Virus record (IMG/VR): IMGVR_UViG_3300020183_006727
DNA from: an uncultured virus (IMG/VR IMGVR_UViG_3300020183_006727)
Lineage: Duplodnaviria; Heunggongvirae; Uroviricota; Caudoviricetes
Length of the DNA: 64,000 bases
Reading direction: 5' to 3' (one strand)
The position numbers and the translations under genes were made by a program. Below, piece by piece: positions 1-64,000 of this stretch. How positions within the stretch are numbered: the first letter of the stretch is position 1; each line of letters begins with the position of its first letter. Under the pieces are notes generated by a model, which had not been told where the DNA came from, did no database searches, and worked only from the letters and a program-made list of their open reading frames with translations.

Positions 1-2
1 CC

Positions 3-80
3 ACGGAGATGGGTGGCAGTGCTTACCTTGCCACGATGCGCGGGAACACCGAGGCGATCGTCAAGGCGCTTCAGCCGTGA
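3..80 (+). CDS. C-terminal end of a metal ABC transporter substrate-binding protein (ZnuA/TroA-like), partial at window edge
   Basis: Frame 3 reads TEMGGSAYLATMRGNTEAIVKALQP*, resembling the 'Y..MMR.N...I..AL' C-terminal helix of metal-binding SBPs; its stop overlaps the next start (GTGA). Confidence 0.6.
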   Translation, partial: TEMGGSAYLATMRGNTEAIVKALQP

Positions 81-358
81 AGGACACGGCGCTCTCCTAC
101 GGAGGTCGTCATCTGCATGCGCCCGATCCGAGTGCGCCCGCACTCGCGCTCCACAGTGTTGCAGCGGGGCATCCCGGTGCTGCACCGGTCCTGCATGATG
201 TCAACTTTGTATTGCCCGCCGGCAAGCGCTTCGCGCTTGTAGGACCCAATGGTTCAGGCAAGAGCACTCTTCTGAGGACTGTGGCGGGACTTTTGACGGC
301 ACGCGGCGGAGATATCCGCCAAGAAAGCATGCCTGGAGGGAGGCGGTGGATCGGTTGA
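77..358 (+). pseudogene. Truncated ABC transporter ATP-binding subunit (N-terminal third only)
   Basis: VLHDVNF...ALVGPNGSGKSTLLRTVAGLL Walker A; no Q-loop, signature or Walker B; similarity ends at about nt 320. Confidence 0.75.
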
Positions 359-425
359 ATGCCGCCCTGCTGTGTCATGTCAACCACTACCAGCACACCT
401 GGCTGAAGCTAGTTGCGTACCGAGT

Positions 426-458
426 ACCGGCGCGCAGCATTTTGATGACATAAACATG
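426..458 (+). promoter_or_regulatory. First copy of the ACCGGCGCGC-N20-ATG element (other copies start at 3230, 4983, 5479, 6312, 6876, 8380, 9356, 9911, 10673, 11383, 12488, 13023, 13659; off-register copies at 2448, 4245)
   Basis: Conserved 10-12-mer beginning exactly 30 nt before an in-frame ATG in 14 cases, counted by hand. Confidence 0.85.
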
Positions 459-638
459 AAACAGAACATCAACAATCAGGAAACGGCTGACGAGCGTTTC
501 CGCAAGATGGTAGAGGACGATCTCCGCATGGTGATGGATATGCGTCGTCTACTGGATCGTGTGTTCGGTACGATCACCAACCCTACGACCTCGACCAACA
601 AAGACATCAATACCGAGGTCAGAGTGTCTGAACGATGA
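456..638 (+). CDS. Hypothetical protein
   Basis: ATG at motif+30; overlaps the next ORF (ATGA). Confidence 0.65.
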   Translation: MKQNINNQETADERFRKMVEDDLRMVMDMRRLLDRVFGTITNPTTSTNKDINTEVRVSER

Positions 639-841
639 TAGCAGGATTCGGCATGAAGATCAGAAACATGATGATCGTTACGGGCGCAATAATCGCCTGC
701 CTACTAATCTCGTTTCTCCTCAATGTTGTGTTCCTGTGGGTGTGCGCCATGACTGTGCAGAGTTTCGGGATTATCGTCCCTGCCGCTAGTGTCGCCATTG
801 TTACCACGGTGATAGTCTTTTTCAGGATTTGGAGGTTTTGA
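635..841 (+). CDS. Small membrane protein (2 TM)
   Basis: Two hydrophobic stretches; coupled to neighbouring ORFs. Confidence 0.6.
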   Translation: MIAGFGMKIRNMMIVTGAIIACLLISFLLNVVFLWVCAMTVQSFGIIVPAASVAIVTTVIVFFRIWRF

Positions 842-1356
842 TGGCTATTTCTAACACCTACACGCCGAAGCAACTCGAAGATGTCCGCAAGAAGATGCAC
901 TCATCTCGCAGCAGGCTCAAGACAATGCTGTGCCACATCCCAGGTGGATGGATTCCTTCAACCCGTCTTGACGAGAACCTTCACACAAAAGTCGCCAACG
1001 GTCGTTGGGAGCGCATCCCCCATTGTAGGGTTCGTATCCTCCGTTCTGTGGTGCGTGACGGCAAGAAATCATGTCCAGTCTATGTGGAGTGGATATTCCC
1101 CGTGGGCAAGGTTCCTACGGTGGATGATTTTACGAAGATTGGTCGCCGATCATTGCGCTATTGGCGCGATGGTCTTGATGAGGAATCTCTTGCAAATGAC
1201 ATCCTGGATATACAGGCTGCATCCGTCGAACTCCCCAAAATCATTGAGATATTGCCGAACATCGCCCGTCTGTGCCACCCCGATCCTCTTGTGAACTTGC
1301 TGGGCGAGGGTGGGTGGAAAGAAGCCCGTAAGGGTATCCGAAAGAAAAAGCAATAG
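841..1356 (+). CDS. Hypothetical protein
   Basis: ORF with GGAGG upstream of ATG 841. Confidence 0.65.
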   Translation: MAISNTYTPKQLEDVRKKMHSSRSRLKTMLCHIPGGWIPSTRLDENLHTKVANGRWERIPHCRVRILRSVVRDGKKSCPVYVEWIFPVGKVPTVDDFTKIGRRSLRYWRDGLDEESLANDILDIQAASVELPKIIEILPNIARLCHPDPLVNLLGEGGWKEARKGIRKKKQ

Positions 1357-1428
1357 TGGAAAAAAGATTCAAGAAATCCCAGTGAAGCGGTTTCTTGGGT
1401 CGTATTCTTGTCCAATCAGGAGACAAAG

Positions 1429-1767
1429 ATGACGATTGATGAGTGGATTGCAGAGTACAGGCCGATGCCCCACCCCCTCGGTGAGGAGCATGGTTTCGAT
1501 GTTGACGGAAAGGCTTGTCTCATAGAGGCTTATGAGACTAAAGCCCTCGAAAGAGTCCCTCACAGGCAACTTTGGGCGCTCGTTGAGAACGACGAAGGAG
1601 ACATGGTCATCGTCGCTGGTATGCGCAAGATCAATGTCATCGGCTATCTACAAACCGAAGAATCTTGGGAAGTCGGGGATGAGATGACAGAACCCGAAGC
1701 CCTCCATGAAGATAGTGAACCTAATCATGAAGATTGGGAAGTGGAATGTCAGGATGATGAAAGTTGA
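1429..1767 (+). CDS. Hypothetical phage protein, probable paralog of 9016-9303
   Basis: AGGAG RBS; shares T-I/F-D-x-W...W(A/T)...G...NVIGY pattern with 9016-9303. Confidence 0.7.
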   Translation: MTIDEWIAEYRPMPHPLGEEHGFDVDGKACLIEAYETKALERVPHRQLWALVENDEGDMVIVAGMRKINVIGYLQTEESWEVGDEMTEPEALHEDSEPNHEDWEVECQDDES

Positions 1768-1795
1768 AAATCAACAGATAAAGAAAGGCAAAGAA

Positions 1796-2026
1796 ATGTC
1801 AGTTCGCACAGTTGCAGACCTCAAGTTGGGAACACGCCCACGTAATGTCCTCACCCGTATGTTCGGTGAGCTTGAGCAAGTCGAGATAAGTGTCCTCACC
1901 GCCATGTCTCGTTTGGAACTCCTTGACCAGAGGTCGATGGGTAAGACGAGCCTTCATGAGATCGAGGAGCGTCTTGGGCAGTATGGCCTCCGCCTCCGTG
2001 ATGTAAGTCATAGTAGCAATGTCTGA
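1796..2026 (+). CDS. Stand-alone RNA polymerase alpha-subunit C-terminal domain (alphaCTD)-like protein
   Basis: VADLKLGTRPRNVL...LTAMSRLELLDQRSMGKTSLHEIEERLGQYGLRL fits the alphaCTD pattern (L.L..R..N.L ... ELL...n.G.kSl.EI...L...GL.L). Confidence 0.75.
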   Translation: MSVRTVADLKLGTRPRNVLTRMFGELEQVEISVLTAMSRLELLDQRSMGKTSLHEIEERLGQYGLRLRDVSHSSNV

Positions 2027-2100
2027 TTGCAGAATGTGTTGGGGCTTCGAGGTACAGTCTGTGCCTTGAGTTCCCCCACGCACCGCATCTATGTCCAGGC

Positions 2101-2442
2101 ATGAGTACTAGTATCACAATATCGGCAGAAATATATTCGGATGACGGCAGGTCAGGGGCTCAGTTTGATGCGTTGCCGTGGTTTGAGATGGCCACCGAAG
2201 CATCTGTGAAGGAGTTGGCGGACTGCGGTTGGTGTTGCTGTCGTGCGGCAGACAGGGTTGCGCGCGACCATCCCGACCCGAGGCGTGAAATAGCCACGGT
2301 GCTTGACTACATAGAAACCATAAATAACAGCGGACACGCGAAGATCGGCTATGAGGTTTCAGTCGATTATTCCGCTGCCGTGCAATGGCTCAAGCAGAAC
2401 CGTCCAGAGTGGTCCTGGATCGACGAGTTGGAGCAGGCATAG
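2101..2442 (+). CDS. Hypothetical protein
   Basis: 113-aa ORF in the co-oriented array. Confidence 0.7.
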   Translation: MSTSITISAEIYSDDGRSGAQFDALPWFEMATEASVKELADCGWCCCRAADRVARDHPDPRREIATVLDYIETINNSGHAKIGYEVSVDYSAAVQWLKQNRPEWSWIDELEQA

Positions 2443-2491
2443 GATCAACCGGCGCGCAGGGTTTGACGCACCAATTTGGGGGGAAAGAATC

Positions 2492-2863
2492 ATGCCTAAA
2501 GACCATTCAGGTAGACATGTTTCTGAAGTGCGTAGGCTCCTCATCAAGCATGCGGAGAGCCGTTTGCTGCCACTCGGATGGAAAATCAACGCCAGGAGCA
2601 TGAACGCTTCCTTTGATCTTGGGCCACGGCGGCTGATAATCAAGTTCAAGGCGTGGACCACCACCATGACACCAGATATCTCCAAGAGTCGTACCATCAA
2701 GACCGAAGAACTGAAGACCCTGTCTTATCTTCATTCAGAGGCGTTCAGAACCCACCCAATGGCCATGGAGGTGGTTCAAGAACTTCACAAACTGCTGTAT
2801 CTTGACCATTTAGGAGCAATGGTTATCATGGCGGATATGGGAGGAGATAGAGTCAATGCCTGA
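2492..2863 (+). CDS. Hypothetical protein
   Basis: ORF after the motif at 2448. Confidence 0.6.
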   Translation: MPKDHSGRHVSEVRRLLIKHAESRLLPLGWKINARSMNASFDLGPRRLIIKFKAWTTTMTPDISKSRTIKTEELKTLSYLHSEAFRTHPMAMEVVQELHKLLYLDHLGAMVIMADMGGDRVNA

Positions 2864-3246
2864 TGGATCATAAAAGCAAATCTTCTGAACTCCATATACA
2901 GTTGGGCTTTAGTCTCTCTTCTACTTCGCCCGGCACGGTTTCGTGGCTGCTCCGTGGCAACGGATTCAGCGTGAGGTTGCCAGTGGATGGTTGGAAGCAG
3001 TCACTCTGGAGTTCTTTCAGTAACTGGTTCGACTCACATTGTGTGAGTATCGAATATCCCTTGCGCACCGAGATCCATTTCTGCGACCAGAAAATGAGCT
3101 TCTTGGTGCGTGGCGACGAAGACCTGGAGAACCTATGCCGATTCCTGAAAGATCCAATGCTGCTCATGTCGGAAGTTGATGACGAAGAAGGGACGACTGC
3201 CAGCCGGCTGCTGGCTGCCCTGAACAAGCACCGGCGCGCAGAATAG
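2863..3246 (+). CDS. Hypothetical protein
   Basis: Coupled to the previous ORF (TGATG). Confidence 0.6.
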   Translation: MDHKSKSSELHIQLGFSLSSTSPGTVSWLLRGNGFSVRLPVDGWKQSLWSSFSNWFDSHCVSIEYPLRTEIHFCDQKMSFLVRGDEDLENLCRFLKDPMLLMSEVDDEEGTTASRLLAALNKHRRAE

Positions 3247-3259
3247 GAGACACATAGAC

Positions 3260-3784
3260 ATGAGTACCACATTTGATGTTGACGAGTTCACCCGCAAGCG
3301 TCGGGAAGAGTTCGAGCGGATCGCCGATATTGTCGGAGACATCTCGCTCTCTTCATTCAAGCACTACAGTCGCATGTCGGAAGAGACTTACTGCTTCAAC
3401 ACCAAGGTCAGATACAAGGGCAAACTGATCGGGGATGCAAGCAATCGTGGCTGTGGAGGGATGACCGACTTCTACAACAAGGCGGGGGTTCAGGTTGATC
3501 TGTACGACCGTCTGAAGGATTCATGCACCGAACTTCGCATGGACGACATCATCGACCACCTCGTCAATGAGGAGATTGAGCGTAAAGAAAACGCCAAGAT
3601 GGAGCGTAGTTTCAACAAAATTGCAGTCACCGCACACGAGATCGGAATCACCGTCTTTTGGAGATCCAACGCAGATGGCAGCCGTGAGGAGATCACCTCT
3701 ATCAATACGAGGGATCAAGCGAGGGTTGACAAGGCTGTTGCTGATATGATTCAGCATGGTTGGCACATCATCCGTAAGGCATAA
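3260..3784 (+). CDS. Hypothetical phage protein
   Basis: ATG at motif+30; AGGAG; 'ASNRGCGG' motif. Confidence 0.75.
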   Translation: MSTTFDVDEFTRKRREEFERIADIVGDISLSSFKHYSRMSEETYCFNTKVRYKGKLIGDASNRGCGGMTDFYNKAGVQVDLYDRLKDSCTELRMDDIIDHLVNEEIERKENAKMERSFNKIAVTAHEIGITVFWRSNADGSREEITSINTRDQARVDKAVADMIQHGWHIIRKA

Positions 3785-3793
3785 GCACATCGC

Positions 3794-4276
3794 ATGGCAG
3801 GTCTGCCCCTCCAGCGTCTCGGAACGGGGCAGACCTCCATGCGAAAAAACACCATGTTTACATTCACCACATCCAAAGGGAAAAAGCTTCAGGAATCGGA
3901 CATCCTCAATGTCCTCAATGACGGCGCGCATGAACTTCATGCGACAGAGCTTGGGGTGAGGAAGATTTCACGACAAGTTGCGGAGATGATTGAACGGTCG
4001 CGGCTTGAGGAGGCGGGCGTACAGGGCAAGATCTTTCATGTTGCCACCTATCTTGGCGGTAACCGTGACATCCGAATCACCGCAGACGGCGGAGACCACT
4101 TTTGGGTGCGTTGGGATGACGAATCAGACACCTACATGGCCATGTCCACCCCTAGGTTCATCCCCGCCTACCCAGACCCGTCACGCATCCCGCCTGTTGA
4201 CGGCAGGGAGAACTTCCTGGCGGCGGAGGGATCGGGGAGCATTCACCGGCGCGCAGCTGATGGGGAGCAGGGGTGA
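3794..4276 (+). CDS. Hypothetical protein (start uncertain)
   Basis: ORF filling the gap in the array. Confidence 0.55.
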   Translation: MAGLPLQRLGTGQTSMRKNTMFTFTTSKGKKLQESDILNVLNDGAHELHATELGVRKISRQVAEMIERSRLEEAGVQGKIFHVATYLGGNRDIRITADGGDHFWVRWDDESDTYMAMSTPRFIPAYPDPSRIPPVDGRENFLAAEGSGSIHRRAADGEQG

Positions 4277-4277
4277 G

Positions 4278-4859
4278 ATGAACACCTACGCCACACGTGC
4301 CGATGCAAGTCCGACCTACTTCACAGTCGTTCGTGAACTACGCAGGACTACTGCTGCACTGGAATGGGCACACGCCCGTCTCCGTCAGTGTGGGGTAGAA
4401 TGGAACAGGCAGGTGGAGGAAATGGAACAGGCAGGACTGAAACTGCCTGACTGCACGGTGCGGTCCTACCACGGGTGTGTGAACAGACCGATACTGCCTG
4501 ACTGCACGGTGCGATGTGAAAATGATGAAGATCCGCACCGGATCGATCCGTCGCACTGCTTGAGGACGGCACTCAGGGCCGCATCTGCCCTCTGCCTTGG
4601 TTCCCTGGCTCTCCTAGCCCACCGCAGCCTCCTTGCAGGAGACAGAGAGACTGTCAAAAGGTGTGAAACCCTCGCTTTCTGCCTGTCGGGCAGCCACCTG
4701 TCAGCCGATAAAATCGCCGAATCGTGGGATCAGGTCAAGATGGGGATCAACAAGGACGAGAAACCCGAGTTCCACAGCGAAATCGTCTGTGGGATAGTCG
4801 AGACTGCGGTCGATGAGGCAGTCATCAACCTCGTAAGATTGATTGCGGGCAACGCCTGA
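4278..4859 (+). CDS. Hypothetical protein with internal LPDCTVR duplication
   Basis: ATG 33 nt after the motif at 4245; followed by a terminator. Confidence 0.6.
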   Translation: MNTYATRADASPTYFTVVRELRRTTAALEWAHARLRQCGVEWNRQVEEMEQAGLKLPDCTVRSYHGCVNRPILPDCTVRCENDEDPHRIDPSHCLRTALRAASALCLGSLALLAHRSLLAGDRETVKRCETLAFCLSGSHLSADKIAESWDQVKMGINKDEKPEFHSEIVCGIVETAVDEAVINLVRLIAGNA

Positions 4860-4884
4860 ACCTGTAATACGAACCCCCGGAATG

Positions 4885-4927
4885 GACCCAGTGTAGAGTG
4901 CAGACTCCACTGGGTCTTTTGTTTTTT
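4885..4927 (+). terminator. Intrinsic terminator
   Basis: GACCCAGTG..GAGT-loop-ACTC-CACTGGGTC stem followed by TTTTGTTTTTT. Confidence 0.75.
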
Positions 4928-5012
4928 GTGCCAGAATGACCTCCTGATAAACTTCGAGTCCGGCTCGTTCGACGAAGTGTGAACCGGCGCGCAGAATGTT
5001 GAGAACATAGAC

Positions 5013-5477
5013 ATGAACCAAGAAGCAGGCGACCATCCTGGTGGTGGTGGTGGTCAAAACACTATCGACACCATCGTCCATACATCACAGGACTCCCGCA
5101 TCATCGACGCAGCCAGGGCGGCATCTATGCTCCTGTCCCAGCGTGAGACGGAGTTCACCGACCCCTACACCTGTCACGACCCCATTTTTGTGACGATCAT
5201 CCACGACCTGCTGATCCTTGCGACCATGATGGGGGTGGACGCAGATGAGATCATGAAAACAAGCATGAAGTGGTATCAGGACACCATGAAGGACGTGTGG
5301 GAGGATGAGATCACCGAGACATGGGCGGAACGCCGCCGCAAGTGGGCGGTCGAGGCCGCATCAGATTTCCACAGTCTCTACCACGACACAAAGGACCCCC
5401 TGCACCTGATGGCCTGCTTCGAACGGCTGGCCAACCGCGAGAAGAAAAACACGACGCTCGAGAAGACCCCAGTGTGA
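5013..5477 (+). CDS. Hypothetical protein
   Basis: ATG at motif+30. Confidence 0.7.
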   Translation: MNQEAGDHPGGGGGQNTIDTIVHTSQDSRIIDAARAASMLLSQRETEFTDPYTCHDPIFVTIIHDLLILATMMGVDADEIMKTSMKWYQDTMKDVWEDEITETWAERRRKWAVEAASDFHSLYHDTKDPLHLMACFERLANREKKNTTLEKTPV

Positions 5478-5508
5478 CACCGGCGCGCAGACGACAGAGG
5501 ATATGGAC

Positions 5509-5808
5509 ATGGCAAACAACAGCCATCTCAAGTTCGTCAAGTCGGGCGAGGTCTCCGTCGATTCGGGGCAGATCCTCCTGATCGACCCCTCCTACATCAC
5601 AGAATCGTTCCCCAACGGGGTTGGGTACCGTGCCCTCAACTTCAATCATGTGTGTCGTGTCACCCTCCGCGATTCAGGCTGTGGTGGGGTGGCGGGGCTT
5701 GGTTTCGCTACTTCGTCGGGTTACGGTGATGGGGTCTACCCCGTCTATGTTGCCCGTAGTGGGGGGCGCATCGCTTCCATTCGCATCGACTTCATCACGG
5801 AGGAATGA
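5509..5808 (+). CDS. DUF4241-like protein
   Basis: VDSGQ..DP.Y and SSGYGDGVYPVY motifs; ATG at motif+30. Confidence 0.6.
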   Translation: MANNSHLKFVKSGEVSVDSGQILLIDPSYITESFPNGVGYRALNFNHVCRVTLRDSGCGGVAGLGFATSSGYGDGVYPVYVARSGGRIASIRIDFITEE

Positions 5809-6242
5809 CCATGAGCAACAGACATGACAGCGAGGAAGATGATGCGTTGCTTGTCTACGACGACAATGCGAAGATCGAGAAGTATGGGTTCGTCATCCAC
5901 TATGTCCCCAATGACGACTTCGACCACTCGCCAACGGGCGTGAACATCCACACCCACGGGCTTCGCAACATCAACAACCATCCAGATTTTCAGATCACAA
6001 TTCCTCTACCGATGCATATCGCAAGCAGAATCATGCACCGTCTTTACGAACTTGTGGAAGGCGGCGAGGTGTTCTGTGCGGGTGGAGAATCTGACAAGGT
6101 TCTCGAAGGAAACATGAAAGTTGGGTTCATCGAGGTTCAAGAGTGTGGTCGCACCGTACTGCGTGTCATCATTCCCGACCAAGATGGGAACCACAAACGA
6201 TCCACCATGAACCGCCAATGGCGCATTGCGCAGTTTGGATGA
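5805..6242 (+). CDS. DUF4262-like hypothetical protein
   Basis: IEKYG...V...HTHGL....HPD pattern. Confidence 0.55.
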   Translation: MTMSNRHDSEEDDALLVYDDNAKIEKYGFVIHYVPNDDFDHSPTGVNIHTHGLRNINNHPDFQITIPLPMHIASRIMHRLYELVEGGEVFCAGGESDKVLEGNMKVGFIEVQECGRTVLRVIIPDQDGNHKRSTMNRQWRIAQFG

Positions 6243-6341
6243 CAGCGCACAGCCACCGCTCCGCATCGCCTGACCGACAACCACCCACCGAGGCGTCACC
6301 TGCGGACACATACCGGCGCACAGAATCTTGAGGGCATGAAC

Positions 6342-6803
6342 ATGAAGAAGAAGATGGTTCTCATCGGCACGGATTGCACGGTCAATGTCGTGAATAACGA
6401 CGGTTATGACTCGCTCGTCGCGCACATCGGCGGATACATCGAAGCCGTGCAGATGGACGAACGCCATCTTGCCTACATCGATGAGGAGGGCAAGCTGAAG
6501 AGGCTGCCCCCCAATCCCGTCGCCACCCTCATGTGGCGCATCTGGCATCCCCATGTGACGGACATCCTCTGCGGCCCATGCCTCATCGTTGGCAGGGTTG
6601 ATCCCAAGACAGGGGAGGTTGATGGGGAGGATCACGAACACGACCAGACCATTCTGACCCTTGCCAGGAGCATCGCATCACAGATGCGGATGCGGGTGGA
6701 TGGGCAGGACACCTGCGTGGCCTGTAACAGGGGCATCGACGGGGCAGGGGTGCGCTCTGCGGTTGGAACCCTCGGCGTTATCCTCTGCGAGGATTGTGCG
6801 TAA
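6342..6803 (+). CDS. DUF3846-like protein with C-terminal CxxC...CxxC
   Basis: IGGYIE...DEEGKLKRLPPN..AT...D.L.GP; ATG at motif+30. Confidence 0.7.
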   Translation: MKKKMVLIGTDCTVNVVNNDGYDSLVAHIGGYIEAVQMDERHLAYIDEEGKLKRLPPNPVATLMWRIWHPHVTDILCGPCLIVGRVDPKTGEVDGEDHEHDQTILTLARSIASQMRMRVDGQDTCVACNRGIDGAGVRSAVGTLGVILCEDCA

Positions 6804-6905
6804 AAGACCTCGACGAAGACAATTCGACTTGAAAACCTCTCCGCCGAAGGTCACACCGGCGCCGCCGGAGGTCACACCGGCGCGCAGCACCGCGACCACA
6901 TAGGC

Positions 6906-7385
6906 ATGGGACAATACCACTACATCACCAACCTCACCAAGCGTCAATACATCAATCCGCACCAGATCGGCTCTGGTCTCAAGATCATGGAACAGGTCGG
7001 GTGGGAGGCTTCCCCCTCCACCGCCCTCTTCCTCCTCCTCGCCTGTTCCAACGGGCGCGGAGGCGGGGATGCGGGACACCACCCACTTGTCGGTCACTGG
7101 GCTGGCGACCAGATCGCCGTGATTGGTGATTACTCCACCCCAACCGACATCCCTGGACATGATGCGGCCGCCATATACCAGTCCATCATGGGCATGGGGG
7201 ACAGGCTTCTCGACCTGATTCACGGCTCGGAGTGGTGCAACATCTCCCCGCAGGTCCGCGAGATGATGACCGCCGCATTGGGCGCACGGTATTCCCTCAA
7301 TGAGTACCAGCAGGGGAGAGATCTCACCCTCGACACCGCAGGTTGTATTTTCGTTGAGATATCCGCTGGGACCGACCGCGAATAG
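6906..7385 (+). CDS. Conserved hypothetical phage protein
   Basis: MGQYH...NL.K...GLK..E ... G.WAGD.I..IGDY; ATG at motif+30. Confidence 0.75.
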   Translation: MGQYHYITNLTKRQYINPHQIGSGLKIMEQVGWEASPSTALFLLLACSNGRGGGDAGHHPLVGHWAGDQIAVIGDYSTPTDIPGHDAAAIYQSIMGMGDRLLDLIHGSEWCNISPQVREMMTAALGARYSLNEYQQGRDLTLDTAGCIFVEISAGTDRE

Positions 7386-7472
7386 TCCACAGTCCACAGA
7401 AAGGTAAACCATGAAACGCAAAATCAAACAAATGACCTATGGCGAATTGCAGCAGTTCGAAGGAGGTGCAGC

Positions 7473-7871
7473 GTGAATCTTCCCTACCCTCTGTATTTCC
7501 TCGTTCCGCATCAAACGCCGCCATCTGTCGTCGTTGATCTGCCCGACGACGCGCACGATTATCATTGCGTCATCAAATGCACAACGACCAAACAATTGCT
7601 GCGGCTCGCGCACCCTCTGCGATACGACGACCAACTGCGTCACCAGGGCGCAGAGATCGCAGTGTTGGCGCGGCGGGAACTGCGATTGCAAGGACGGCAT
7701 CAACCACTGCAATACAAAATCGCAGAAGTTCGCGGCGATACGGGTGATTGGGATGTTGTTGCAGAGTTTGAGGCTCGCAACGATGATGCGGCAAACGAGT
7801 ACGCAGAGGAAAACTACGCACATCTCGATTGGTATGTGCTCGATGAGAACAACATGAATATCAACGGGTGA
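7473..7871 (+). CDS. Hypothetical protein
   Basis: GTG with GGAGG upstream; overlaps a 21-codon ORF at 7411-7476. Confidence 0.55.
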   Translation: MNLPYPLYFLVPHQTPPSVVVDLPDDAHDYHCVIKCTTTKQLLRLAHPLRYDDQLRHQGAEIAVLARRELRLQGRHQPLQYKIAEVRGDTGDWDVVAEFEARNDDAANEYAEENYAHLDWYVLDENNMNING

Positions 7872-7935
7872 CGGCCCCGAGCCCTGCGCCGACTCGCTCG
7901 GCGCATCGCTCGCGGTCGGCAACGTGCCGCCCTCG

Positions 7936-7967
7936 CACAGTCCACAGTCCACAGTCCACAGTCCACA
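7936..7967 (+). repeat. 7-bp tandem repeat (AGTCCAC)x4; two copies also at 7384-7397
   Basis: Direct reading; both runs lie just upstream of an RBS and ATG. Confidence 0.85.
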
Positions 7968-7982
7968 ACAGAAGGGCAAACT

Positions 7983-8147
7983 ATGAGATACCCGCGTTCA
8001 TGCAAGAAGGACAAGCCTGACCTTTCTAGACTCCGTGAGGAGGGTTACAAGATCACCCTTTGGCACGGCGAAGGAGACACCCTGTATATTGCCAGACGCA
8101 GAAGTGGCAAGAACTTGACCACCGTGCCGAAGCCCGTGCGAACCTGA
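7983..8147 (+). CDS. Small hypothetical protein (54 aa)
   Basis: GAAGGG then ATG; translated by hand as MRYPRSCKKDKPDLSRLREEG... Confidence 0.4.
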   Translation: MRYPRSCKKDKPDLSRLREEGYKITLWHGEGDTLYIARRRSGKNLTTVPKPVRT

Positions 8148-8230
8148 TCGCAGGTCAGGTACGGGGGTGGGGCATCTCCATCACATCTGGTGAGGCAGGA
8201 GGGACAACCTGCGACGGGCAACCCGTCTAG
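8126..8230 (+). pseudogene. Remnant 3' half of a paralog of 10703-10912
   Basis: EARANLIAG...ISITSGEAGGTTCDG versus EARANLIAG...ISIISVEAGGCTRDG; no in-frame ATG; same downstream hairpin. Confidence 0.7.
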
Positions 8231-8255
8231 CCATAACCCATGCTGGCATCCCGAC

Positions 8256-8290
8256 ACCGTCGCTCCGAAAGGGGCGGCGGTTGTCGTTTC
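8256..8290 (+). terminator. GC hairpin with GAAA loop and TGTCGTTTC tail (near-identical copy at 10941-10975)
   Basis: ACCGYCGCTCC-GAAA-GGGGCGGCGGT. Confidence 0.65.
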
Positions 8291-8409
8291 TGGGGATATG
8301 AATATATCGTTACCTACAAGTACTGGTAGTATCCGTACCAGTTCGAACACTAATCCCAGTAGCACGGACCAGAGCCTCAACCGGCGCGCAGGGTTTGGAG
8401 GACGCAAGC

Positions 8410-8961
8410 ATGGAAACATCACACACACCATCAATCAGTATCGGAAACATCATCGTTTCGGATGAGGAACTCGCGGAGGCAGGCAAAGCCTTCATCAAGA
8501 GCCTCAACATCCCAGAGGGTCCCCATAACATCGAGATGGACTTCCACATGAAAGCGGAAGTCAACAAGGGGGTCGCATACGAGCAGTCCATGTGGCAGTC
8601 GGCAAAGCCCGAACAACTGCTGCTCCTCGCTGTCGCCATGAGTGGTGCAGTCGGTGATGTCCTCACCAATATCGCCGCACTTGGATACGAGGAATATGTC
8701 TCCCGTGTGAAGGAGATCGAGTCCCGTGCATCCCGTCTATCAGGGAAGAAGGGGGCAGAGGTGCTTGCTGCGGCAGAGGCAGCAGAGGCGAAACATCCCT
8801 CAAAGCGCACCGCCGAGGATGCCGAGCTTGTCCTGTGCCTGAAGGCGTACCGTCAGCAGGGTCGCATCGACTCCGTGATCGAAACACTCCGTCAGTCAAC
8901 CAAGACGCTCAAGTCGGGTCGCACCGATATTCCCGCCATCGCTGTGAAGATGATCCGCTAG
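8410..8961 (+). CDS. Hypothetical protein
   Basis: ATG at motif+30, GGAGG. Confidence 0.75.
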   Translation: METSHTPSISIGNIIVSDEELAEAGKAFIKSLNIPEGPHNIEMDFHMKAEVNKGVAYEQSMWQSAKPEQLLLLAVAMSGAVGDVLTNIAALGYEEYVSRVKEIESRASRLSGKKGAEVLAAAEAAEAKHPSKRTAEDAELVLCLKAYRQQGRIDSVIETLRQSTKTLKSGRTDIPAIAVKMIR

Positions 8962-9015
8962 AGGATCACGCACCGCAACATCACAAACTGCACAATAGCA
9001 ACGGAGAGATGGCAC

Positions 9016-9303
9016 ATGAAAACCATCACTTTCGACAGTTGGATGGACACCTTCAACCCAATCCTTGGCAGAGGACAGGACTGCGGGAGCGTTGATGGCG
9101 TGGGAATCGGCTTCGGCTCCTACTTTTCTGCACGGCAGATGGCGCAGAGACTTGGTCTGCTTGACGGTGAACCGCATATTTGGACGATCCATCACAACGA
9201 TGAGGATGATTGTTGGCTCATCAGCCCAGGCCCTGAGTGCGTCAATGTCATTGGATACGTCGTCACCCGCAAACCGTGTGGGGATTTGATGGTCATTTGG
9301 TAG
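9016..9303 (+). CDS. Hypothetical phage protein, probable paralog of 1429-1767
   Basis: GGAGAG RBS; shared pattern with 1429-1767. Confidence 0.7.
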   Translation: MKTITFDSWMDTFNPILGRGQDCGSVDGVGIGFGSYFSARQMAQRLGLLDGEPHIWTIHHNDEDDCWLISPGPECVNVIGYVVTRKPCGDLMVIW

Positions 9304-9385
9304 CATCCGTACTCATGTCGCACTGCTTCGAGACACGAGGCGCCTGCGGGCACGTACCGGCGCGCCGAGTCTGGAGGATATGAGC

Positions 9386-9814
9386 ATGGATGACCACACC
9401 GAAGAAGAAAGCATCATCACCGATCCCCGCGATGATTGGAACCTTGGCATCATGGCCTGCTTCCACCGTCGTTACAATCTGGGGGACAGGGTGACCGACC
9501 TGCGTGGCGGGACCATCACCGTTGAGGAGGCACGGCGCATCGAGGCGACGAACACCTGCCCCGTCGCTATCGGCGTGTGGGAGCAGTGCGTCGTGCTGCC
9601 CCTCTATCTCTATGACCATAGCGGCATCACCATGAATACCACGGGCTTTGAGTGTCGCTGGGATTCTGGACAAATCGGCATCATCTACGCACCTTACAGC
9701 CGCATCCGAGAGTGCTACGGAGTCAAGCGTGTGACCGCCAAAATGATCGAACGGACGAAGGCAGCACTGCTTGCCGAAGTGAATGACTATGACTCTTGGC
9801 TGCTGGCCGCATGA
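9386..9814 (+). CDS. Conserved hypothetical phage/MGE protein
   Basis: LPLYLYDHSGITM...F.C.WDSGQ.G motif; ATG at motif+30. Confidence 0.75.
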   Translation: MDDHTEEESIITDPRDDWNLGIMACFHRRYNLGDRVTDLRGGTITVEEARRIEATNTCPVAIGVWEQCVVLPLYLYDHSGITMNTTGFECRWDSGQIGIIYAPYSRIRECYGVKRVTAKMIERTKAALLAEVNDYDSWLLAA

Positions 9815-9940
9815 ACACAAGCATGGAAACATTCATCACAGAGATGATGAACCGAGATGAACTCAACCCGATGGTGAAACTGGCAAGATTGGCGGACTGA
9901 CCAACACGCCACCGGCGCGCCGAGTCTGGAGGATATGAGC

Positions 9941-10147
9941 ATGGATGACCACACCATGAGTACATACCTCCTAAAGTACTTCAACGACGGCGAATCAGAT
10001 GCCATCGGTCTGCCTTTGGTAGAATGGTTCATCGTTGAAGCAGATGGCCTAGACCACGCGGTAGAGCAACTTATGAATGCTTACCCCGAAGCAAACTTGG
10101 TCGTAGGATACAAATGTGTTCCTGTGACCCCAGTCATTCAAGGATGA
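9941..10147 (+). CDS. Hypothetical protein sharing its 45-nt leader and start with the 9386 gene
   Basis: ATG at motif+30. Confidence 0.6.
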   Translation: MDDHTMSTYLLKYFNDGESDAIGLPLVEWFIVEADGLDHAVEQLMNAYPEANLVVGYKCVPVTPVIQG

Positions 10148-10165
10148 CCGTTGGAGGACTGTTGC

Positions 10166-10645
10166 ATGACTGAACCCGAACAACCTTTCTCATCACGCCT
10201 GTCGTCGCCGCAACGCGCCGACATCCTCAATCGCCTCACCATCGAACGCAAACGGGCTATTGACGCACTCTTGGCCGATTGCCTTGAAGATCGTATGGCG
10301 GCCACGCTGAAATACGACCTTGAGGTGGCTGCACGGGTGACGCAACGATCACAACTGGAGAGGATTGGCTATTCGTTTCCTTCCCACGAATGTGCAGCAG
10401 CGAAGCACCCTGTGGGGGCTAACTCATGTGACATCGGGTGGCTTCCAAACACCGCATTGGTCAACGCCCTTGCCGAGTTGAATGTGTTCGTTGTGAATAC
10501 AGGGGGGATCGACAATGTGACTCTGTATCAGCGATTGATTACAACCCTTTCAGATGTCATCCCCGACCTTCCCCCATCCGATGATGTCAAAGAATATCTG
10601 GATATGAATGGAACGAATGAAGATCCACGATTCACGAAGGCTTGA
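10166..10645 (+). CDS. Hypothetical protein
   Basis: GGAGG RBS. Confidence 0.7.
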   Translation: MTEPEQPFSSRLSSPQRADILNRLTIERKRAIDALLADCLEDRMAATLKYDLEVAARVTQRSQLERIGYSFPSHECAAAKHPVGANSCDIGWLPNTALVNALAELNVFVVNTGGIDNVTLYQRLITTLSDVIPDLPPSDDVKEYLDMNGTNEDPRFTKA

Positions 10646-10702
10646 CGTCGGCCTCCTCCAGATGGAATGTCAACCGGCGCGCATGGGCTGGATGACTGTC
10701 AC

Positions 10703-10912
10703 ATGACCACACACATCGCCACCCTTGAATCGGCGCACTTCACCTTCACGGCTGCCGCACCGTCCAAGGTCGAGGCCCGTGCGAATCTGATTGCAGGTCT
10801 GGAACGGCACAGCGAACAGTACCGACTCCCCGATAGGTGGTACGAGGAGGATGACATCTCCATCATCTCCGTGGAGGCGGGGGGCTGCACCCGCGATGGG
10901 TCGAACATCTGA
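10703..10912 (+). CDS. Hypothetical protein
   Basis: ATG at motif+30; remnant paralog at 8126. Confidence 0.7.
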   Translation: MTTHIATLESAHFTFTAAAPSKVEARANLIAGLERHSEQYRLPDRWYEEDDISIISVEAGGCTRDGSNI

Positions 10913-11150
10913 CCAAAAGCCAACGCTCTGGCACATCAACACCGCCGCTCCGAAAGGGGCGGCGGTTGTCGTTTCTGGTGATGAGATCAAAAATGAACAC
11001 GGTACTAGAACTGATGGACACCATCGAGGGACCTGCGGGCGTGAACCGGCGCGCAGCGCACCACCCACTGCGCGCCGGTCGTCCACTCCCAAGGCCACCT
11101 GGCGAACAACTGTTCGTCTTGTGACCATCAAATAATCTGGTTTGGGGGTC

Positions 11151-11194
11151 TTGACAAACCGTCACCACCGATGTAAACCCTTGGGTTTACATCG
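11151..11194 (+). promoter_or_regulatory. Sigma70-like promoter overlapped by a 26-bp palindrome (operator-like)
   Basis: TTGACA-N17-TAAACC; CGATGTAAACCC-TT-GGGTTTACATCG at 11169-11194. Confidence 0.45.
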
Positions 11195-11412
11195 CCATTG
11201 ACGGTAGCCCTGATTCAACCCACCCACCGCACCACCGACCCACTGCGCACCTGTGGCGATGCGGGCTTTGCCTTCGGTAACACCGAGCTTGACCTTGACA
11301 GACCGTCAGTCCCGATGTCATCGCCAATGACTGATTCACCTCCTGCCACCACCTGGCTGCCACCACCTGGCAGACCTGATGCTCCGGCGCGCAACGGATG
11401 GGGGATGTGATT

Positions 11413-11721
11413 ATGGAACTGATGACCTCTGAAATCACGAAGGTGATACCCGAGCTCGGCGGACAGGAAGGTAAGGGTATGGATGCGGTCGTCTATGTAA
11501 AGTGGTTCAACCCCACGGGCGGTGAGACATGGTGGATCACCGAATACGACCAGAAGACAAAAGTTGCTTTTGGCTATGTGACTGGCATGACCGAGGACGA
11601 ATGGGGCTACATCAGCCTCAAAGAAATATCAAGCGTCCGCGTCCGCTATGGACTCGGCATCGAACGCGACCTCGGATTCACCCCAAAAACCCTGGGTGAG
11701 TGTCTGCGCAAGCGCACTTGA
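11413..11721 (+). CDS. DUF2958 family protein (copy 1)
   Basis: VK.FNPTG..TWWITEYD...FGYV.G...EWGYISL.E....GLGIERDL.F; ATG at motif+30. Confidence 0.8.
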   Translation: MELMTSEITKVIPELGGQEGKGMDAVVYVKWFNPTGGETWWITEYDQKTKVAFGYVTGMTEDEWGYISLKEISSVRVRYGLGIERDLGFTPKTLGECLRKRT

Positions 11722-11740
11722 CAAATGCTTCTTTTCCATC

Positions 11741-11778
11741 GCAGCGGCCGTCCCTTCGGGGGCGGCTGCTGTCGTTTC
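11741..11778 (+). terminator. GC hairpin with TTCG loop and TGTCGTTTC tail (copy at 14017-14053)
   Basis: GCAGC(G)GCCGTCCC-TTCG-GGGGCGGCTGC after each DUF2958 gene. Confidence 0.65.
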
Positions 11779-12517
11779 GGATGAACAGACGCACCGCCAG
11801 CCGCGCGCCGGTTGACCAGAAAAACAACTGGGGACCAACAAGGTGCTTGTTGATGGCGGAGAGGAACTCGGCCCTCTGGGGACCTGCGGGCTGGCACCGG
11901 CGCGCTGCGCACCGCCAGCCGCGCGCCGGTTGACCAACCTTCCGGCCAGGATTTTTTGGGGCGGAGAATCTTCGTGACGAGAACTGACACACCATCAACG
12001 ACTCCAAAATATTGAGGTTTCCGCACAACCACGATGGGAAACTCGATCTGATGAATCTGACCAAACCTCCACGAAGATTGGGAGGGGTTCGATTGGGGTG
12101 ACATGGCACAGGTGCATGGCTGGCAAATCATCCGTCAGACACAGCACGTTGGGAGGAATACATCAACAGATCACCGGCGCGCCACACGCCGTCGGCCGCC
12201 CACCGCGTGCAGATGGGCTGGGGTTACAGACACCATGCGAGGTGCGGGTCTTCAGGAGGACACGAATAGAAAGGACGAGCTGGAACAAAACGGAACCGGC
12301 GCGCAACCCGTCGCGTGTGGCGTGCCTGTCATCTTGCCCTCTGCTGTCTTTGGTTGGCATCAAGAGGTGGTCTTCTGGCGTGCCACACACCGCAAGAGGC
12401 GCACCGCGTTCATCAGGCAGCACACCGCCACCACCACAACAACACAGATCCCGACAGGAACTCGGCCCCCTGGGGACCAGCAGCGTGACCGGCGCGCAGG
12501 GGGTGGGGTACATGGTT

Positions 12518-12721
12518 ATGGAGACATCACAAGCAGAAACCGAACGGATGGTGGACAGCCAACCGAAGCCGACACAGAAACAACTCGACATCCGCGAAGA
12601 AATGGAGGAGGCACTCAGTCGCCTGCGTGCTGATCGTGCGCTTTCTGGTCACCACCTTGACCTCATCCTCCGCAGTCCGAAAGGGATACTCACCCTTGCG
12701 CGGATGGGGCTTTCAGGTTGA
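12518..12721 (+). CDS. Small hypothetical protein (paralog A)
   Basis: ATG at motif+30; EALSRLRA...LILRSP.GIL.LA.MG shared with 13053. Confidence 0.7.
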   Translation: METSQAETERMVDSQPKPTQKQLDIREEMEEALSRLRADRALSGHHLDLILRSPKGILTLARMGLSG

Positions 12722-12810
12722 TGGGAGGCGGGGCGGCGGGGAGACGGGGAGGCGGAGCGTAGGGGGGGTCGGGGAGGCGGAGTGGCGGGAAGGGATGCTG
12801 AAACTTCATG

Positions 12811-12838
12811 AACCTCTGCCGTCTGGCAGGGGTTTTTT
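12811..12838 (+). terminator. Intrinsic terminator
   Basis: AACCTCTGCC-GTCT-GGCAGGGGTT followed by TTTT. Confidence 0.65.
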
Positions 12839-13052
12839 CATATGGACATGGGCGGCGGAACCCACATGGAGAACTCGGCCCTGGGGACCTGCGTGCGGTA
12901 ACCGGCGCGCTGCGCACCGCAAGAGGCACACCGCGTTCATCAGGCAGCACACCGCCACCACCACAACAACACAGATCCCGACAGGAACTCGGCCCTGGGA
13001 AACCGGTTACCTGCCCGCGTGAACCGGCGCGCAGGGGGTGGGGGACATGGTC

Positions 13053-13262
13053 ATGGAGACACCACAAGCAGCAACCGAACGGATGGTGGACAACCAACCG
13101 CAGCCGACACGGGGAAAGCCCAACATGAATGAAGAGCGGAAGGAGGCACTCAGTCGCCTGCGTGCAGGGGAACCGCTGTCCAGTCGTCAACTCAACCTCA
13201 TCCTCCGCAGTCCAAACGGGATACTCGCCCTTGCACAGATGGGGTGGTTCACCCCAGCCTAG
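13053..13262 (+). CDS. Small hypothetical protein (paralog B)
   Basis: ATG at motif+30. Confidence 0.7.
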   Translation: METPQAATERMVDNQPQPTRGKPNMNEERKEALSRLRAGEPLSSRQLNLILRSPNGILALAQMGWFTPA

Positions 13263-13688
13263 AAGATCAGAGGAGTTGGATTGGGGCGACATGGATCTCT
13301 GCCATCGGGCAGGGGTCCATGTCTGTTTATATGGCATGGGTGTATGGCTGACAACTCATCCGCTCACACATGGCATGGTGTTGACAACTCACCATTGATA
13401 CACATCAAGTTGAAGAAACATGGCTGCCGACGACGGCTCGCCGGCGCGCGTCGCACCACCCCCTGCGCGCCGGTGTCGCCATAATAAAAACAACAAAGCT
13501 ATGGTAAGGACGTTGCTGCCGAAACCGGCGCGCTGCGCACCACCCACTGCGCGCCGGTGTCGCACCGGAGGCCTTGGGCGCGAAGCATTTGTTGTTGCTT
13601 ATGATTGTGCGGGCAACCCACATCTGCTTTGGCGGGTGAGAAGTTTTAGCAAACATCAACCGGCGCGCTGCGGATGGGGGACATGATT

Positions 13689-13997
13689 ATGAAACTGATG
13701 ACCTCCGAAATCAAGAGAAAAATCCCCGCATTGCGGGCGCAAGAGGGGCTAGGTTGGGATGCGGTTGTCCATGTCAAGTTGTTTGACCCAACGGGTTCCG
13801 CAACATGGTGGATCACCGAATACGACCCCGAGGAGGAAATCGCCTTCGGATACGTGACGGGTATGGTCGAGGACGAATGGGGCTATGTCAGCCTCAAAGA
13901 AATATCAAGCGTCCGCGTCCGCTATGGACTCGGCATCGAACGCGACCTCAGCCACAGACCCAAACCCCTGAGTGAGTGCCTGCGCAAGCACACTTGA
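13689..13997 (+). CDS. DUF2958 family protein (copy 2)
   Basis: Paralog of 11413-11721; ATG at motif+30. Confidence 0.8.
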   Translation: MKLMTSEIKRKIPALRAQEGLGWDAVVHVKLFDPTGSATWWITEYDPEEEIAFGYVTGMVEDEWGYVSLKEISSVRVRYGLGIERDLSHRPKPLSECLRKHT

Positions 13998-14428
13998 TAG
14001 GGGGGATATTTTCACGGCAGCGCCGTCCCTTCGGGGGCGGCTGCTGTCGTTTCGGGGGTACACGCATCCCCCTGCGCGCCGGTTGATGTAGACTAAACAG
14101 ATTCAGCCAGATGTCATCGCTGTCTGATCGGGGAGACGGAGACTCTAACCACTTGTGGTGTGCAGTCCACCCTCCAGAACCCCGCACCGGCGCGCTGCAC
14201 GCATCCACATGCGCGCCGGTTGCCCGTCGCCGAAAAGAGTTAGCAAGATCTTGTTGTCTGATCGGAGAGACGGAGACTCTAACCACCTGCCGCGTGCAGT
14301 CCACACCCGACATCGCTGACCTGCTCACCAGGACCCCGCACCGGCGCGCTGCACGCATCCACATGCGCGCCGGTCGGGCTATCGTAACAACTGGGTGATC
14401 GAGGGAACTCGCGGCTTCAGCATGACTC

Positions 14429-14566
14429 CATCTCTGGGTAGCGTGGGGCGACATCTCTGGGTAGCGTGGGGCGACATCTGTGGGTAGCGTGGGGCGACAT
14501 CTGTGGGTAGCGTGGGGCGACATCTGTGGGTAGCGTGGGGCGACATCTGTGGGTAGCGTGGGGCGA
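14429..14566 (+). repeat. Tandem repeat, 6 x 23 bp CATCT(C/G)TGGGTAGCGTGGGGCGA
   Basis: Six contiguous copies with no spacers. Confidence 0.97.
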
Positions 14567-15196
14567 CGGGGGATCCGTCTGTTGGAGTCACCCAACCACA
14601 ATCATTGATGATCAGGAACTCCTACGTATCGGTCGACCGGCGCGCCACACCACACCACATGCGCGCCGGTGCATAACCCGGGTACAGAAACTCAAGCTGC
14701 ACGAGTCAGCATAATGCTCTGCTGACCATCTGCTCGAGCGGACGGGCCAACTTGACCCGCCTCCGGCGCGCTGCACGCATCCACATGCGCGCCGGTGTGA
14801 ACACCGGCCGGTGTTGCACTCCAAGCACCTTCTCGTTCTTCGCAACATGTCATGGGTGCAGCGTGCTGCACGCATCCACATGCGCGCCGGTGTGAACACC
14901 GGCCGGTGTTGCACCGTCTCTTTCTTCGCAACATGTCATGGGTGCATACCCCCACCCCGGGGGGGTCTTATGGCAGTTTGATTCCCCCCACCGGGGATAC
15001 CTTAGGCCCAAGCGCCCTCATCTTCATTTTCCCTGGGACGGGGATACCTTTTGTGAACTGGGGGGTAAGATATTTGGCAACCTGTCGGGACGTGGGTGGT
15101 ATGGGTGGGGCTGGAGTCGTAATTTTGAAAAAAGGGGATACCTTAGCTTGGAGGTAAGAATAGATAATTCTCATCAGCACAAAGGAGGATTCATGT

Positions 15197-15679
15197 ATGA
15201 TATACAGGCTTTCAAAGAACGACTGGGTTGAAATAGGGAAGAAAACTGGCTGGCTGAAGACGGCTTATATTCATCATGGTTATGATGGGGGTAAATTGAT
15301 GAGGGCGCTGGAAGGGGGAGATTTAAAATCTTTCGTTGATTCCATAGAAGAAGAGAACGCTCAAATGGCAGCAGATACCCTCCATTTAGAGAGAGACATT
15401 TACGCTTATTCTTTAGATCAAGGTTTCACCAACGGTGACACGGACACGCATGTGCCATCTCAAAAAGAAACGATCCTGGTTGGATTCATAGAGAAGTTAT
15501 CCAAGATTCTCGAGATGATGAAGGACAAGTTCCCGAATATCAAGACAAAAGACCCCACAGAGGCCATATTGGATATTCTCAGCCATGAGGGGGAAAGAGG
15601 AGCTCATAGAGATGAGAATGCGACTGGAGATCCTCTCAGCGATGAGGCCGTCCGCGAGGCGGCCGAACGACATCAATGA
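15197..15679 (+). CDS. Hypothetical protein with LSKNDWVEIGKKTGWLKTA leader
   Basis: AGGAGG RBS; shared leader motif. Confidence 0.8.
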   Translation: MIYRLSKNDWVEIGKKTGWLKTAYIHHGYDGGKLMRALEGGDLKSFVDSIEEENAQMAADTLHLERDIYAYSLDQGFTNGDTDTHVPSQKETILVGFIEKLSKILEMMKDKFPNIKTKDPTEAILDILSHEGERGAHRDENATGDPLSDEAVREAAERHQ

Positions 15680-15845
15680 ATAGAGGACTTCATCAATCGC
15701 CCTCTTCAGACAGAAGAATAGCACATGCTCACACAGACTTTCCTAGCCATAGTGTTGCGCGTTGCTGAGAAGGCTTGTTGGCTCAAAAAGGCTGAAAGAA
15801 AATTAGTCGCACGGCTCTCTGCCTGCGCCCACAATGGCGTGTAGC

Positions 15846-16784
15846 ATGTGGTACAAGAGGGCAAAAGACACCCTGCACCTTTTAGAGTCCAAGCGGACTG
15901 TTGACCTTGTGGCTCTCAGAGGAAAAACCGGGGGACAAGAAACACTTCTGGTCCTCCGTTTCGGGGGGGGCAGAGGGATGAACTGGTGGGGCGCTGCGAA
16001 TGACAATCCTGAGCAGCAGCGTGCCAAGCACCCATACAGGTCACTGCTTGAGGCGTGGGACAGGTACAACGGTGACGGTGCAGAGATTCAGACTCCAGAG
16101 GATCTTGCGGACACTGTCGAGTCTTTGCTTGAAGATGACCGTGCACCAGCAGAGTTGGACGAGGCAGTTCGCAAGTTCCGCGAGGATCAGACCTACGACA
16201 TCGAGGTCAAGGGCCGTGGCGAGATGGACACGGCTGGCGAGCAGCTTGAGATTGCGGTGCAGAAAGCAGCCGAGACCATCAGACAAGAGATGGGGGGCGC
16301 GACTCCCACTCCAGGGGGGAGCGGTGCGGAAATCGATGCTGGCAGGTTTACAGGGTACACGGACAGAGAGGTTGGGGAGATGTTGGATCACGCATACATG
16401 GCTGGCGCACCCCAGGGGATCATCGACATGCTTGAGACGGAGTTGGACCTGCGCGAGAGGGAAGAAGACGACCCGTCCGGCGGAGATGATGAGCCCAACA
16501 GGAGCAACATGGGTCTTGGTGTTGAAGAACTGATGCGGCAAGCAGCGTTGCGGGGGAGAAATGAGAACATGTCCCCCGCACAGCTGGGGGCGGAAATCCG
16601 CAGAGACGGCGACTTTGCCGTGATGACAGGTGCAATTCCGCTTGCGACAGTCAGTGATGCAGAACTTGGGCAGGAGGCCTACGACGCGTTGCAGGCGCAC
16701 GAGGATCGCATCTCCGCAATCCGGAGGAGGATGTCAACAGATGCCGGGCGGCGGCCCTCTACCCGTGCTGGAGAGGACACCTGA
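15846..16784 (+). CDS. Acidic hypothetical protein with MWYKRA leader; first ~42 codons duplicated in the Nudix gene
   Basis: Long ORF; nt repeat of 15845-15969 at 16785-16909. Confidence 0.75.
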   Translation: MWYKRAKDTLHLLESKRTVDLVALRGKTGGQETLLVLRFGGGRGMNWWGAANDNPEQQRAKHPYRSLLEAWDRYNGDGAEIQTPEDLADTVESLLEDDRAPAELDEAVRKFREDQTYDIEVKGRGEMDTAGEQLEIAVQKAAETIRQEMGGATPTPGGSGAEIDAGRFTGYTDREVGEMLDHAYMAGAPQGIIDMLETELDLREREEDDPSGGDDEPNRSNMGLGVEELMRQAALRGRNENMSPAQLGAEIRRDGDFAVMTGAIPLATVSDAELGQEAYDALQAHEDRISAIRRRMSTDAGRRPSTRAGEDT

Positions 16785-16785
16785 C

Positions 16786-17628
16786 ATGTGGTACAAGAGG
16801 GCAAAAGACACCCTGCACCTTTTGGGGGTCAATCCAACTGTTGACCTTGTGGCTCTCAGAGGAAAAACCGGGGGAGAAGAAATACTTCTGGTTCTCCGCT
16901 CCGGGGGGGCTGTGGAGGGCGGCAGGTGGGCCCTCCCAGGTGGCTTCATCAACACAGACGCACAGAGGGGTGAGAGGTGGAAAGAGGGTCGTGAATCTCC
17001 GAGAGAGGCAGCGGTCCGTGAAACGTTGGAAGAAACAGGTGTATCCGTTGACCCTGGAGACCTCATTGAGGTGGGGGTGTTTGAGGGTGGAGGCAGAGAC
17101 CCACGCGACTCCCCAGATTCATGGACCAAATCCCATGCATTTGCCGTTCGCGTTGACGGAAGCCCCCGGGCAAGGGGCGGGGACGACGCATCAGACGCAG
17201 AGTGGTTTCCGTTGGAGGAACTGCCCACCATGGCATTTGACCACAGGGAGATCGTTTCTGCGGCTCTCAGGAAGCTTGGGAGGCGTGAGAAGACCGCAGC
17301 ACGAGTTGCAGGAGCAGCACGAGAGGCAGGGTCTGGTGACCATCTCACCCTTGGTGACCTTGTCACCCTGAAGGTGGGGATGAAGGACGCCGACTTCTGG
17401 ATCATCAGGCGCGGGAGCCCCGACAGGGTGGGAACCCCCGTGAGGGATTGGGGGTCAGAGTTGATCGGTGTGAAGGTGGAGAGAACCGACCTGCTCCTGC
17501 CCGACTACCTCTTCCACATGATCATGCACATCGCGAACACTGGTTATTTCCGCCGCTTTTCAACGGGAACGGTTGGGATAAAGCACATAACCATATCCGA
17601 TGTGGCCAACATTCCAATCGGAAGGTGA
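16786..17628 (+). CDS. Nudix hydrolase (ADP-ribose pyrophosphatase/NrtR-like N-terminus) fused to a C-terminal phage domain
   Basis: WALPGGF, Nudix box GRESPREAAVRETLEETG, RDPR, GGDDA, MAFDH; C-terminal DADFWIIRRGS domain after KTA. Confidence 0.85.
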   Translation: MWYKRAKDTLHLLGVNPTVDLVALRGKTGGEEILLVLRSGGAVEGGRWALPGGFINTDAQRGERWKEGRESPREAAVRETLEETGVSVDPGDLIEVGVFEGGGRDPRDSPDSWTKSHAFAVRVDGSPRARGGDDASDAEWFPLEELPTMAFDHREIVSAALRKLGRREKTAARVAGAAREAGSGDHLTLGDLVTLKVGMKDADFWIIRRGSPDRVGTPVRDWGSELIGVKVERTDLLLPDYLFHMIMHIANTGYFRRFSTGTVGIKHITISDVANIPIGR

Positions 17629-17761
17629 AGTTTGGTGTGGAGTGGAATGAAGGTTCTTTCCTCTTTTAAAGGTATCTAAATGTGGACATAAATCGATGAT
17701 ACATCAACATGAACAAATTTGCAACAATTTCCGCAACAGGACAGAAAGAGGATAAGAAGGC

Positions 17762-18199
17762 ATGTTTTCATCTGAACTTATAAGCCTGGTTGGTGGTGGA
17801 CTTGTGGGGTTCCTCTTCAGGTACATGGCGCAGAAGAGCGCCGACCAGAAGGAGATGTTCAACCAACTGATTCAGGCGAACATACAGACAAGAGAAAATC
17901 AAGACAAAGCAGCAGCGAGGGTTCCAATCGACACGGGCAGGGTGGTTCGTCAGATTATTGTGCTGACGATCCTCTTTGGGGCGTTCGCAGCCCCGTTCAT
18001 CCTCCCATTCTTTGGGATTCCAACGTTCGTCGAAGTCGATGTGAAGAATCCAGAAGGCCTCTTTGGCCTCATCCCGGCAACGGTCAAGAAAGCATTCGTT
18101 GAGGTCAATGGGTTTTTCTGGACATCAGAAAACCGCGAAGTGCTCCTCAGCATTGTTGGCTTCTACTTCGGCACTGCCGCAGCAACAACCAAAAAGTAA
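17762..18199 (+). CDS. Membrane protein (holin-like candidate)
   Basis: 2-3 hydrophobic segments; C-terminal IVGFYFG. Confidence 0.55.
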   Translation: MFSSELISLVGGGLVGFLFRYMAQKSADQKEMFNQLIQANIQTRENQDKAAARVPIDTGRVVRQIIVLTILFGAFAAPFILPFFGIPTFVEVDVKNPEGLFGLIPATVKKAFVEVNGFFWTSENREVLLSIVGFYFGTAAATTKK

Positions 18200-18213
18200 T
18201 GAGGCGCAGAGAA

Positions 18214-18552
18214 ATGAAATTCATCACAAAGATTCCATTAATCATGTTGGGAATATGCTTCGCAGCAATATGCTTCGCAGCAATATGCTTCGCAGCAGGC
18301 TGCTCCAGTGACCCGGTCATCATCCCCAACAAGACGACAGACAACGCAGTGATGCTGGAGTTGAAAACAAAACTCGCAGAACCGGGCGTCCACACATCCA
18401 GCTACGGATGGCTCTTCTGGTACGCACCACTGGCAACCATCCTCCTCATGTGGGGGTGGAGAAACCTTATCAAAAAACCACTCGACTGCATCGAAAAAGA
18501 GCCTGATTCGTTGAAGATCCAAACCAAGATCGACGACAACCCAGAGACCTGA
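18214..18552 (+). CDS. Putative lipoprotein with an additional C-proximal TM segment
   Basis: Lipobox-like FAAGC; (ICFAA)x3 from a 15-bp repeat at 18252-18296; YGWLFWYAPLATILLMWGW. Confidence 0.6.
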   Translation: MKFITKIPLIMLGICFAAICFAAICFAAGCSSDPVIIPNKTTDNAVMLELKTKLAEPGVHTSSYGWLFWYAPLATILLMWGWRNLIKKPLDCIEKEPDSLKIQTKIDDNPET

Positions 18553-18729
18553 TCGACCCCTGAGGTTCGGGAAGAAATGCGGCTCCAAACCCCCAGAGGC
18601 GGTGTCCCTGCTGGGGATGACAACTTTCTAGTTCCGTTTGTGTGACGGGTTATTTACAGCCCTTGGGTGCAGCACCTGTCTCTAGAGGTGTGTTCTCCAG
18701 TGCCATGTAAGATGTCGTGTGGAGACACC

Positions 18730-19458
18730 ATGAACTGGTTCAAGAGGGCTGAAGGTGAGGGGGAGGTTGGCTTCAGGCACCTGAAGCGCTGGAGAACCCC
18801 GAGCAATTATTTCGGTGCGGAATGGGATGGCTGGTATGCGGCCCCCGTCAGACGCCACCGAGATTCGGAAATCCTGGATAACTCGAACTGGGAGGTGCAG
18901 CTGGAGAGGATACCCGAATCAGAGACAGTGCAGGCGGTGACTGAGAGCCACTTTGCGGTGGGATGGGTCGAGTGGCTTGCCATCCACGAGTCAGACAGGG
19001 GGGCACTGGCAGAGGCGGAGAAGATAGGAGAGCAGTTAGAAAACTATCCCATACTGGACGAAGATCACTACAGCCAACTCGAGTGGAAGACGATGGAGGA
19101 GAGCGGCATGATCCACGACCCGAACAGTGGTGAGTGGGTGGACGAAGTCGAAGGGGAGTGGAAGGGCAGGTTGGAGGGGATCAGTATACCTGGCATGGAC
19201 GGGGTGACAGCATCAGGGGAATTTATCATCACATACATGCTGAACAGGGAAGAACTCAAAGTGACAAATGCGAAACCTATCTACATGGAAGTGAAGAAAC
19301 CACGTGGTCGGGTAGTGGTTGTCACCAATGGGAATGAGCTCAACCCTGGAGGAATTGTGAAGAGAGTGATGGAGTCACTGATGGAAATGGGCTCAGAAGC
19401 GCATGCCGAAAAGGTCTTTGACCAGATGCGGGCCCAACTGGAGAGCAAATACTTCTGA
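18730..19458 (+). CDS. Hypothetical protein with MNWFKRA leader
   Basis: GGAGA RBS; RDS..L..SNW and HFAVGWVEW motifs. Confidence 0.75.
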   Translation: MNWFKRAEGEGEVGFRHLKRWRTPSNYFGAEWDGWYAAPVRRHRDSEILDNSNWEVQLERIPESETVQAVTESHFAVGWVEWLAIHESDRGALAEAEKIGEQLENYPILDEDHYSQLEWKTMEESGMIHDPNSGEWVDEVEGEWKGRLEGISIPGMDGVTASGEFIITYMLNREELKVTNAKPIYMEVKKPRGRVVVVTNGNELNPGGIVKRVMESLMEMGSEAHAEKVFDQMRAQLESKYF

Positions 19459-19600
19459 AGGGGGATGCACCCCCATCTCAAAACCAACCCAGAGTTTTCG
19501 TATATAACCCCCCGGAAATATATTTTCTAAAAAAAACCCTGCGCCCCCAGAGAGGGGGTCTGTAAAAAAAAATTTACGTGGGAGACGGTCGGCGGATATT

Positions 19601-19699
19601 CTAGAACCCGAACATCTGCGCGATGATCATCCCCAAAATGAAGCTTGCTGTTGCAGTTATGAACTTGGTTGCAACAGTATTGAAATCATCCTCATCCAT
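19601..19699 (-). CDS. 32-aa single-TM peptide
   Basis: GGGAGG RBS; MDEDDFNTVATKFITATASFILGMIIAQMFGF. Confidence 0.5.
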   Translation of the reverse strand: MDEDDFNTVATKFITATASFILGMIIAQMFGF

Positions 19700-19709
19700 G
19701 TGAACCTCC

Positions 19710-20777
19710 CTACAAGTGCCTACGCCGCATGAGCATACGCATACTAGCCTTCACGAGTTCATCTGCAGATCCGTGCGGCGAGGAAATTGTGTCAAGCATA
19801 TTCCCGACCCAGCGCTCCTTCAGGATAGAGCGCGTTTCGTCGGAATCCCATGCGTCATCTGCGCAGATGTGGACGCATTTGTGAGCAGAAAGAATCTTCA
19901 ATTCGGAAGGGCTGTCCTTAAGGTCTTTTCCTCCGACAGAATATCCGATCACCTTACCGTTCTCGATTGCGGAGGACATGGCGGCGTTGTCCACCAATAC
20001 GGCATTGGCGAGGTTGACGACGATGGCACCCCTGCACCGACCAAGCAAATCTCCATCGATCATCCCCAGATTTTTACCTTCACCTTCGCTGACCGTCTTC
20101 ATGCTGATGCAGATCACATCGCACTGGGAGAACAGGGTTTTGAGTGGCGTGATCTCCAGGCCGGGCTTGGGCGCATGGTTCCAGCCGATAACATCCATCC
20201 CCGTGCAGCGCAAGAGTTGTGCAACCTCCGAACCGATGTTGCCGCAACCGACGATCCCCGCCCTCTTGTTGAGCAGATTGATACCCTTGCGGGTTTTGGC
20301 ATCTTTTCCTGAAACAACATCCATGTAAGCAAGGTGTCTGTTTCTGGAGTGGAGGAGAACCTCGCACAGGACAGTTTCAGCAACGCTTCTGGTTGAATAG
20401 TTATCCACAGAAGTCAGTTGCACGCCAGCAGCAGATGCTTCATGGGGGCTGAAATAGTCAAGGCCTGTCATGTCAACGCATATTGACTGGAGATCGGCAG
20501 TGCCTGGGTTTGAGTAGAAAGATTTGGTGAGCTTAGAATTGCCCTTCATTTTGACTGCGTCCATGTTGAGCATCAGGTGGTCGAAGCCAGAGCACATCTG
20601 CGCCAACTTCTGCTCGGATATGGGTTCCGTTATAACCAATTTCATGTCCGCAACATCACTGATGGGCTGCAGGTCTTTCTTCTCAATCATCCCCGAAATG
20701 GAGACGACGAGCACCTTTGGCTTGCGGGATGCAAGTTTTGCATGCGTTGACTTGTATAGGTTAAATATGTTCTTCAT
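19710..20777 (-). CDS. D-isomer-specific 2-hydroxyacid dehydrogenase-like protein (divergent active site)
   Basis: TGLDY, NYSTRSVAE, Rossmann GIVGCGNIG, DVICI. Confidence 0.8.
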   Translation of the reverse strand: MKNIFNLYKSTHAKLASRKPKVLVVSISGMIEKKDLQPISDVADMKLVITEPISEQKLAQMCSGFDHLMLNMDAVKMKGNSKLTKSFYSNPGTADLQSICVDMTGLDYFSPHEASAAGVQLTSVDNYSTRSVAETVLCEVLLHSRNRHLAYMDVVSGKDAKTRKGINLLNKRAGIVGCGNIGSEVAQLLRCTGMDVIGWNHAPKPGLEITPLKTLFSQCDVICISMKTVSEGEGKNLGMIDGDLLGRCRGAIVVNLANAVLVDNAAMSSAIENGKVIGYSVGGKDLKDSPSELKILSAHKCVHICADDAWDSDETRSILKERWVGNMLDTISSPHGSADELVKASMRMLMRRRHL

Positions 20778-20781
20778 GTGC

Positions 20782-22143
20782 TCATTCCTGATCTGGTTCC
20801 ATGGGCTTCGTCCATCCGCTCGCTGGGCCAACGCCTGAAGAGTCAGGCCCCCATGTCCCCTGTTCATATTTTTGCGTTTTGGGCTGACCACCTACAACCC
20901 GATCAAATATTCTCCACTGGTGATCAACCTCGTCTTTTCTTGAGAAGAATGTTGCATCTCCGACCATGGCCATGCTGAAAAGACGTTCATAGGTGGGGAT
21001 CTGCTGGTGGGTCTCCAGTTGGATGCGCAAAATATCCCCATCAACCACGCAGTTTTCTGGCCATTCGACATCGGGAACCTTCCGCATCTTGATGACCACC
21101 TCGGTGCTGGTGATGGGCATGCGCTTCCCGGATCTGAGGTGGAATGTCGTTCCTTTCCATCTCGGGTTGTTGATGGACATCTTCATGGCTGCATATGTCT
21201 CTGTTTTGGACCCCGATTTGACCCCCGGCTCCTTGAGATATCCCTCAAACTGACCGACGACGAGATCTTCAGGGTTCACCTGGGCAACCCTGGACAGGAG
21301 GTCTGACTTCTTGTCACGGATCGAGTCGCCTGCGCCATATGGCTCCATGCACAGGAAGGACAGAACCTGCATCAGGTGGTTCTGCACCACGTCCCTGATG
21401 CATCCTGCGTGGTCGTAAAACTGACCCCTCTCCTTGATGCCGAAGTCTTCCACCATGGATATCTCCACAGATGTGATGTTCTTGCTGTTCCAGAAGCGGT
21501 CAAGCTCAGGGTCGTCAAACCTGATGTCAAGGATGCTGCGCACCCCATCCTTGCCGAGGAAGTGATCCATTCTGAAGACATCTGCCTCGTCGAATGCAGA
21601 ATGAACAACCCTGTTGAGTTCCCGTGCAGATTCCCTGTCCTCGCCGAAAGGCTTCTCAATCACCAGTCTGGAGCCGCGATTGCATCCTGAATTCTTCAGA
21701 CCAAGTATTGCAGGCTTGAATGCTTGGGGCGGGAGTGCCAGGTAGATGAGGGGATGCCTGCAGCCACGAAGCGATGCCTTCAGTTCATTGAAGTCTTGTG
21801 GGCTTTCCACATCGCCACTGATGTAGTGCAGGCGCTCTGCTACTTCTTTAATTACATTTTCTTCTGCGTCCTCGACATTGGAACGCATCATGTCGACCAG
21901 TTGACTGTTTGATAATTTTTCTCTTGCGAAGCCAATCACTGGCATGTCCAACTTGCCATCATGGGCCAAACCATGGAGTGCAGAGAATATTTGTTTTTTG
22001 GCAAGATCCCCGGAAATTCCAAAAATGACAATGCCGTCAGACCTTGGATGCGATGGATAGTTGCTCAGCCACCCTGTTCTTCTGCCTATCTTGAGCCACT
22101 CTGATTTGGAAAATTTGCGATGAATTTTACATCTCCTACACAA
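20782..22143 (-). CDS. zwf: Glucose-6-phosphate 1-dehydrogenase with phage leader; start uncertain
   Basis: IFGISGDLAKK, YLALPP, EKPFG, RMDHFLGK, RDVVQNHL, RW.G..F.LRSGK. Confidence 0.95.
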   Translation of the reverse strand: MCRRCKIHRKFSKSEWLKIGRRTGWLSNYPSHPRSDGIVIFGISGDLAKKQIFSALHGLAHDGKLDMPVIGFAREKLSNSQLVDMMRSNVEDAEENVIKEVAERLHYISGDVESPQDFNELKASLRGCRHPLIYLALPPQAFKPAILGLKNSGCNRGSRLVIEKPFGEDRESARELNRVVHSAFDEADVFRMDHFLGKDGVRSILDIRFDDPELDRFWNSKNITSVEISMVEDFGIKERGQFYDHAGCIRDVVQNHLMQVLSFLCMEPYGAGDSIRDKKSDLLSRVAQVNPEDLVVGQFEGYLKEPGVKSGSKTETYAAMKMSINNPRWKGTTFHLRSGKRMPITSTEVVIKMRKVPDVEWPENCVVDGDILRIQLETHQQIPTYERLFSMAMVGDATFFSRKDEVDHQWRIFDRVVGGQPKTQKYEQGTWGPDSSGVGPASGWTKPMEPDQE

Positions 22144-22244
22144 TATATTTACACATACAAGACCATATCCTGCATATTTTTACAAGCAGTACGCCAAAAT
22201 GCGACATAAACAGACTAGAGGATGTAGTGTGGATAGATGGAAAT

Positions 22245-22973
22245 ATGTTGCTAGTCGTGGACATAGAATCTTTGGAAAAAATCGGCAGGATGGCAGGGTG
22301 GATCAAGTCTGCCATGTACAACCACAAAACGGGAAACGAGAACATGAAAAAAGTTTCGGGCATGGGTAACATGATGGGGGTGACAGGACATTCTGGTGGA
22401 GAAGTTGGCGAATGGAAGTCATATACGGACAACGATAGAGAGCGCTTCGATGTCGCAAAACTGTCGAATGATGCCCTCGGCAAAATAAAGGACACAATTG
22501 GATACAAGACTTCGGGTGAGCAACTAAAACTCGGAGGCTATGAGTATGGGACAGTCTATGTCATGCGTAGCGGTCAGCAGCAGCATGTCTCAGAAAGCAC
22601 CACTCACGGCTATAGGGCAGATTTGGACTACACAGAGAATGTCAGACCTGAACACTACAACAAGCGTGACGAAAAGCAGGACGCCTCTGTTATAATTGAA
22701 AATCTCCAAACAACAGGACATCGTGTCACCGTGAAGGCGTATGCCTCATTCAGTCCGCTCGAGTATCTTTCGCTGAGGGGTAGGTCGGGGGGGCCGGCAT
22801 CGGTGGCAAGCATGGTCATAAAGCGCGGCTCTGTGGAGGTCGATATTCACGAACCAGAGCAAAGTTGGTCAGAAAAGAAGAAGCCGGGTTTCTTTGCTAG
22901 GCTCTTCGGCAAGGCAACCTCATATGGATGGGTGAAGACAGCATCGGGATGGACTATCAACAAAACAGGTTGA
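22245..22973 (+). CDS. Hypothetical protein with KIGRMAGWIKSA leader and GWVKTA tail
   Basis: Long ORF; start uncertain. Confidence 0.7.
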   Translation: MLLVVDIESLEKIGRMAGWIKSAMYNHKTGNENMKKVSGMGNMMGVTGHSGGEVGEWKSYTDNDRERFDVAKLSNDALGKIKDTIGYKTSGEQLKLGGYEYGTVYVMRSGQQQHVSESTTHGYRADLDYTENVRPEHYNKRDEKQDASVIIENLQTTGHRVTVKAYASFSPLEYLSLRGRSGGPASVASMVIKRGSVEVDIHEPEQSWSEKKKPGFFARLFGKATSYGWVKTASGWTINKTG

Positions 22974-23002
22974 CATACCAAGTTCAGAGCCGTACTTTGT
23001 GG

Positions 23003-23194
23003 TCATGTGAATCTGTGAACCTCCTTGTCTATGCCGTTTGCATCAACAACCTGCACCACATCGGTGACATGCCCCATTGACTCCAAGGTTCTTGAAACAA
23101 AATTACATGAATTGTACAATCCATATGCCTTGGTCTTTTGTTCGTAGATATAGCGGTCTTTGAGTACAAATTGTATGCGTTTCTGGGATGTCAT
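23003..23194 (-). pseudogene. Possible truncated N-terminus of a phage glycosyltransferase-like protein
   Basis: GLYNS.NF...L...G...VVDAN.IDKEV resembles the start of a longer phage protein family (from recall); stops after 63 aa. Confidence 0.35.
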
Positions 23195-23268
23195 TTTTCT
23201 CCGATGTCGACAGACTTCGTTATTGAATTATATGCTTGTAACCTCCCAAGGATGATTGCAATATCAAG

Positions 23269-23307
23269 AGGAGTGGGGAAAGTCTGTTGGAAATTAACAC
23301 CTAGATG
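23269..23307 (+). promoter_or_regulatory. AGG-N18-GAAAT promoter-like motif (also + 22219, + 44536, - 44549, - 56240; variants + 18686, + 26664, + 30332, + 49588, - 22171)
   Basis: Spacing counted by hand; intergenic, usually 6-10 nt before a start codon. Confidence 0.65.
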
Positions 23308-26300
23308 AAGAATATATACAGATCAGAAGATGGTCTCATCAAGGTTGCTGAATCAGAAGCAATCAGAAGACATCAAACAGCCTACTATGTCGCAGAAACC
23401 GACCATAACATGGAACGGGTAGCATCGAATGTATTTCGGAACAAAGAAGTTTTTGAGTATGTTATAGGGAACATGATCGCAAGGTTAGGAAATAATTCGG
23501 TGGACACCGTCATGGGTGTGCAGCTGACAGAACTAGAAATCAAGGTTCTGAAGAGGGTGATGAACAATCCGAACGACATACCTGGAGGGCATAGGCTGCT
23601 GTTCGCTTGGCTCGCTGGTTCGATCTTCAATGTGGCTTTGTACATTTCGCTCTCGTCACCATGGATGCTTGAAAGGGCCAACAAGGAAAAAATTGAATAC
23701 GACAAATTAGCCAGCTGGGTCGTTGACGAACTTCCGTATGGCTCAGTTGGTAAAATAGTTTTAGAGATGTTAGAAAAACCGATTTCCACAAAACTGCTCC
23801 AGTCAATGCACCTGGTCGCACTTAGCAGTCTAAATTATGCTGGTCCAACTTGGGTCAATATGACAGACCGTCCAAATTCTAACTTTCCAGTTGCGTTGCA
23901 AAGATTGCTGCGACCTGCGGTTAATGGTCTTGGCGAGAACAGGCACGAGCAGGCCACCAAATTAATCTTGGATTGGTTCGATAAGAACGCATATCCTCCG
24001 TCATGGCTCATGAAAGAATTTGACGAGATCATGAGCGGTAAAGTTGATGGAGAAAAGTTCAAAACTTTCAGGCAGATTATAATCGATTGGCCTGGGTTAT
24101 TTTATGAAAACAACTTCCCAGAGTGGTCCGCAAAATATCTTGAGATGTTGATGAGGGGGGATCCGCCCTACCATGTCATGGCTGATAAGAAGCGGGAAAT
24201 CCAGAGCCGAATCATGGACAGTTTCCTGCTCGCAAAACAGCCAGAGTTTATCAATCAGCTGCTTTCAGATGCCATGCTTTCTGGTGAGATCGACGAGAAT
24301 TCTTACATCAACAAGCTGACAAATTATCTCATTTCAGAGAAGAATAAAGATGCCCCCCCAAGGATTAAGGATGAATGGCTTGAACCAGTCGTTGGCAAAC
24401 TGCTGAGGGATGGCAGGTTCAGGGACGATGAGGGGAGGCAGGCTGCGGTCTGGTGGCTCCAAAGGATGGGCGGCGGAGAATTGGAGACCCCACAGAAGAC
24501 GGCGTCTGCCTCAACTCCCCTCCTGCGGAAGGACAGGTTCGATGGGTTGATACGCACCATGCTGTCTGCGGCAAGCAAGAGGATGAGCAGCCCATGGCAG
24601 CCGCCAGTCGGAGCGGAGAAGCTGAAAATGACAGAAAGATCACTGAGGAGTGTTTGGGAATACGCACTGACAAACGATGTGCCAGATGTCTTACACAATC
24701 ACATGATTGTCATTTGTGAGCAATATGGCGGATGGCCTGGCATGTATGTCAGTGCCATGCGTTTTCTTCCACAACTGATGGAGAAATATGGCGAAGCAGG
24801 CACACTGTTGAGCATCATGAAGACAAAAACAGCAAATGATTTTGAAGAATTTATGTTCGGGTGGCATCATCAGCACAAGAAGAACATGGCAGAGACCGAA
24901 GCCATCATGGAATACAAGAAGACATTCAAAATCGGAGAGAACATGCATTGGCGTGTTGAAATGCTTGCAACGGCTCCTGCAATCAGTGCACACAGCACCC
25001 ACCAAGACCATACGGGCATCGATTCAGACGGCGTGGCCAAGCCTCTCTTGGTGTATGACATCTACAAAGGACGAGGATCCGATGTCCTACCGCTGAATAA
25101 GGTGGGAAGCCTGTTTTTTATAACACCCAAAAATCCAAAACACCAAGGTGAGGGATATACGGCAAGAATCAACTCCATGCATGACGAGCACATCGAAGAA
25201 TATTTTGGATCCGAAGAACCAGAAGAAAATGATATGTACAGCATTGTGAAAACATCAGTAGTCAACGAGCATGGAGATGAACTTGATAGGGATGCATGGA
25301 GGGCAGTCGTGCTTGGTCGACCGATGCCCAAGGGGTTCGTAAGGTTTGTAGAACAAAATGCGAATCCTGAAATGTCAGAATTTCTTCTTAGATATGTATC
25401 TGATACGGAATGGGAAGGCAATGAAAACGATGCGCTCGATGATTTGCAATCCGGTCAATCTTTCATGAATTTGATAATTAGACGCCTTGAGGCTCTCGTG
25501 CAGGGAGGGTCTGAAAGTAGACTGAAGCAATTTCTACTAAATATGGCGGCAGATCGAAATTTGCTTGAATCATTCAGTTCTACTGTGCACCTGTACGGGC
25601 TTGCCAGTTGGAGAGCGGAAGCCACCATGATGACGGAATCTGGAGGTTTTGACACTGGTTGGTCAAGGCGAAATGTTTTTGCCGAAAAACTCGGCAATGT
25701 GATCAAGAATATTGCCAAGGAGAACAGTGACAGCACACCTGAGTCGTTTGCGGATCTTGTCTTTGCTCTGATGCATTCACACCTGATTGACAATTGGATC
25801 AGGATCAGTATTGCACAGCAAGCAAGTCCATGTCGATGGATAAAAAGGCTGTGGGCTCTTGCAATGCTCTCTGGAGACTTGGGAGATGAGGGCATGTCAA
25901 TATATACACATCACAAAGATGATGGCTCAAATTCTCCATTAAGTGATCTCAATCCACAGGTCATGAAAAAAATGCTTCCAGATTCACAAGCTGCTGCTGA
26001 CCTTATAGAAAGATCATACCTAAGTAGCAAAAAATTCCAATATTGGTCTCCTGCAATGGCTCAACTTAATGAGGCGAACGAAGACAGTGAATTACCCACC
26101 ATAATAAAAGACATGATAGACATGTACCGTCAAGAGATCCTGGGAGACAAGAGGGTTATAGAATATGCAGAAAGGTACTGCAGAGTACATGGGCATTTGA
26201 GCGATTATTCAAAAAAAATAATGATCGGAAATCTCGGGAACAAGGGCGGGATACTCCCGTGGCAGTTGGAACCCAAAAAAGGCGTGCCAGAATTTGCTGT

Positions 26301-26661
26301 GATAGAAGTGGCCAAAGAGTGCGCAAAGAGTGGCAATAGAATTTGCAAAAGATTATTTCTAGAAGCACTTTTTTCACAATTGATGAATACTAACTACCCG
26401 AGGGCAACTGAGATAGTGTCATTTGTTTTCAAATTGCTATTTGATGATTTTCACACCGAACACAAGCTTAATATTTTCCGTCATTTCGGAGTTCTTCCAC
26501 CCTACATACTGGCTGACAGAGAGGTCTGGGGGGGAGGCACATCGTCCAAATTGGAAGAAAGGGTGGGGAATCTCCTTCGAGAGAACAATAGTGGCATGAG
26601 CATTCAGCAGGCCATCCAAAACTGGAAGTCTCAAGTCGCCTCCATGATTGGCATATCTTAA
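23305..26661 (+). CDS. Large (1118 aa) hypothetical protein, candidate virion internal protein
   Basis: Long ORF with KVA/RVA/KTA sites. Confidence 0.85.
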   Translation: MKNIYRSEDGLIKVAESEAIRRHQTAYYVAETDHNMERVASNVFRNKEVFEYVIGNMIARLGNNSVDTVMGVQLTELEIKVLKRVMNNPNDIPGGHRLLFAWLAGSIFNVALYISLSSPWMLERANKEKIEYDKLASWVVDELPYGSVGKIVLEMLEKPISTKLLQSMHLVALSSLNYAGPTWVNMTDRPNSNFPVALQRLLRPAVNGLGENRHEQATKLILDWFDKNAYPPSWLMKEFDEIMSGKVDGEKFKTFRQIIIDWPGLFYENNFPEWSAKYLEMLMRGDPPYHVMADKKREIQSRIMDSFLLAKQPEFINQLLSDAMLSGEIDENSYINKLTNYLISEKNKDAPPRIKDEWLEPVVGKLLRDGRFRDDEGRQAAVWWLQRMGGGELETPQKTASASTPLLRKDRFDGLIRTMLSAASKRMSSPWQPPVGAEKLKMTERSLRSVWEYALTNDVPDVLHNHMIVICEQYGGWPGMYVSAMRFLPQLMEKYGEAGTLLSIMKTKTANDFEEFMFGWHHQHKKNMAETEAIMEYKKTFKIGENMHWRVEMLATAPAISAHSTHQDHTGIDSDGVAKPLLVYDIYKGRGSDVLPLNKVGSLFFITPKNPKHQGEGYTARINSMHDEHIEEYFGSEEPEENDMYSIVKTSVVNEHGDELDRDAWRAVVLGRPMPKGFVRFVEQNANPEMSEFLLRYVSDTEWEGNENDALDDLQSGQSFMNLIIRRLEALVQGGSESRLKQFLLNMAADRNLLESFSSTVHLYGLASWRAEATMMTESGGFDTGWSRRNVFAEKLGNVIKNIAKENSDSTPESFADLVFALMHSHLIDNWIRISIAQQASPCRWIKRLWALAMLSGDLGDEGMSIYTHHKDDGSNSPLSDLNPQVMKKMLPDSQAAADLIERSYLSSKKFQYWSPAMAQLNEANEDSELPTIIKDMIDMYRQEILGDKRVIEYAERYCRVHGHLSDYSKKIMIGNLGNKGGILPWQLEPKKGVPEFAVIEVAKECAKSGNRICKRLFLEALFSQLMNTNYPRATEIVSFVFKLLFDDFHTEHKLNIFRHFGVLPPYILADREVWGGGTSSKLEERVGNLLRENNSGMSIQQAIQNWKSQVASMIGIS

Positions 26662-26698
26662 AAAGGGTTGGTGCATTATTTTTGTTAAATATTGTTTA

Positions 26699-27721
26699 AT
26701 GGAGGACAGGATGGCAGACATACAGGAAATAGCATCAGGACTGCAATTTAGGCCTGTCAGGAAGAAATCAAATATTAATTACAGGTATATGCCTGATGCC
26801 GATTACGGCAGTATGCAGCCGCTCACCTACACTGTCCTTAGCAGGAGAGAGAGGATAGTGACAGACCTTGATAAGACCTCTAAGGAGGGGATGCCTGGGG
26901 ATATACTCATATCTGGACCCAAGGGAGAAGTATATGTTGTTGACAGTAGTCAGTTCAGCAACAAATACGATGGGGAAATTGGCGGCGACATCAGACCTAA
27001 AGGGGACATAAGGTATGCGGCCCTGTATGGAGGCCCAGAAGAGATAAACTTCAAGGCATCATGGGGAGAAGATATGGTGCTCAAGCCAGGCGACCAGCTG
27101 ATGCGTGACGGAGACAAGGGGTTCTACAGAATAGATGGCGCAGTATTCTCTGAGACATACGAAGAGGTAGAAGACGACATGGAAAAGGTCGCCAGCCTTG
27201 ACAGATGGTTCAAGGAGAAGTGGGTTGACATATCGCGCAGGGACGAGGATGGGAAGCACCCGCCTTGTGGAAGAAGTGATGCCTCAAAGGGGGCGTACCC
27301 AAAATGTCGTCCATCTAAAAAAGTATCTCGCCAGACCCCATCAACATCGCGCGGCATGAGCGACGACGAAAAGAAAAGAGCCACAAGACAGAAGAGAACT
27401 GCAGAGAAGAAGAAGAGAGTTGGGAAGAAGCCGCACATGACATCACACCACAAGCTCAAGGGCGCCGATGCCGCAACCTGGTGGAAGAGGGCCAAGTCTG
27501 GCTACAACATGCCCATGGAAGACATGTGCAGAGACAGCGAGAACTTGGCAGCAAGTATGATATCAGGTGCAAAAGATCTCATGCGCTCTGCCGACTTTCA
27601 TCATGAATTGAACAAATTGGAGATTCCTGACTTTCGCAACTGTGGGGACGCCGAATGTTGCGAAAAGAAGATATCAGAACTGCAAGATGAGATAGAGATC
27701 ATAATTGATATATATCGATGA
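26699..27721 (+). CDS. Multi-module protein: PGD-repeat (PGDYG-like) domain, basic WFKEKWVD/CGR/YPKCRP domain, C-terminal module
   Basis: Modules separated by EKVA and WWKRA. Confidence 0.75.
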   Translation: MEDRMADIQEIASGLQFRPVRKKSNINYRYMPDADYGSMQPLTYTVLSRRERIVTDLDKTSKEGMPGDILISGPKGEVYVVDSSQFSNKYDGEIGGDIRPKGDIRYAALYGGPEEINFKASWGEDMVLKPGDQLMRDGDKGFYRIDGAVFSETYEEVEDDMEKVASLDRWFKEKWVDISRRDEDGKHPPCGRSDASKGAYPKCRPSKKVSRQTPSTSRGMSDDEKKRATRQKRTAEKKKRVGKKPHMTSHHKLKGADAATWWKRAKSGYNMPMEDMCRDSENLAASMISGAKDLMRSADFHHELNKLEIPDFRNCGDAECCEKKISELQDEIEIIIDIYR

Positions 27722-28260
27722 CTGTCAGTAGGCCAAGTGCACTCGACTTTTGGCCAAATGATGTCGTTGGCAAGGAATCACTCAGTCGACTAAGAACTTA
27801 CGCCCAAGAACTTCGTGCCATTTTTGGCAGCATTGATACAATACCTGATCGAGTAAAATCGCTATGGCAGAAACCCGATGAATACAAAAAAGATATAAGT
27901 GACATGACTTCTTATTTGCAGTTAGTGCAAAAAATTCCGGATTATATAGAAGAGGTGGTCGATCTTTCAACAGAATATGTAATTTCAGTGCATGGTTCTG
28001 GAATAGAAATGGAAGATGACGGAAAACTTCACCATGCTTACTCCATATCATCGAGACAACTAGCCGTGGACATGTGCATGAGCAACCCTTCAGGGTCCTA
28101 CACCATCCTCCGGATGTACCTACCTGCGGTTGCAGATCCCCTCGACAGGCTCAAAGAGATGATCAGGATGGCTTCAGAGTCCAGTAGAGAGGGTATCAAG
28201 GATGCTTTTGACCTGGTGGTGCCCAAAGAGTGGAAAAAGTTGCTTGCCGCCCAGGTCTGA
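27718..28260 (+). CDS. Hypothetical protein
   Basis: Coupled ORF (ATGA). Confidence 0.7.
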   Translation: MTVSRPSALDFWPNDVVGKESLSRLRTYAQELRAIFGSIDTIPDRVKSLWQKPDEYKKDISDMTSYLQLVQKIPDYIEEVVDLSTEYVISVHGSGIEMEDDGKLHHAYSISSRQLAVDMCMSNPSGSYTILRMYLPAVADPLDRLKEMIRMASESSREGIKDAFDLVVPKEWKKLLAAQV

Positions 28261-28286
28261 CCCGCCACAGTCGTAAGATTGTTGGC

Positions 28287-28663
<377 letters not shown>

Positions 28664-28667
<4 letters not shown>

Positions 28668-29161
28668 CAACTGAAGTTGCAAATGAAGTAAATGTATCCA
28701 TGCTGACGGATTTTGCCCGTTCAGAGTTTGTCGTCGCCACCAGGGCAAGGGAGTCTGCTGGGCAGGGGCAGGCAATCGACCCATGGATCGTCCGAATCGA
28801 AGGAGCCGTGATAAGGATGCTAGAGATCCTTGAGGGTCTTCCTGGCGACGACCGCAGCAGGTGGCTGGCGTCTTCACTCTTTGGTCGCCTCTCCCAGATG
28901 CAAGTCATCACCCCGCTCACCGGGACAGAAGATGAGTGGCATCCGACCGACGGCGAGGGGAAGCAGCAGAGCACACGTTGTGCCCATGTGTTCCGTCGGG
29001 CGGACGGAACCTCGTTCGACGCTCATGCAGTGGTCATTATCTCAGATCAGAACACCCCTCAGGGTGTCGAGGCAAGAGAGATCTCTTTCCCGTACATGCC
29101 ACGACAGGAATTCATTCGCGCAAAGACCGATAATACTGCCGAGCCACCTCAGCCCCAGTGA
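28664..29161 (+). CDS. Hypothetical phage protein
   Basis: ITPLTGTEDEW...Q..RC..VF...I.FPY.P motif. Confidence 0.75.
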
Positions 29162-29401
29162 CACATCCACCATCAGGAATTTACTCCGTATAGAAGTGGA
29201 ACCTTCACTGTCTTCAAGGATGGTGAAACATGCTCACATATTGGTGGAGCAGTTGGTGATTGAGATGGAGAGATTGCAGTCATAAACCAAGCAGGAGACG
29301 CAGAAGATATGACACCTTTTGGATATTTGTGTCTTCTGTACGCCCATAACATCAAGAATGGTTCCGACTAGACATCCAAATAGAGCAACCGCTCATTACG
29401 A

Positions 29402-29474
29402 GACACCGTAGCTCAGCTGGTAGAGCAAGTGGCTTTTAACCTCTAGGTCCTGGGTTCGATCCCCAGTGGTGTCA
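29402..29474 (+). tRNA. tRNA-Lys(TTT)
   Basis: GACACCG/TGGTGTC acceptor stem, D-arm GCTC/GAGC, anticodon loop CTTTTAA, GGTTCGATCC; no encoded CCA. Confidence 0.92.
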
Positions 29475-29485
29475 TTAGAGACCGT

Positions 29486-29857
29486 ATGGACAACGACAAA
29501 GCAATCAAGCCCAAAGAAGATTTGAGATTTGTGTGGCACGATAAGTACCCGTGGATACACTGTCACATCGAATGCGGCACTGGGTGGGATGTTCTGCTTG
29601 ACAGACTTTTTAAGTTGATGGATGCGTCTTGGCGCAAGATGAAGGAACCTGAAGAGGAGCGCTTTTCCGTGATGCAGGTGAAGGAAAAGTTTGGAACCCT
29701 GAGGGTGTATATTGCGGGTCAGCACCAACAGGAGATTGGGGGCATGATAAATATGGCAGAAACCATGTCTGGAGCGATCTGCGAGATGTGCGGAGCTTCA
29801 GGATCCATGACCAAAAATGGGTCATGGTTCATGACGCGCTGCACATCTTGCTCGTGA
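29486..29857 (+). CDS. Conserved hypothetical phage protein
   Basis: ECG.GW, QVKEKFGTLRVY, CEMCG...RC..C. Confidence 0.8.
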   Translation: MDNDKAIKPKEDLRFVWHDKYPWIHCHIECGTGWDVLLDRLFKLMDASWRKMKEPEEERFSVMQVKEKFGTLRVYIAGQHQQEIGGMINMAETMSGAICEMCGASGSMTKNGSWFMTRCTSCS

Positions 29858-29864
29858 CCAATTT

Positions 29865-29938
29865 GGGATTGTAGCTTAATCGGATGAAGCAGCCGCCTTC
29901 TAAGCGGCAGATTGTGGGTTCGAGTCCCGCCAGTCCCG
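29865..29938 (+). tRNA. tRNA-Arg(TCT)
   Basis: GGGATTG/CAGTCCC acceptor stem, GCCGC-CTTCTAA-GCGGC anticodon arm, GGTTCGAGTCC. Confidence 0.92.
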
Positions 29939-29963
29939 TTGTTGGGGAGCGTATGATTGTTTT

Positions 29964-30272
29964 ATGTTTGATGAACAGACTAAAAACCGTATACGTGCGG
30001 CAGGGTTTCAGCAAGTTGATCAGGATGAGCAGGAATGCATTAGGGCGATCATGAACGAACTGGAGCAGACAAGATCAAGGGCGGAGATGAGGGCAAAGGA
30101 AGCAGAGGCTTTGCGCCTTGCGCTGAAGAATTCGCAGGCTGATATTTGGGTTCAGCGTGAGATGTACATGGCGGTGCAGAACCAATGGGGTGCTGTTCTG
30201 CGAAAGATGTACCAGATGGTCAGTGAGACTGAAGCGACAGCAGCCACGCAGAACACCATGCGTCAGAGTTAA
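29964..30272 (+). CDS. Coiled-coil hypothetical protein
   Basis: GGGGAG upstream; helical composition. Confidence 0.65.
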   Translation: MFDEQTKNRIRAAGFQQVDQDEQECIRAIMNELEQTRSRAEMRAKEAEALRLALKNSQADIWVQREMYMAVQNQWGAVLRKMYQMVSETEATAATQNTMRQS

Positions 30273-30293
30273 TTCTTAAAATACGCCATTTGC

Positions 30294-30328
30294 ACGACAA
30301 AACCGCACCCTGGGTGCGGTTTTGTCGT
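30294..30328. terminator. Perfect inverted repeat, probable bidirectional terminator
   Basis: ACGACAAAACCGCACCC-T-GGGTGCGGTTTTGTCGT. Confidence 0.7.
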
Positions 30329-30364
30329 TGGAGGGGTGATGGCAATCGGTAGGTAAATAGTTAT

Positions 30365-31369
30365 GTGTACGTGGAACATAAAAACAAAAAAACATGGCTG
30401 GTGACGGGTGGTTGCGGATTCATAGGTTCGCATCTGGTGGACGCCATAATGTCAGCAGGCGACAGGGTGGTGAACATAGACAACCTGGCACCATCGGTGC
30501 ACATCGGGAGCACGCCAACGCCTGGGGGGGATGAATTTATTCATGCCGACATTGGTGACGCAGATGTCGTTATGGATACTCTGAAGAGGAACAACCCTTG
30601 GCGTGTGATAAATCTTGCAGCTGAAACACATGTTGACAGATCCATATCGTCTCCTGGTGATTTTTTTAAATCAAATGTTGAATCGACATGGAGATTTGTG
30701 GATGCCGTCAACAGGTGGCGAGAAGCTGAAGGCGTGTCTGACTTTTTATTTGTGCATGTGAGTACTGATGAGGTTTACGGCTCCCGAAAGCCTCATGATC
30801 CCCCCACAGATGAAATGGACAGATACCACCCAAGAAATCCATACGCTGCAAGCAAAGCGGCCTCTGATCATGTGGTGCGGGCTTGGGGCGAGACATTCGG
30901 TCTTCCACATGTGGTGACCAATTGCTCAAATAATTATGGACCAAGACAGTTTAGAGAAAAATTCATACCCAACACAATATCGTGCGCCATGTCAGGCAGA
31001 GAAGTACCCATATATGGAGACGGCAGACAAGTGAGAGAGTGGCTGCATGTCAAAGACCACTGCGATGCCCTCGTTTTGATTGCCAAGTCGTCCGCTGCTG
31101 GTGAGACATACAACATATCTTCAGAAGACTTTAGAGAAAACATATGGGTTGCCAAAGAGATTCTGAAGACGATGGAAGATTTGGACGGCGAAAAGTATGG
31201 ACACCTCATCACCCATGTAAAAGACAGGATTGGACATGACTGCAGATATGCCATAAAATCATCCAAGTTGCAGAAAGAGCTCGGGTGGAGGGCAAAAAAA
31301 TCATTGAGCGATGGACTTCGTGAAACTGTTGCTTGGTACATGAACAACAGAGAATGGATGGCACGATGA
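30365..31369 (+). CDS. rmlB: dTDP-glucose 4,6-dehydratase
   Basis: VTGGCGFIGS, AAETHVDRSI, HVSTDEVYG, YAASKA, NCSNNYGP. Confidence 0.95.
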   Translation: MYVEHKNKKTWLVTGGCGFIGSHLVDAIMSAGDRVVNIDNLAPSVHIGSTPTPGGDEFIHADIGDADVVMDTLKRNNPWRVINLAAETHVDRSISSPGDFFKSNVESTWRFVDAVNRWREAEGVSDFLFVHVSTDEVYGSRKPHDPPTDEMDRYHPRNPYAASKAASDHVVRAWGETFGLPHVVTNCSNNYGPRQFREKFIPNTISCAMSGREVPIYGDGRQVREWLHVKDHCDALVLIAKSSAAGETYNISSEDFRENIWVAKEILKTMEDLDGEKYGHLITHVKDRIGHDCRYAIKSSKLQKELGWRAKKSLSDGLRETVAWYMNNREWMAR

Positions 31370-32244
31370 GGGGGATAATTTTGGCAGGGGGGACAGGAAG
31401 TAGACTATATCCCGCCACAAAGGCAATATCGAAGCATCTGCTTCCCGTCTACGACAAACCAATGGTCTATTATCCCATATCCGTCCTCATGCTTGCGGGC
31501 ATCAGGGACATCATGGTGATCACGACGCCACAGGACAGAGATAATTTTGTACGCCTGCTTGGCGATGGATCATCGTGGGGTTTGAATCTGACCATAGAGG
31601 TTCAGCAGTCGCCTCGGGGACTTGCGGAAGCCTTCCTGATTGGGGAAGAGTTTATTGCGGGCGGAAGGTGCTGTCTTGCCCTTGGTGACAACATCTTTTA
31701 TGGAGCGGGATTCACCGGTCAATTGGAAGAAGCCGTTTCAAGAACGCATGGTGCGACGATTTTTGGATACATGGTCAAGAACCCACGAGACTTTGGGGTG
31801 GTTGAACTTGACAGTAGCGGGATGCCAGTGTCCATAGAGGAGAAGCCAATCGAACCACGGTCAGACCTGGCTGTCCCTGGGCTGTACTTTTATGATGAAA
31901 GGGTTTGCGAATTCGCACGCAAGGTGACTCCATCTGTAAATGGAGAGTTGTCTATAACATCAATCAACCAGATGTATCTTGGACATGGAGAACTCCATGT
32001 AATACGACTCGGTAGGGGTTTCACATGGTTCGACACCGGAACCCATGACAGTCTGCTGGAAGCATCAAACTTCGTCCATAGCGTGGAGGAGAAGCATGGG
32101 TTCAAGATAGCGTGTCTTGAGGAGATAGCGATGCAAAAAGGATGGGTTCTTTCCGAGACGATAAAAAGTAGTGGTTTCAGTTCTCCACAGATGTCTAGAT
32201 ACATGGAGTATGTGAGCAGAATGTTGCCAAAGGTCAGGATCTAA
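31366..32244 (+). CDS. rmlA: Glucose-1-phosphate thymidylyltransferase
   Basis: GIILAGGTGSRLYP.T...SK.LLPVYDKPM, LGDNIFYG, EEKP, W.DTGTHDSL. Confidence 0.96.
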   Translation: MRGIILAGGTGSRLYPATKAISKHLLPVYDKPMVYYPISVLMLAGIRDIMVITTPQDRDNFVRLLGDGSSWGLNLTIEVQQSPRGLAEAFLIGEEFIAGGRCCLALGDNIFYGAGFTGQLEEAVSRTHGATIFGYMVKNPRDFGVVELDSSGMPVSIEEKPIEPRSDLAVPGLYFYDERVCEFARKVTPSVNGELSITSINQMYLGHGELHVIRLGRGFTWFDTGTHDSLLEASNFVHSVEEKHGFKIACLEEIAMQKGWVLSETIKSSGFSSPQMSRYMEYVSRMLPKVRI

Positions 32245-32245
32245 A

Positions 32246-33088
32246 ATGATTTCAGTGTTCGGCTCTACCGGATTCATTGGAAGCAACTTTGTCTCCATGT
32301 TCAAAGAAGAATGCCTTCCCATTGGAAGGTATGAAAATAAGTCATGCAGCGATGACGTTTTGTACATGATAAGCACGACAGACAACTATAACATTTTTGA
32401 CAAACCCACTCTAGATATTGATACCAACATAACAAAACTGATACATGTTCTAGAAGATTACAGAAAATCTGGTCGAAGGGGTGTCTTTAACTTTGTCAGT
32501 TCTTGGTTTGTTTATGGAGCAAATTCCACCGTCAATACACATGAATGCACTCCGTGTGATCCAAGAGGATTTTATTCGATTACGAAAAGAGTTGCAGAGC
32601 AACTGCTTATTTCCTATTGCACAACATTCGAAATTGAATACAGGATTCTCAGGCTTGCAAGCATCACTGGAAGAATTGACCATAGGGCATCTAGCAAAAA
32701 AAATGCCATCCAGTACCTGTTCGAGAAATTGGCCATCGGAAATACCGTTGAGCTTTATGATGGAGGTCATTCTATTAGAGATTTCATGCATGTGGATGAT
32801 TGCTGTCGTGCGATTATGAACTGCATAAGATGCAGCGAAAAAAACTTTGTCGTCAACATCAGTAATTCAAGCCCCATGACAATAAAAGATGCTGTCGAAT
32901 ATGGAAAAATAAGGTTAGAGTCGTCTTCAAAGATAGTGAGCATAAATACGCCTGTATTTCATAAGATTGTTCAGGTTAATGATGTGTGTCTCAATAATCA
33001 TAAGCTATTGAGCCTGGGCTATCAGCCAAAAATTACATCCCTAGAGGCTCTCGATTGTCTTGCCCGTGAGGTTAAAAAAAATGATTGA
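32246..33088 (+). CDS. NAD-dependent epimerase/dehydratase (extended SDR)
   Basis: GSTGFIGS, SSWFVYG, YSITK, RDFMHVDD. Confidence 0.88.
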   Translation: MISVFGSTGFIGSNFVSMFKEECLPIGRYENKSCSDDVLYMISTTDNYNIFDKPTLDIDTNITKLIHVLEDYRKSGRRGVFNFVSSWFVYGANSTVNTHECTPCDPRGFYSITKRVAEQLLISYCTTFEIEYRILRLASITGRIDHRASSKKNAIQYLFEKLAIGNTVELYDGGHSIRDFMHVDDCCRAIMNCIRCSEKNFVVNISNSSPMTIKDAVEYGKIRLESSSKIVSINTPVFHKIVQVNDVCLNNHKLLSLGYQPKITSLEALDCLAREVKKND

Positions 33089-34433
33089 ACCGACTATCAA
33101 CAAAACTTCCATAGAAAGTCAAATTTACAACTTGATAGAGCAGTTGTTTAATGAAAACAAGTCTGAATGGACGGAGGGTCGTGATTGGGTGAGATACGCT
33201 GGTAGCTTTTTTGATGCTGCCGAATACAAGGCAGGAGTTCAATCTTTGCTATCAGGATGGCTAGGACTCGGAGACAGCGGAATAAGATTTGAGAGAAAGT
33301 TTTCCAAATTGATGGATAAGGGATTTGGTGCTCTTGTAAACAGTGGTTCAAGTGCCAATCTTTTGATGGTATCTGCATTAAAGTCCAAGCGCCTTTGGAA
33401 CTTGCCAAAAGGAAGCAAGATAATAACACCAGTAGCCGGGTTCCCTACGACAGTCAATCCAATTATGCAAAATGGTTTCAAGCCCGTATTCGTAGATATT
33501 GACATCGATGGTCTGAATATGAATTTGAGACAGGTTGAAGATGCAGCCAAAAAAGGCGCAAAAGCAATCATGTTTGCACATGTCCTTGGGAATCCTCCGG
33601 ATATGGACTGGCTTATGTCCATAGTGAAGAATTACGATTTGATATTGCTAGAAGACTGTTGCGATGCACTTGGAAGTACATTTGACAAACGTCCTTTGGG
33701 GTCATTTGGAGACATGGCTTCCTGTTCTTTCTATCCTGCACATCATATAACCATGGGCGAAGGAGGCTTTGTCGCATGTCGGTCAGAAACTTGCGCTGAG
33801 GTGGTAAAAAGCCTCAGAGAATGGGGACGAGGATGTTACTGCACGGGACAAGGGTCGTCATGTCTGAAGAACGGAATGTGCAAAAAAAGATTCAGCAATT
33901 GGCTTCCTGCGTTCCCGGATGATGTTTTTGACCACAAGTACATTTATGAGGAAATAGGATACAACTTAAAGCCCTTAGATTTACAAGCAGCAATTGGACT
34001 TGTGCAGCTAGAAAAGCTAGAGCTTTTCGCACAAAGGAGGCAAAGGAATTTTGCAAGGCTAATGGATATCTTCAGTAAATATGACTCTGTGTTCCATCTT
34101 CCTTGCGCCACCAGCAAATCCGACCCATCTTGGTTTGCATTCCCATTGACAATAAGAGACGGAGTCTATTTAAAGCGTTCACATTTTACAATGTACCTTG
34201 AAGACAACAGGATACAGACAAGGAACTATTTCGGAGGTAATCTGTTGTTGCAGCCGGCATATTCGGATTTGGCAAAGACATGCGATCCAAAAAAGAAATA
34301 TCCAAACGCCACGAAGTCAACAAGAGACACATTTTTTGTGGGCACAAGTCAAGTCATAGACGACAGGCAGTTGGACTATGTGCAGAAAGTTGTAGACGCC
34401 TATTTTGAGAGGGCGGCAAACATAAGGGTGTGA
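33081..34433 (+). CDS. rfbH: NDP-4-keto-6-deoxyglucose 3-dehydrase (RfbH/DdhC, E1 type)
   Basis: VNSGSSANL, EDCCDALG, SFYPAHHITMGEGG (His in place of Lys), WGRGCYC...C...C cluster, TR..FGGN. Confidence 0.9.
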   Translation: MIEPTINKTSIESQIYNLIEQLFNENKSEWTEGRDWVRYAGSFFDAAEYKAGVQSLLSGWLGLGDSGIRFERKFSKLMDKGFGALVNSGSSANLLMVSALKSKRLWNLPKGSKIITPVAGFPTTVNPIMQNGFKPVFVDIDIDGLNMNLRQVEDAAKKGAKAIMFAHVLGNPPDMDWLMSIVKNYDLILLEDCCDALGSTFDKRPLGSFGDMASCSFYPAHHITMGEGGFVACRSETCAEVVKSLREWGRGCYCTGQGSSCLKNGMCKKRFSNWLPAFPDDVFDHKYIYEEIGYNLKPLDLQAAIGLVQLEKLELFAQRRQRNFARLMDIFSKYDSVFHLPCATSKSDPSWFAFPLTIRDGVYLKRSHFTMYLEDNRIQTRNYFGGNLLLQPAYSDLAKTCDPKKKYPNATKSTRDTFFVGTSQVIDDRQLDYVQKVVDAYFERAANIRV

Positions 34434-34445
34434 AGGGTTCCTGAC

Positions 34446-35564
34446 ATGAAGATATCGATTAACATACTTGGGACATCGAAAAATATAGATCGATTGAGGG
34501 TTTTGACAGCCTGTGCAATACGTTCACAAAGACATGAAGTGACAATGAATTTTATGGCCGAGGGTGAAAAGCCTAGTTTTCTTCCTCAGGATTGGAACTG
34601 GATTCCAAGTGAGAAATACAGACTGCCTGATCGCCATGTCCATGCCTTGATAGACGGTGTGGCCAATGAGTCATATGACTATAACATATTCTGTGATGAT
34701 GATGTTATCATAGATGTGGATAGGTTTGTTGAAATTGCAAATCAGCAAAATGGACCATGCGTATGGACTACACATCCAGGAGAATACTGCAAAATAGAAA
34801 CTGCACAAGCAATAAGAAAGCACGCAAGAAGATATCTAAATAACCGTCAGTTATCTTCAATGTGGTGTGGGTATTGCACGTCAGTGATAAACAGAGAGTT
34901 ATGTGTTGATGTAAGAAAAAACGAAGATTTGCTAAAATGTATGCTACAAATATCTCATGACATATCTAGGAGCAGTTTTATACCTGATTTGCAGATTTCA
35001 ATACTAGCCTTTCTTGCAGGAGCACAGCATGTTCGTGGAATGACAAATCGTGGTACTTGTTGGCCAGACTTTGTAAATTCGTCTTTGCTCATTCATTCCG
35101 GAACGCAATGGCATATCCATGCCACTGGAGAGAGTCCGACTGTTCCTCCTGATGCATTGATATGCGCATTGAAAAATGCACCATTCGGTGATGCGAAAGA
35201 TTTGCTAAAAACTATTCATCCTACGATTAGTTCCGGGGTTAAGGCAAAGAATTATTTGGATATGCCATTCCATTTAGCGTGGTTTTGGAGGCCGTGGAGA
35301 AGTCGAATAGACTATCCAGACCAAAACGATATTGCCATAAACGACTGTGTCATGCATGCTAATGGAAGATTTCAATCAAAAGGAAGACCTGATCTTGATG
35401 GAGCATGGGAGCCAGCTGCAGGGGGGTGGAAGATTGATGCAGCAAGTCATTCGAGTACAATTGATTTTTTTGGTCTTTACGACAATCGATTTCCGGTTGG
35501 CATAGGGCAACAAAAATGGAAAGGATACGATTCGTCCGTTTTCATGCTTGTTCCCATTTTATAG
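34446..35564 (+). CDS. Putative GT-A glycosyltransferase (paralog of the next gene)
   Basis: ILGTSKNIDRL, YDY.IFCDDDVIIDVD shared with 35658. Confidence 0.6.
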   Translation: MKISINILGTSKNIDRLRVLTACAIRSQRHEVTMNFMAEGEKPSFLPQDWNWIPSEKYRLPDRHVHALIDGVANESYDYNIFCDDDVIIDVDRFVEIANQQNGPCVWTTHPGEYCKIETAQAIRKHARRYLNNRQLSSMWCGYCTSVINRELCVDVRKNEDLLKCMLQISHDISRSSFIPDLQISILAFLAGAQHVRGMTNRGTCWPDFVNSSLLIHSGTQWHIHATGESPTVPPDALICALKNAPFGDAKDLLKTIHPTISSGVKAKNYLDMPFHLAWFWRPWRSRIDYPDQNDIAINDCVMHANGRFQSKGRPDLDGAWEPAAGGWKIDAASHSSTIDFFGLYDNRFPVGIGQQKWKGYDSSVFMLVPIL

Positions 35565-35657
35565 ATTCTCAGGTTATTTGTTGGGAAATCGGCATGTTAT
35601 AAAACTACATGATAAAATAAGCGAAAAAGCAACGAAATCAACACTTCATGAAAGGAT

Positions 35658-36830
35658 ATGATTATGAGAAAAAAGGTAGCGTGCATCATCCTTGGGACAA
35701 GCAAGAATATAGACAGGCTTCATGTGCTGACCGCCGGAGCTATCAAGTCAACAAAACATGATGTATTTATGAAGTTTGTTTCCGAAGGCCCACGCCCAGA
35801 CTTCATCCCGCAAGAGTGGGAATGGATTTCTGCAGATCATGTACAGGTACAAAATAAATCTGCTCATCCCACAAGCAGACGGCATGCATGGGCTCTAGAG
35901 CATGGAATAGCATCTACCGATTATGATTATTGCATATTTTGTGATGACGATGTTATAATTGATGTAGACAAGTTCTGTGATTTGGCGAAACAAGAAGATG
36001 GCAAGCCTGCATGTTGGATCACAACTCCCGGCATCGATTTATGCGCATGGGGTCATGTTCACGACTTGGCAGCAAAGCATTTTCCTGGATTTGATTTGTG
36101 TCACATATTTATGGCAGGATGCGTAGCTGTAGTTAATAGAGAATTTATAGAACTATCTTCATCTCAAAAGAATATGTGGCATGGCAAACTTCAGGACTGG
36201 TCAGACGAGGTAGGAACGCCTGATATCGCGATTTGTCTACTTGCTGGATTGCTTAAAGTCAAGACTATAAAAGGATCGGATTGGGGAGATTCTGGAGGGA
36301 CGGGGAGGCCGTCGTTGGTTTGCTCTTCTGTTTTGTGCAAAACCGGAGATCGCTGGTTTGTGCACGGAACATTTAGGAGAACTCTACATGTAAATGCCGA
36401 GTCACTTCAGAAGGCCCTTCTCAAAGCGCCAATGGATGTAGATAACCTGATTTCCAAATTGTATTACAGTCTTAAAAAAGGATTCAAAGCCAAGAATTTT
36501 GTTGGCAAGGATTTGGCTCTTAAGATGTACTGGTGTCCCTGGCATCTTGAGCATCAAACAGGATGTCAGTTTGGACATAATGTGGTTTACAGAATGATTA
36601 AGTTGATGGATGATGGATCAATAATGGAGTGCTTGAGCGATAAAAGCACGAAGTTAGCAGGATCATGGAAGGCGTGCGAAGATGGGTTTGTTATCGAAAT
36701 CGAAGGCACTGTGCCGCATATATTTAAATGGACATTCAATAACAATCCAGTTGGATATCCGACAATCACGCCCAATAGCGACTATTGGGGGCACCTTGTG
36801 CAGTTAGTCTGTGAGCAAAAGGATGAATAA
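35658..36830 (+). CDS. Putative GT-A glycosyltransferase (paralog)
   Basis: Same motifs as 34446; DxD. Confidence 0.6.
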   Translation: MIMRKKVACIILGTSKNIDRLHVLTAGAIKSTKHDVFMKFVSEGPRPDFIPQEWEWISADHVQVQNKSAHPTSRRHAWALEHGIASTDYDYCIFCDDDVIIDVDKFCDLAKQEDGKPACWITTPGIDLCAWGHVHDLAAKHFPGFDLCHIFMAGCVAVVNREFIELSSSQKNMWHGKLQDWSDEVGTPDIAICLLAGLLKVKTIKGSDWGDSGGTGRPSLVCSSVLCKTGDRWFVHGTFRRTLHVNAESLQKALLKAPMDVDNLISKLYYSLKKGFKAKNFVGKDLALKMYWCPWHLEHQTGCQFGHNVVYRMIKLMDDGSIMECLSDKSTKLAGSWKACEDGFVIEIEGTVPHIFKWTFNNNPVGYPTITPNSDYWGHLVQLVCEQKDE

Positions 36831-36833
36831 TCT

Positions 36834-37727
36834 ATGGCCGAAAACTCAACCATAAAAAAAAGCACACCACTTACCAATGTACTGTTTGTAAACCATTTTG
36901 GTCATGTTGACTTTTTGAACGACCATGTGTATGAGGGATTCGTTCGCCAGCCTGGATTTAAGATTTGGGAGACGCACCACCCTTTCTACATGCTTGAGGG
37001 ATGCCCTGACCTGAATGGAATGTGGGGCAGGGGAATAGGGTACGGAAAAATGGCACATGTTCCCAATTTAGAAGATGCACAAACAATCAAGGATAAAATC
37101 CTAAATAAGTTCTATGATCTGATTGTATATGGAAGCATTCGTAGATGTAGAGATCATTTTGAAGATGTAAGTAAGGTGTATCCTTTTGATCGTGTGCTAA
37201 TTTTTGATGGAGAAGACGATCAAGGGACAGATATGTCTTTAACACAGTATGGACTATACTTCAAAAGAGAACTTGTTACGGGCCGGCCTAGAGTTCTGCC
37301 AATAAGTTTTGCAGCAACAGAATCTGCTGTTGCTACCAAATTTCTAGAAAAGGAACAGATGTTTGGCACATGCATACCCGGCGATCCGTCAACTTACAAG
37401 TGGAACTTTTGGACACAAAAAGATTATTACACAGACTACAACAAATCTTTTTTTGGAGTCACTCACAAAAAGGCAGGGTGGGACTGTAACCGGCACTACG
37501 AGGTACTAGCTTCCCACTGCGTACCGTATTTTCCTAATCTTGAAGCCTGTCCAACCTTGACAATGACCAATTTCCCAAAGAAACAAGTAATCAATGCGAA
37601 TAGATGGGCTGAACAAAAAATCGTCCCATCCGACTACGCGGAAATACTTGATGAGTTGTTCGCATTCACCAAGGAAAATTTGATTACTGAGAAGATGGTT
37701 GCCAAGATGGTTCTCAGCAAACTTTGA
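36834..37727 (+). CDS. Putative glycosyltransferase (GT-B-like)
   Basis: DGED, YFKRE, KKAGWDCNRHYE...CVPYF. Confidence 0.6.
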   Translation: MAENSTIKKSTPLTNVLFVNHFGHVDFLNDHVYEGFVRQPGFKIWETHHPFYMLEGCPDLNGMWGRGIGYGKMAHVPNLEDAQTIKDKILNKFYDLIVYGSIRRCRDHFEDVSKVYPFDRVLIFDGEDDQGTDMSLTQYGLYFKRELVTGRPRVLPISFAATESAVATKFLEKEQMFGTCIPGDPSTYKWNFWTQKDYYTDYNKSFFGVTHKKAGWDCNRHYEVLASHCVPYFPNLEACPTLTMTNFPKKQVINANRWAEQKIVPSDYAEILDELFAFTKENLITEKMVAKMVLSKL

Positions 37728-37848
37728 AATGCGCATGGAATGCTTCAGAGATTACCGACAAAATAATATGAATGGTTGAATAGGGGTGTTTTCTGGTGAC
37801 AAAGGTGACTTCAAAACCAAATAGAAAGGCATAGAGATAAAAAAAGTC

Positions 37849-38697
37849 ATGTGTCATCATGCAGAAATTCTTTTTGAGCAAGGATTGTGGGAACTATCTT
37901 TCATCACACAGGAGTTATTGCCAAACATTCCTGTAAATTTTTTCCAGTGGCAAAAAATAAAAACAATAGAGTTTTCCAAAAATACAAAATATGGAATTTT
38001 GGTGTTCACATCCAATGTGCATTCATATCATGATGTTGCAGATGTATGTGAAAGAATAAAGCCAACAATCATAATACATTGTTCTGATGAGTGGGGGAAT
38101 AGGCCAAAATTTGACAGTCTAAGTAATTATTGCCAACTGTATCTTAGGCAGTATCGTCATGCAGGCTACCCTTGTTGTAAAAACGTTACAATTATACCAT
38201 TAGGATATGGCGTTGACATGTTCTCGGAACCATGCGCGAAAACATCTTTGACTCCATCTTGCGAAAGATCACGTATGTGGTCTTTCGTTGGGAATATGAA
38301 GTCTGACCGAGCAAAAATGCATGCGGCTTTCGGCAAATTGGAAAATGGATTTTTTGGGAATGCAGACAAGACTACTATGAAAAATATGTATCTTAACTCA
38401 AAGTTTGTGCCAATTGGGAGGGGTAATTTGTCCCTCAATTGCTTGAGAATATACGAGGCGCTATCAGCTGGCGCTTTGCCAGTGGTGGTTGGAAGTCTCG
38501 ACGAAATAAGAGAAACATTCATAGATGAAAAAATAGAAGGATGGGTGGTTGCCTCTTCATGGGAAGAGGCAGCAGAAAAATGTAGAAGCATATCAGACGA
38601 TGAGAAAATAATGAATCAAAAACAACATATTGCTATAAATGACTGGAGAACTCGTCTAGAAGAGTTGCAAAAAAAACTTGTAAGCAAAATGCATTGA
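37849..38697 (+). CDS. Exostosin/GT47-like glycosyltransferase
   Basis: WSFVG...R, SKF.P.GRG...C.RIYEAL.AGALPVV. Confidence 0.65.
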   Translation: MCHHAEILFEQGLWELSFITQELLPNIPVNFFQWQKIKTIEFSKNTKYGILVFTSNVHSYHDVADVCERIKPTIIIHCSDEWGNRPKFDSLSNYCQLYLRQYRHAGYPCCKNVTIIPLGYGVDMFSEPCAKTSLTPSCERSRMWSFVGNMKSDRAKMHAAFGKLENGFFGNADKTTMKNMYLNSKFVPIGRGNLSLNCLRIYEALSAGALPVVVGSLDEIRETFIDEKIEGWVVASSWEEAAEKCRSISDDEKIMNQKQHIAINDWRTRLEELQKKLVSKMH

Positions 38698-38720
38698 AAG
38701 TAGTTATAGAAAAGTTTGAG

Positions 38721-39782
38721 TTATCTTGATGCTTTGCAGTACACAATCACTGAATCTCCATACCCCGACCTGACCCTCTGATCGATGACCTCGATGTTCA
38801 TATTGCTGAATTTATTCTTCAGTTCGGGCACGAGCCATTCAAATCCGTGCGCAGTTTCAATGATGTAGTGACCGTCTTCATTTAGCAGGGGCATGAAATT
38901 GCATGCTGTTTTGAACTGCGATTGTGGATCGTGGTCTCCGTCATCAACAATCACATTGAACTTGCCCTTATTGATCCTAGAAACTTCAGCAACACCTTCG
39001 GCAGTGGTTGAGTCTCCAGTCAAACAGACAAGCCCAGACTCCGCAAGGGAAGACTCTGGGTAAGAGTCTAGCCCAAACACCGCCCCACCCCCAAGATAGT
39101 CCCTCCAGGTTCTCAGGCTGCCACCGAACGCAACGCCGATTTCAAGGAGAGCGCAGCCCATGCCCCGCATCGGAGAGAGAATGTCATGGTAGAATCCGGA
39201 GTATCGGTGCTTCCAAAACTTCATGTTCCAATACATGACACATAACTTTTCAAAGTCATTTTCCGCACCTCGGGATATGTAGACATCCGAGCAGGGTATC
39301 GATCTGGATCTGTTTCTGATGTCAGTGAAGAACTCATCTGCATCTGAAGACCCATCAAGCACAGCATCCGATGGGCGACGGAAAATCAGATGATCAATAC
39401 CACGGCACAAGTCTCTTTCGACAGTAATTGGAGCATCGGAAGCACTGATTAGCTTAAGCATTTCTCCACCCGAGTGGACATCCGCCATGGCCCCCTCGGG
39501 GATGATCCACACCCAATCGCCTTCTGCAAGTGTCCGTATTGCAGCCAGTGTAGAATCATTGCGATTTCTTCTGGCACTAGGGTCTATCAAAACCTTAACA
39601 TCCATTGGCACATCGCGAGCCTGATGAACCACCTTGCTGGCTCTTTCCTCGCTGTGCGTCACGAATGTCCAGTCTGTTTCAAAGCATTTCCTTACGGTGC
39701 TGTCCGCGATATGGTTGCAAGACCACTCGATCATGGGGTCGTTGGCAAGGACTCCTGTTGTAAGCAGATGCAATTTATTCAT
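38721..39782 (-). CDS. Protein with C-terminal class I SAM sugar O-methyltransferase-like domain
   Basis: H.Y..FY, LLEIGVAFGGSLRTWRDY, IVDDGDH, G.YIIE. Confidence 0.75.
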   Translation of the reverse strand: MNKLHLLTTGVLANDPMIEWSCNHIADSTVRKCFETDWTFVTHSEERASKVVHQARDVPMDVKVLIDPSARRNRNDSTLAAIRTLAEGDWVWIIPEGAMADVHSGGEMLKLISASDAPITVERDLCRGIDHLIFRRPSDAVLDGSSDADEFFTDIRNRSRSIPCSDVYISRGAENDFEKLCVMYWNMKFWKHRYSGFYHDILSPMRGMGCALLEIGVAFGGSLRTWRDYLGGGAVFGLDSYPESSLAESGLVCLTGDSTTAEGVAEVSRINKGKFNVIVDDGDHDPQSQFKTACNFMPLLNEDGHYIIETAHGFEWLVPELKNKFSNMNIEVIDQRVRSGYGDSVIVYCKASR

Positions 39783-39791
39783 GGATTTTTC

Positions 39792-41447
39792 CTAGATGGA
39801 TGATATGACCCGTCTGAATTTTGAAGGAGATGGTTTTTGTTTCACGATGTCTTCCATCCTGACCACCTGTCTGTGGAAGTCTCTCATGTCCGCCGAAGGA
39901 CTGTAGGGCTTCCTCAACCCCTCTTCATATCCAGTGGTGTCTGTCATGCCTATCAGAGTATTTATCTTGTCCGTGTTGTGCTTGTCGTTGCCGTTGAAGT
40001 GGAGGATGATCGGCTTGCCTCCTGTTGGTTTTATTTTAACGCATGGTTTTCTATTTCTTAAGCCTTCCACAAAATTAACCATCGGCACATTGCAGGTCGA
40101 TACGACCATATGGCATGCATAATCAAGTTCAACTGAAGCGCCAAGCGTGGCTTGGTTGAGGAACATGCGGTGCCAGGTGGCCTGATCTGTCCTCCACGAC
40201 TCCATGAGCTCCTTCTGTCTAGAATACATGTCCTGCATGATCTTCATGTGCCTGATGAAGTCAACCCTCCTGCCCATGCAGACACCAGCACAGAGATATT
40301 TGTAGTCAATGCCACTGAAGTTGTATGGTGAAGCCCTGAACTTATATGAGAATTCAGGTTCTGGCCAGCAGTTCCCCTCCGCTGACACAAGGATTTCTTT
40401 CCCACATGCCTTTGCATACTTGACCGCAAGGTAGGGATCCTGCGCACAATAGACATCGGAGCAGTCGAGCCACATGACCCACTTGTGATCCATCTCCTCA
40501 AGTTTCGGGACGATCAGATGGTTCTTCATCTCCTGCATAGTCTTCGGGCATGGTCCGTCAACAACCACGAACTCCCTGTCGAATCGCTCAACCGATGCAC
40601 GCAGGCGTCTTGCGGCTTCAAAGCAGCGCTGAGGATCCCCATAGAATGCACCTGTGATTACAGCAAACTCACCCTTGCCAGCCTTATTCGATGCCTTACC
40701 CTTCACCTTGGTGGTCTTCTTCACTGTCGGGCTGGCTTGCGGGGATGCGACAGCAGTTTTGATCGGGTGATAAATCCCAGGATTCTTGCTGTATTCGCAC
40801 CTGTGCCACTGCACATTCTTTCCAATTGCTTGGGGAAGCGTCCCCATGCGGGAGCCAATCAGATTCGCGGTGGTGCCTATCCTCATCTCATTGTTGTAAA
40901 GTGGGTGAAGACGCGTATCATCACGAACCCTCTCGGCTATCGCAACCATGCATTCCGGCTTTACGCATATCACCGAGAACGGAACCAGACCACGCAGCTG
41001 ATTAGCGAATTCGAGATGCTTATGCTTTTCAAAGAATGTCCAGCCGTCTTGTCCAAATTTCAAAAGATTGGACCCTGATATGTCAGATTCTGCCACGGTC
41101 TTCGGCATCCACTCGGAGGACGCAATCTGCCACCATGTGTCGTATTCATTGATGCAAATGGCAGAGCTCGATAAAACCCTGTCCCTGTTGGCAAGGACAT
41201 ACTTGTATATCAATCCATCACACATCCAATAACTATCCCAGTGGGGGAAGGGCCATTTTCCATGGTCCGCCCTGAATGTGCCCTTGAGGAACGAACGACA
41301 GTCAGATATGGGCTGTACATTCTCCGAGCCCTCCACGCTGCACAGTTGTTCGAAATTGTTCCTTGTGGCGTCATCGTCCTTGTGGTATAGGAACAGATGC
41401 AAAGGCCTCCATACCGCCTTGGATTTGACTACAATATCTTGACCCAT
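39792..41447 (-). CDS. Two-domain glycosyltransferase, C-terminal PLOD-type GT domain
   Basis: DCSD, SAE.NCWP, YKYL.AG..MG, DQ, HFNG. Confidence 0.7.
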   Translation of the reverse strand: MGQDIVVKSKAVWRPLHLFLYHKDDDATRNNFEQLCSVEGSENVQPISDCRSFLKGTFRADHGKWPFPHWDSYWMCDGLIYKYVLANRDRVLSSSAICINEYDTWWQIASSEWMPKTVAESDISGSNLLKFGQDGWTFFEKHKHLEFANQLRGLVPFSVICVKPECMVAIAERVRDDTRLHPLYNNEMRIGTTANLIGSRMGTLPQAIGKNVQWHRCEYSKNPGIYHPIKTAVASPQASPTVKKTTKVKGKASNKAGKGEFAVITGAFYGDPQRCFEAARRLRASVERFDREFVVVDGPCPKTMQEMKNHLIVPKLEEMDHKWVMWLDCSDVYCAQDPYLAVKYAKACGKEILVSAEGNCWPEPEFSYKFRASPYNFSGIDYKYLCAGVCMGRRVDFIRHMKIMQDMYSRQKELMESWRTDQATWHRMFLNQATLGASVELDYACHMVVSTCNVPMVNFVEGLRNRKPCVKIKPTGGKPIILHFNGNDKHNTDKINTLIGMTDTTGYEEGLRKPYSPSADMRDFHRQVVRMEDIVKQKPSPSKFRRVISSI

Positions 41448-41983
41448 GATGTGTCCTGAAATGCCATATCAGGCTTGCCGACTATTTCTACAACCGCCCT
41501 CTCGACGCCTTTCAGCCTTTCGAGACCAGAGCCGAAATCGTGCCCGCCGATGGCGAGACGCGCACGGGGTAACCAGGTGAGCAGGTCTTGCTTGACGGCC
41601 TCGTATGTGTGGCATCCATCTATGTAGACCACATGGATTTTCTTAAACTCAGGATAGTCAATGAAGTCCTCTGAAACCCCTTTGTATTTTACTATGTGGG
41701 AGAATGGTGCCACGGCGCTGTCGAAAGACTCCTCAACCTTGGACATGTCTGAGAAACTAGTCGGATCGGTGGAGTCAAAGCCGGTCTTCCATGGGTCTAT
41801 GCACCGAATCACCGCCCTGGGAAAACACTCGCGAAGTATTCTGGTTCCCTCCCCCATGTAGCATCCGATCTCAACCACAGACTTCACATCGTGCGAAACT
41901 TTTTTGTTGACATATCTACAGAAGTCCCTCAGTCCATCCGAGTATGACTTCCACTCCCTCATCTTGAACGTTCCGTCCGACAT
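41429..41983 (-). CDS. Class I SAM-dependent methyltransferase (Methyltransf_24-like)
   Basis: VEIGCYMG, CIDPW, YIDGCHTYEAVKQD, GHDF. Confidence 0.85.
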   Translation of the reverse strand: MSDGTFKMREWKSYSDGLRDFCRYVNKKVSHDVKSVVEIGCYMGEGTRILRECFPRAVIRCIDPWKTGFDSTDPTSFSDMSKVEESFDSAVAPFSHIVKYKGVSEDFIDYPEFKKIHVVYIDGCHTYEAVKQDLLTWLPRARLAIGGHDFGSGLERLKGVERAVVEIVGKPDMAFQDTSWVKIL

Positions 41984-41997
41984 GCTTTTTTATCGTC

Positions 41998-42034
41998 TAT
42001 AAAAGAAAGCGGGGGCGTCTTGCGACGCCCCCGC
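41998..42034 (-). terminator. Intrinsic terminator
   Basis: GCGGGGGCGTC-GCAA-GACGCCCCCGC followed by TTTCTTTT on the minus strand. Confidence 0.8.
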
Positions 42035-42059
42035 AGGATCGTTTCATAAGAAACAATTG

Positions 42060-42212
42060 TCAGCCAGTAACATTTTTGATGGCGGCCAAAATGACCTTAA
42101 CACCTTCCAGCGTGAAGGGCAGGACGGCGAGACCGAAGAACCAGTGAACGGGGTTCTTCCAGCAGAAGCCACCCATTGGGCACTTGACGGGGCATGAGTT
42201 CTTGTTGTCCAT
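42060..42212 (-). CDS. 50-aa Cys-rich membrane peptide (not in the ORF track)
   Basis: MDNKNSCPVKCPMGGFCWKNPVHWFFGLAVLPFTLEGVKVILAAIKNVTG; lies between the beta-barrel gene and its terminator. Confidence 0.7.
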   Translation of the reverse strand: MDNKNSCPVKCPMGGFCWKNPVHWFFGLAVLPFTLEGVKVILAAIKNVTG

Positions 42213-42241
42213 TTTCTTTTCTCTCTTTCTTGAAGATTTTT

Positions 42242-43003
42242 TTAGAACTTGACATTCAAACCAAACCTGACCACGAGGTCAAGATCGTTGGCACTACTCT
42301 CCTCGAATGGAATGTCACACGCGAAGTCAAAAGAAGCGTTGTTGCACATGTCCCATTTTAGGCCCGGCCCGATTGTGTTCAGACTAGAGCCGCTGTCTAG
42401 GTACCAGAAGTTGTAGTTGGCGGCCACGCTGAGATCCTTGATGATCTCATAGTTGAGCGAGGCATCGACATCCAGCACATTATAGGTGATAAATCCACCA
42501 AAGATGGGTAGGTAGTCTCCATTTGTATTCCACTCCCAACTTGCGCCAGTGGAGTAGGTCAGCTTCTCAATCGGCGTCTTGCCACCAATGCCCGCATTGA
42601 GGACGGGGTTGACGCCACTGCCACCGAAGCCTGCAGAGGATGTAGGGAGCATCAGGTTCAGCCCGAGATCGACGGAGTCAATAAAAGACACAGGAGACGT
42701 CAGCAACTCATACTGCGCCCCCAAGGTGAGCATCCCTGCGCCAGTACTTCCATCTGTGTACACTGGCAGGATCAGGTGGAGGTCAAGCTTGTCGCTAAAA
42801 TTATAGTCAACCCTCTGCAGGAACTGGGTGACATTGCCCGTGTTCAGGTTGTAGAAATTGATATTTTCGCTGAAGCCGAAATTGCTAAGTGAGAGGGCAT
42901 CCACCCCACCTCCTGTCTGGACTGGTGCCTGGGGCTGCTGGGCACCAAAAACAACCGAAGTTGCTGTCAATACCGTTACCAAACTAAAAATACACTTCTT
43001 CAT
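42242..43003 (-). CDS. Outer-membrane beta-barrel protein
   Basis: Signal peptide, alternating amphipathic strands, C-terminal FGLNVKF beta-signal, AAGGAG RBS. Confidence 0.75.
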   Translation of the reverse strand: MKKCIFSLVTVLTATSVVFGAQQPQAPVQTGGGVDALSLSNFGFSENINFYNLNTGNVTQFLQRVDYNFSDKLDLHLILPVYTDGSTGAGMLTLGAQYELLTSPVSFIDSVDLGLNLMLPTSSAGFGGSGVNPVLNAGIGGKTPIEKLTYSTGASWEWNTNGDYLPIFGGFITYNVLDVDASLNYEIIKDLSVAANYNFWYLDSGSSLNTIGPGLKWDMCNNASFDFACDIPFEESSANDLDLVVRFGLNVKF

Positions 43004-43076
43004 GCTTTCTCCTTTGTTGAGGTTTGTAACCCTATTTGTTATTCATGTGAAAAAGGGTTGGAATGAATCATTAGCA

Positions 43077-43964
43077 TTATACGCCCATAGATCCTCTGCG
43101 CACCAAACCAAGCCCCGACATCTTGACCTCCCATTCTGAAGCCTCCCGCCGATTCGAGGTCTGGATGGGCTGACCATTTTTGATGGCTTCAACCTCGAGA
43201 GCAGTCAGGTGTACTGAGTGTAAGCTGTAGTCCTCAAAAGCTTTACATGCAATTGGGAAGAATGGCTTGATCAACCCATACATGGCATCTGCGTACACCC
43301 TGATCTCCATCTGTGCATGGGGATCCATGCGGAGGTGTAAAAAATGAAAAATATTGTGAAGATCACATTTCCAATACCATTCTGTGTAGGCGTTCACGGG
43401 CAGGATGATCCTGGCGAGTTCCCTGGCCACGCCGCCATTTATTGCCTCCATGTACTTTGAATATGATTCAGATGATATGGAGTCACAGGATTCTATGAAT
43501 GATTCAACTGCCTCAGGAGGAAGACTGTCCCCCCTGCCCTGCTTGTTGGTGGCACTCTGCTGCTTTACCGCGTCGCCACCTGGAGTGTAAAACTGGTCAG
43601 GAACCACCGAGTAGCGTGCTGAGTACTCGTTCACGTTCGCGGTACGGTGGCGGATCCACTGGCGGGCCACAAAGATCGGCATCCTGATGTGAAACTTGAC
43701 CTCGCAGAATTCAAACGGGGTGGTGTGCCTGTGCCGCATCAGGTAGCGGATCAGCCCCTCATCCTCGTTTATTTTCTTGGTGCCGTGCCCGTAGCTGGTT
43801 CTTGCAGCTTGGGCTATGGCGTAATCTGCAGTCTTTCCTTCAGGAACCAGCCTTGGCATCAGGTCAACGAGCGCCACAAAACCATGGTCAAAAATCTGTT
43901 CCTCGATTCTTGATCTGCCGCCCATGATGTCAACAAGTTTTTCATCTTCATGCGTGTGCATCAC
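43077..43964 (-). CDS. thyX: FAD-dependent thymidylate synthase
   Basis: AAR.SY, H.TPFE, RQWIRHR...NEYSARY, RELAR..LP, HAQ.EIR. Confidence 0.97.
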   Translation of the reverse strand: MMHTHEDEKLVDIMGGRSRIEEQIFDHGFVALVDLMPRLVPEGKTADYAIAQAARTSYGHGTKKINEDEGLIRYLMRHRHTTPFEFCEVKFHIRMPIFVARQWIRHRTANVNEYSARYSVVPDQFYTPGGDAVKQQSATNKQGRGDSLPPEAVESFIESCDSISSESYSKYMEAINGGVARELARIILPVNAYTEWYWKCDLHNIFHFLHLRMDPHAQMEIRVYADAMYGLIKPFFPIACKAFEDYSLHSVHLTALEVEAIKNGQPIQTSNRREASEWEVKMSGLGLVRRGSMGV

Positions 43965-43979
43965 AAGGCAATCTTACGC

Positions 43980-44516
43980 TCAGCCCTCGAGCCCATCTTC
44001 CATCAACTTCCTCATGTGCATGGCATTCATGTAGGCATCCTCAACGGCAGAATGTGGAAGATTGCCGCGCTCGTCAGAAAGCCGATTGGACAGAGACCTC
44101 CTGAAGCCCTTGTGCAGGTCATGAAGGTTTCTTGGGGAATGTCCAAAAGGATTTTGACCCACATATTTGTGAAAATAAAAGTCAACAAAAGACCAGTCGA
44201 ATCCGTTGTCGCTGACAAAAATGGGCGAGCTGTCATGGGAGTTTTCAGATATCCACCTGTTGAAGGACTCCATGGCGGATTTGGGATCTTCAAACCCCAT
44301 GGTCTGTTCCCTCGTGAAACCTGAAATGGCAAGTGAGCGCGGGTTGAAGGTGTCTTTATCTGGGCGTATTTTGACAGAAAATCTCTTGGACGGATCGTCT
44401 ACGGCAACGCAACCCAATTCAATCATCGATCCAACAGCTGGAGATGGACCGTCAGCCTCAATGTCAACTGAAAAATATTTGACAGGTCTTGAATAATTTG
44501 CCCTTATGTGGAGCAT
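43980..44516 (-). CDS. DEDDh 3'-5' exonuclease
   Basis: SVDIEADGP, FDWSF, NPFG, H.A..DA. Confidence 0.85.
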   Translation of the reverse strand: MLHIRANYSRPVKYFSVDIEADGPSPAVGSMIELGCVAVDDPSKRFSVKIRPDKDTFNPRSLAISGFTREQTMGFEDPKSAMESFNRWISENSHDSSPIFVSDNGFDWSFVDFYFHKYVGQNPFGHSPRNLHDLHKGFRRSLSNRLSDERGNLPHSAVEDAYMNAMHMRKLMEDGLEG

Positions 44517-44569
44517 ATCATGAATTTCACGGGGCAGGGAATAGATCCTCTTGGCGGAAATAACACATT

Positions 44570-46690
44570 GTGATAAAAATACGCAGTCAAAATATTATGA
44601 TGCAGAAAGAAGCTTTTGCGGCGCTTTGGCCACTCGTCAGGGCTTCCCTTCCATATCTTGCCAGGGGGGCAACTGAATTGACAAAAGCGTATGTCGTTGA
44701 AAAAATGATACGATTCATGACAAATTTGGTGAAGAAGAAGGGTGCAGATATGGTTGCTAAAGCCATGCTGCGATCCACCAGTAATGGCAAAGATGCCTCT
44801 AAATTGCTCAGCGCATATGTGTCTGGCGGTGGTAAGACAACACCAGAAATAAAGCGACTCATGTCGGCATTTAATAATTTAGGAGGTGTGCCTGAGACAC
44901 CCAAGAAATCTTTGTGGTCTTTGACGGGCGGATCTGCAGGAAGTGGCTCGGGAGGAGGATCTTCGGGGTCTAACGCGCGTTGGAACCCTTCGCCTGAACT
45001 CAGGCTTGCTTCCGCCGCATCGACAAGCAGCGCATCCTGGATTCAGGCAGCAAAAGCCGAGGGCATACCTGATGATGTTATCACAAAAATTGAATCTCTT
45101 CCCCTCAAGAACAAATTGTTCTTTTCTAGGGTGATGAAAAATGAGGAGATACCCCTAGACCATTTTGATGCACAAGCGGCTGCTGTAGAGGAAAGAATAG
45201 AACAACTGAAGGTGGGCCTTGTACCCAAGAAGGTTGATGATTACAAGAGCCTTGAGGAAATCTCTGCCGACATGGACGGGGTGGAAGAAAAATACAAAAA
45301 GAGAATGGGGGGACTAGAACACAAGGTTTTTGACCCCGGAGATCAGATGGAAGTTGTTCGTAGGTTTGCCCTGCCTGGATTCCCGGCAATGACTGTTTAT
45401 AGATATAACAATTGGGAAAAACAGCATCATCTCATAGAAAATTCTGATAGATTTTGCATAGGCACCATGAAAAATTTCGATTGTGCCCATATGCTGCATT
45501 CTAGGTATGGCGGAGAAGTGTTCATGTTTGTTCGGGATGGAAAACAGTGGGCACTCATGGCTCCACACAGTACAGATGCTGGCTCCTTCACCAACATGTC
45601 AAACGTCCCTTTGACGCCATGCGAAAGGGCGATATGCATAATTGCCGTCTATGATCTGGCTGACAAATGGAAAGGAACATTGGCAAAGTCGATGTCTGAA
45701 TGCTCATCAGAAGGCTTTTCGGAAGCCTATAGCTATCTGTCTGCATTGCCGAAAGATCAGGAAAAAGAAATAAAGAAAGATCTCATGTCGAGGGGCATGT
45801 TCTCTCTGCACCTGACGCTGCTGCTTGAAACCCAATCTGGTAGAATACAGGCGACAGAAAGCAACAAAGAGATAATAGAAGAGGCAAAACAACTTATATC
45901 AGAAGGCAAGTTTCAGTGGGCTGTAGCCCTGAAACCTGTGGTGTACGAAGTGGCGTCTGAAAATGGGGCAAGTGTGGCCATAGATGCTCTCAAGCTTGCA
46001 ATTAATTCTGTCCGTCAAGCGGCAGTGCAAAATTTCAAACGAGCCTTGTTCCAGGGAATTAACATCCCAAAACACACAGAACCTCAAACCCAGCAGCAGA
46101 AGCAGTTTCTGGTAGATACATTTGCTCCGTGGGAGGACCTCAAGCGGACGCTCGAATCTCCTGAGTGGAGGCCGCAGATAATTATGGCTGCATCAAAGGC
46201 TCCGTATGCTAAATTCATTTCTTTTTTAACAGCCGTCGCATCATATGACAAGACAATGCTTCAGGATTACAACATAGATACAGCTCTTGAAAAGCTGTCG
46301 AATGATTTGAAGGAATTGATGCCATATGTCATCGCGCACGAAAAAAACCAACAGGGCAAAAATGCTCTGGATTATGTCTTTGGCACAGGTAATCCACATG
46401 CAATACAGACTGTATACGAAAGACAGTTCAGGGGAGGAAATCTGCACAGGCAGACACAGGGTCAGGGTCTCCGTTGGGCACAGATGGAGGCACACATAGT
46501 GGATATGGTGCTGTCTGGATCAGACCTGAGTGGGATACGAAAGATGCTCGTACCATATCTCCACGCAGTGGAGAAACCCGAAGATCGCCTCGCCCTGATG
46601 GCTCAGGTAATTAAGGATTCTGCTCCTGAAAAGGCTGAAGACATGATACAGAGACTCGAACGTGCCGCCGGTAAGAAGGTCAGGTCGTAA
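44570..46690 (+). CDS. Large hypothetical protein (leader ending KEA)
   Basis: 706-aa ORF; GTG 8 nt after the AGG-N18-GAAAT motif. Confidence 0.8.
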   Translation: MIKIRSQNIMMQKEAFAALWPLVRASLPYLARGATELTKAYVVEKMIRFMTNLVKKKGADMVAKAMLRSTSNGKDASKLLSAYVSGGGKTTPEIKRLMSAFNNLGGVPETPKKSLWSLTGGSAGSGSGGGSSGSNARWNPSPELRLASAASTSSASWIQAAKAEGIPDDVITKIESLPLKNKLFFSRVMKNEEIPLDHFDAQAAAVEERIEQLKVGLVPKKVDDYKSLEEISADMDGVEEKYKKRMGGLEHKVFDPGDQMEVVRRFALPGFPAMTVYRYNNWEKQHHLIENSDRFCIGTMKNFDCAHMLHSRYGGEVFMFVRDGKQWALMAPHSTDAGSFTNMSNVPLTPCERAICIIAVYDLADKWKGTLAKSMSECSSEGFSEAYSYLSALPKDQEKEIKKDLMSRGMFSLHLTLLLETQSGRIQATESNKEIIEEAKQLISEGKFQWAVALKPVVYEVASENGASVAIDALKLAINSVRQAAVQNFKRALFQGINIPKHTEPQTQQQKQFLVDTFAPWEDLKRTLESPEWRPQIIMAASKAPYAKFISFLTAVASYDKTMLQDYNIDTALEKLSNDLKELMPYVIAHEKNQQGKNALDYVFGTGNPHAIQTVYERQFRGGNLHRQTQGQGLRWAQMEAHIVDMVLSGSDLSGIRKMLVPYLHAVEKPEDRLALMAQVIKDSAPEKAEDMIQRLERAAGKKVRS

Positions 46691-46765
46691 GATTGATCTT
46701 GTGGCAACTTTTTTAGGGAGGACCTGTTTAGGTACTCCGAAAAGTTTATGCTGGAGGATCGTCTC

Positions 46766-48805
46766 ATGTTTGACAATACAGGGAAGAAAAAACTGAAGGT
46801 TGGAGACCTGTTCGCGGGGGTGGGCGGATTCAGCCTCGGTTTCATGCGGGAGGGTTGTGAGTTGTGCTGGGCTGTGGAGTGGGACAAGACCTGCCAAAAG
46901 GTCTTGCGCAAGCAGCACCCCCACACGAAGATATTCGGGGACATCACCAAGGTGGCTGCGGAAGACCTTGAGGATGTCGACATCATAATAGGTGGCAGCC
47001 CGTGTCAAGATTTATCAGTGGCTGGTAAAAGAAAGGGTCTAGAAGGAGAAAGGTCAGGCTTATTCCATGAATTCATTCGACTTGTTCGGGCCAAGAGTCC
47101 TCGCTGGGTGGTATGGGAAAACGTTCCGGGAGCCCTCAGCTCAAACGGAGGAAAAGACTTCGGAGTGGTACTCGGTGAAATGGCAGACAGCGGGTATCCT
47201 GACATCGCCTACCGAGTTCTTGATGCCCGCTACTTCGGAGTTGCGCAAAGACGAAGGAGAGTCTTTGTCGTTGCCTCGCGTGAAGTTGTCGGAGGTCCTA
47301 CAGAGTCCCGCTCAGCCATGGTGCTCGGACTACTTGAGCCAATACAAACTCAGCAAAAAAGCTTGCGAAGGCATATTGAGGCGTGCAGAGCGCAGGGGCA
47401 AGCTCCTCCCCCAGTTGCTGAAAGAGGCCCTCAATCAGCAGGTGAACAGGGTGGAGGAGCCTCCGCAACAGGGCTCGGAAGGGAAGAAAGCATCTTCAGC
47501 GAGCAAAAAATCAAAGCAATTACGGAAGCCCTCAACGAGGGCAGCGAAGTCGGAGAGGTCGGCAAAGCCAAGTTCTTCGCCGAAGAAGGGAAGGGGAAAT
47601 GGTGGGACGCAGGAGACGAATCGTCGAGCTTGACAACGAGATGTCATGATCAATTCATGCCAGACAAGGGCAACTTTGCTGCGGTCATAGAACATGTGCC
47701 ATGTCAGGGATTTAGGTATGTAAATCAGCAGACTGGTATCGTACCAACAGATGAGGTTGGTGCTCTGCGATCATGCATGGGTCGCGCAGGTGTGCACGAG
47801 TTTAATCACCCGGTTATCGCACAACAGTCTGAAGAAACCATGGCTTTCAGGCTTGGACAGACGGGCGCAAATGGAATAGGTGTATCAAATGACGCATATG
47901 CGCTGGACGGCTCATCTCCACAGGGCGTGATGCAGCCAGATGCCGTTGAAGCACTTGCATTTCAGCCAAGATTTTTCACTAGGGATCAACGCACTGGAAA
48001 TGCAGAATCGTGCAGCACAGATGTTGTTTCACCGCTGACCGCAGGTGGTCTTGGAGATTCTGCAAATCACGTCGCTATATCTGGTCAGGAAATTACTCAA
48101 GCATACAGCATACGCGAAGATGCAAAGAAAAATAATTTCAGCGCAACTCCGCTCGAAGTTGCCAACGCCCTCCAGGCACTTCAGCCTGCGCCAACCAGTC
48201 ACCATGCCCAAACCTATATTGCTCAGAATGATAAATATCACCAAGAGGTGGTGGGATCATTAGCGGCAAGAGACTATAAGGGTGTTGGAAATCAATATGT
48301 TAGCGAAGGAAAATGTATTGTGCAGCATGAAAACAACCCAGCCCTAGCATATGATGGAATGAATCAGAAACTTTCTGACGACCTGCATCACTCCCTCAGG
48401 ACGGGCAAGGATTCCAGTGACTGCGTGATCAGCCAGTCGGATGTGTTCCGCAAGTCTGCTAGGGCACAGACAAATACAGACGATGAGTCTTGGGTTCCTG
48501 CCGACCACAGCAACACGCTCAACGCGTTTGATACTGGAGAACGCGACACCCATGCGGTAGTGCGGACAGAGACTGAACCAGCCCACAGCCGTGGAGGTAT
48601 GGTCGTTCGCCGTCTGACCCCCGTTGAGTGCTGCGTCCTCATGGGATGGCCGCATGACTGGAATGAGTTTGGAGAAGAAGAAGATGGCCGTATCGTGACG
48701 ATTAGCAATGCGCAGCGTTACAAACAGTGTGGCAACGGTGTTGTTTCTAACTGCTCACAGTGGATAGCTGCAGGGATACTGAGCCTAGAGGGGCTCAGCG
48801 AATGA
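46766..48805 (+). CDS. DNA (cytosine-5) methyltransferase with a very long modular variable region
   Basis: FAGVGG (I), GSPCQD (IV), ENV (VI), QRRRR (VIII), RRLTP.EC (IX), YKQCGNGV (X). Confidence 0.95.
   Translation: MFDNTGKKKLKVGDLFAGVGGFSLGFMREGCELCWAVEWDKTCQKVLRKQHPHTKIFGDITKVAAEDLEDVDIIIGGSPCQDLSVAGKRKGLEGERSGLFHEFIRLVRAKSPRWVVWENVPGALSSNGGKDFGVVLGEMADSGYPDIAYRVLDARYFGVAQRRRRVFVVASREVVGGPTESRSAMVLGLLEPIQTQQKSLRRHIEACRAQGQAPPPVAERGPQSAGEQGGGASATGLGREESIFSEQKIKAITEALNEGSEVGEVGKAKFFAEEGKGKWWDAGDESSSLTTRCHDQFMPDKGNFAAVIEHVPCQGFRYVNQQTGIVPTDEVGALRSCMGRAGVHEFNHPVIAQQSEETMAFRLGQTGANGIGVSNDAYALDGSSPQGVMQPDAVEALAFQPRFFTRDQRTGNAESCSTDVVSPLTAGGLGDSANHVAISGQEITQAYSIREDAKKNNFSATPLEVANALQALQPAPTSHHAQTYIAQNDKYHQEVVGSLAARDYKGVGNQYVSEGKCIVQHENNPALAYDGMNQKLSDDLHHSLRTGKDSSDCVISQSDVFRKSARAQTNTDDESWVPADHSNTLNAFDTGERDTHAVVRTETEPAHSRGGMVVRRLTPVECCVLMGWPHDWNEFGEEEDGRIVTISNAQRYKQCGNGVVSNCSQWIAAGILSLEGLSE
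47067..47633 (+). CDS. Overlapping alternative-frame ORF inside the MTase (M.EcoHK31I beta-polypeptide-like)
   Basis: 188 open codons; LSEVLQ...Y.LSKKACEGILRRAERRGKLLPQLLKEAL. Confidence 0.6.
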   Translation: MNSFDLFGPRVLAGWYGKTFREPSAQTEEKTSEWYSVKWQTAGILTSPTEFLMPATSELRKDEGESLSLPRVKLSEVLQSPAQPWCSDYLSQYKLSKKACEGILRRAERRGKLLPQLLKEALNQQVNRVEEPPQQGSEGKKASSASKKSKQLRKPSTRAAKSERSAKPSSSPKKGRGNGGTQETNRRA

Positions 48806-49571
48806 ATAATCTCTGGGGTTTTTTCCCTGGAGATTGACCCGGGAATCGGTGTATAACTGGTCGCAGGGCCGGATGTCCGGCCACGGACATCCAAGACGCT
48901 GCACCTCCACCATTCTTATGATGGTGAGCCACGGACGGAACTAGAAGTTCGCAGTGCCCCCAACATCCTTCTTCACTAATTTCATCAAGCGATGCCATGA
49001 GTCTTGCTGACATCACGGTGGCAGTGTAATGACATATCGTGGTGTCCTTTAGCCATTCTGGAGGACGCACAGTTGGCGGCTGTATGGCATCAGGGCCAGG
49101 TCTGTATGTTTTTACCGGGTGGGCAAGAAACTTATGGTGAGCAAATGCTGGAGTTAGGGCCTGGGCGGCTCTAAATGGAGCATCCCACCACAGGTCGTGC
49201 TCCCACACCATAAACCTGCCCTCTGGTCTTCCGTTTTCCCTCCACCATTGGAGTGCTGGAAGATGTCCCAATACCCACTTGATGGGTCTTTTGGGGCCAC
49301 CGTCCTTGGGAAAAACCCTAGGGGTGTCTTGTGGACAAGAATCATATGTTTCAAAGATTTTGGGCCAAATTTGCCGAATTCGATAATCTGTATTGGTAAA
49401 AATGGATGAGTTTTTACCCAATACACCCCCATACTGACAGCCTCCGGCTGAATCTCCGTCGCACATCCATACAACATTTGCCATCCCACTGAGTAGGTGG
49501 CTCAACTCATCAAATCTACCTTGTGTTTTTTCATCGTTTTGATGGGTTCTGTACAGTAACCAATTTTGCAT
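48795..49571 (-). CDS. Hypothetical protein, possibly GT-like
   Basis: 258-aa ORF; WEHD motif. Confidence 0.65.
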   Translation of the reverse strand: MQNWLLYRTHQNDEKTQGRFDELSHLLSGMANVVWMCDGDSAGGCQYGGVLGKNSSIFTNTDYRIRQIWPKIFETYDSCPQDTPRVFPKDGGPKRPIKWVLGHLPALQWWRENGRPEGRFMVWEHDLWWDAPFRAAQALTPAFAHHKFLAHPVKTYRPGPDAIQPPTVRPPEWLKDTTICHYTATVMSARLMASLDEISEEGCWGHCELLVPSVAHHHKNGGGAASWMSVAGHPALRPVIHRFPGQSPGKKPQRLFIR

Positions 49572-49620
49572 ATGGTTTCATCGGCAAAGGAAATGGCGAT
49601 TGTGGTTTGTAAAAAGAATC

Positions 49621-50046
49621 ATGCGAAGAATATTCTCAATAAAAGATTCCTCTTCTCTCGTCCGCACTGCAATCAAGGCAGGAGATCCTGACGACCAATT
49701 TTGGAAATTGATTATGTCTGGAGAGCCTGCCGTGAGGGGCGGTTCCCGAGATTCTTGGGAGTCGCGTCTCCGTAATTCCGATGAAGTTGATGACTGGTCA
49801 GATAATAACGACGTGTTCGAATTCATATTTGTTTACTCGCCACCAAAGAGAATTAAAAATCAGTTGCCGTTATATCTAAAGATGAATAAGGATGTAAAAC
49901 TCATCAGCGTTAACCAGCCATCAGATGAAATGAATGTTGTGGAGGTAAAGGTGATGGCTCGTGTCGAAAAAGAAGACGCCTTTGACGCAATCAGAAATGT
50001 TCTTACGGAAGACCTTGGTCTCTTCATAGAAGAAGCGAGAGGATAA
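49621..50046 (+). CDS. Hypothetical protein
   Basis: First gene of a + operon; leader ending VRTA. Confidence 0.7.
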   Translation: MRRIFSIKDSSSLVRTAIKAGDPDDQFWKLIMSGEPAVRGGSRDSWESRLRNSDEVDDWSDNNDVFEFIFVYSPPKRIKNQLPLYLKMNKDVKLISVNQPSDEMNVVEVKVMARVEKEDAFDAIRNVLTEDLGLFIEEARG

Positions 50047-50048
50047 AC

Positions 50049-50876
50049 ATGGCAAACTGCAGTGAAGATAAGTTCGAGAAAACCGATGTCGTGACCAAAT
50101 TTATGGCTGCAAAAGCAGCAGAAGACCTGATTGCATCTGGAAAGTCCTTCTCCTTTCCCATAGCGCTGTACATCGTCAATGAAGAAGACGTGGTCAGGGG
50201 CTTGGCAGAACCAGAACTGTACTTTGACAGTGCTGATTCCAAAAAAATCCAAAATAGAAAAGTCATGGATTCTGTGAAGAGTGATTCTGGCAAATGTGTC
50301 TATAAAGTCTTCGGAACATACGAGGACAGATCACAATTTAAAGGACTACTCGGCAGGTCTCAGTCGTTTGGCAAAAGGAGAGAACAGAGAGCAATCGAGC
50401 CAATAGACATGGGCAGGCGGTGGAACGCTCCACCTGGATTAACGCTTTCCATGACTAAGAAAGATTGGATCCGCATCGGCGAAAATGCGGGGTGGATAAA
50501 GTCAGCACAACAGCAGCAACCGATGATACCCATAGGACAAATGGAGTCTCCGCAGGCCCAAGGGGTTGCCATGCAGGCCATGGAGACGAACGCAGAGCAA
50601 ACCAAAAGAATTCAAGAGGCCCTAAGCGGAGGCAGCAAGAAGATGGCGGATCAACTGGCTGCTCTGCAACGACAACTGGCCTCCAAGCAGCAGGCATACA
50701 ACGTCGGATGCAAGCAGGGAAATGAATCTCAAAGTCCTGATTGCGTGGAGATTCAGAATGCAATGAACGAAATTCAGGAGCAAATGTCAACCATCCAACA
50801 ACAAGCTGACAAAAACAAGTCAGACTTAGAACAGTTGTCCAAAAACAACCTTATCGGAGGCTTCAGTTTAGCATGA
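50049..50876 (+). CDS. Hypothetical protein with internal MTKKDWIRIGENAGWIKSA motif and Gln-rich coiled coil
   Basis: GAGG RBS; shared motif. Confidence 0.75.
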   Translation: MANCSEDKFEKTDVVTKFMAAKAAEDLIASGKSFSFPIALYIVNEEDVVRGLAEPELYFDSADSKKIQNRKVMDSVKSDSGKCVYKVFGTYEDRSQFKGLLGRSQSFGKRREQRAIEPIDMGRRWNAPPGLTLSMTKKDWIRIGENAGWIKSAQQQQPMIPIGQMESPQAQGVAMQAMETNAEQTKRIQEALSGGSKKMADQLAALQRQLASKQQAYNVGCKQGNESQSPDCVEIQNAMNEIQEQMSTIQQQADKNKSDLEQLSKNNLIGGFSLA

Positions 50877-52348
50877 AAAATTCAAACAAGAATATAGAAG
50901 TTGTAGTTGCTCAGGTCAGTCCTGATTATGCACGTTCGCAAATTCCGGGGGTGGCAACCGACATAGAGGGGCAGATTAGAGCAAAGGGAGGACAGGGCGT
51001 GGTGGTTCCCCTGTTCACAAGAAGCCTACATGAAATGACTGGGGGTGGAAAAGGAGTGCTTGCCGATTTGATCAGGCAGCATATGCCCTGGCTGCCTCCA
51101 AATCTAGAAAACCTCATGCTGCCTGCATGGTATTATTTGGAGCACCATGAGTTCAAGGCGGCTCCGGGACCTAACGGCAGAGATGTATACTACTTCATAT
51201 TGAAGCGGGAAAAAGATAAAAAAACTGGTGAAAAATTCACGATATTTGATATCACCAATCAGGAGATACGAACCATAGATGAGAACGATCCAATATTTAC
51301 CCAAGCCAAAGATATACACATAAATACCGAAAAGATCAGAATGGAGGCGTTGAACATCTTAATAAAAAGGCACAATAGATTTATGGAAGGCCTTGAAGAT
51401 GCTGGTCGTCGTGGCGGGATACCGGCGTGGTGCCAAATGGTGGGAGCTGCTCGAAAAATTGCTCAAGACAGAAAGACTCAGCTTGAAGCTCAGATTGCAG
51501 CGGCAGCAGCGAGACAGGGTGCGCCTGAAGCTGCGGGAAGAGTTGAATTGCAGAAAAATTTCTCTCGTGGTGCTGAAGCCGCATTTGCTGATGCATTAAA
51601 AAATGGAAGCATGTTCTCCACTTTTGAAAGTGTGATAGTGCGCATTCTCTCAAATTCTGCTGGGCAAGAAGATGAGTTGGCGACACATATTAGGGCGAAC
51701 GGACTAGACTTGAGCAACCTGGTCAGCAACCTCGTACAAAAGGGAGTAGATCGACAGGAGGCACAAAATCAGGTTGACGGCATGCTGGTGTTCATTGCCG
51801 ATGTCGCAGAAAGAATAGTTCAGGAGCGACAAAGAAAAAGAGATAGAGTTACAACTCCCAGGGAGCCAGTTGATGCTGAGAATCTGAGGAGACAGGTTCC
51901 TAGCAGTATACCAGTACTCACAATCGATGATATGCCTGCTTTTGTTCATTCCAGATTGCAGGGGTACGCCCATATGAGGAATTATGAGGCGCAGGGAAGG
52001 GCCATGATGGCCGGAATAGAGACAGAACAAATTGAAGATGTCGACAAGGTGATCAAACACATGGATGAAATCATCAGCATCGTGTGTAAAAACAGATATT
52101 TTTCCAAACTAGAAGAAATTAGTCAAAGCCAGCTTAGAGTGCAGACACTAAAGGCTGCCAAAGGTGGACTGCTTGACTTTTTCAAAAAGTATAATTCTGA
52201 AATGTTTGTCACCAACAAAGAAACTGGCGATTTGAGAATAAACAAAACCAGGATAGGCGGCGGGCAGGGCAAAGAAGCCTTGGGCAATGTTAAACTGTGC
52301 ATCTACCTTGTGCAGATATATGACAAGCTTGAAATGATGGGCATATGA
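50873..52348 (+). CDS. Hypothetical protein
   Basis: 491-aa coupled ORF. Confidence 0.8.
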   Translation: MKNSNKNIEVVVAQVSPDYARSQIPGVATDIEGQIRAKGGQGVVVPLFTRSLHEMTGGGKGVLADLIRQHMPWLPPNLENLMLPAWYYLEHHEFKAAPGPNGRDVYYFILKREKDKKTGEKFTIFDITNQEIRTIDENDPIFTQAKDIHINTEKIRMEALNILIKRHNRFMEGLEDAGRRGGIPAWCQMVGAARKIAQDRKTQLEAQIAAAAARQGAPEAAGRVELQKNFSRGAEAAFADALKNGSMFSTFESVIVRILSNSAGQEDELATHIRANGLDLSNLVSNLVQKGVDRQEAQNQVDGMLVFIADVAERIVQERQRKRDRVTTPREPVDAENLRRQVPSSIPVLTIDDMPAFVHSRLQGYAHMRNYEAQGRAMMAGIETEQIEDVDKVIKHMDEIISIVCKNRYFSKLEEISQSQLRVQTLKAAKGGLLDFFKKYNSEMFVTNKETGDLRINKTRIGGGQGKEALGNVKLCIYLVQIYDKLEMMGI

Positions 52349-52791
52349 AGCATGTAAAGTTGTCGTATGCAGACTGGCTTAAGATCGGTCATGCGTTTGG
52401 CACGTCGAAAATTGCCCAAGATATTGGGGCTCCACCAGGCGGAGCCACTGGCGGTCCAGCTGGAGTCGCAGGCACCGTTTCAGGAATCGATGCGGCTCTT
52501 ATTGACAAAGACACAAATAACGATGAAGATCATCTGAATAGACTCAATGTGCTGTTCAGGAGGGCGCTCCGAAGCAGAAAGAATTCAGATGATCCAGTTG
52601 AAAGCGCACTCATGGATGCATGTCAGGCAGACGGCTCTAGACTATTTCCATCGCAACTTGATGTAGATCTGACGCAGGATCCACCCGTGATACGTGGATG
52701 GTATGGTCTTGAGCTTGGGCCACAGACGCCAAAGCCTCCTACCCCCGCTGGCGAACCTCCAGGCGGAGCGGCTCCACCTACAGGAATGTGA
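52345..52791 (+). CDS. Hypothetical protein with LSYADWLKIG...KIA leader
   Basis: Coupled ORF; shared motif. Confidence 0.75.
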   Translation: MKHVKLSYADWLKIGHAFGTSKIAQDIGAPPGGATGGPAGVAGTVSGIDAALIDKDTNNDEDHLNRLNVLFRRALRSRKNSDDPVESALMDACQADGSRLFPSQLDVDLTQDPPVIRGWYGLELGPQTPKPPTPAGEPPGGAAPPTGM

Positions 52792-53418
52792 ATGCCAATC
52801 ATAAAGCACACAATTCCACAATTGCCATATGGATATGGAGATTTGGACCCGCACATAGGTTCAGAAACCATGCGTCTCCACCATCAAAAACACCACAAGG
52901 CCTACTGCGACAAGCTCAATGAACTTCTTGCAGATGAACCGTCTCTGGTTGAACTGGACATAGAAAAGCTTATCGTCGAAGTTGGGTCGGCCGAAAACGG
53001 TAAATGGCTAAAAATCAGAAACAACGCAGGCGGCGTTTTCAACCATCAGATATGGTGGCCTATGATGACACCCAATCCAGACAAGCCAGGAGACATGCTG
53101 AATAAAATGATTGAAGAATCATTTGGAAACATTGACGGCATGCAGTCTGAATTTGTTGATGCATGCTCTGATTCTTTCGGCAGTTCGTGGGTTTGGCTGG
53201 TGGTGCGGAACAAAACTCTTGACATAGTGCAGACCAAAATGCAAGACAATCCTCTTGGCCTCGGGATCGGCTACCCAGTGTTGGGATGCGACCTGTGGGA
53301 GCATGCGTATTATCTTGACAGGCGTAATCGTAAGAACGACTGGGTTAACAACTTCTGGGAGGTAATCAACTGGAAAGAAGTGGAAAACAGGATACTCATG
53401 TCGGAGGGAGAGGTATGA
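52792..53418 (+). CDS. Fe/Mn superoxide dismutase
   Basis: LPY.Y..L.P.I, HHQKHH..Y, NNAGG..NH, FGSSW.WL, DLWEHAYY. Confidence 0.95.
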   Translation: MPIIKHTIPQLPYGYGDLDPHIGSETMRLHHQKHHKAYCDKLNELLADEPSLVELDIEKLIVEVGSAENGKWLKIRNNAGGVFNHQIWWPMMTPNPDKPGDMLNKMIEESFGNIDGMQSEFVDACSDSFGSSWVWLVVRNKTLDIVQTKMQDNPLGLGIGYPVLGCDLWEHAYYLDRRNRKNDWVNNFWEVINWKEVENRILMSEGEV

Positions 53419-53678
53419 TAAACAACTGGTATCAGAGACAGTTGGAGAAGATAGCAGACATTCATGGATCCATGTCGGCAAAGTCTCCAAAAAGCATAAA
53501 GAAACTGATAGAAAACTGTGTCGGGATCAGCATATCCGATGATGCCGCAATAAAGATTGCATCAGTTGTAGAGAATGCGAATGACGAGTCTGAGATATGT
53601 GCGGCTTTAAAAGAGACTGGGAAACTGCCGATTGCTGCTGCAAGATCTTTGGCGCATTCCATAATGCCAGTCCGATGA
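53415..53678 (+). CDS. Hypothetical protein with NWYQR..EKIA leader
   Basis: GAGG RBS; coupled ORF. Confidence 0.7.
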   Translation: MINNWYQRQLEKIADIHGSMSAKSPKSIKKLIENCVGISISDDAAIKIASVVENANDESEICAALKETGKLPIAAARSLAHSIMPVR

Positions 53679-55217
53679 TCATTTCTTATACAGCAATTTA
53701 CTAAAAATCTTGGACCTAAAAGATCGGAATGCGCCGTATGATGCCGTCATGCTTTGGTATAGTTCTGATTGTGTGTGGCCAAAATAATCAGAAGGATCAA
53801 TATCCCACAGGGTATGATTTAATAGGCGAATTGAATAAACAGCAGTATTGGCTAAATCTTGCTTCCATTTGGAAAAGTTGACCCTCTCTGATATCTGCGG
53901 TGTGTATAGCCACTTCGTTGTATCCCCACCAGCCCACCAGGGCTGGATGTTGTACTGTCTGAAATAAACATCAAAATTAGCGTTAGGCTCACCCTGATAC
54001 TCGAGTATCAATATAAATTCTCTCCATGTCGGTGGCGGCAACGGAGATGGAGAGTTGCGTCTCATAACTGTACGAATGTGTGCGAATCCAGAAAAATAGT
54101 ATGGCTCCTCTAAGGATGGTGTAGAAATGACATTATCAAAATCATCTATATAAATGTACTCGCTCTGTGGGTGGTTATAACTCCCGCGACGTGAGTCTTT
54201 GCCACTTTGTGATATGTTGAATGTTTGACTATACATTTCTACAACCATGCCAAATGATTCGCCTTCAACCTTTATTCTTGCGCCATCAAATTTATCAAAA
54301 TTAATATTTACAGTCCCTGCTGGACCAAGCATATTGCTTTGTGTGGTTGATACACTGTGATTTGTTGATATAAGCTTCGTGTTGGAATTGCTTTTCGTTG
54401 CTGATGTAAAATGCCCTAAATTTATATTAAATCTCTTGCTCATACTGTTGTTAAGGCTCAAACCGAGCAAGTTTCCTGTCCCGTCAAGCAGGCGCCCATC
54501 AAGATCTTGCACCACTAGGTCGTTGCAGACAGAACTTAACTGAAGCATGTCTATTCCATGAAACTCTGCCTCTTCTCCGAAGAGGTCATCGACCCATCCG
54601 TCTGCCAATGCAGATACAGATGATGGGTTTTCTTCGCCAAAAGTAAGAGTGTTCAGATTTTGAATCTCTCCGAATTTGTGCAGAAGTCGGTTGGCGACCC
54701 AAGAGGCAAGAAACACTGTGTCTTTCATTTCTCCAAGGGCAGATGTTGAAAAAACTCCTATACTGTCTAATCTTTCAACCTCTGCGCTCAAAGAAGTTCT
54801 GAAGTTAGGATCGGTTTCATCCATTCTATGAAGCAAGGCCCTGATACTCAGAAGTATTGATGAAGAAAGCAGATCTGACCATCCTGAAAACACATGGAGG
54901 GAAGACGCCCCATTTTCGAGAAAGTCTAAAATAGTGTCTTCGTCTGCAGGTTTGCAGATTACAAGCAAAACATGTTTGTCGGGAGTGGCAAGTACTTTTA
55001 ACGAATGTCCAGTAGGTCGCATCAGCCACCTGACTAGAGCCCTGCATTTGAGAACATCTGCATCGCTTGTGGCAGAGTCACATATCAGCAGACATTTAAG
55101 ATCGGATGGCATATCAATCGAGGCCAGGACAACATCCGCCGAGCCAATTGTTGTGCCCCTGGTTTCATGCGGAAGAAGCAGAGCTTCAACCATTTCTTTT
55201 GTTTTGCCTAATACCAT
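53679..55217 (-). CDS. Hypothetical protein
   Basis: 512-aa ORF in a minus-strand operon. Confidence 0.75.
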   Translation of the reverse strand: MVLGKTKEMVEALLLPHETRGTTIGSADVVLASIDMPSDLKCLLICDSATSDADVLKCRALVRWLMRPTGHSLKVLATPDKHVLLVICKPADEDTILDFLENGASSLHVFSGWSDLLSSSILLSIRALLHRMDETDPNFRTSLSAEVERLDSIGVFSTSALGEMKDTVFLASWVANRLLHKFGEIQNLNTLTFGEENPSSVSALADGWVDDLFGEEAEFHGIDMLQLSSVCNDLVVQDLDGRLLDGTGNLLGLSLNNSMSKRFNINLGHFTSATKSNSNTKLISTNHSVSTTQSNMLGPAGTVNINFDKFDGARIKVEGESFGMVVEMYSQTFNISQSGKDSRRGSYNHPQSEYIYIDDFDNVISTPSLEEPYYFSGFAHIRTVMRRNSPSPLPPPTWREFILILEYQGEPNANFDVYFRQYNIQPWWAGGDTTKWLYTPQISERVNFSKWKQDLANTAVYSIRLLNHTLWDIDPSDYFGHTQSELYQSMTASYGAFRSFRSKIFSKLLYKK

Positions 55218-55223
55218 GAGTTA

Positions 55224-55805
55224 TTAAAGGCTTGGGTTGTCAAATGATTCTGTTTCCGTTATGAAGAAAACAGGATTTGAAGTTGAAGACTCCATGAAGC
55301 CAGCAATCTTAAAAGAAAGATATTTTGGCTGAGTGTACGGCACGGTGGCAAATAATTCGTCATTTTCGTTCTTAAAATATATGGTGATGTCAGTGCCTGC
55401 AGATATGACCAGTCTAGTTTCAGCAAAAACTCCAGTGCCTGATCCTGAAATGTCAGCCAAAGAAGTGAGAAAAACCTTCACCGTTGTTGTCGTTTCTCCG
55501 TCATCGTATCCATCGTATTTTATCAACTTTGCAGAATCGGTCGCAAGATCTATATTGAGAGTATCTGACAACTGATGAGTTTTTGATTCGCACATGTGCA
55601 TCTGAGATACAAAAACTGCATTCGATGCCACTCCACCTCCGAAATCAACTGAAACCTTGCCAGCTCCCAAACTGATGCCGGTGGCATTCCCTGCGCCATC
55701 CCTGACAGGAATATGCTCAGAGCTAGACACTCCATTGCCACCGTTGTCGACGTGCAGCAGATCTTTGTAACTTGCTGATGGTGTTTTGTCTTTTAAACTT
55801 GCCAT
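55224..55805 (-). CDS. Putative virion structural (fibre-associated) protein
   Basis: MASL...P..SYKDLL..DN...V.DG.G N-terminus; beta-rich. Confidence 0.55.
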   Translation of the reverse strand: MASLKDKTPSASYKDLLHVDNGGNGVSSSEHIPVRDGAGNATGISLGAGKVSVDFGGGVASNAVFVSQMHMCESKTHQLSDTLNIDLATDSAKLIKYDGYDDGETTTTVKVFLTSLADISGSGTGVFAETRLVISAGTDITIYFKNENDELFATVPYTQPKYLSFKIAGFMESSTSNPVFFITETESFDNPSL

Positions 55806-56206
55806 TATCTTACTCCATATGAAGAGATTCTGAATTTACCAGGATTGACTACAACAAGAGTACGAGGGGAACTGAACCAAATCCCATCGAAATCTCCATG
55901 TTTTACAAAAGCAGGAATCTCAGACCCGGGATCTAGTTTCATGCCTGAGGCGATTATGTTGCTCAACTTTTCATATTCATCACGAACATTGTCGTGAAGT
56001 ATTCTTGGCTTACCAAGAATTTTTACCTTAAAAAATGACCCGCTCGACGGCGGGTTGAGACCCAAGTGGCAAACTATGCCATCTGGCATTTCTCTTCCAA
56101 TATTGGCGTTCGAAGGCAGTGAAAGAGAGAACAATTCAACTGCATTCCAGTTTGGAATAATTCTTCCAATACAATCTACTATTTTTGATTTTTTAGCCTC
56201 TTCCAT
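55805..56206 (-). CDS. Hypothetical protein
   Basis: ATG 8 nt after the AGG-N18-GAAAT motif. Confidence 0.7.
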   Translation of the reverse strand: MEEAKKSKIVDCIGRIIPNWNAVELFSLSLPSNANIGREMPDGIVCHLGLNPPSSGSFFKVKILGKPRILHDNVRDEYEKLSNIIASGMKLDPGSEIPAFVKHGDFDGIWFSSPRTLVVVNPGKFRISSYGVR

Positions 56207-56516
56207 ATCATATGATTTCCCTAATGAAGCATTATCACCTACTAGCCAGACAGGATGTATCTAAATCTACGTGTATTTTACATTGTGGTCGTATGTGGTC
56301 GGAACAACTGGCCAAATCAGAGACAAGTGCTTTTTTATACACCTATAGGAAAGCCTGCGGACAGGTGCTCGTATCTGCTCGTGAAAAGTGGATTGGTTTT
56401 TGAGGTATGCGTTTGGGAAGACACTCCAATTTTGGTTGTTACTAGGCGGATGGAACTGCATGGAGAAATAGCAATAGAAAATTGGATACAAAGCATGAGG
56501 TATATGATCGATGCAT

Positions 56517-56855
56517 ATGAGTGGTGAAGATGTCATGTCGTTGTTTAGCTTTGCCGTGCTTGGGGTCGCTGGGGCCACGGTGCTTGTTGAAAAGCGCGAC
56601 GAAGCGCCAGTGAGTTACATAAGTAATTTCATCCGATGGGTAATGACAAAGATGCGCATTGGCTATGTAACAAAATTGCTAGAATGCACTGTTTGTTGTT
56701 CTTTTTGGATGGCAGGCATAATAGAAGTTATATGGGGATTATGGTTCTACCAAGAGCTAGCAGGGTGGCCATATTGGCCATTCAGCGGGCTAGTTGCCTC
56801 TGCCATAAGTTTCTATGTAATCGATTTTCTCAATACCATAGATAAGAACGGCTAA
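56517..56855 (+). CDS. Membrane protein with CxxCxxFW (DUF1360-like)
   Basis: LLECTVCCSFW; three hydrophobic segments. Confidence 0.65.
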   Translation: MSGEDVMSLFSFAVLGVAGATVLVEKRDEAPVSYISNFIRWVMTKMRIGYVTKLLECTVCCSFWMAGIIEVIWGLWFYQELAGWPYWPFSGLVASAISFYVIDFLNTIDKNG

Positions 56856-56857
56856 CA

Positions 56858-57151
56858 ATGACAAAGATCATAATGATAATCATGGCAATGGCCATGAGTT
56901 CGTGCTATGCCTTGCCTGCCGAGGTGCAGGAATGCAAAACTGAATCAAAGCAAGACGTAGTCGACAAGCAGATCATGCTGTCAGTTCAACATGTTCCTGA
57001 AGAGGAGCGTGTGCAAATACCGATGACAGAAGCAAAAGGATTGCAAAATGAATCCACTACGCAATGGGCATACTTAAATAGGGTCATTGTTGTTGCGTTG
57101 CTGGGCGCGGTTGGATTGGCAGCATGGAAGTTTTTGCCAAGAAAAGAGTGA
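56858..57151 (+). CDS. Small protein with signal/lipoprotein-like N-terminus and C-terminal TM
   Basis: MAMSSC; VIVVALLGAVGLAAWKF. Confidence 0.6.
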   Translation: MTKIIMIIMAMAMSSCYALPAEVQECKTESKQDVVDKQIMLSVQHVPEEERVQIPMTEAKGLQNESTTQWAYLNRVIVVALLGAVGLAAWKFLPRKE

Positions 57152-57158
57152 CTTACAT

Positions 57159-57983
57159 TTGAAGACAACGCATCCAAAAAGAAGAGGGAATCGCGGCATT
57201 AGGCGGCAAGAAACGCCGCTTGATTGCTGGATAAAATTAAAAGAATTACGTGGGGCGGGCAGCGCATTCCAGTGTGAATATATCATGCTTAGAAATCGCA
57301 TAGCAGAAGAGAATTATGATCTTGTTAACAAATTGGCAGAATTGATGCATTACAAGCACCCAGAACACAGCAAAGAAGATCTAAAAAGTTACGCTGCGCA
57401 CGGGCTTATGGATGCTATAAACAAATACGATCCAGGCAAGGGAAATAAGTTTGAGACATTCGCCACATATCGACTATTTGGATCGATGTATGATGAGATG
57501 AGGAAATCAACTTGGTCTCCAAGGCTAGTCAGACAGAGACAGGCGATATTGGATGTGCATAGGGAGAAGTTTGTGGCAGTGAACGGACGACAGCCAAATG
57601 AACACGAGCTCATTTGTGCACTGACAGAAGCAGGAGTTGAAAAGCCAGACAAGGTTGTGAAGGATGGGACTACGAGGGGATTGATTTCTATCTTTGTGCA
57701 AGATGAAAACAACAATGATTCTAAAGACATACTCATAAAAGCAGATATAAGGTCTGCCTGCGTTCAAACAGATGAATCAGAACAGATGTTTTCAAATATA
57801 AGCAGGGAGATAGGAATAATTGCCGGCAGGGTGTGTAGCATGATATATGCAGAGAATATGTCCGAAGAAGAGGTGTCTAAAAAGTTAGAGATTGGTCTTT
57901 CTGATGTTGTCAAAATACACAAAAAGGCCCTGAAAAAACTTAAGACATCTGAGTATGTTAAGATGCTCGTCGATAGAGAATGA
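57159..57983 (+). CDS. Sigma-70 family RNA polymerase sigma factor, FliA/WhiG-like; start uncertain
   Basis: LRNRI.E....LV..LA, EDL.S....GLMDAINKYDP.KG.KFETFA..R..G.MYDEMR...W.PRLVR; region 4 HTH with V.KIH.KAL.KL. Confidence 0.88.
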   Translation: MKTTHPKRRGNRGIRRQETPLDCWIKLKELRGAGSAFQCEYIMLRNRIAEENYDLVNKLAELMHYKHPEHSKEDLKSYAAHGLMDAINKYDPGKGNKFETFATYRLFGSMYDEMRKSTWSPRLVRQRQAILDVHREKFVAVNGRQPNEHELICALTEAGVEKPDKVVKDGTTRGLISIFVQDENNNDSKDILIKADIRSACVQTDESEQMFSNISREIGIIAGRVCSMIYAENMSEEEVSKKLEIGLSDVVKIHKKALKKLKTSEYVKMLVDRE

Positions 57984-57986
57984 CAA

Positions 57987-58652
57987 ATGTCAACAAGACA
58001 GAATAAGATTACACTATCCAAATTGACTGGGATGTTTCATGAAACACCATGCTTTATCATAGGAAATTCTCCTTCGCTTCTTGACATCAATCTAAACATG
58101 GTGGAGCCGTTTTTAACAATAGGAATTAACAGAGCCTACAGGGCTATGAAGCTTTCTTTTTTGATGTGGCAAGATCCTGAAATAATGAGAGATTGCAGGA
58201 TGGATCTTGAAAGATTTGACGGTGTGTGTGCCTGCCCACCACATGCAGATCCTGGAAACAGATTTTCTCATTTCACCATTCGAGGTAAAAAGTTTCACAA
58301 AAGTTCTGATCCTTCTGTGCTTTATGGAAGAGGATCAACAGGGCCATTGGCCGTGCAGTTTGCTGCAACTATAGGATGCAGACCAATTTTCATGATTGGG
58401 ATGAATTGCAGGTCAAAAGGCCGCATGACAGACTTTTACGGCAACAACAGAGACTGGAAGCCGCACACTCCAAGGCTATGTGCCGACGGGTTAAAATGGA
58501 TATCCACAAACTTTACACATGAAGAAGTCGAAAACTTATCATCTAGTCCACATGCAGTTTACAATGCAACAAAGAAATTTGCTAAACATGCACTGGGGCG
58601 AGAGCAATATCTTTCGATGATCAGACGAAGATCTTCGTCTCTAAGATCGTAA
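57987..58652 (+). CDS. DUF115/MptE-like (Maf-type glycosyltransferase-like) protein
   Basis: CFIIGNSPSL, TIGINR, ST...AVQFA..IG...IFMIGM. Confidence 0.65.
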   Translation: MSTRQNKITLSKLTGMFHETPCFIIGNSPSLLDINLNMVEPFLTIGINRAYRAMKLSFLMWQDPEIMRDCRMDLERFDGVCACPPHADPGNRFSHFTIRGKKFHKSSDPSVLYGRGSTGPLAVQFAATIGCRPIFMIGMNCRSKGRMTDFYGNNRDWKPHTPRLCADGLKWISTNFTHEEVENLSSSPHAVYNATKKFAKHALGREQYLSMIRRRSSSLRS

Positions 58653-58696
58653 TCTTGTATTAAGGACTCAAGCGGTCAAAAGAAATATGGAGAAAA

Positions 58697-61237
58697 ATGG
58701 AAAACGAAAACAAGTGCTGTGGCGGTGTTTCATGTGGTTCGTGCGAAAAGAATATATACTCCTATCAGGAGGCCCTTACTGCAAGCACGGCCTACTTCGG
58801 TGGAGACGACTTGTCTGCAAAAGTATTCGTGGACAAATATGCCCTCCGAGACAGAAAGAACAACCTGCTAGAGAAGTCTCCGAAGGACATGCACTGGAGG
58901 ATCGCAAAAGAGTTCGCACGCATAGAGGCTAAAAAGTTCAAGAATCCGTATTCTGCTGAATTTCTTTTCAGTCTGATGGATCACTTCAAGTACATAGTGC
59001 CGCAGGGATCTCCGATGTACGGGATTGGCAACAACCAGCAATACATCAGCCTGAGCAACTGCTATGTCATTGCATCTCCGCACGATTCTTACGGCTCTAT
59101 CATGTCCGCAGACGAATGCCTGGTTCAGATCAGCAAGCGTCGTGGCGGAGTTGGCTTGAATCTTTCCAATCTCAGACCGAACGGCAGCCCCACAAGGAAT
59201 GCCGCCCGAACAAGCACTGGCGTGATATCTTTCGCAGAGCGCTTTTCAAATTCCATCAGAGAGGTTGGACAGGCAGGTCGACGCGGTGCCCTTATGTTGA
59301 CCCTTGATGTCCACCACCCGGACATCGAAGAGTTTACGGTTATGAAGCGAGACCTGACAAAAGTCACCGGAGCCAACATATCAGTCATGCTGTATGATGA
59401 TTTCTTGGAGGCAGTTGATAAGGGAGAAAAGTATGAGCAGAGGTGGCCATGCAATTCGGACGAGCCACAGATCAGAAAGAATGTCGATGCCAAGAAGATA
59501 TGGCGCTTGATTGTTGAAAATGCACACCACATGGCCGAGCCTGGTCTTCTGTTCTGGGACAACATCATCAAGGAAAGTCCTGCTGATTGCTATGCATCTG
59601 ATGGATTTGAAACAATCAGCACGAATCCATGTTCAGAAATCCCGCTGTCTGCATTTGACTCTTGCCGTCTGATGCTTTTGAATGCCTTCAGCTATGTTGA
59701 AAATCCATTCACCAGCAAGGCCAAGTTCAACTTCAAATTGTTCTCTGAGCATGTTGCCGTGTGCCAGAGATTGATGGATGATTTGGTGGATCTTGAGATT
59801 GAATGCATCGACAGGATCATTGACAAGGTCAAGAAGGACCCCGAGGAGCCTAAATTCCGCCAGCGAGAACTTGAGTTGTGGAAAGACATAAGAAATGCTG
59901 CCTCGAGAGGCAGACGAACGGGAACGGGATTGACTGCTGTGGGAGACACCCTTGCAGCTTTGGGCATGCCATACACTTCAGATGAGGGAATATCCACAAT
60001 CACCAAGATATACAAGACCATGAAATTGTCTGCCTACAGGAGCAGCGTTGACATGGCGATGGAGATTGGAGCCTTCCCAATTTGGGACGCAGATAAAGAG
60101 TCAGGCAATCCGTTCCTAAAACGAATGAAGTCTGAAGATCCAGAGCTTTATGCCGACATGCAGAAATACGGAAGGCGCAATATCGCTCTGCTAACTACGG
60201 CACCATGTGGATCAGTTTCTATCTTGACACAGACAAGTTCTGGGATTGAACCACAGTTCATGGTTGCTCCATACATCCGAAGAAAAAAGGGGAACCCAGG
60301 AGACATTGGATTCCGATCCGATTTTGTTGACCAAAACGGAGATCACTGGATGGAGTTTAAAGTGTATCCGCCAAAGGTTAAGATGTGGGTTGATGTCACA
60401 GGAGAGGACGACATCACCAAAAGTCCATGGGCGGGCAGCACTGCATCTGAACTTGATTGGAAGAAGAGAGTCAAGTTACAGGCTTCGGCGCAGAAGCACA
60501 TAGATCACGCCATCAGTTCCACCCTAAATCTGTCGGCCGATGCCACAGTCGAGGCAGTTGATGAGATTTATAGAACTGCCTGGAAGGCTGGCTGCAAAGG
60601 TATCACCATCTATCGCGATGGGTGTAGAACTGGGGTACTTGTTGATGAAAAGAAGGCATCTGCTGAAAAGAATGATGAAATCATCAACACCAAAGCCCCA
60701 AAGAGGCCGGAAACTCTCGCTTGCGATGTTCATCACATTCAGGTGAAGGGCTCTCCATTCGTGGTGTTTGTTGGTCTTCTAAAAAGCAAACCATATGAAG
60801 TCTTTGCCCTTCCAAACAAATCAGATGGAGACGATAAGGAACTGATGGTTTCCAAGTCTTTCACTTCGGGACTGACAACGAAGGAGGCTAGAGGCAAATA
60901 CAGAATCGATCTCGTTGATAAATATGACAGTAGACTGTCAATCAGCAAAGTGAATGACAAGGAGACTGAGGACGAGGCTGCTCTCACGAGGATAATTTCG
61001 ACTGCTTTGCGTCATGGTGCAGATATACAGTTCATTGTTCAGCAACTTGAGAAGGTTCAGGGAGACATGAATAACTTCAGCAGATCTGTTGCACGAGCTC
61101 TGAAAAAATATATTCCCGATGGCACCGAGGTCACAGGAGAGACTTGTGCCAGCTGTGAGACAAAAGACAAATGCAGTCTGATCAGGCAGGAAGGTTGTGT
61201 AACCTGCAGATCTTGTGGATGGACCAAGTGCAACTGA
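58697..61237 (+). CDS. nrdJ: Class II (adenosylcobalamin-dependent) ribonucleotide reductase
   Basis: SNCY, RRGGVG, GRRGALM, TNPCSEI, GRRTGTG, TTAP.G, KGITIYRDG; C-terminal TSCPD-like domain and CxxC; no beta subunit nearby. Confidence 0.92.
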   Translation: MENENKCCGGVSCGSCEKNIYSYQEALTASTAYFGGDDLSAKVFVDKYALRDRKNNLLEKSPKDMHWRIAKEFARIEAKKFKNPYSAEFLFSLMDHFKYIVPQGSPMYGIGNNQQYISLSNCYVIASPHDSYGSIMSADECLVQISKRRGGVGLNLSNLRPNGSPTRNAARTSTGVISFAERFSNSIREVGQAGRRGALMLTLDVHHPDIEEFTVMKRDLTKVTGANISVMLYDDFLEAVDKGEKYEQRWPCNSDEPQIRKNVDAKKIWRLIVENAHHMAEPGLLFWDNIIKESPADCYASDGFETISTNPCSEIPLSAFDSCRLMLLNAFSYVENPFTSKAKFNFKLFSEHVAVCQRLMDDLVDLEIECIDRIIDKVKKDPEEPKFRQRELELWKDIRNAASRGRRTGTGLTAVGDTLAALGMPYTSDEGISTITKIYKTMKLSAYRSSVDMAMEIGAFPIWDADKESGNPFLKRMKSEDPELYADMQKYGRRNIALLTTAPCGSVSILTQTSSGIEPQFMVAPYIRRKKGNPGDIGFRSDFVDQNGDHWMEFKVYPPKVKMWVDVTGEDDITKSPWAGSTASELDWKKRVKLQASAQKHIDHAISSTLNLSADATVEAVDEIYRTAWKAGCKGITIYRDGCRTGVLVDEKKASAEKNDEIINTKAPKRPETLACDVHHIQVKGSPFVVFVGLLKSKPYEVFALPNKSDGDDKELMVSKSFTSGLTTKEARGKYRIDLVDKYDSRLSISKVNDKETEDEAALTRIISTALRHGADIQFIVQQLEKVQGDMNNFSRSVARALKKYIPDGTEVTGETCASCETKDKCSLIRQEGCVTCRSCGWTKCN

Positions 61238-61245
61238 GGATATAA

Positions 61246-61728
61246 ATGTATCATAACATCAATGTTGCTTTTGATCTGAAGCATGTCATAAAATTTGAAC
61301 TTGAGGAGGGGGCAACGCCTCCTCAAAAGGCCCACCCAGACGACGCAGGATGGGATCTAGTGGCTCTTGACGATGGAGAGGCGACATTTGGTCTTGATGG
61401 ATCGGTAGACCTCATCAAATACAACACTGGCGTGAAATGCGACCCGCATGGTGCATATTTGCTTCTGTTTCCGCGCAGCAGTGTTTGCAAAACAGATTTG
61501 GTGATGGGAAACTCCGTTGGTCTTATCGATCCTGGCTACAGGGGTAACATAATTGCCGCCTTCAGACCAATCAGAAATCAAAACAAACCTGAAATGATGA
61601 AGAAATACAAGAAAGGTGACCGAATTGCTCAACTTGTACCCATGATGCCCATGGTGGCAGAATTTGTGCGTGATTCCGTTTCCCGATCAGGGAGGGGATC
61701 TGGAGGTTTTGGATCAACAGGTAGTTGA
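61246..61728 (+). CDS. dut: Trimeric dUTPase
   Basis: AGWDL, PRSS, GLIDPGYRG, RIAQLV, RGSGGFGSTG. Confidence 0.96.
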   Translation: MYHNINVAFDLKHVIKFELEEGATPPQKAHPDDAGWDLVALDDGEATFGLDGSVDLIKYNTGVKCDPHGAYLLLFPRSSVCKTDLVMGNSVGLIDPGYRGNIIAAFRPIRNQNKPEMMKKYKKGDRIAQLVPMMPMVAEFVRDSVSRSGRGSGGFGSTGS

Positions 61729-63533
61729 TGCCCGAATATTCCAAGGTCATTGTTGGGTACAATGCGGCCGTTTCTGAAAGCAAAGAACTGGCGCAGTTAT
61801 ATATTGCTGCCCTTGGCGCTTCCTCATCTAGGACTGTTCCACTAGACTGTTCAACAGAGCCAATTCTAGATTCTTATGAAGAATTCAGAAACACTATAGA
61901 GACTCCACTGAGAAACGCAGGAAGAGAAGGAGTCAGTGCATTTGTGCTTGGATTTCGGGTGCCAGTCGCGTTTCTTCACAATGGTGGATATGTTTCGTCG
62001 TGCTCGCGTTTGTCAAGCCCATACCCATTGGAACCAGGCAAAAGAAATCCTGCTTTCCATGCTTCTGGGAACATCAGATCATCAAAGTTGTATGAACTTG
62101 GGATTATACCAGTGTCATCCCTGGACATGCCAACTGTGGCTCAATCGAGAAAACTGATTGATCAGGTCGTATCAAATCTTGTTGGTGTTGATGTATATGG
62201 GATCCTGCTCCTTGATCCATATCCTCCTCGAGGTAAGACAAGCGATTATTTGTCTCGATCTTTAGAAGAGTTTGAAAATGGACTTGCGCCTGACATGTTT
62301 CCTTCATACAGAAGGTCGGTGGAACAGCCAATACCCTATGACTCTTCGTTTCCCTATGTTTCAGGAGACAGCTTCTTTTATGGTTGGGGTCTGCAGGAGG
62401 CCAATGAATCTTATTTCGTTAGTGGATTTGACAAGAGGGCCATATTCGTAAATGCTGATGGTGGATCGTTATCGAAAGTCAGACCGTCCGACGGAGGATT
62501 TTCCCCGTGTGTGTCTGCTGCGTCTGCTGGTTATGGCTTTGTGATTGGATCCGTTGGGCCACCACCTGCAGACATGATTGATCCATATATTCAGCAGGAT
62601 CCATATGGGCAATACGATGAGTTTGGAGGGGCTCCGCATCCAACATCCCTGTTCATATCAGTCGCAAACAAGGAAACATGTGGGGAGTCTTGGTGTCTTT
62701 CATCTCCTGCGTTGGACACGTCGTTCGGATGTATAGGATGCCCATTTGGAAAATTCACCGTCAATAGGTCTGTGGCAACCCAGAAGCTGAATAGTGTAGA
62801 AATGCTAGAAGAAACCATGTTCATGCTGTCACAAATTGTGGCCAAGATGAACAGGAGCGGAAAGAAGATAGATGCATACCTAAATAGTTTTTTCACACCA
62901 TCAACAGATGTCTCAGACGCTCTTTTTAAATTAAAAATGAGAGAAATTGTTACACCTTTTTCAACAGATAATGGAGTCGTGAGTACTAAAGGTAGTCTTT
63001 CTTTTTTGATGATAGGTTACAATCATTTTGTATCACAGATATCATATGGGCAGTCAAATTTAAATATCGAACCATCATTCGTTGAGTTCGTCAGTAATGC
63101 AAATCAAAAACTATCTGGATCTTTCTTATCTTACACTCCAGGGGGCCCACAACTGATTAAGGAAATATCTGCACTCAATGTGGAGAAGCCTGGAACTTGG
63201 ACTGCAGAGTTCCCACTGCAGGACATGAACGGAATGCTTGGATTTATACACTTCCAAGCGAAGGTATACAATGAGGACGGAGATCTGATCGACGAGTTGA
63301 AAAGTTACAACAACCAGAGTAGATGGAAGTATGAGATATATTCAGGAAGGATGAAAGAAATACCTCTTTTGGGAGTATTCTCTGGAAGGGTCGGTGCAAA
63401 CATCAGGATGATATCAGGAAATTCTGGATCTAGTTTGAAAATATCTGAAAGAGGTCGGGTTATGATCAGACAAATTCTTGACAGAACAACGGTAGGCGAG
63501 TGGTTTGAGACCACCACCATAGCAACCACATGA
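61728..63533 (+). CDS. Hypothetical protein, N-terminus TIGR03790-like
   Basis: V.YN....S..LA..Y ... I..PL ... VP ... GW pattern. Confidence 0.6.
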   Translation: MPEYSKVIVGYNAAVSESKELAQLYIAALGASSSRTVPLDCSTEPILDSYEEFRNTIETPLRNAGREGVSAFVLGFRVPVAFLHNGGYVSSCSRLSSPYPLEPGKRNPAFHASGNIRSSKLYELGIIPVSSLDMPTVAQSRKLIDQVVSNLVGVDVYGILLLDPYPPRGKTSDYLSRSLEEFENGLAPDMFPSYRRSVEQPIPYDSSFPYVSGDSFFYGWGLQEANESYFVSGFDKRAIFVNADGGSLSKVRPSDGGFSPCVSAASAGYGFVIGSVGPPPADMIDPYIQQDPYGQYDEFGGAPHPTSLFISVANKETCGESWCLSSPALDTSFGCIGCPFGKFTVNRSVATQKLNSVEMLEETMFMLSQIVAKMNRSGKKIDAYLNSFFTPSTDVSDALFKLKMREIVTPFSTDNGVVSTKGSLSFLMIGYNHFVSQISYGQSNLNIEPSFVEFVSNANQKLSGSFLSYTPGGPQLIKEISALNVEKPGTWTAEFPLQDMNGMLGFIHFQAKVYNEDGDLIDELKSYNNQSRWKYEIYSGRMKEIPLLGVFSGRVGANIRMISGNSGSSLKISERGRVMIRQILDRTTVGEWFETTTIATT

Positions 63534-64000
63534 TCAGGCTAACAATAAAACCAAGAACATTTTGGGAATCTTTGAGCGCGGTTGCTGTTATCAAAGAAGA
63601 GATGGTAGATGTATTAGGCTATCTGCCAAGACTGATATCCACTGTCTACAAAACAGACACCAACTATCTCAATTTTAGGTCGAGGTCTTTCTTGACCGGA
63701 ATAGCCACCTTAGGTAGCGATCTTCAGAGGAGGATAGACACCTCTGTTCCAAGGTCAGCACACCTTTTCAAGGTTTTTTCTAAATCAGTGAGATCTAGTC
63801 ACAAAATATCTGTTGCTGAATTCATGCGTGAAAACTTCATTGCATGTCCAGCACTGGTTGCAGAAACACTTGCAAGAGCTTCTATGGAAAAAGACTTACC
63901 GATTGGAGATTCGTCCGCAGAGTGGAAAGACCTAAATTGCGGGGCTTCTGATATCTCAGCAGGAGAGTTCTCTTCAAGACCACTATCATGGTCTTGGATA
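63530..64000 (+). CDS. Hypothetical protein, partial (runs off the window)
   Basis: ATG overlapping the previous stop; open to the end (MIRLTIKPRTFWESL...). Confidence 0.6.
   Translation, partial: MIRLTIKPRTFWESLSAVAVIKEEMVDVLGYLPRLISTVYKTDTNYLNFRSRSFLTGIATLGSDLQRRIDTSVPRSAHLFKVFSKSVRSSHKISVAEFMRENFIACPALVAETLARASMEKDLPIGDSSAEWKDLNCGASDISAGEFSSRPLSWSWI

Follow-up and report, generated by a model that had tools for sequence, protein, structure and literature searches.

An uncultured freshwater giant phage carries an array of small genes headed by a recurrent sequence module, which we interpret, at a probability of about 0.55, as a promoter class specific to the phage and joined to a compact leader. 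The window, the 64,000-nt stretch of DNA that was analysed, is a portion of a tailed megaphage genome of roughly 440 kb. With at most one mismatch allowed, the window contains 38 copies of ACCGGCGCGC, where shuffles predict 1.63 (highest shuffle, 7). Of these copies, 27 are on the plus strand and 11 on the minus, all within 426-14891; the GC content of this span is 56%, compared with 47% for the remainder of the window. An earlier note on this DNA had seen no motif past 14.9 kb, and this is upheld: none was found in the other ~49 kb, even with two mismatches allowed in the 12-mer, and a near-identical 130,267-nt IMG/VR contig of the same phage holds four copies, all inside its final ~420 nt, and none elsewhere. 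All 14 copies listed earlier have an ATG at exactly +30, as recovered by a motif-N20-ATG search of the window (16 matches against 0.01 expected; two, on the minus strand, were discounted because their lone mismatch is in the ATG). Copies 6312 (ACCGGCGCAC) and 11383 (TCCGGCGCGC) are one-mismatch variants, consistent with that list. The 13 further plus-strand copies comprise two with longer leaders (2448, ATG +44; 4245, ATG +33), three without an ORF and eight left arms of palindromes; the other 11 are inverted.

A logo of 45 modules defines a conserved 14-nt core, ACCGGCGCGC-A-G-R-R, in which positions 0-9 are at or near maximum information and positions 10-11 (A, G) are high. No position is conserved in the 40 nt upstream of the core, so there is no second promoter box, and the core does not match the sigma-70 two-box geometry, as had been observed before; sigma-70-like sites are not enriched (8 versus 8.5 expected). 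Module positions 17-22 form a Shine-Dalgarno (SD) box (GGAGG/GAGGA) 8 nt ahead of the ATG, and SD-like tetramers before 110 other ORFs of the same phage peak at -15 to -9. In the longer leaders (window 2448 and 4245; 12475 in relative G6), a separate SD adjoins the ATG. The looser second element described in the earlier note as abutting the ATG is mainly this SD box, which lies 8 nt upstream and shifts along with the ATG. Given an SD box at this distance, the mRNAs should be short-leadered rather than leaderless or near-leaderless, as had been proposed. Of the 27 plus-strand copies, 7 do have a CCTGC box in the 25 nt upstream, against 3.7% of background windows, but the box is missing from the family-wide logo. 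RNAalifold on 35 modules returned 0 pairs, that is, no conserved RNA fold around gene-heading copies, and Rfam gave no family at threshold. Nearly all bases of the core are G or C, and no A+T-rich melting segment is evident, an unusual trait in a promoter. Internal dyads, CCGG and GCGCGC, are also present in the core. The motif is a genuine signal, strand-specific, strongly conserved and associated with gene starts; the genes that it heads in the window are as follows.

426..14891, + strand: whole array; ~29 plus-strand genes, 16 module-headed
426..458, + strand: module with core, SD and ATG +30; heads gene 456-638; homology to relatives G3 and L241rc begins exactly here
2448..2494, + strand: module with longer leader, ATG +44, own SD; heads gene 2492-2863
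3230..3262, + strand: module; heads gene 3260-3784; core within 3' end of gene 2863-3246
4245..4280, + strand: module, ATG +33; heads gene 4278-4859; overlaps end of gene 3794-4276
4983..5015, + strand: module; heads gene 5013-5477; 66 nt past terminator 4902-4917
5479..5511, + strand: module; heads gene 5509-5808 (DUF4241-like)
6312..6344, + strand: module, variant ACCGGCGCAC; heads gene 6342-6803 (DUF3846)
6876..6908, + strand: module; heads gene 6906-7385
8380..8412, + strand: module; heads gene 8410-8961; downstream of terminator 8256-8281
9356..9388, + strand: module; heads gene 9386-9814; module and first 5 codons equal the 9911 copy
9911..9943, + strand: module; heads gene 9941-10147
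10673..10705, + strand: module; heads gene 10703-10912
11383..11415, + strand: module, variant TCCGGCGCGC; heads DUF2958 gene 11413-11721
12488..12520, + strand: module; heads gene 12518-12721
13023..13055, + strand: module; heads gene 13053-13262
13659..13691, + strand: module; heads DUF2958 gene 13689-13997

The module recurs in 19 related sequences with 156 unique motif copies, 130 of them non-palindromic; these contigs were retrieved by exact-motif search, and the invariance of the motif across them is therefore partly ascertainment. ORF starts in this set fall at +30 (39), +31 (21) and +32 (5), and those at +24 (13) and +25 (8) correspond to an in-frame ATG 6 nt ahead of the +30/+31 ATG; random positions gave +30/+31 in 153 of 11,400 cases. 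The rigid 30-nt spacing reported earlier is thus exact in the window genome but extends over +30, +31 and +32 in relatives. Module orientation tracks gene orientation: in relative G7, two minus-strand modules head leftward genes with the ATG at +30. At orthologous sites (window 426, G3 1727 and L241rc 1671; window 3230, G3 4571 and L241rc 4480), the core is intact while the flanking blocks are just 72-79% identical.

Gene order varies among the relatives, and comparison supports the module as the probable left edge of the rearranged blocks. Homology blocks start within 20 nt of a module in 11 of 18 cases (7.2% expected; binomial p 5.5e-9) and at any of 12 module-less gene starts in one of 18, whereas block ends show no enrichment at modules (4/19, p 0.18). 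Part of this excess of starts may reflect the module being a conserved island before a gene. Module 4983 is a recombination junction in L241rc, where a single module joins the sequence upstream of it to the gene of window 6312 and three genes are absent; ordinary homologous recombination between 30-60-nt modules can explain this junction. These observations lend support to the suggestion that modules double as homology for gene shuffling, in the manner of the PeSL cassettes of T4-type phages. Some rearrangements proceed without a module, as in L265, where a gene like that at window 6906 is followed by one like that at window 1429 with no module between. The array genes are mostly unrelated, as had been stated, except for two paralogue pairs (11413/13689, 74% amino acid identity; 12518/13053, 65%) and a duplicated start, in which the module and first five codons are shared by 9356 and 9911; G3 likewise has a duplicated module with first codons (17115/17584).

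Seven plus-strand terminator-like sites lie in the array, five from a scan and two belonging to repeat family D10. A core copy comes next in 7/7 and a module-headed gene follows 6/7, the module being the sole recurring element between these sites and the next gene.

4902..4917, + strand: intrinsic terminator-like hairpin with T run; then module 4983
8256..8281, + strand: intrinsic terminator-like site; then module 8380
10941..10966, + strand: intrinsic terminator-like site; then palindrome 11045 and module 11383
11747..11787, + strand: terminator-like hairpin, repeat family D10; absent from the scan's list
12810..12835, + strand: intrinsic terminator-like site; then 12901 and module 13023
13288..13323, + strand: intrinsic terminator-like site; then two palindromes and module 13659
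14022..14062, + strand: terminator-like hairpin, family D10; then palindrome cluster

Eight of the 11 inverted copies pair with plus-strand copies in ACCGGCGCGC-N15-GCGCGCCGGT palindromes, whose paired arms fold as RNA at -21 to -29 kcal/mol. Neither these face-to-face elements nor the lone inverted copies head genes, and their presence would not be expected from a simple promoter model. Relative L201, like the window, has exact inverted pairs with the fixed 15-nt spacer; it also has an abutting + - + core triple making a 20-bp perfect palindrome. In DUF2958 cassettes, a forward core stands at the 5' end and an inverted one follows the terminator, an arrangement that L201 (2466) shares with window 14074.

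11045..11079, unstranded: palindromic element (core, N15, inverted core); -25.7 kcal/mol as RNA
11803..11812, - strand: lone inverted core, directly past terminator of DUF2958 gene 11413-11721; repeat family D8
11896..11930, unstranded: palindromic element, core and inverted core; RNA fold computed
12173..12182, + strand: orphan core with no ORF behind, from motif count
12295..12304, + strand: orphan core with no ORF behind, from motif count
12901..12935, + strand: degenerate palindrome, core then decayed right arm, no ORF headed; repeat families D1, D9
13440..13474, unstranded: palindromic element, left arm GCCGGCGCGC; RNA fold computed
13524..13558, unstranded: palindromic element, core and inverted core; RNA fold computed
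14074..14083, - strand: lone inverted core, directly past terminator of DUF2958 gene 13689-13997
14186..14220, unstranded: palindromic element, core and inverted core; RNA fold computed
14340..14374, unstranded: palindromic element, core and inverted core; RNA fold computed
14429..14566, + strand: 23-nt repeat in six tandem copies, lying between palindromes; breakpoint of two IMG/VR contigs of the same phage
14636..14670, unstranded: palindromic element, core and inverted core; RNA fold computed
14762..14796, unstranded: palindromic element, left arm TCCGGCGCGC; RNA fold computed
14857..14891, unstranded: palindromic element, left arm decayed, right arm formed by lone minus copy 14882

As a promoter module, the ACCGGCGCGC-A-G-R-R block would be a DNA-level transcription start signal, either the promoter itself or an obligatory binding site for whatever recruits polymerase. 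It would be read by a route other than the sigma-70 two-box and would define one expression class, putatively of early genes, in a freshwater megaphage clade. Transcription would begin at or just past the core's 3' end (module positions ~10-18), and leaders would measure 12-20 nt; the layout would run from core through ~6 variable bases, SD box (GGAGG/GAGGA) and 8 bases to the ATG, so that the 30-32-nt distance would combine a fixed promoter-to-start distance with the SD-to-AUG distance of the ribosome. Since unrelated genes share the module, it could also provide the short homology at which related phages swap, lose or gain genes. The dedicated polymerase or factor surmised in the earlier note might be the reader but has no counterpart among the genes searched: no RNA polymerase gene was found in the window plus a further ~81 kb (~145 kb, about a third of the estimated genome). 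A PF00940 search for a T7-like polymerase carries no weight, as its control was silent. Pfam scans of the window's ORFs found no integrase, transposase or recombinase domains.

The core could instead act in RNA, which we consider rather unlikely, as a site for a sequence-specific endoribonuclease, stabilising factor or translation activator or repressor. Long transcripts would then issue from few promoters, with the core acting at a constant spacing to the ribosome-binding site, and mRNAs containing both arms would form very stable stems. The strict strand specificity fits this model, as do the distance, which is fixed to the SD/AUG and to nothing upstream, and the un-promoter-like G+C-rich composition. 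So do the cores at window 3230, 4245 and 5479, which follow the preceding gene directly or fall within it, with no intervening terminator, the folding energies of paired arms and the bracketing of DUF2958 cassettes. However, gene-heading copies show no conserved pairs and no Rfam family, sigma-70-like promoters are not enriched, the upstream promoters that the model needs were not found, no nuclease candidate was identified, and after terminator-like sites the module alone recurs before the next gene.

It is quite improbable, in our judgement, that a DNA-binding regulator of phage or host uses the core as an operator to switch a gene class on or off, the real promoters being weak, unconserved and nearby and the inverted pairs serving as high-affinity dimer sites, roadblocks or sinks. 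The internal dyads, the exact inverted pairs with their 15-nt spacer and the restriction of the core to one genome block would suit an operator, but gene-heading copies are single and asymmetric (ACCGGCGCGCAGRR), without a half-site partner, and no other conserved promoter-like element stands at a fixed distance. Moreover, pair centres are 25 bp apart (~2.4 helical turns), which would place the half-sites on roughly opposite helix faces. Very doubtful is a primary role in recombination or mobility (as a site resembling integron attC or REP/REPIN, or a homing site) exploited by a dedicated recombinase, with the pre-ATG position a by-product of cassette joining. The differing gene orders with blocks beginning at modules, the duplicated modules with first codons, the palindromic copies including the L201 triple and the inverted cores around DUF2958 cassettes are in its favour; yet no recombinase-type domain emerged from the window's ORFs, the site precedes genes at ribosome-binding distance, most genes have one copy, block ends do not fall at modules, and homologous recombination suffices for the L241rc junction.

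Promoters of the T7/SP6/Syn5 type consist of a contiguous, asymmetric conserved block of 15-23 bp with no upstream box, an A+T-rich melting segment and purine-rich first transcribed bases, and are reused before many genes of one temporal class. The module resembles these single-subunit RNA polymerase promoters in its one contiguous asymmetric block, its purine-rich 3' bases and its many genes, but differs in the missing melting segment; unlike in T7-type phages, no T7-like polymerase gene appeared in the third of the genome searched, in a search whose control was silent. N4 virion RNA polymerase promoters take the form of small hairpins, with a 5-7-bp stem and a 3-nt loop, which head early genes. 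Here too inverted repeats accompany presumed early transcription signals of a large phage, but gene-heading copies have no inverted partner and the palindromes (10-bp stem, 15-nt loop) head no gene. Integron attC sites lie 3' of promoterless cassettes and require the IntI integrase, and REPs require the RAYT transposase; Pfam scans of the window's ORFs showed neither enzyme. The array is like attC arrays in that a repeated element separates its small, unrelated genes, and like REP/REPIN in its G+C-rich ~35-nt palindromes in intergenic DNA past terminators, whereas its element sits 5' of genes at ribosome-binding distance.

The PeSL (promoter-early stem-loop) cassettes of T4-type phages, as far as the cited accounts describe them, unite a strong sigma-70-like promoter and a terminator stem-loop in one unit, and exchanges between copies explain indels and replacements among related phages (PMC2839356, PMC4122927). 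To that extent, both systems place short regulatory modules before small, mostly unknown genes in a plastic region, with terminator hairpins alongside promoters and inter-copy exchange between related phages. Unlike PeSL so described, the modules here lack a -35/-10 pair and have a single G+C-rich 14-mer as their core, and terminators lie a variable 60-440 nt upstream while the ATG distance is nearly fixed. [quoted passage not shown] The present core is G+C-rich; on that description, the two phages share a conserved motif before a gene cluster in one genome region, and the palindromic copies might correspond to the transcript-end element of P23-45.

The core sequence ACCGGCGCGC occurs 38 times in the window at no more than one mismatch, against 1.63 copies expected, with 27 copies on the plus strand and 11 on the minus strand, all within an array at 426-14891. 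An earlier note, made from the sequence alone, had listed 14 sites at which the motif begins exactly 30 nt before an ATG. All 14 are placed in this way (0.01 expected), and the array ends where that note had it end, near 14.9 kb: a 12-mer search allowing two mismatches finds no copy past 14,891, and the rest of G002, a longer contig of the same phage, also lacks the motif. Thirteen more plus-strand copies and all of the inverted copies lie beyond that list. Among the 29 plus-strand genes delineated in the array, 16 are headed by a module, consisting of the core, a Shine-Dalgarno (SD) sequence, and a start codon (14 with the ATG at +30, one at +33, and one at +44). The array is thus a genuine feature, far removed from chance expectation.

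A sequence logo was built from 45 aligned copies that head genes, drawn from the window plus five related contigs. The invariant stretch ACCGGCGCGC is followed by A (42/45), G (39/45), and two purines. The 40 positions upstream of the core carry zero information, so there is no second box. Module positions 17-22 are G-rich (GGAGG, GAGGA) and lie 8 nt before the ATG, the same place at which SD-like tetramers upstream of 110 other ORFs of the phage peak (-15 to -9). Where the ATG is more distant, a separate SD adjoins it (2448 and 4245 in the window, 12475 in G006, and 28670 in G007, both related contigs). What had been described as a distinct second element abutting the ATG is thus mainly a ribosome-binding site and spacer, and in many copies it takes in an additional in-frame ATG lying 6 nt ahead of the true start; the SD at -13 to -9 led us to reject the leaderless mRNAs proposed with it. 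If the G-rich block at positions 15-23 were an initiation box, it should also be kept in long-leader copies; it is found in 13 of 44 of these compared to an 11% background, but this class includes misclassified copies with GTG starts or short leaders. RNAalifold returns 0 conserved pairs across 35 gene-heading modules, indicating that the signal is a primary-sequence site, and an Rfam scan yields four sub-threshold matches, none at a module. Chi-like and uptake-signal readings were set aside on reasoning, as neither predicts a fixed distance to start codons. Two module-less genes, at 7411 and 7983, have the heptamer AGTCCAC directly upstream, in two copies (7384-7397) and four copies (7939-7966), respectively, followed at both by an AGAAAGG/AGAAGGG SD; these repeats may be a different upstream element.

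Relatives were identified by pattern scans of IMG/VR and metagenome contigs with the exact motif. The scans return mostly single chance matches, together with a family of motif-dense contigs.

Related motif-dense contigs (contig, length, motif copies)
G003, 18.9 kb, 13 copies
G006, 18.9 kb, 18 copies
G007, 33.8 kb, 15 copies
Other motif-dense contigs: G004, G008, L201/L226, L241+L227 (one 20.4-kb contig), L263, L265, L237, L255, L266, L239

After identical contexts are dropped, 156 copies remain, 130 of them non-palindromic. ORF starts behind these copies fall at +30 (n=39), +31 (n=21), +32 (n=5), +24 (n=13), and +25 (n=8), compared to 153 of 11,400 at +30/+31 in a random-position control. The favored distance depends on lineage, being +30 in the window and L265 and +31 in G006 and L263. 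In G007, two modules on the minus strand precede genes that run leftward, again with the ATG at +30, and the larger module-headed proteins of the relatives include a MoxR-like AAA protein, a DUF2201 protein, and three paralogues with RCC1 repeats. Since the exact motif served as the query for both relatives and copies, part of its invariance reflects ascertainment; independent of this, the core is conserved at orthologous sites within blocks of only 72-79% identity. One further match, L002, is a chance palindrome in an unrelated, high-GC, prophage-like contig. The 20.4-kb contig places G007-type module-headed genes (RCC1 repeats, AAA, DUF2201) directly left of a window-type array, so the module-bearing region of this clade extends over ~20 kb or more within a single contig; the lake runs that contain the window also contain G007-like sequence, with loose ends at 4983 and 5490. 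In three relatives (L184 12159-12233, L186 1720-1793, and L263 2751-2825), only 12-13 nt separate the end of a tRNA-Arg(CCT) gene from a module, and related arrays also carry tRNA-Ser, tRNA-Gly, and tRNA-Met genes and a tmRNA (L185 13085-13426, tag ANESLMLQAA). Among the literature matches listed for the string ACCGGCGCGC, titles and abstract openings contain no phage motif, and the portions of the literature on jumbo and huge phage promoters that were covered do not describe this one.

Two IMG/VR contigs, G001 (70,638 nt) and G002 (130,267 nt), are near-identical to the window from ~14.5 kb onward, and both end at a tandem repeat at 14.43-14.57 kb. Their CheckV completeness values of 16% and 29% give, by arithmetic, a genome of ~440-450 kb. 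Past the window, G002 encodes a large terminase, portal, head protease, tail proteins, and several giant ORFs, which identifies a tailed megaphage. The array is present in 20 DNA runs labeled as lake or freshwater metagenomes, the matches listed for window 3001-13000 include no RNA run, and contigs from four DNA runs confirm it in several lake samples; contig joints with short sides (5011>5468, 5016>5451) are module-to-module cross-matches and were excluded as evidence. GenBank phages include no near-identical record of this phage, and a search for close relatives of its 1118-aa protein returns the same phage only.

Judging from sequence comparison, the module most likely represents a promoter class specific to the phage and joined to a compact SD leader. 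Seven plus-strand terminator-like hairpins (five from a scan and two from D10, a repeat family of such hairpins) precede a core copy, six of which are then followed by a module-headed gene, and the module is the only recurring element in these terminator-to-gene intervals. Promoters of T7, SP6, and Syn5 each consist of a single contiguous, asymmetric block followed by purines and reused before many genes. The module likewise sets one asymmetric block with trailing purines ahead of unrelated genes in a single part of the genome, as promoters of phage-encoded polymerases do. In single-subunit polymerase promoters, the conserved block abuts or overlaps the start site; the module has a contiguous 14-nt block, and its start site is only predicted. 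A polymerase would start a set distance from the core and leave a leader of little more than SD and spacer, and the near-fixed 30-32 nt would follow from that fixed distance and minimal leader. The core is nearly pure G+C without an obvious melting segment, which weighs against a promoter. In phage P23-45, a conserved motif upstream of mapped pre-early start sites is proposed to be the target of an injected polymerase, and termination sites carry a different conserved motif of 26 nt (10.1101/2022.12.01.518664).

Sigma-dependent promoters account poorly for this arrangement. As the earlier note held, the motif does not match a sigma-70 promoter: there is no conserved upstream box, and a sigma-70/ECF reading in which the core is taken for the '-35' and the AYAT block for the '-10' puts the start site after the ATG. 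The phage does encode a FliA/WhiG-like sigma factor at 57087-57983 (119 bits against a family cut-off of 189.6), which has no link to the motif. The sigma-28 (FliA/WhiG) consensus comprises two boxes, TAAA, N15, and GCCGATAA; the module has a single box, and sigma-28-like CCGATA sites are consistently linked neither to a box further upstream nor to genes. A search for a second promoter class finds no 8-mer upstream of at least 6 of 110 ORFs, and 6-7-mers are weak. The earlier suggestion of a promoter read by a dedicated polymerase or factor divides into two parts: the promoter remains the best reading of the module, and the RNA polymerase search finds no polymerase gene in the searchable ~145 kb, about a third of the estimated genome. 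The profile PF00940 (T7-like polymerase) has no match in the 130-kb contig, a result that is uninformative since its control was silent too (0/14 genomes). For a beta/beta'-like or two-barrel polymerase of the phiKZ, P23-45, or crAss type, PF00562 has 0 matches with its control working. Among 20 window ORFs with no or weak Pfam assignment, the DxDxD string occurs only in one methyltransferase-like ORF, and it occurs in 6/36 large ORFs of a further ~81 kb of the phage. Neither Pfam and PHROGs searches with 25 large ORFs outside the window nor a PDB sequence search with four giant ORFs gave a polymerase match; the best ESM Atlas score for one giant ORF, 0.79, is at most a lead.

The module differs from every named system with which we compared it, yet it belongs to a known kind of thing. 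As with PeSL cassettes, small and poorly conserved genes lie between its copies, and relatives differ in ways that exchange from copy to copy explains. In PeSL, exchange between neighboring copies also yields mini-circles; the material covered here consists of assembled contigs from DNA runs. PeSL, however, has a strong sigma-70-like promoter (-35/-10), whereas the 40 nt upstream of the module are unconserved and sigma-70-like sites are not enriched (8 vs 8.5 expected). PeSL also joins a terminator stem-loop to the promoter; here the seven hairpins lie at variable distances of ~60-440 nt before core copies, and most modules (e.g. 426, 3230, 5479, and 6312) have no preceding terminator-like hairpin. 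N4-type promoters form a short hairpin at each early gene, with a 5-7-bp stem and a 3-nt loop, in contrast to the gene-heading modules with their 0 conserved pairs and to the palindromic copies in the window, whose stems measure 10 bp and loops 15 nt and which stand before no ORF. An integron requires an IntI tyrosine recombinase, and the recombinase search proposed earlier found no recombinase domain of any kind, IntI included, in the 69 ORFs scanned. Moreover, attC sites lie at the 3′ end of promoterless cassettes, whereas the element here is 5′ of its genes and carries its own SD.

The promoter module is most likely also an exchange point for accessory genes, as sequence comparison with relatives indicates. 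Window 426-3784 is collinear with G003 and the related contig L241rc at 41-90% per-gene amino-acid identity; the order diverges thereafter and differs among the window, G003, L241rc, and L265. We examined the homology blocks of 200 nt or more that the window shares with G003, L241rc, L201, and L265. Of their 18 starts, 11 fall no more than 20 nt from the beginning of a module (7.2% expected, p = 5.5e-9) and only one falls at any of the 12 module-less gene starts; block ends are not enriched at modules (4/19). In L241rc, a single module joins the sequence upstream of window 4983 to the gene behind window 6312, and the three intervening genes are missing there. The block starts and this junction support the PeSL-like proposal that the motif provides homology for gene shuffling, in the form of homologous exchange. 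The module and first codons are also duplicated, at 9356/9911 in the window and 17115/17584 in G003. Modules may be block edges partly because they are conserved islands, and a rearrangement in L265 took place without a module. Three of the four DNA runs contain a contig in which a module like that at window 13659-13682 is followed by five other bases and then by a gene like that at 7983 with its ATG at +30; the window's 7983 gene lacks a module. This contig is probably from another phage, since its depth ratio to the array varies between runs, and it is no more than a lead.

Palindromic copies, in which a core faces an inverted core across 15 nt, number eight in the window (11045-14796) and six in L201, an orthologous contig. 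Their arms and 15-nt spacing are conserved, and their loops are variable and C/A-rich on the plus strand. As RNA they would fold at -20.9 to -29.4 kcal/mol, and no T run lies behind them. The canonical A-G or A-T continuation is commoner on the minus arm than on the plus arm. Each of the two DUF2958 paralogues, and likewise the L201 orthologue, has a lone inverted core behind its terminator. L201 also contains three abutting cores (2664-2692, orientations + - +) that form a 20-bp perfect palindrome, GCGCGCCGGTACCGGCGCGC. Candidate roles for the palindromes are a sequence-specific stop or insulator for the core's reader, convergent or antisense promoters, REP-like elements, or part of an origin. 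They cluster beside six tandem copies (14429-14566) of an iteron-like 23-nt unit, CATCTGTGGGTAGCGTGGGGCGA, which could be an origin or simply an assembly breaker. A joint reading, to which we give roughly one chance in four, is that a freshwater megaphage clade possesses a hypothetical apparatus, such as an injected virion polymerase or a non-sigma specificity factor, that reads the 14-nt promoter, G+C almost throughout, and initiates 12-20 nt ahead of the AUG. The face-to-face copies would then act as a sequence-specific stop, insulator, convergent-promoter element, or part of a transcription-primed origin beside the 23-nt iterons, and the module would be the unit of gene exchange between phages.

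Megaphages are almost all uncultured, and to our knowledge the timing of their gene expression is essentially unknown. The 14-nt sequence should capture the factor or polymerase that reads it. Early expression of the array is only suggested, by its content of small ORFs, DUF2958 (two copies), DUF3846, DUF4262, DUF4241, and a 76-aa alpha-CTD-like protein. The module list would define the genes of one expression class, including DUF2958, DUF3846, DUF4262, and the alpha-CTD mimic as candidates for host takeover or anti-defense. It would also provide a natural case of promoter modules as accessory-gene exchange points outside the T4 group, and, should its reader be found, the compact ~30-nt promoter and leader would make a useful orthogonal expression part. 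The 76-aa protein (1796-2026) is similar to the C-terminal domain of RNA polymerase alpha, with a Pfam score of 24.2 bits (cut-off 23.8) and an E value of 2e-7 for NCBIfam rpoA models. It has conserved counterparts in G003, L241rc, and L265 and is possibly a host-polymerase decoy.

The composition of the array differs from the body of the genome, with 56% G+C at 426-14900 compared to 47% at 14901-64000; related arrays have 53-62%. Outside the array, the window encodes a NUDIX protein, glucose-6-phosphate dehydrogenase, superoxide dismutase, ThyX, ribonucleotide reductase, a C5 cytosine methylase, sugar-nucleotide enzymes, and the sigma-70-family protein, along with a Tad3-like (anti-Thoeris) protein at 28664-29161 that has no link to the motif. 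Just left of the first module, window 1-358 holds a truncated ABC-transporter ATPase fragment (Walker A, GPNGSGKST). Contigs of 3-8x higher word depth in the four DNA runs span positions 1 to ~318 with 5 differing positions and then diverge, and the array-covering contigs in those runs start at 266-297. This segment represents part of a host gene that was captured or, alternatively, a chimeric join where the contig begins.

Follow-up and report, generated by a model that had tools for sequence, protein, structure and literature searches.

The stretch of DNA analysed here (64,000 nucleotides, hereafter the window) is a fragment of the genome of an uncultured freshwater jumbo phage. Its first 14,900 nt form a GC-rich island of small genes on the + strand, part of a hypervariable region of at least 15 kb carrying small accessory genes; searches of 27 island ORFs against Pfam and PHROGs returned DUFs only, plus one weak RNA polymerase alpha-CTD-like match. 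Separate contigs cross the island-to-core junction, namely L058 (99.96% identity to window 1045-21078), L026 (98.65% identity, window 14341-20725) and the diverged L014, so the region is real and not the assembly artefact that a first-pass annotation had allowed for. A 23-nt tandem repeat in six copies (14429-14567, no strand assigned) lies between palindromes 6 and 7 described below, and the records G001, G002 and L016 all break within it.

The island is marked by a 10-mer that, counted together with its complement, occurs in 34 exact copies in the window against 0.09 expected. All 34 lie between 426 and 14891; the 10-mer is absent from the remaining 49 kb, and past the boundary G001 (70.6 kb) and G002 (130 kb) lack it as well. 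Of the 27 left sites in the window, 14 have an ATG spaced exactly 20 nt from the motif, and all 14 belong to the 19 sites outside palindromes. The same spacing recurs in L014, L012, L066, G004 and G005, and the consensus from 15 sites with this spacing reaches past the 10-mer. Such headers (10-mer, 20 nt, ATG) precede, on the + strand, genes of 60 aa (426-458), 174 aa (3230-3262), 154 aa (4983-5015, immediately preceded by a TGA), 99 aa (5479-5511, DUF4241-like, the stop codon of the preceding gene lying 1 nt before the header), 153 aa (6312-6344, a DUF3846 gene whose header has one mismatch), 159 aa (6876-6908), 183 aa (8380-8412), 142 aa (9356-9388), 68 aa (9911-9943), 69 aa (10673-10705) and 67 aa (12488-12520), and a 69-aa paralogue (13023-13055). 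The slot of the header at 9911 holds alternative sequence in lake metagenome contigs (loose ends at 9954, 10083 and 10149), and alternative sequence was also seen at 10939 and 13524. Further left copies on the + strand have their nearest following ATG at +34 (2448-2457) or +23 (4245-4254), have neither gene nor right arm (12173-12182), or run into the opening 10 nt of a spacer but lack a right arm (12901-12910). Because most headers have no inverted partner, including 12 in the window between 426 and 10673 and all 13 on the related 18.9-kb contig G004, which has no palindrome, the header works without any hairpin.

In the last 4 kb of the island, and only there, the same motif also forms palindromes. 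A search of the window for ACCGGCGCGC-N15-GCGCGCCGGT, allowing up to two mismatches, gave 9 matches compared with 0.00 in 100 shuffles. Eight are the 35-bp palindromes of the first-pass annotation, found where it had placed them, all on the + strand and all with the 15-nt spacer it had described (8/8). Six have perfect arms: palindrome 1 (11045-11079), in which pairing reaches 12 bp via AG...CT, palindrome 2 (11896-11930), palindrome 4 (13524-13558), palindrome 5 (14186-14220), palindrome 6 (14340-14374), whose spacer is identical to that of palindrome 5 and whose stem is lengthened by flanking pairs, and palindrome 7 (14636-14670). The other two carry one mismatch at the outermost base, palindrome 3 (13440-13474) beginning with G, which would give a G-U pair in + strand RNA, and palindrome 8 (14762-14796) with T; palindromes 7 and 8 are found in G001 and G002 too. 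The ninth match, which had not been listed before, is a decayed + strand copy with two right-arm mismatches (12295-12329). That one motif serves as gene header and as both palindrome arms is thus borne out, whereas the statement that the palindromes have no downstream gene needs qualification: no ATG lies at header distance, but the header of a DUF2958 gene (at 13659) follows 100 nt after palindrome 4 and another follows 303 nt after palindrome 1. Most palindromes are placed after intrinsic terminators and ahead of the next transcription unit, palindrome 1 beginning 79 nt past a terminator at 10941-10966 and palindrome 3 beginning 117 nt past one at 13288-13323. A conserved + strand module, GAACT...CCTGCG..., precedes palindrome 1 (11008-11044), palindrome 2 (11864-11895) and the left 10-mer at 12901 (12871-12900), and is also present upstream of the L014 palindromes at 1253, 1957 and 3490.

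An invariant, oriented motif directly ahead of many genes might be a phage-specific promoter, in which the 10-mer plus AG would serve a phage polymerase or sigma factor and leave a 5' leader of about 20 nt; the palindromes would then be convergent promoter pairs, giving short antisense RNAs or acting as polymerase sinks. There is no conserved -35 region, purines come next (AG in 24 of 30 distinct headers), and a sigma factor is encoded in the window at 57087-57983, all of which would suit such a promoter. We nonetheless consider it quite improbable, since 9 of the 10 bases beside the presumed start are G or C, which would make melting difficult, and the motif is restricted to the island. Moreover, promoter function calls for no constant spacing to the ATG, and two promoters 15 bp apart firing at each other would have no obvious use. 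Searches of G001, G002 and G004 for T7-like or multisubunit polymerase domains were negative, although this is weak evidence because these records are incomplete and the PF00940 control had no match in any of the searches.

The spacers, reported earlier as always C/A-rich on the + strand, have a composition of C 0.50, A 0.23, G 0.16 and T 0.10 over the 18 distinct ones from the window and related sequences, and all 18 share it together with their orientation. They are C/A-rich because the spacer is the reverse complement of a normal, G-rich header leader, and each palindrome is therefore a header facing an inverted header. When reverse-complemented, the spacers match real leaders at 9.83 of 15 positions, compared with 7.49 +/- 0.29 for shuffled controls, of which 0 of 2000 attain this value; spacers taken forward score 7.33. 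The first-pass annotation does not mention that the spacer is an inverted leader.

The three lone right half-sites at 11803, 14074 and 14882 were recovered as well, each preceded by 13-15 nt resembling a palindrome spacer. As spacer-plus-right-arm units on the + strand, those at 11788-11812 and 14059-14083 close two filled cassettes, and that at 14867-14891, which has no left arm, lies in copy two of a 95-nt direct repeat. Cassette 1 (11383-11812, + strand) consists of a left 10-mer with T at base 1, a 20-nt leader, a DUF2958 gene (11413-11721), a terminator-like hairpin, a spacer remnant and the right arm. Cassette 2 (13659-14083, + strand) has the same layout around a DUF2958 gene at 13689-13997, and both ends of its homology with L014 2051-2478 fall at the two arms. 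Both DUF2958 genes in the window lie between the two halves of a split palindrome, as do their relatives in L014 and L012, and the right unit of the L014 cassette bears the flank found downstream of the empty palindrome 2 in the window. These arm-bracketed genes and the shared flank directly support an option raised at the outset, that the palindromes are empty cassette sites. Chimeric arrangements occur alongside the filled and empty ones: in L018, a variant 98-99.5% identical, there are palindromes whose spacer is that of one window site and whose flank is that of a different one. Between relatives, stretches of homology tend to stop at header or palindrome motifs, with 35 of 66 internal BLAST segment ends lying within 25 nt of a motif core, against 11% of the island lying that close, a proportion that overstates the share of true breakpoints because BLAST ends are biased to conserved motifs.

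Integron attC sites are imperfect palindromes that flank cassettes lacking promoters, in an array that runs in one direction and whose sites may be empty or filled, and the arrangement here resembles them in each of these respects (bounding palindromes, one direction, two states). However, attC sites are about 57-141 bp long with GTTRRRY-type core sites, whereas the present palindromes measure 35 bp, no such core sites and no integrase were found in the window, and the gene sits inside a split palindrome instead of beside a whole one. The attC-like option of the first-pass annotation does not fit, nor do two others: the window has no GTAG-headed REP and no RAYT gene, and the stem and loop are far from those of the N4 promoter hairpin (5-7 bp stem, 3-nt loop).

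In + strand transcripts, the spacer plus right arm can base-pair with the header tag and, in part, with the G-rich ribosome-binding leader. The units could thus also act as antisense RNAs: the hairpins with their C-rich loops, or the free right units, would pair with the mRNAs of header genes, in cis or in trans, blocking translation or triggering cleavage. The arms are perfect complements and the spacers average 9.83/15 complementary positions to the best-matching leader, every such unit lies on the gene strand, and the lone right units are free of a hairpin. Yet the spacers show no lineage-specific co-variation with the headers of their own lineage, DUF2958 cassette 1 pairs poorly beyond the arms (as judged by eye), the units come after terminators, and most header genes lie 1-10 kb from any of them, so we regard antisense control as very improbable.

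Conservation was assessed by column counts in alignments with relatives at 71-83% identity. Identical columns made up 155 of 160 in the motif, 31 of 45 in the spacer and 4578 of 6102 (75%) elsewhere: the arms are under selection and the spacer sequence is drifting. Orthologous palindromes retain perfect arms and the 15-nt length with changed spacers, though their flanks are only 75-83% identical. Spacer length in relatives, on which the first-pass annotation had let its proposal depend, speaks for that proposal: 19 of 20 distinct copies have a 15-nt spacer, and no other arm spacing between 0 and 60 nt was found. As for the covariation that it had suggested analysing, the arms vary at the outermost base only, so there is none to prove pairing, and the one compensated T...A pair (L012, L082 and L092) is a single event.

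These counts bear on two further explanations. The first is that the palindromes have no function and are by-products of a recombination-prone region, in which the GCGCGC and CCGG parts of the header, being self-complementary, would favour template switching or inverted duplication; recent common descent or gene conversion would then be all that maintains them. The region is indeed rich in duplications and chimeras, decaying copies exist (window 12295 and L066 1246), and the long header array of G004 lacks palindromes. Against this, arms and length are kept at flank identities where the spacers change, 18 of 18 distinct spacers keep composition and orientation, and 5-6 palindromes are crowded into about 0.7 kb in L093 and L102; we consider this the least probable of the explanations weighed here.

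The second is a duplex-DNA operator, in which a phage or host protein would recognise the 10-12-mer, single sites at gene starts acting like stoperators or activator sites and the palindromes being double sites for two head-to-head protomers that silence or insulate the island end. Near-invariant arms, drifting spacers and a fixed 15-nt distance are the usual signature of a protein with two half-sites, and the header functions without a partner. The motif is also strictly oriented with transcription in very short intergenic gaps, as the stoperators of mycobacteriophage L5 reportedly are. Cluster A stoperators (L5) are asymmetric sites of about 13 bp, present in many copies that point along transcription and lie close to stop codons in short gaps between genes, and the motif is like them in asymmetry, copy number, orientation and position. 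They are, however, genome-wide and defined by repressor binding, whereas the present motif is confined to the island, and they are not known to occur as fixed-spacer palindromes. The arm centres are 25 bp, or 2.4 helical turns, apart, which would put the two sites on different faces of the helix; a duplex site does not require the strand asymmetry and header-like reverse complement kept by all 18 distinct spacers, which a dimer-binding or looping reading would likewise have to explain; and the scans of the 27 island ORFs gave no candidate binding protein. An operator is therefore unlikely in our view, although it ranks above the other alternatives.

Tentatively, and with less than even confidence, we favour the view that the palindromes act in a hyperplastic island both as hairpin-forming boundary elements and as recombination joints. 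Each consists, on the + strand, of the 10-mer and, exactly 15 nt further on, an inverted header whose G-rich leader makes up the spacer. A single-stranded nucleic acid from the gene strand, most probably RNA, would fold at each of them into a predicted stem of 10-12 G-C-rich pairs closing a loop of 11-15 nt without structure. Calculated energies are -20.9 to -26.2 kcal/mol as RNA and -14.3 to -18.1 kcal/mol as DNA (palindrome 1, -25.7 and -18.0, respectively). No copy is followed by a T run, so the palindromes are not canonical intrinsic terminators. If formed in vivo, the hairpin would punctuate or insulate transcription units and would hold its copy of the header paired, and so inactive. In DNA, the invariant 10-12-mers may act as short repeats for the gain, loss, duplication and exchange of cassettes, the empty palindrome and the arm-bracketed gene being presumably two states of one site. 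Besides the missing T run, the lack of arm covariation and the many headers without a partner, it speaks against the hairpin view that the terminators upstream of several palindromes may stop transcripts first, and that a purely thermodynamic hairpin needs no constant 15-nt loop, which a distance-measuring protein would explain.

A different role, as a cis-acting region for DNA transactions at the boundary of island and core, would have the palindromes bound while DNA enters, is packaged or replicates, together with the tandem repeat and further repeats at 14.4-15.2 kb, in the manner of the T5 injection stop signal or of a packaging or replication site. The T5 description reports an injection stop region (Repeat Region 3) that is similar in being untranslated, with palindromes and inverted and multi-copy direct repeats at the inner end of small early genes, but that has paired DnaA boxes and a proven terminal repeat (10.1101/866236). 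The zone here, likewise untranslated and dense in palindromes and direct repeats besides the 6-copy tandem repeat, also adjoins small early-type genes at the inner end of their block. Unique island contigs have 1.5-1.9x the depth of the 14.9-16.8 kb contigs at similar GC (four lake runs), a step that a terminal repeat would produce but that a strain mixture could cause as well. Positions 1-15,200 contain no DnaA box (up to one mismatch), the 14 in the window being at chance level and all beyond 20 kb. The T5 repeats are not gene headers, and a transaction site would leave the fixed header-ATG distance and the DUF2958 genes within split palindromes unexplained. We view it as a long shot.

Under the hairpin and joint reading, two known systems come to mind. 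The start-associated sequence (SAS) of cluster K mycobacteriophages, which also has an extended form (ESAS), reportedly takes in the ribosome-binding site, only a few bases ahead of the start codon. SAS is, as here, an asymmetric, one-orientation short repeat at the translation starts of some non-structural genes, about half of the copies having an adjacent inverted repeat, and its function is given as unknown (PMC3203893). SAS is 13 bp, however, and the ESAS inverted repeats are 17 bp with a mostly 4-13 bp spacer, of other sequence and upstream of SAS (PMC3203893), whereas here the header motif itself supplies the arms, the spacer has a constant length and no gene lies at header distance from the palindromes. 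PeSL (promoter-early stem-loop) cassettes are composite short repeats between small ORFan genes in hyperplastic regions of T4-type phages, for which terminator activity and mini-circles are described (PMC2839356, PMC4122927). They differ in carrying a sigma-70 -35/-10 consensus (PMC2839356, PMC4122927), of which there is none here; the conserved part here is instead a GC-rich 10-12-mer with a set distance of 20 nt to the ATG, and the stem-loop joins the header motif to its inverted copy across a fixed 15-nt loop at the distal island end only. PeSL nevertheless span, like the present elements, the upstream stop codon to the Shine-Dalgarno sequence and start codon with a stable stem-loop, and insertions, deletions and replacements between related phages fall at the repeats (PMC2839356, PMC4122927). 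It is possible, although we would put it no more strongly than the hairpin reading itself, that the palindromes belong to neither family but have their nearest functional counterparts in T4-type PeSL cassettes and the SAS/ESAS repeats of cluster K.

The island's features fit best with the palindromes being putative hairpin-forming boundary elements that double as recombination joints of a hyperplastic region, a reading we prefer because of their anatomy, their selective conservation and the rearrangements in which they take part. The GC-rich 10-mer and its complement occur as 34 exact copies in the window, where 0.09 would be expected, and a search of the whole length placed them all in the range 426-14891. 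With up to one mismatch there are 27 left-hand copies, every one on the + strand, and 11 right-hand (inverted) copies, of which eight belong to palindromes and three stand alone (11803, 14074 and 14882). A pattern search for the palindrome itself, ACCGGCGCGC-N15-GCGCGCCGGT with up to two mismatches, returned nine copies in the window and none in shuffled sequences: six are perfect (11045, 11896, 13524, 14186, 14340 and 14636), in two the outermost base alone deviates (13440 and 14762) and one is decayed (12295). Pattern search and motif counts thus bear out the palindromes as the first-pass annotation had placed and described them. CRISPR-like, protelomerase and transposon readings were dropped by eye, given the irregular distances between palindromes (84-1628 nt), the asymmetric spacer and the lack of target-site duplications flanking palindromes or cassettes. 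Against phage records, megablast of 10000-16000 gave no match, and among the papers listed by a full-text literature search with the motif strings, one had them as cloning primers and the others were on unrelated subjects.

Scanning metagenomes for the palindrome gave at least 130 stretches in 124 loci, 20 of which, among the matches listed, resemble the window; the remaining loci are single copies in unrelated GC-rich DNA, with a strongly skewed spacer in 18 of 105 palindromes among the matches listed. One locus (L058) is 99.96% identical to window 1045-21078 and another (L026) 98.65% identical to 14341-20725, a third (L018) is a rearranged variant of the window, and at least four diverged lineages (~70-85% identity) were present among the matches listed (L014/L046/L049/L128; L012/L082/L092; L066; L093/L102). 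The same scan of viral contigs found only G002, a record of the same phage, and the unrelated GC-rich contig L006, whose palindrome resembles an ordinary hairpin. Scanning viral contigs for the header, that is, the 10-mer followed by a 20-nt leader and ATG, yielded mostly chance matches, the only true relatives being L156 (virus record G004) and L198 (G005). G004 (18.9 kb) is 72% identical to window 426-3601 and beyond that holds different genes between common flanks; its 13 core copies of the motif lie on a single strand with no inverted copies, six of them with ATG at +20 and, by eye, three more at +21. Relatives reached through the first core protein (L254, 46% identity) or an island protein (16 loci) were scored for this motif and for any over-represented 10-mer in a header role, and none of them has either.

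When the window is aligned with L014 and G004, 155 of 160 positions within the motif are identical, compared with 31 of 45 for the spacer and 4578 of 6102 (0.75) elsewhere, so that a tag of 10-12 letters is nearly invariant against a divergence of 25% around it. That the palindromes are pure by-products is unlikely, because they are conserved across lineages. Over 18 related loci, 19 distinct spacers of 15 nt and one of 16 nt were found among the matches listed, and no other left-to-right spacing between 0 and 60 nt occurred among them. The first-pass annotation had made its case depend on spacer length being kept in relatives, and it is, at 15 nt in 19 of the 20 distinct copies. Arm variation is confined to the outermost base: one lineage (L012, L082, L092) has a compensated T...A outer pair, and in four other copies the outer pair is G-T or uncompensated, which amounts to no real covariation for or against pairing.

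Most left-hand copies outside palindromes head a gene. ATG follows at exactly +20 nt in 14 of the 27 left-hand copies, or 14 of the 19 non-palindromic ones, opening ORFs of 60-183 codons; of the other five, one has ATG at +23, one at +34 and the remaining three lack a gene. Often the motif touches or runs into the end of the gene before it and therefore has no conserved upstream sequence. Downstream, the consensus of 15 distinct sites with spacing 20 in the window and its relatives extends from the motif through AG, a Shine-Dalgarno-like GA.GAC box and a conserved stretch to the ATG, making the header a module of ~33 nt. A phage-specific promoter, in which the motif drives the header genes, would explain the header, but would leave unexplained both the convergent copies 15 bp apart and the restriction of the motif to the island.

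The spacer appears to derive from the same module. On the gene strand, 18 distinct spacers contain C 0.50, A 0.23, G 0.16 and T 0.10, compared with C 0.28 and G 0.29 in the whole island. When reverse-complemented, 11 of them start with AG and four with AT, and aligned from the motif they match real header leaders with a mean best identity of 9.83 of 15, a value reached by none of 2000 shuffles (7.49 +/- 0.29); forward spacers reach 7.33. By sequence comparison, then, the palindrome sets a + strand motif opposite an inverted header whose leader is cut off after 15 nt, and the three right halves that stand alone are this inverted unit of spacer and arm with no motif facing it. The spacers, first described as always C/A-rich on the + strand, are indeed so, and an inverted header leader explains why. 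Complementarity to headers is thereby built in, from which an antisense role of the inverted units follows; against this, no lineage-specific match or co-variation was found between spacers and the headers of their own lineage. A duplex-DNA operator with the arms as protein half-sites is a serious rival, as invariant arms at fixed spacing have just that look, but a simple dimer sits poorly with a centre distance of 25 bp and an asymmetric, header-like spacer.

Boundary elements that form hairpins are consistent with the predicted folds. Folding energies of the palindromes are -20.9 to -26.2 kcal/mol as RNA (z-scores -1.7 to -3.5) and -14.3 to -18.1 kcal/mol as DNA, with a predicted stem of 10-12 bp and a loop of 11-15 nt; the fold of the complementary strand is stronger still, owing to extra pairs in its G/T-rich loop. 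No T run follows any of the palindromes. There are strong intrinsic terminators at 8256, 10941, 12810 and 13288, and palindromes 11045 and 13440 stand 79 and 117 nt past two of these; the next header begins 59-100 nt downstream of several palindromes. Palindromes 11045 and 11896, three palindromes in L014 and the motif at 12901 each have a conserved module (GAACT...CCTGCG...) directly 5' of them; in the window (11008-11044, 11864-11895 and 12871-12900) it has GGAAC-like and CGT-like boxes ~17 nt apart, a spacing reminiscent of ECF-sigma promoter geometry. If it were such a promoter, transcripts would start at the motif. Rfam gave no match at gathering score in 1-20000 and six sub-threshold matches, none overlapping a palindrome, and a tRNA scan gave no match at the palindromes.

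Three hairpin types had been suggested at the outset. Integron attC sites have conserved GTTRRRY-type core and inverse-core sites and a neighbouring integron integrase; an attC-like identity fails, as the palindromes hold no core sites and Pfam found no integrase or recombinase family among 67 window ORFs. N4-type hairpin promoters, served by a virion RNA polymerase, have a stem of 5-7 bp and a loop of 3 nt, at odds with the stem and loop predicted here; no polymerase domains were found in G001, G002 or G004, records that are fragments and in which the PF00940 control also matched nothing. REP hairpins are headed by a GTAG-type tetranucleotide and accompanied by a RAYT transposase gene in the genome; no GTAG head was found at the palindromes, and no Y1 transposase family among the ORFs of the window, itself a genome fragment.

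The rearrangements concern cassettes that would fill or vacate these sites. Both DUF2958 genes (11413-11721 and 13689-13997, in cassettes 11383-11812 and 13659-14083) begin with a normal header and end with a hairpin that looks terminator-like by eye, though the terminator scan did not list it, followed by spacer and right arm; the same layout recurs in L014 and L012. Homology between window 13659-14086 and L014 2051-2478 has both its borders at the two arms. At its right end the L014 cassette is followed by the sequence that in the window follows the empty palindrome 11896, and L014 also retains a full palindrome bearing the upstream flank of that site. The palindromes of L018 are chimeric, joining the spacer of one window site to the downstream flank of another. 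L014 also has, at 2664-2692, a right and then a left arm with no gap between them, which together form a perfect 20-bp palindrome of opposite polarity; with two partial motif copies ahead of it, this resembles a junction between two cassettes. In L066 the terminator-palindrome module is repeated, flanking two genes on both sides. Of 66 internal BLAST segment ends between relatives and window, 35 fall within 25 nt of a motif core, a zone covering 11% of the island, a figure inflated because alignments tend to end at conserved motifs. Contigs of four lake runs carry alternative sequence next to 9954, 10083, 10149, 10939 and 13524. The single joint in short Logan contigs, from 10982 back to 9000, is due to a duplicated ~125-nt module (8173-8297 and 10855-10982), which places the same intrinsic terminator after two different genes; neither circles nor molecule ends appear in these contigs.

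The closest described case is the promoter-early stem-loop (PeSL) cassettes of T4-type phages, which are reported to yield mini-circles via exchange of neighbouring repeats (PMC2839356; PMC4122927). One of their defining features, the sigma-70 -35/-10 promoter, is absent here: a consensus scan of 1-16000 gave eight promoter-like sites, with 8.5 expected, and none at a header or palindrome. A stable stem-loop is predicted at the eight palindromes but not at the 14 header-only sites, which have no partner arm. The setting is alike, namely a hyperplastic region of mostly unannotated small genes with indels and replacements at repeats in relatives (the chimeric palindromes of L018, the relocated cassette of L014 and the different cassettes between common flanks in G004). 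The fixed ATG distance and the self-derived palindrome are new relative to PeSL. A second analogue, differing in position and in the nature of its inverted repeat, is the start-associated sequences of cluster K mycobacteriophages, 13-bp asymmetric repeats that overlap the ribosome-binding site directly before the start codon. Their extended form has a separate 17-bp inverted repeat of variable spacer upstream (PMC3203893). In contrast, the motif here ends 20 nt before ATG with the Shine-Dalgarno-like box between, it is the header motif that supplies the arms, and spacer length is constant at 15 nt in 19 of 20 copies.

The island (1-15,000) holds small + strand genes only, and its G+C of 0.52-0.59 is above that of most of the remaining window (0.41-0.52). 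A few of them match domains of unknown function (two DUF2958, DUF3846, DUF4262 and DUF4241), other genes being mostly unannotated; our literature search found DUF2958 named in two papers only, neither of which deals with its function. From ~15.2 kb the core encodes glucose-6-phosphate dehydrogenase, superoxide dismutase, ribonucleotide reductase, ThyX, a C5 DNA methylase, a sugar-nucleotide and glycosyltransferase cluster, a sigma factor, a Tad3-like protein and two tRNAs. The nearest virus records, of 70.6 and 130 kb, have CheckV completeness of 16% and 29%; they are thus fragments and imply a genome of several hundred kb. In 20 runs with a lake-water or freshwater-metagenome label, 92-97% of the region's sampled words are present. 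In four of four lake runs, unique island contigs (9.4-13.9 kb) had 1.5-1.9x the depth of the adjacent core contigs (14.9-16.8 kb) at similar GC, a measure of Logan contig word depth, not of copy number. The step may reflect a terminal repeat, a second copy, or the co-occurrence of strains with a common island. Together with the repeat-rich untranslated zone, it would hint at a T5-like injection stop or other DNA-transaction site. The T5 signal, at the inner end of the long terminal repeat, consists of paired DnaA boxes inside inverted repeats according to a preprint (10.1101/866236); however, all 14 DnaA-box matches in the window (up to one mismatch) lie outside 1-15,200.

Hypervariable small-gene islands of phages are thought to harbour host-takeover and anti-defence functions, and to our knowledge their regulation and reshuffling are understood for very few phages. 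The tag labels every gene at a constant distance from the gene start, and predicted hairpins, at which cassettes are exchanged, arise from the inverted tag; it provides a simple sequence handle for picking out the accessory genes of an uncultured lineage of giant phages. A bolder proposal, which we consider improbable, is a self-complementary tag system. A 12-nt tag would stand at a fixed start-codon distance on every accessory gene of an entry-side island, and its inverted copies, 15 nt away, would form docking or switch hairpins, acting as antisense or structural off-switches for tagged messages and also as landing sites for the gain and loss of promoterless gene cassettes. This would be an integron-like cassette system needing no attC sites and having no recognisable integrase. 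Even if the palindromes are merely PeSL-like shuffling joints, the principle is extended beyond T4-type phages and to a motif without a recognisable host promoter. The tag may also be of use in phage engineering, as a natural, standardised module for expression and insertion. Finally, it offers a concrete case in which to ask if start-associated repeats work at the level of RNA or DNA or via protein, a question that the 2011 cluster K study left open (PMC3203893).

Several further elements lie near the palindromes. Between the sixth and seventh is a perfect tandem repeat of 23 nt x 6 (14429-14567), possibly iteron-like in function; G001, G002 and L016 start or end inside it and L018 also ends there, probably an assembly break at the repeat. 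A 95-nt direct repeat in two copies, 87% identical (14766-14946), carries in each copy a 16-bp perfect palindrome, AACACCGGCCGGTGTT, immediately after the right arm, and GGGGATACCTT occurs three times at ~14990-15160, just 5' of the first core gene (15197). A long imperfect hairpin at 11158-11205, after TTGACA and 5' of a DUF2958 header, has an 11-bp core stem (GATGTAAACCC..GGGTTTACATC) and outer arms CCGTCA/TGACGG, with a DNA folding energy of -18.2 kcal/mol (z -4.3); its conservation extends over three lineages (also L014 ~1340-1390 and L012). Directly 3' of a 67-aa gene, 12723-12793 holds ~9 copies of a G-rich degenerate repeat, GGGAGGCG, which does not recur after the paralogue at 13053. 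Within the island's most conserved block, a 106-aa ORF (1706-2023) weakly matches the RNA polymerase alpha C-terminal domain (E 1.5e-5; 25.0 bits, cut-off 23.8). Outside the header island, the ORF at 28664-29161 matches the Tad3 family of Thoeris inhibitors (E 1.3e-12), which places an anti-defence gene there. Auxiliary metabolic genes occupy 19710-22143, 30365-38697 and 52792-53418; they include the glucose-6-phosphate dehydrogenase, adjoining a 2-hydroxyacid dehydrogenase on the - strand, a dTDP-sugar-type biosynthesis and glycosyltransferase cluster, and an Fe/Mn superoxide dismutase.
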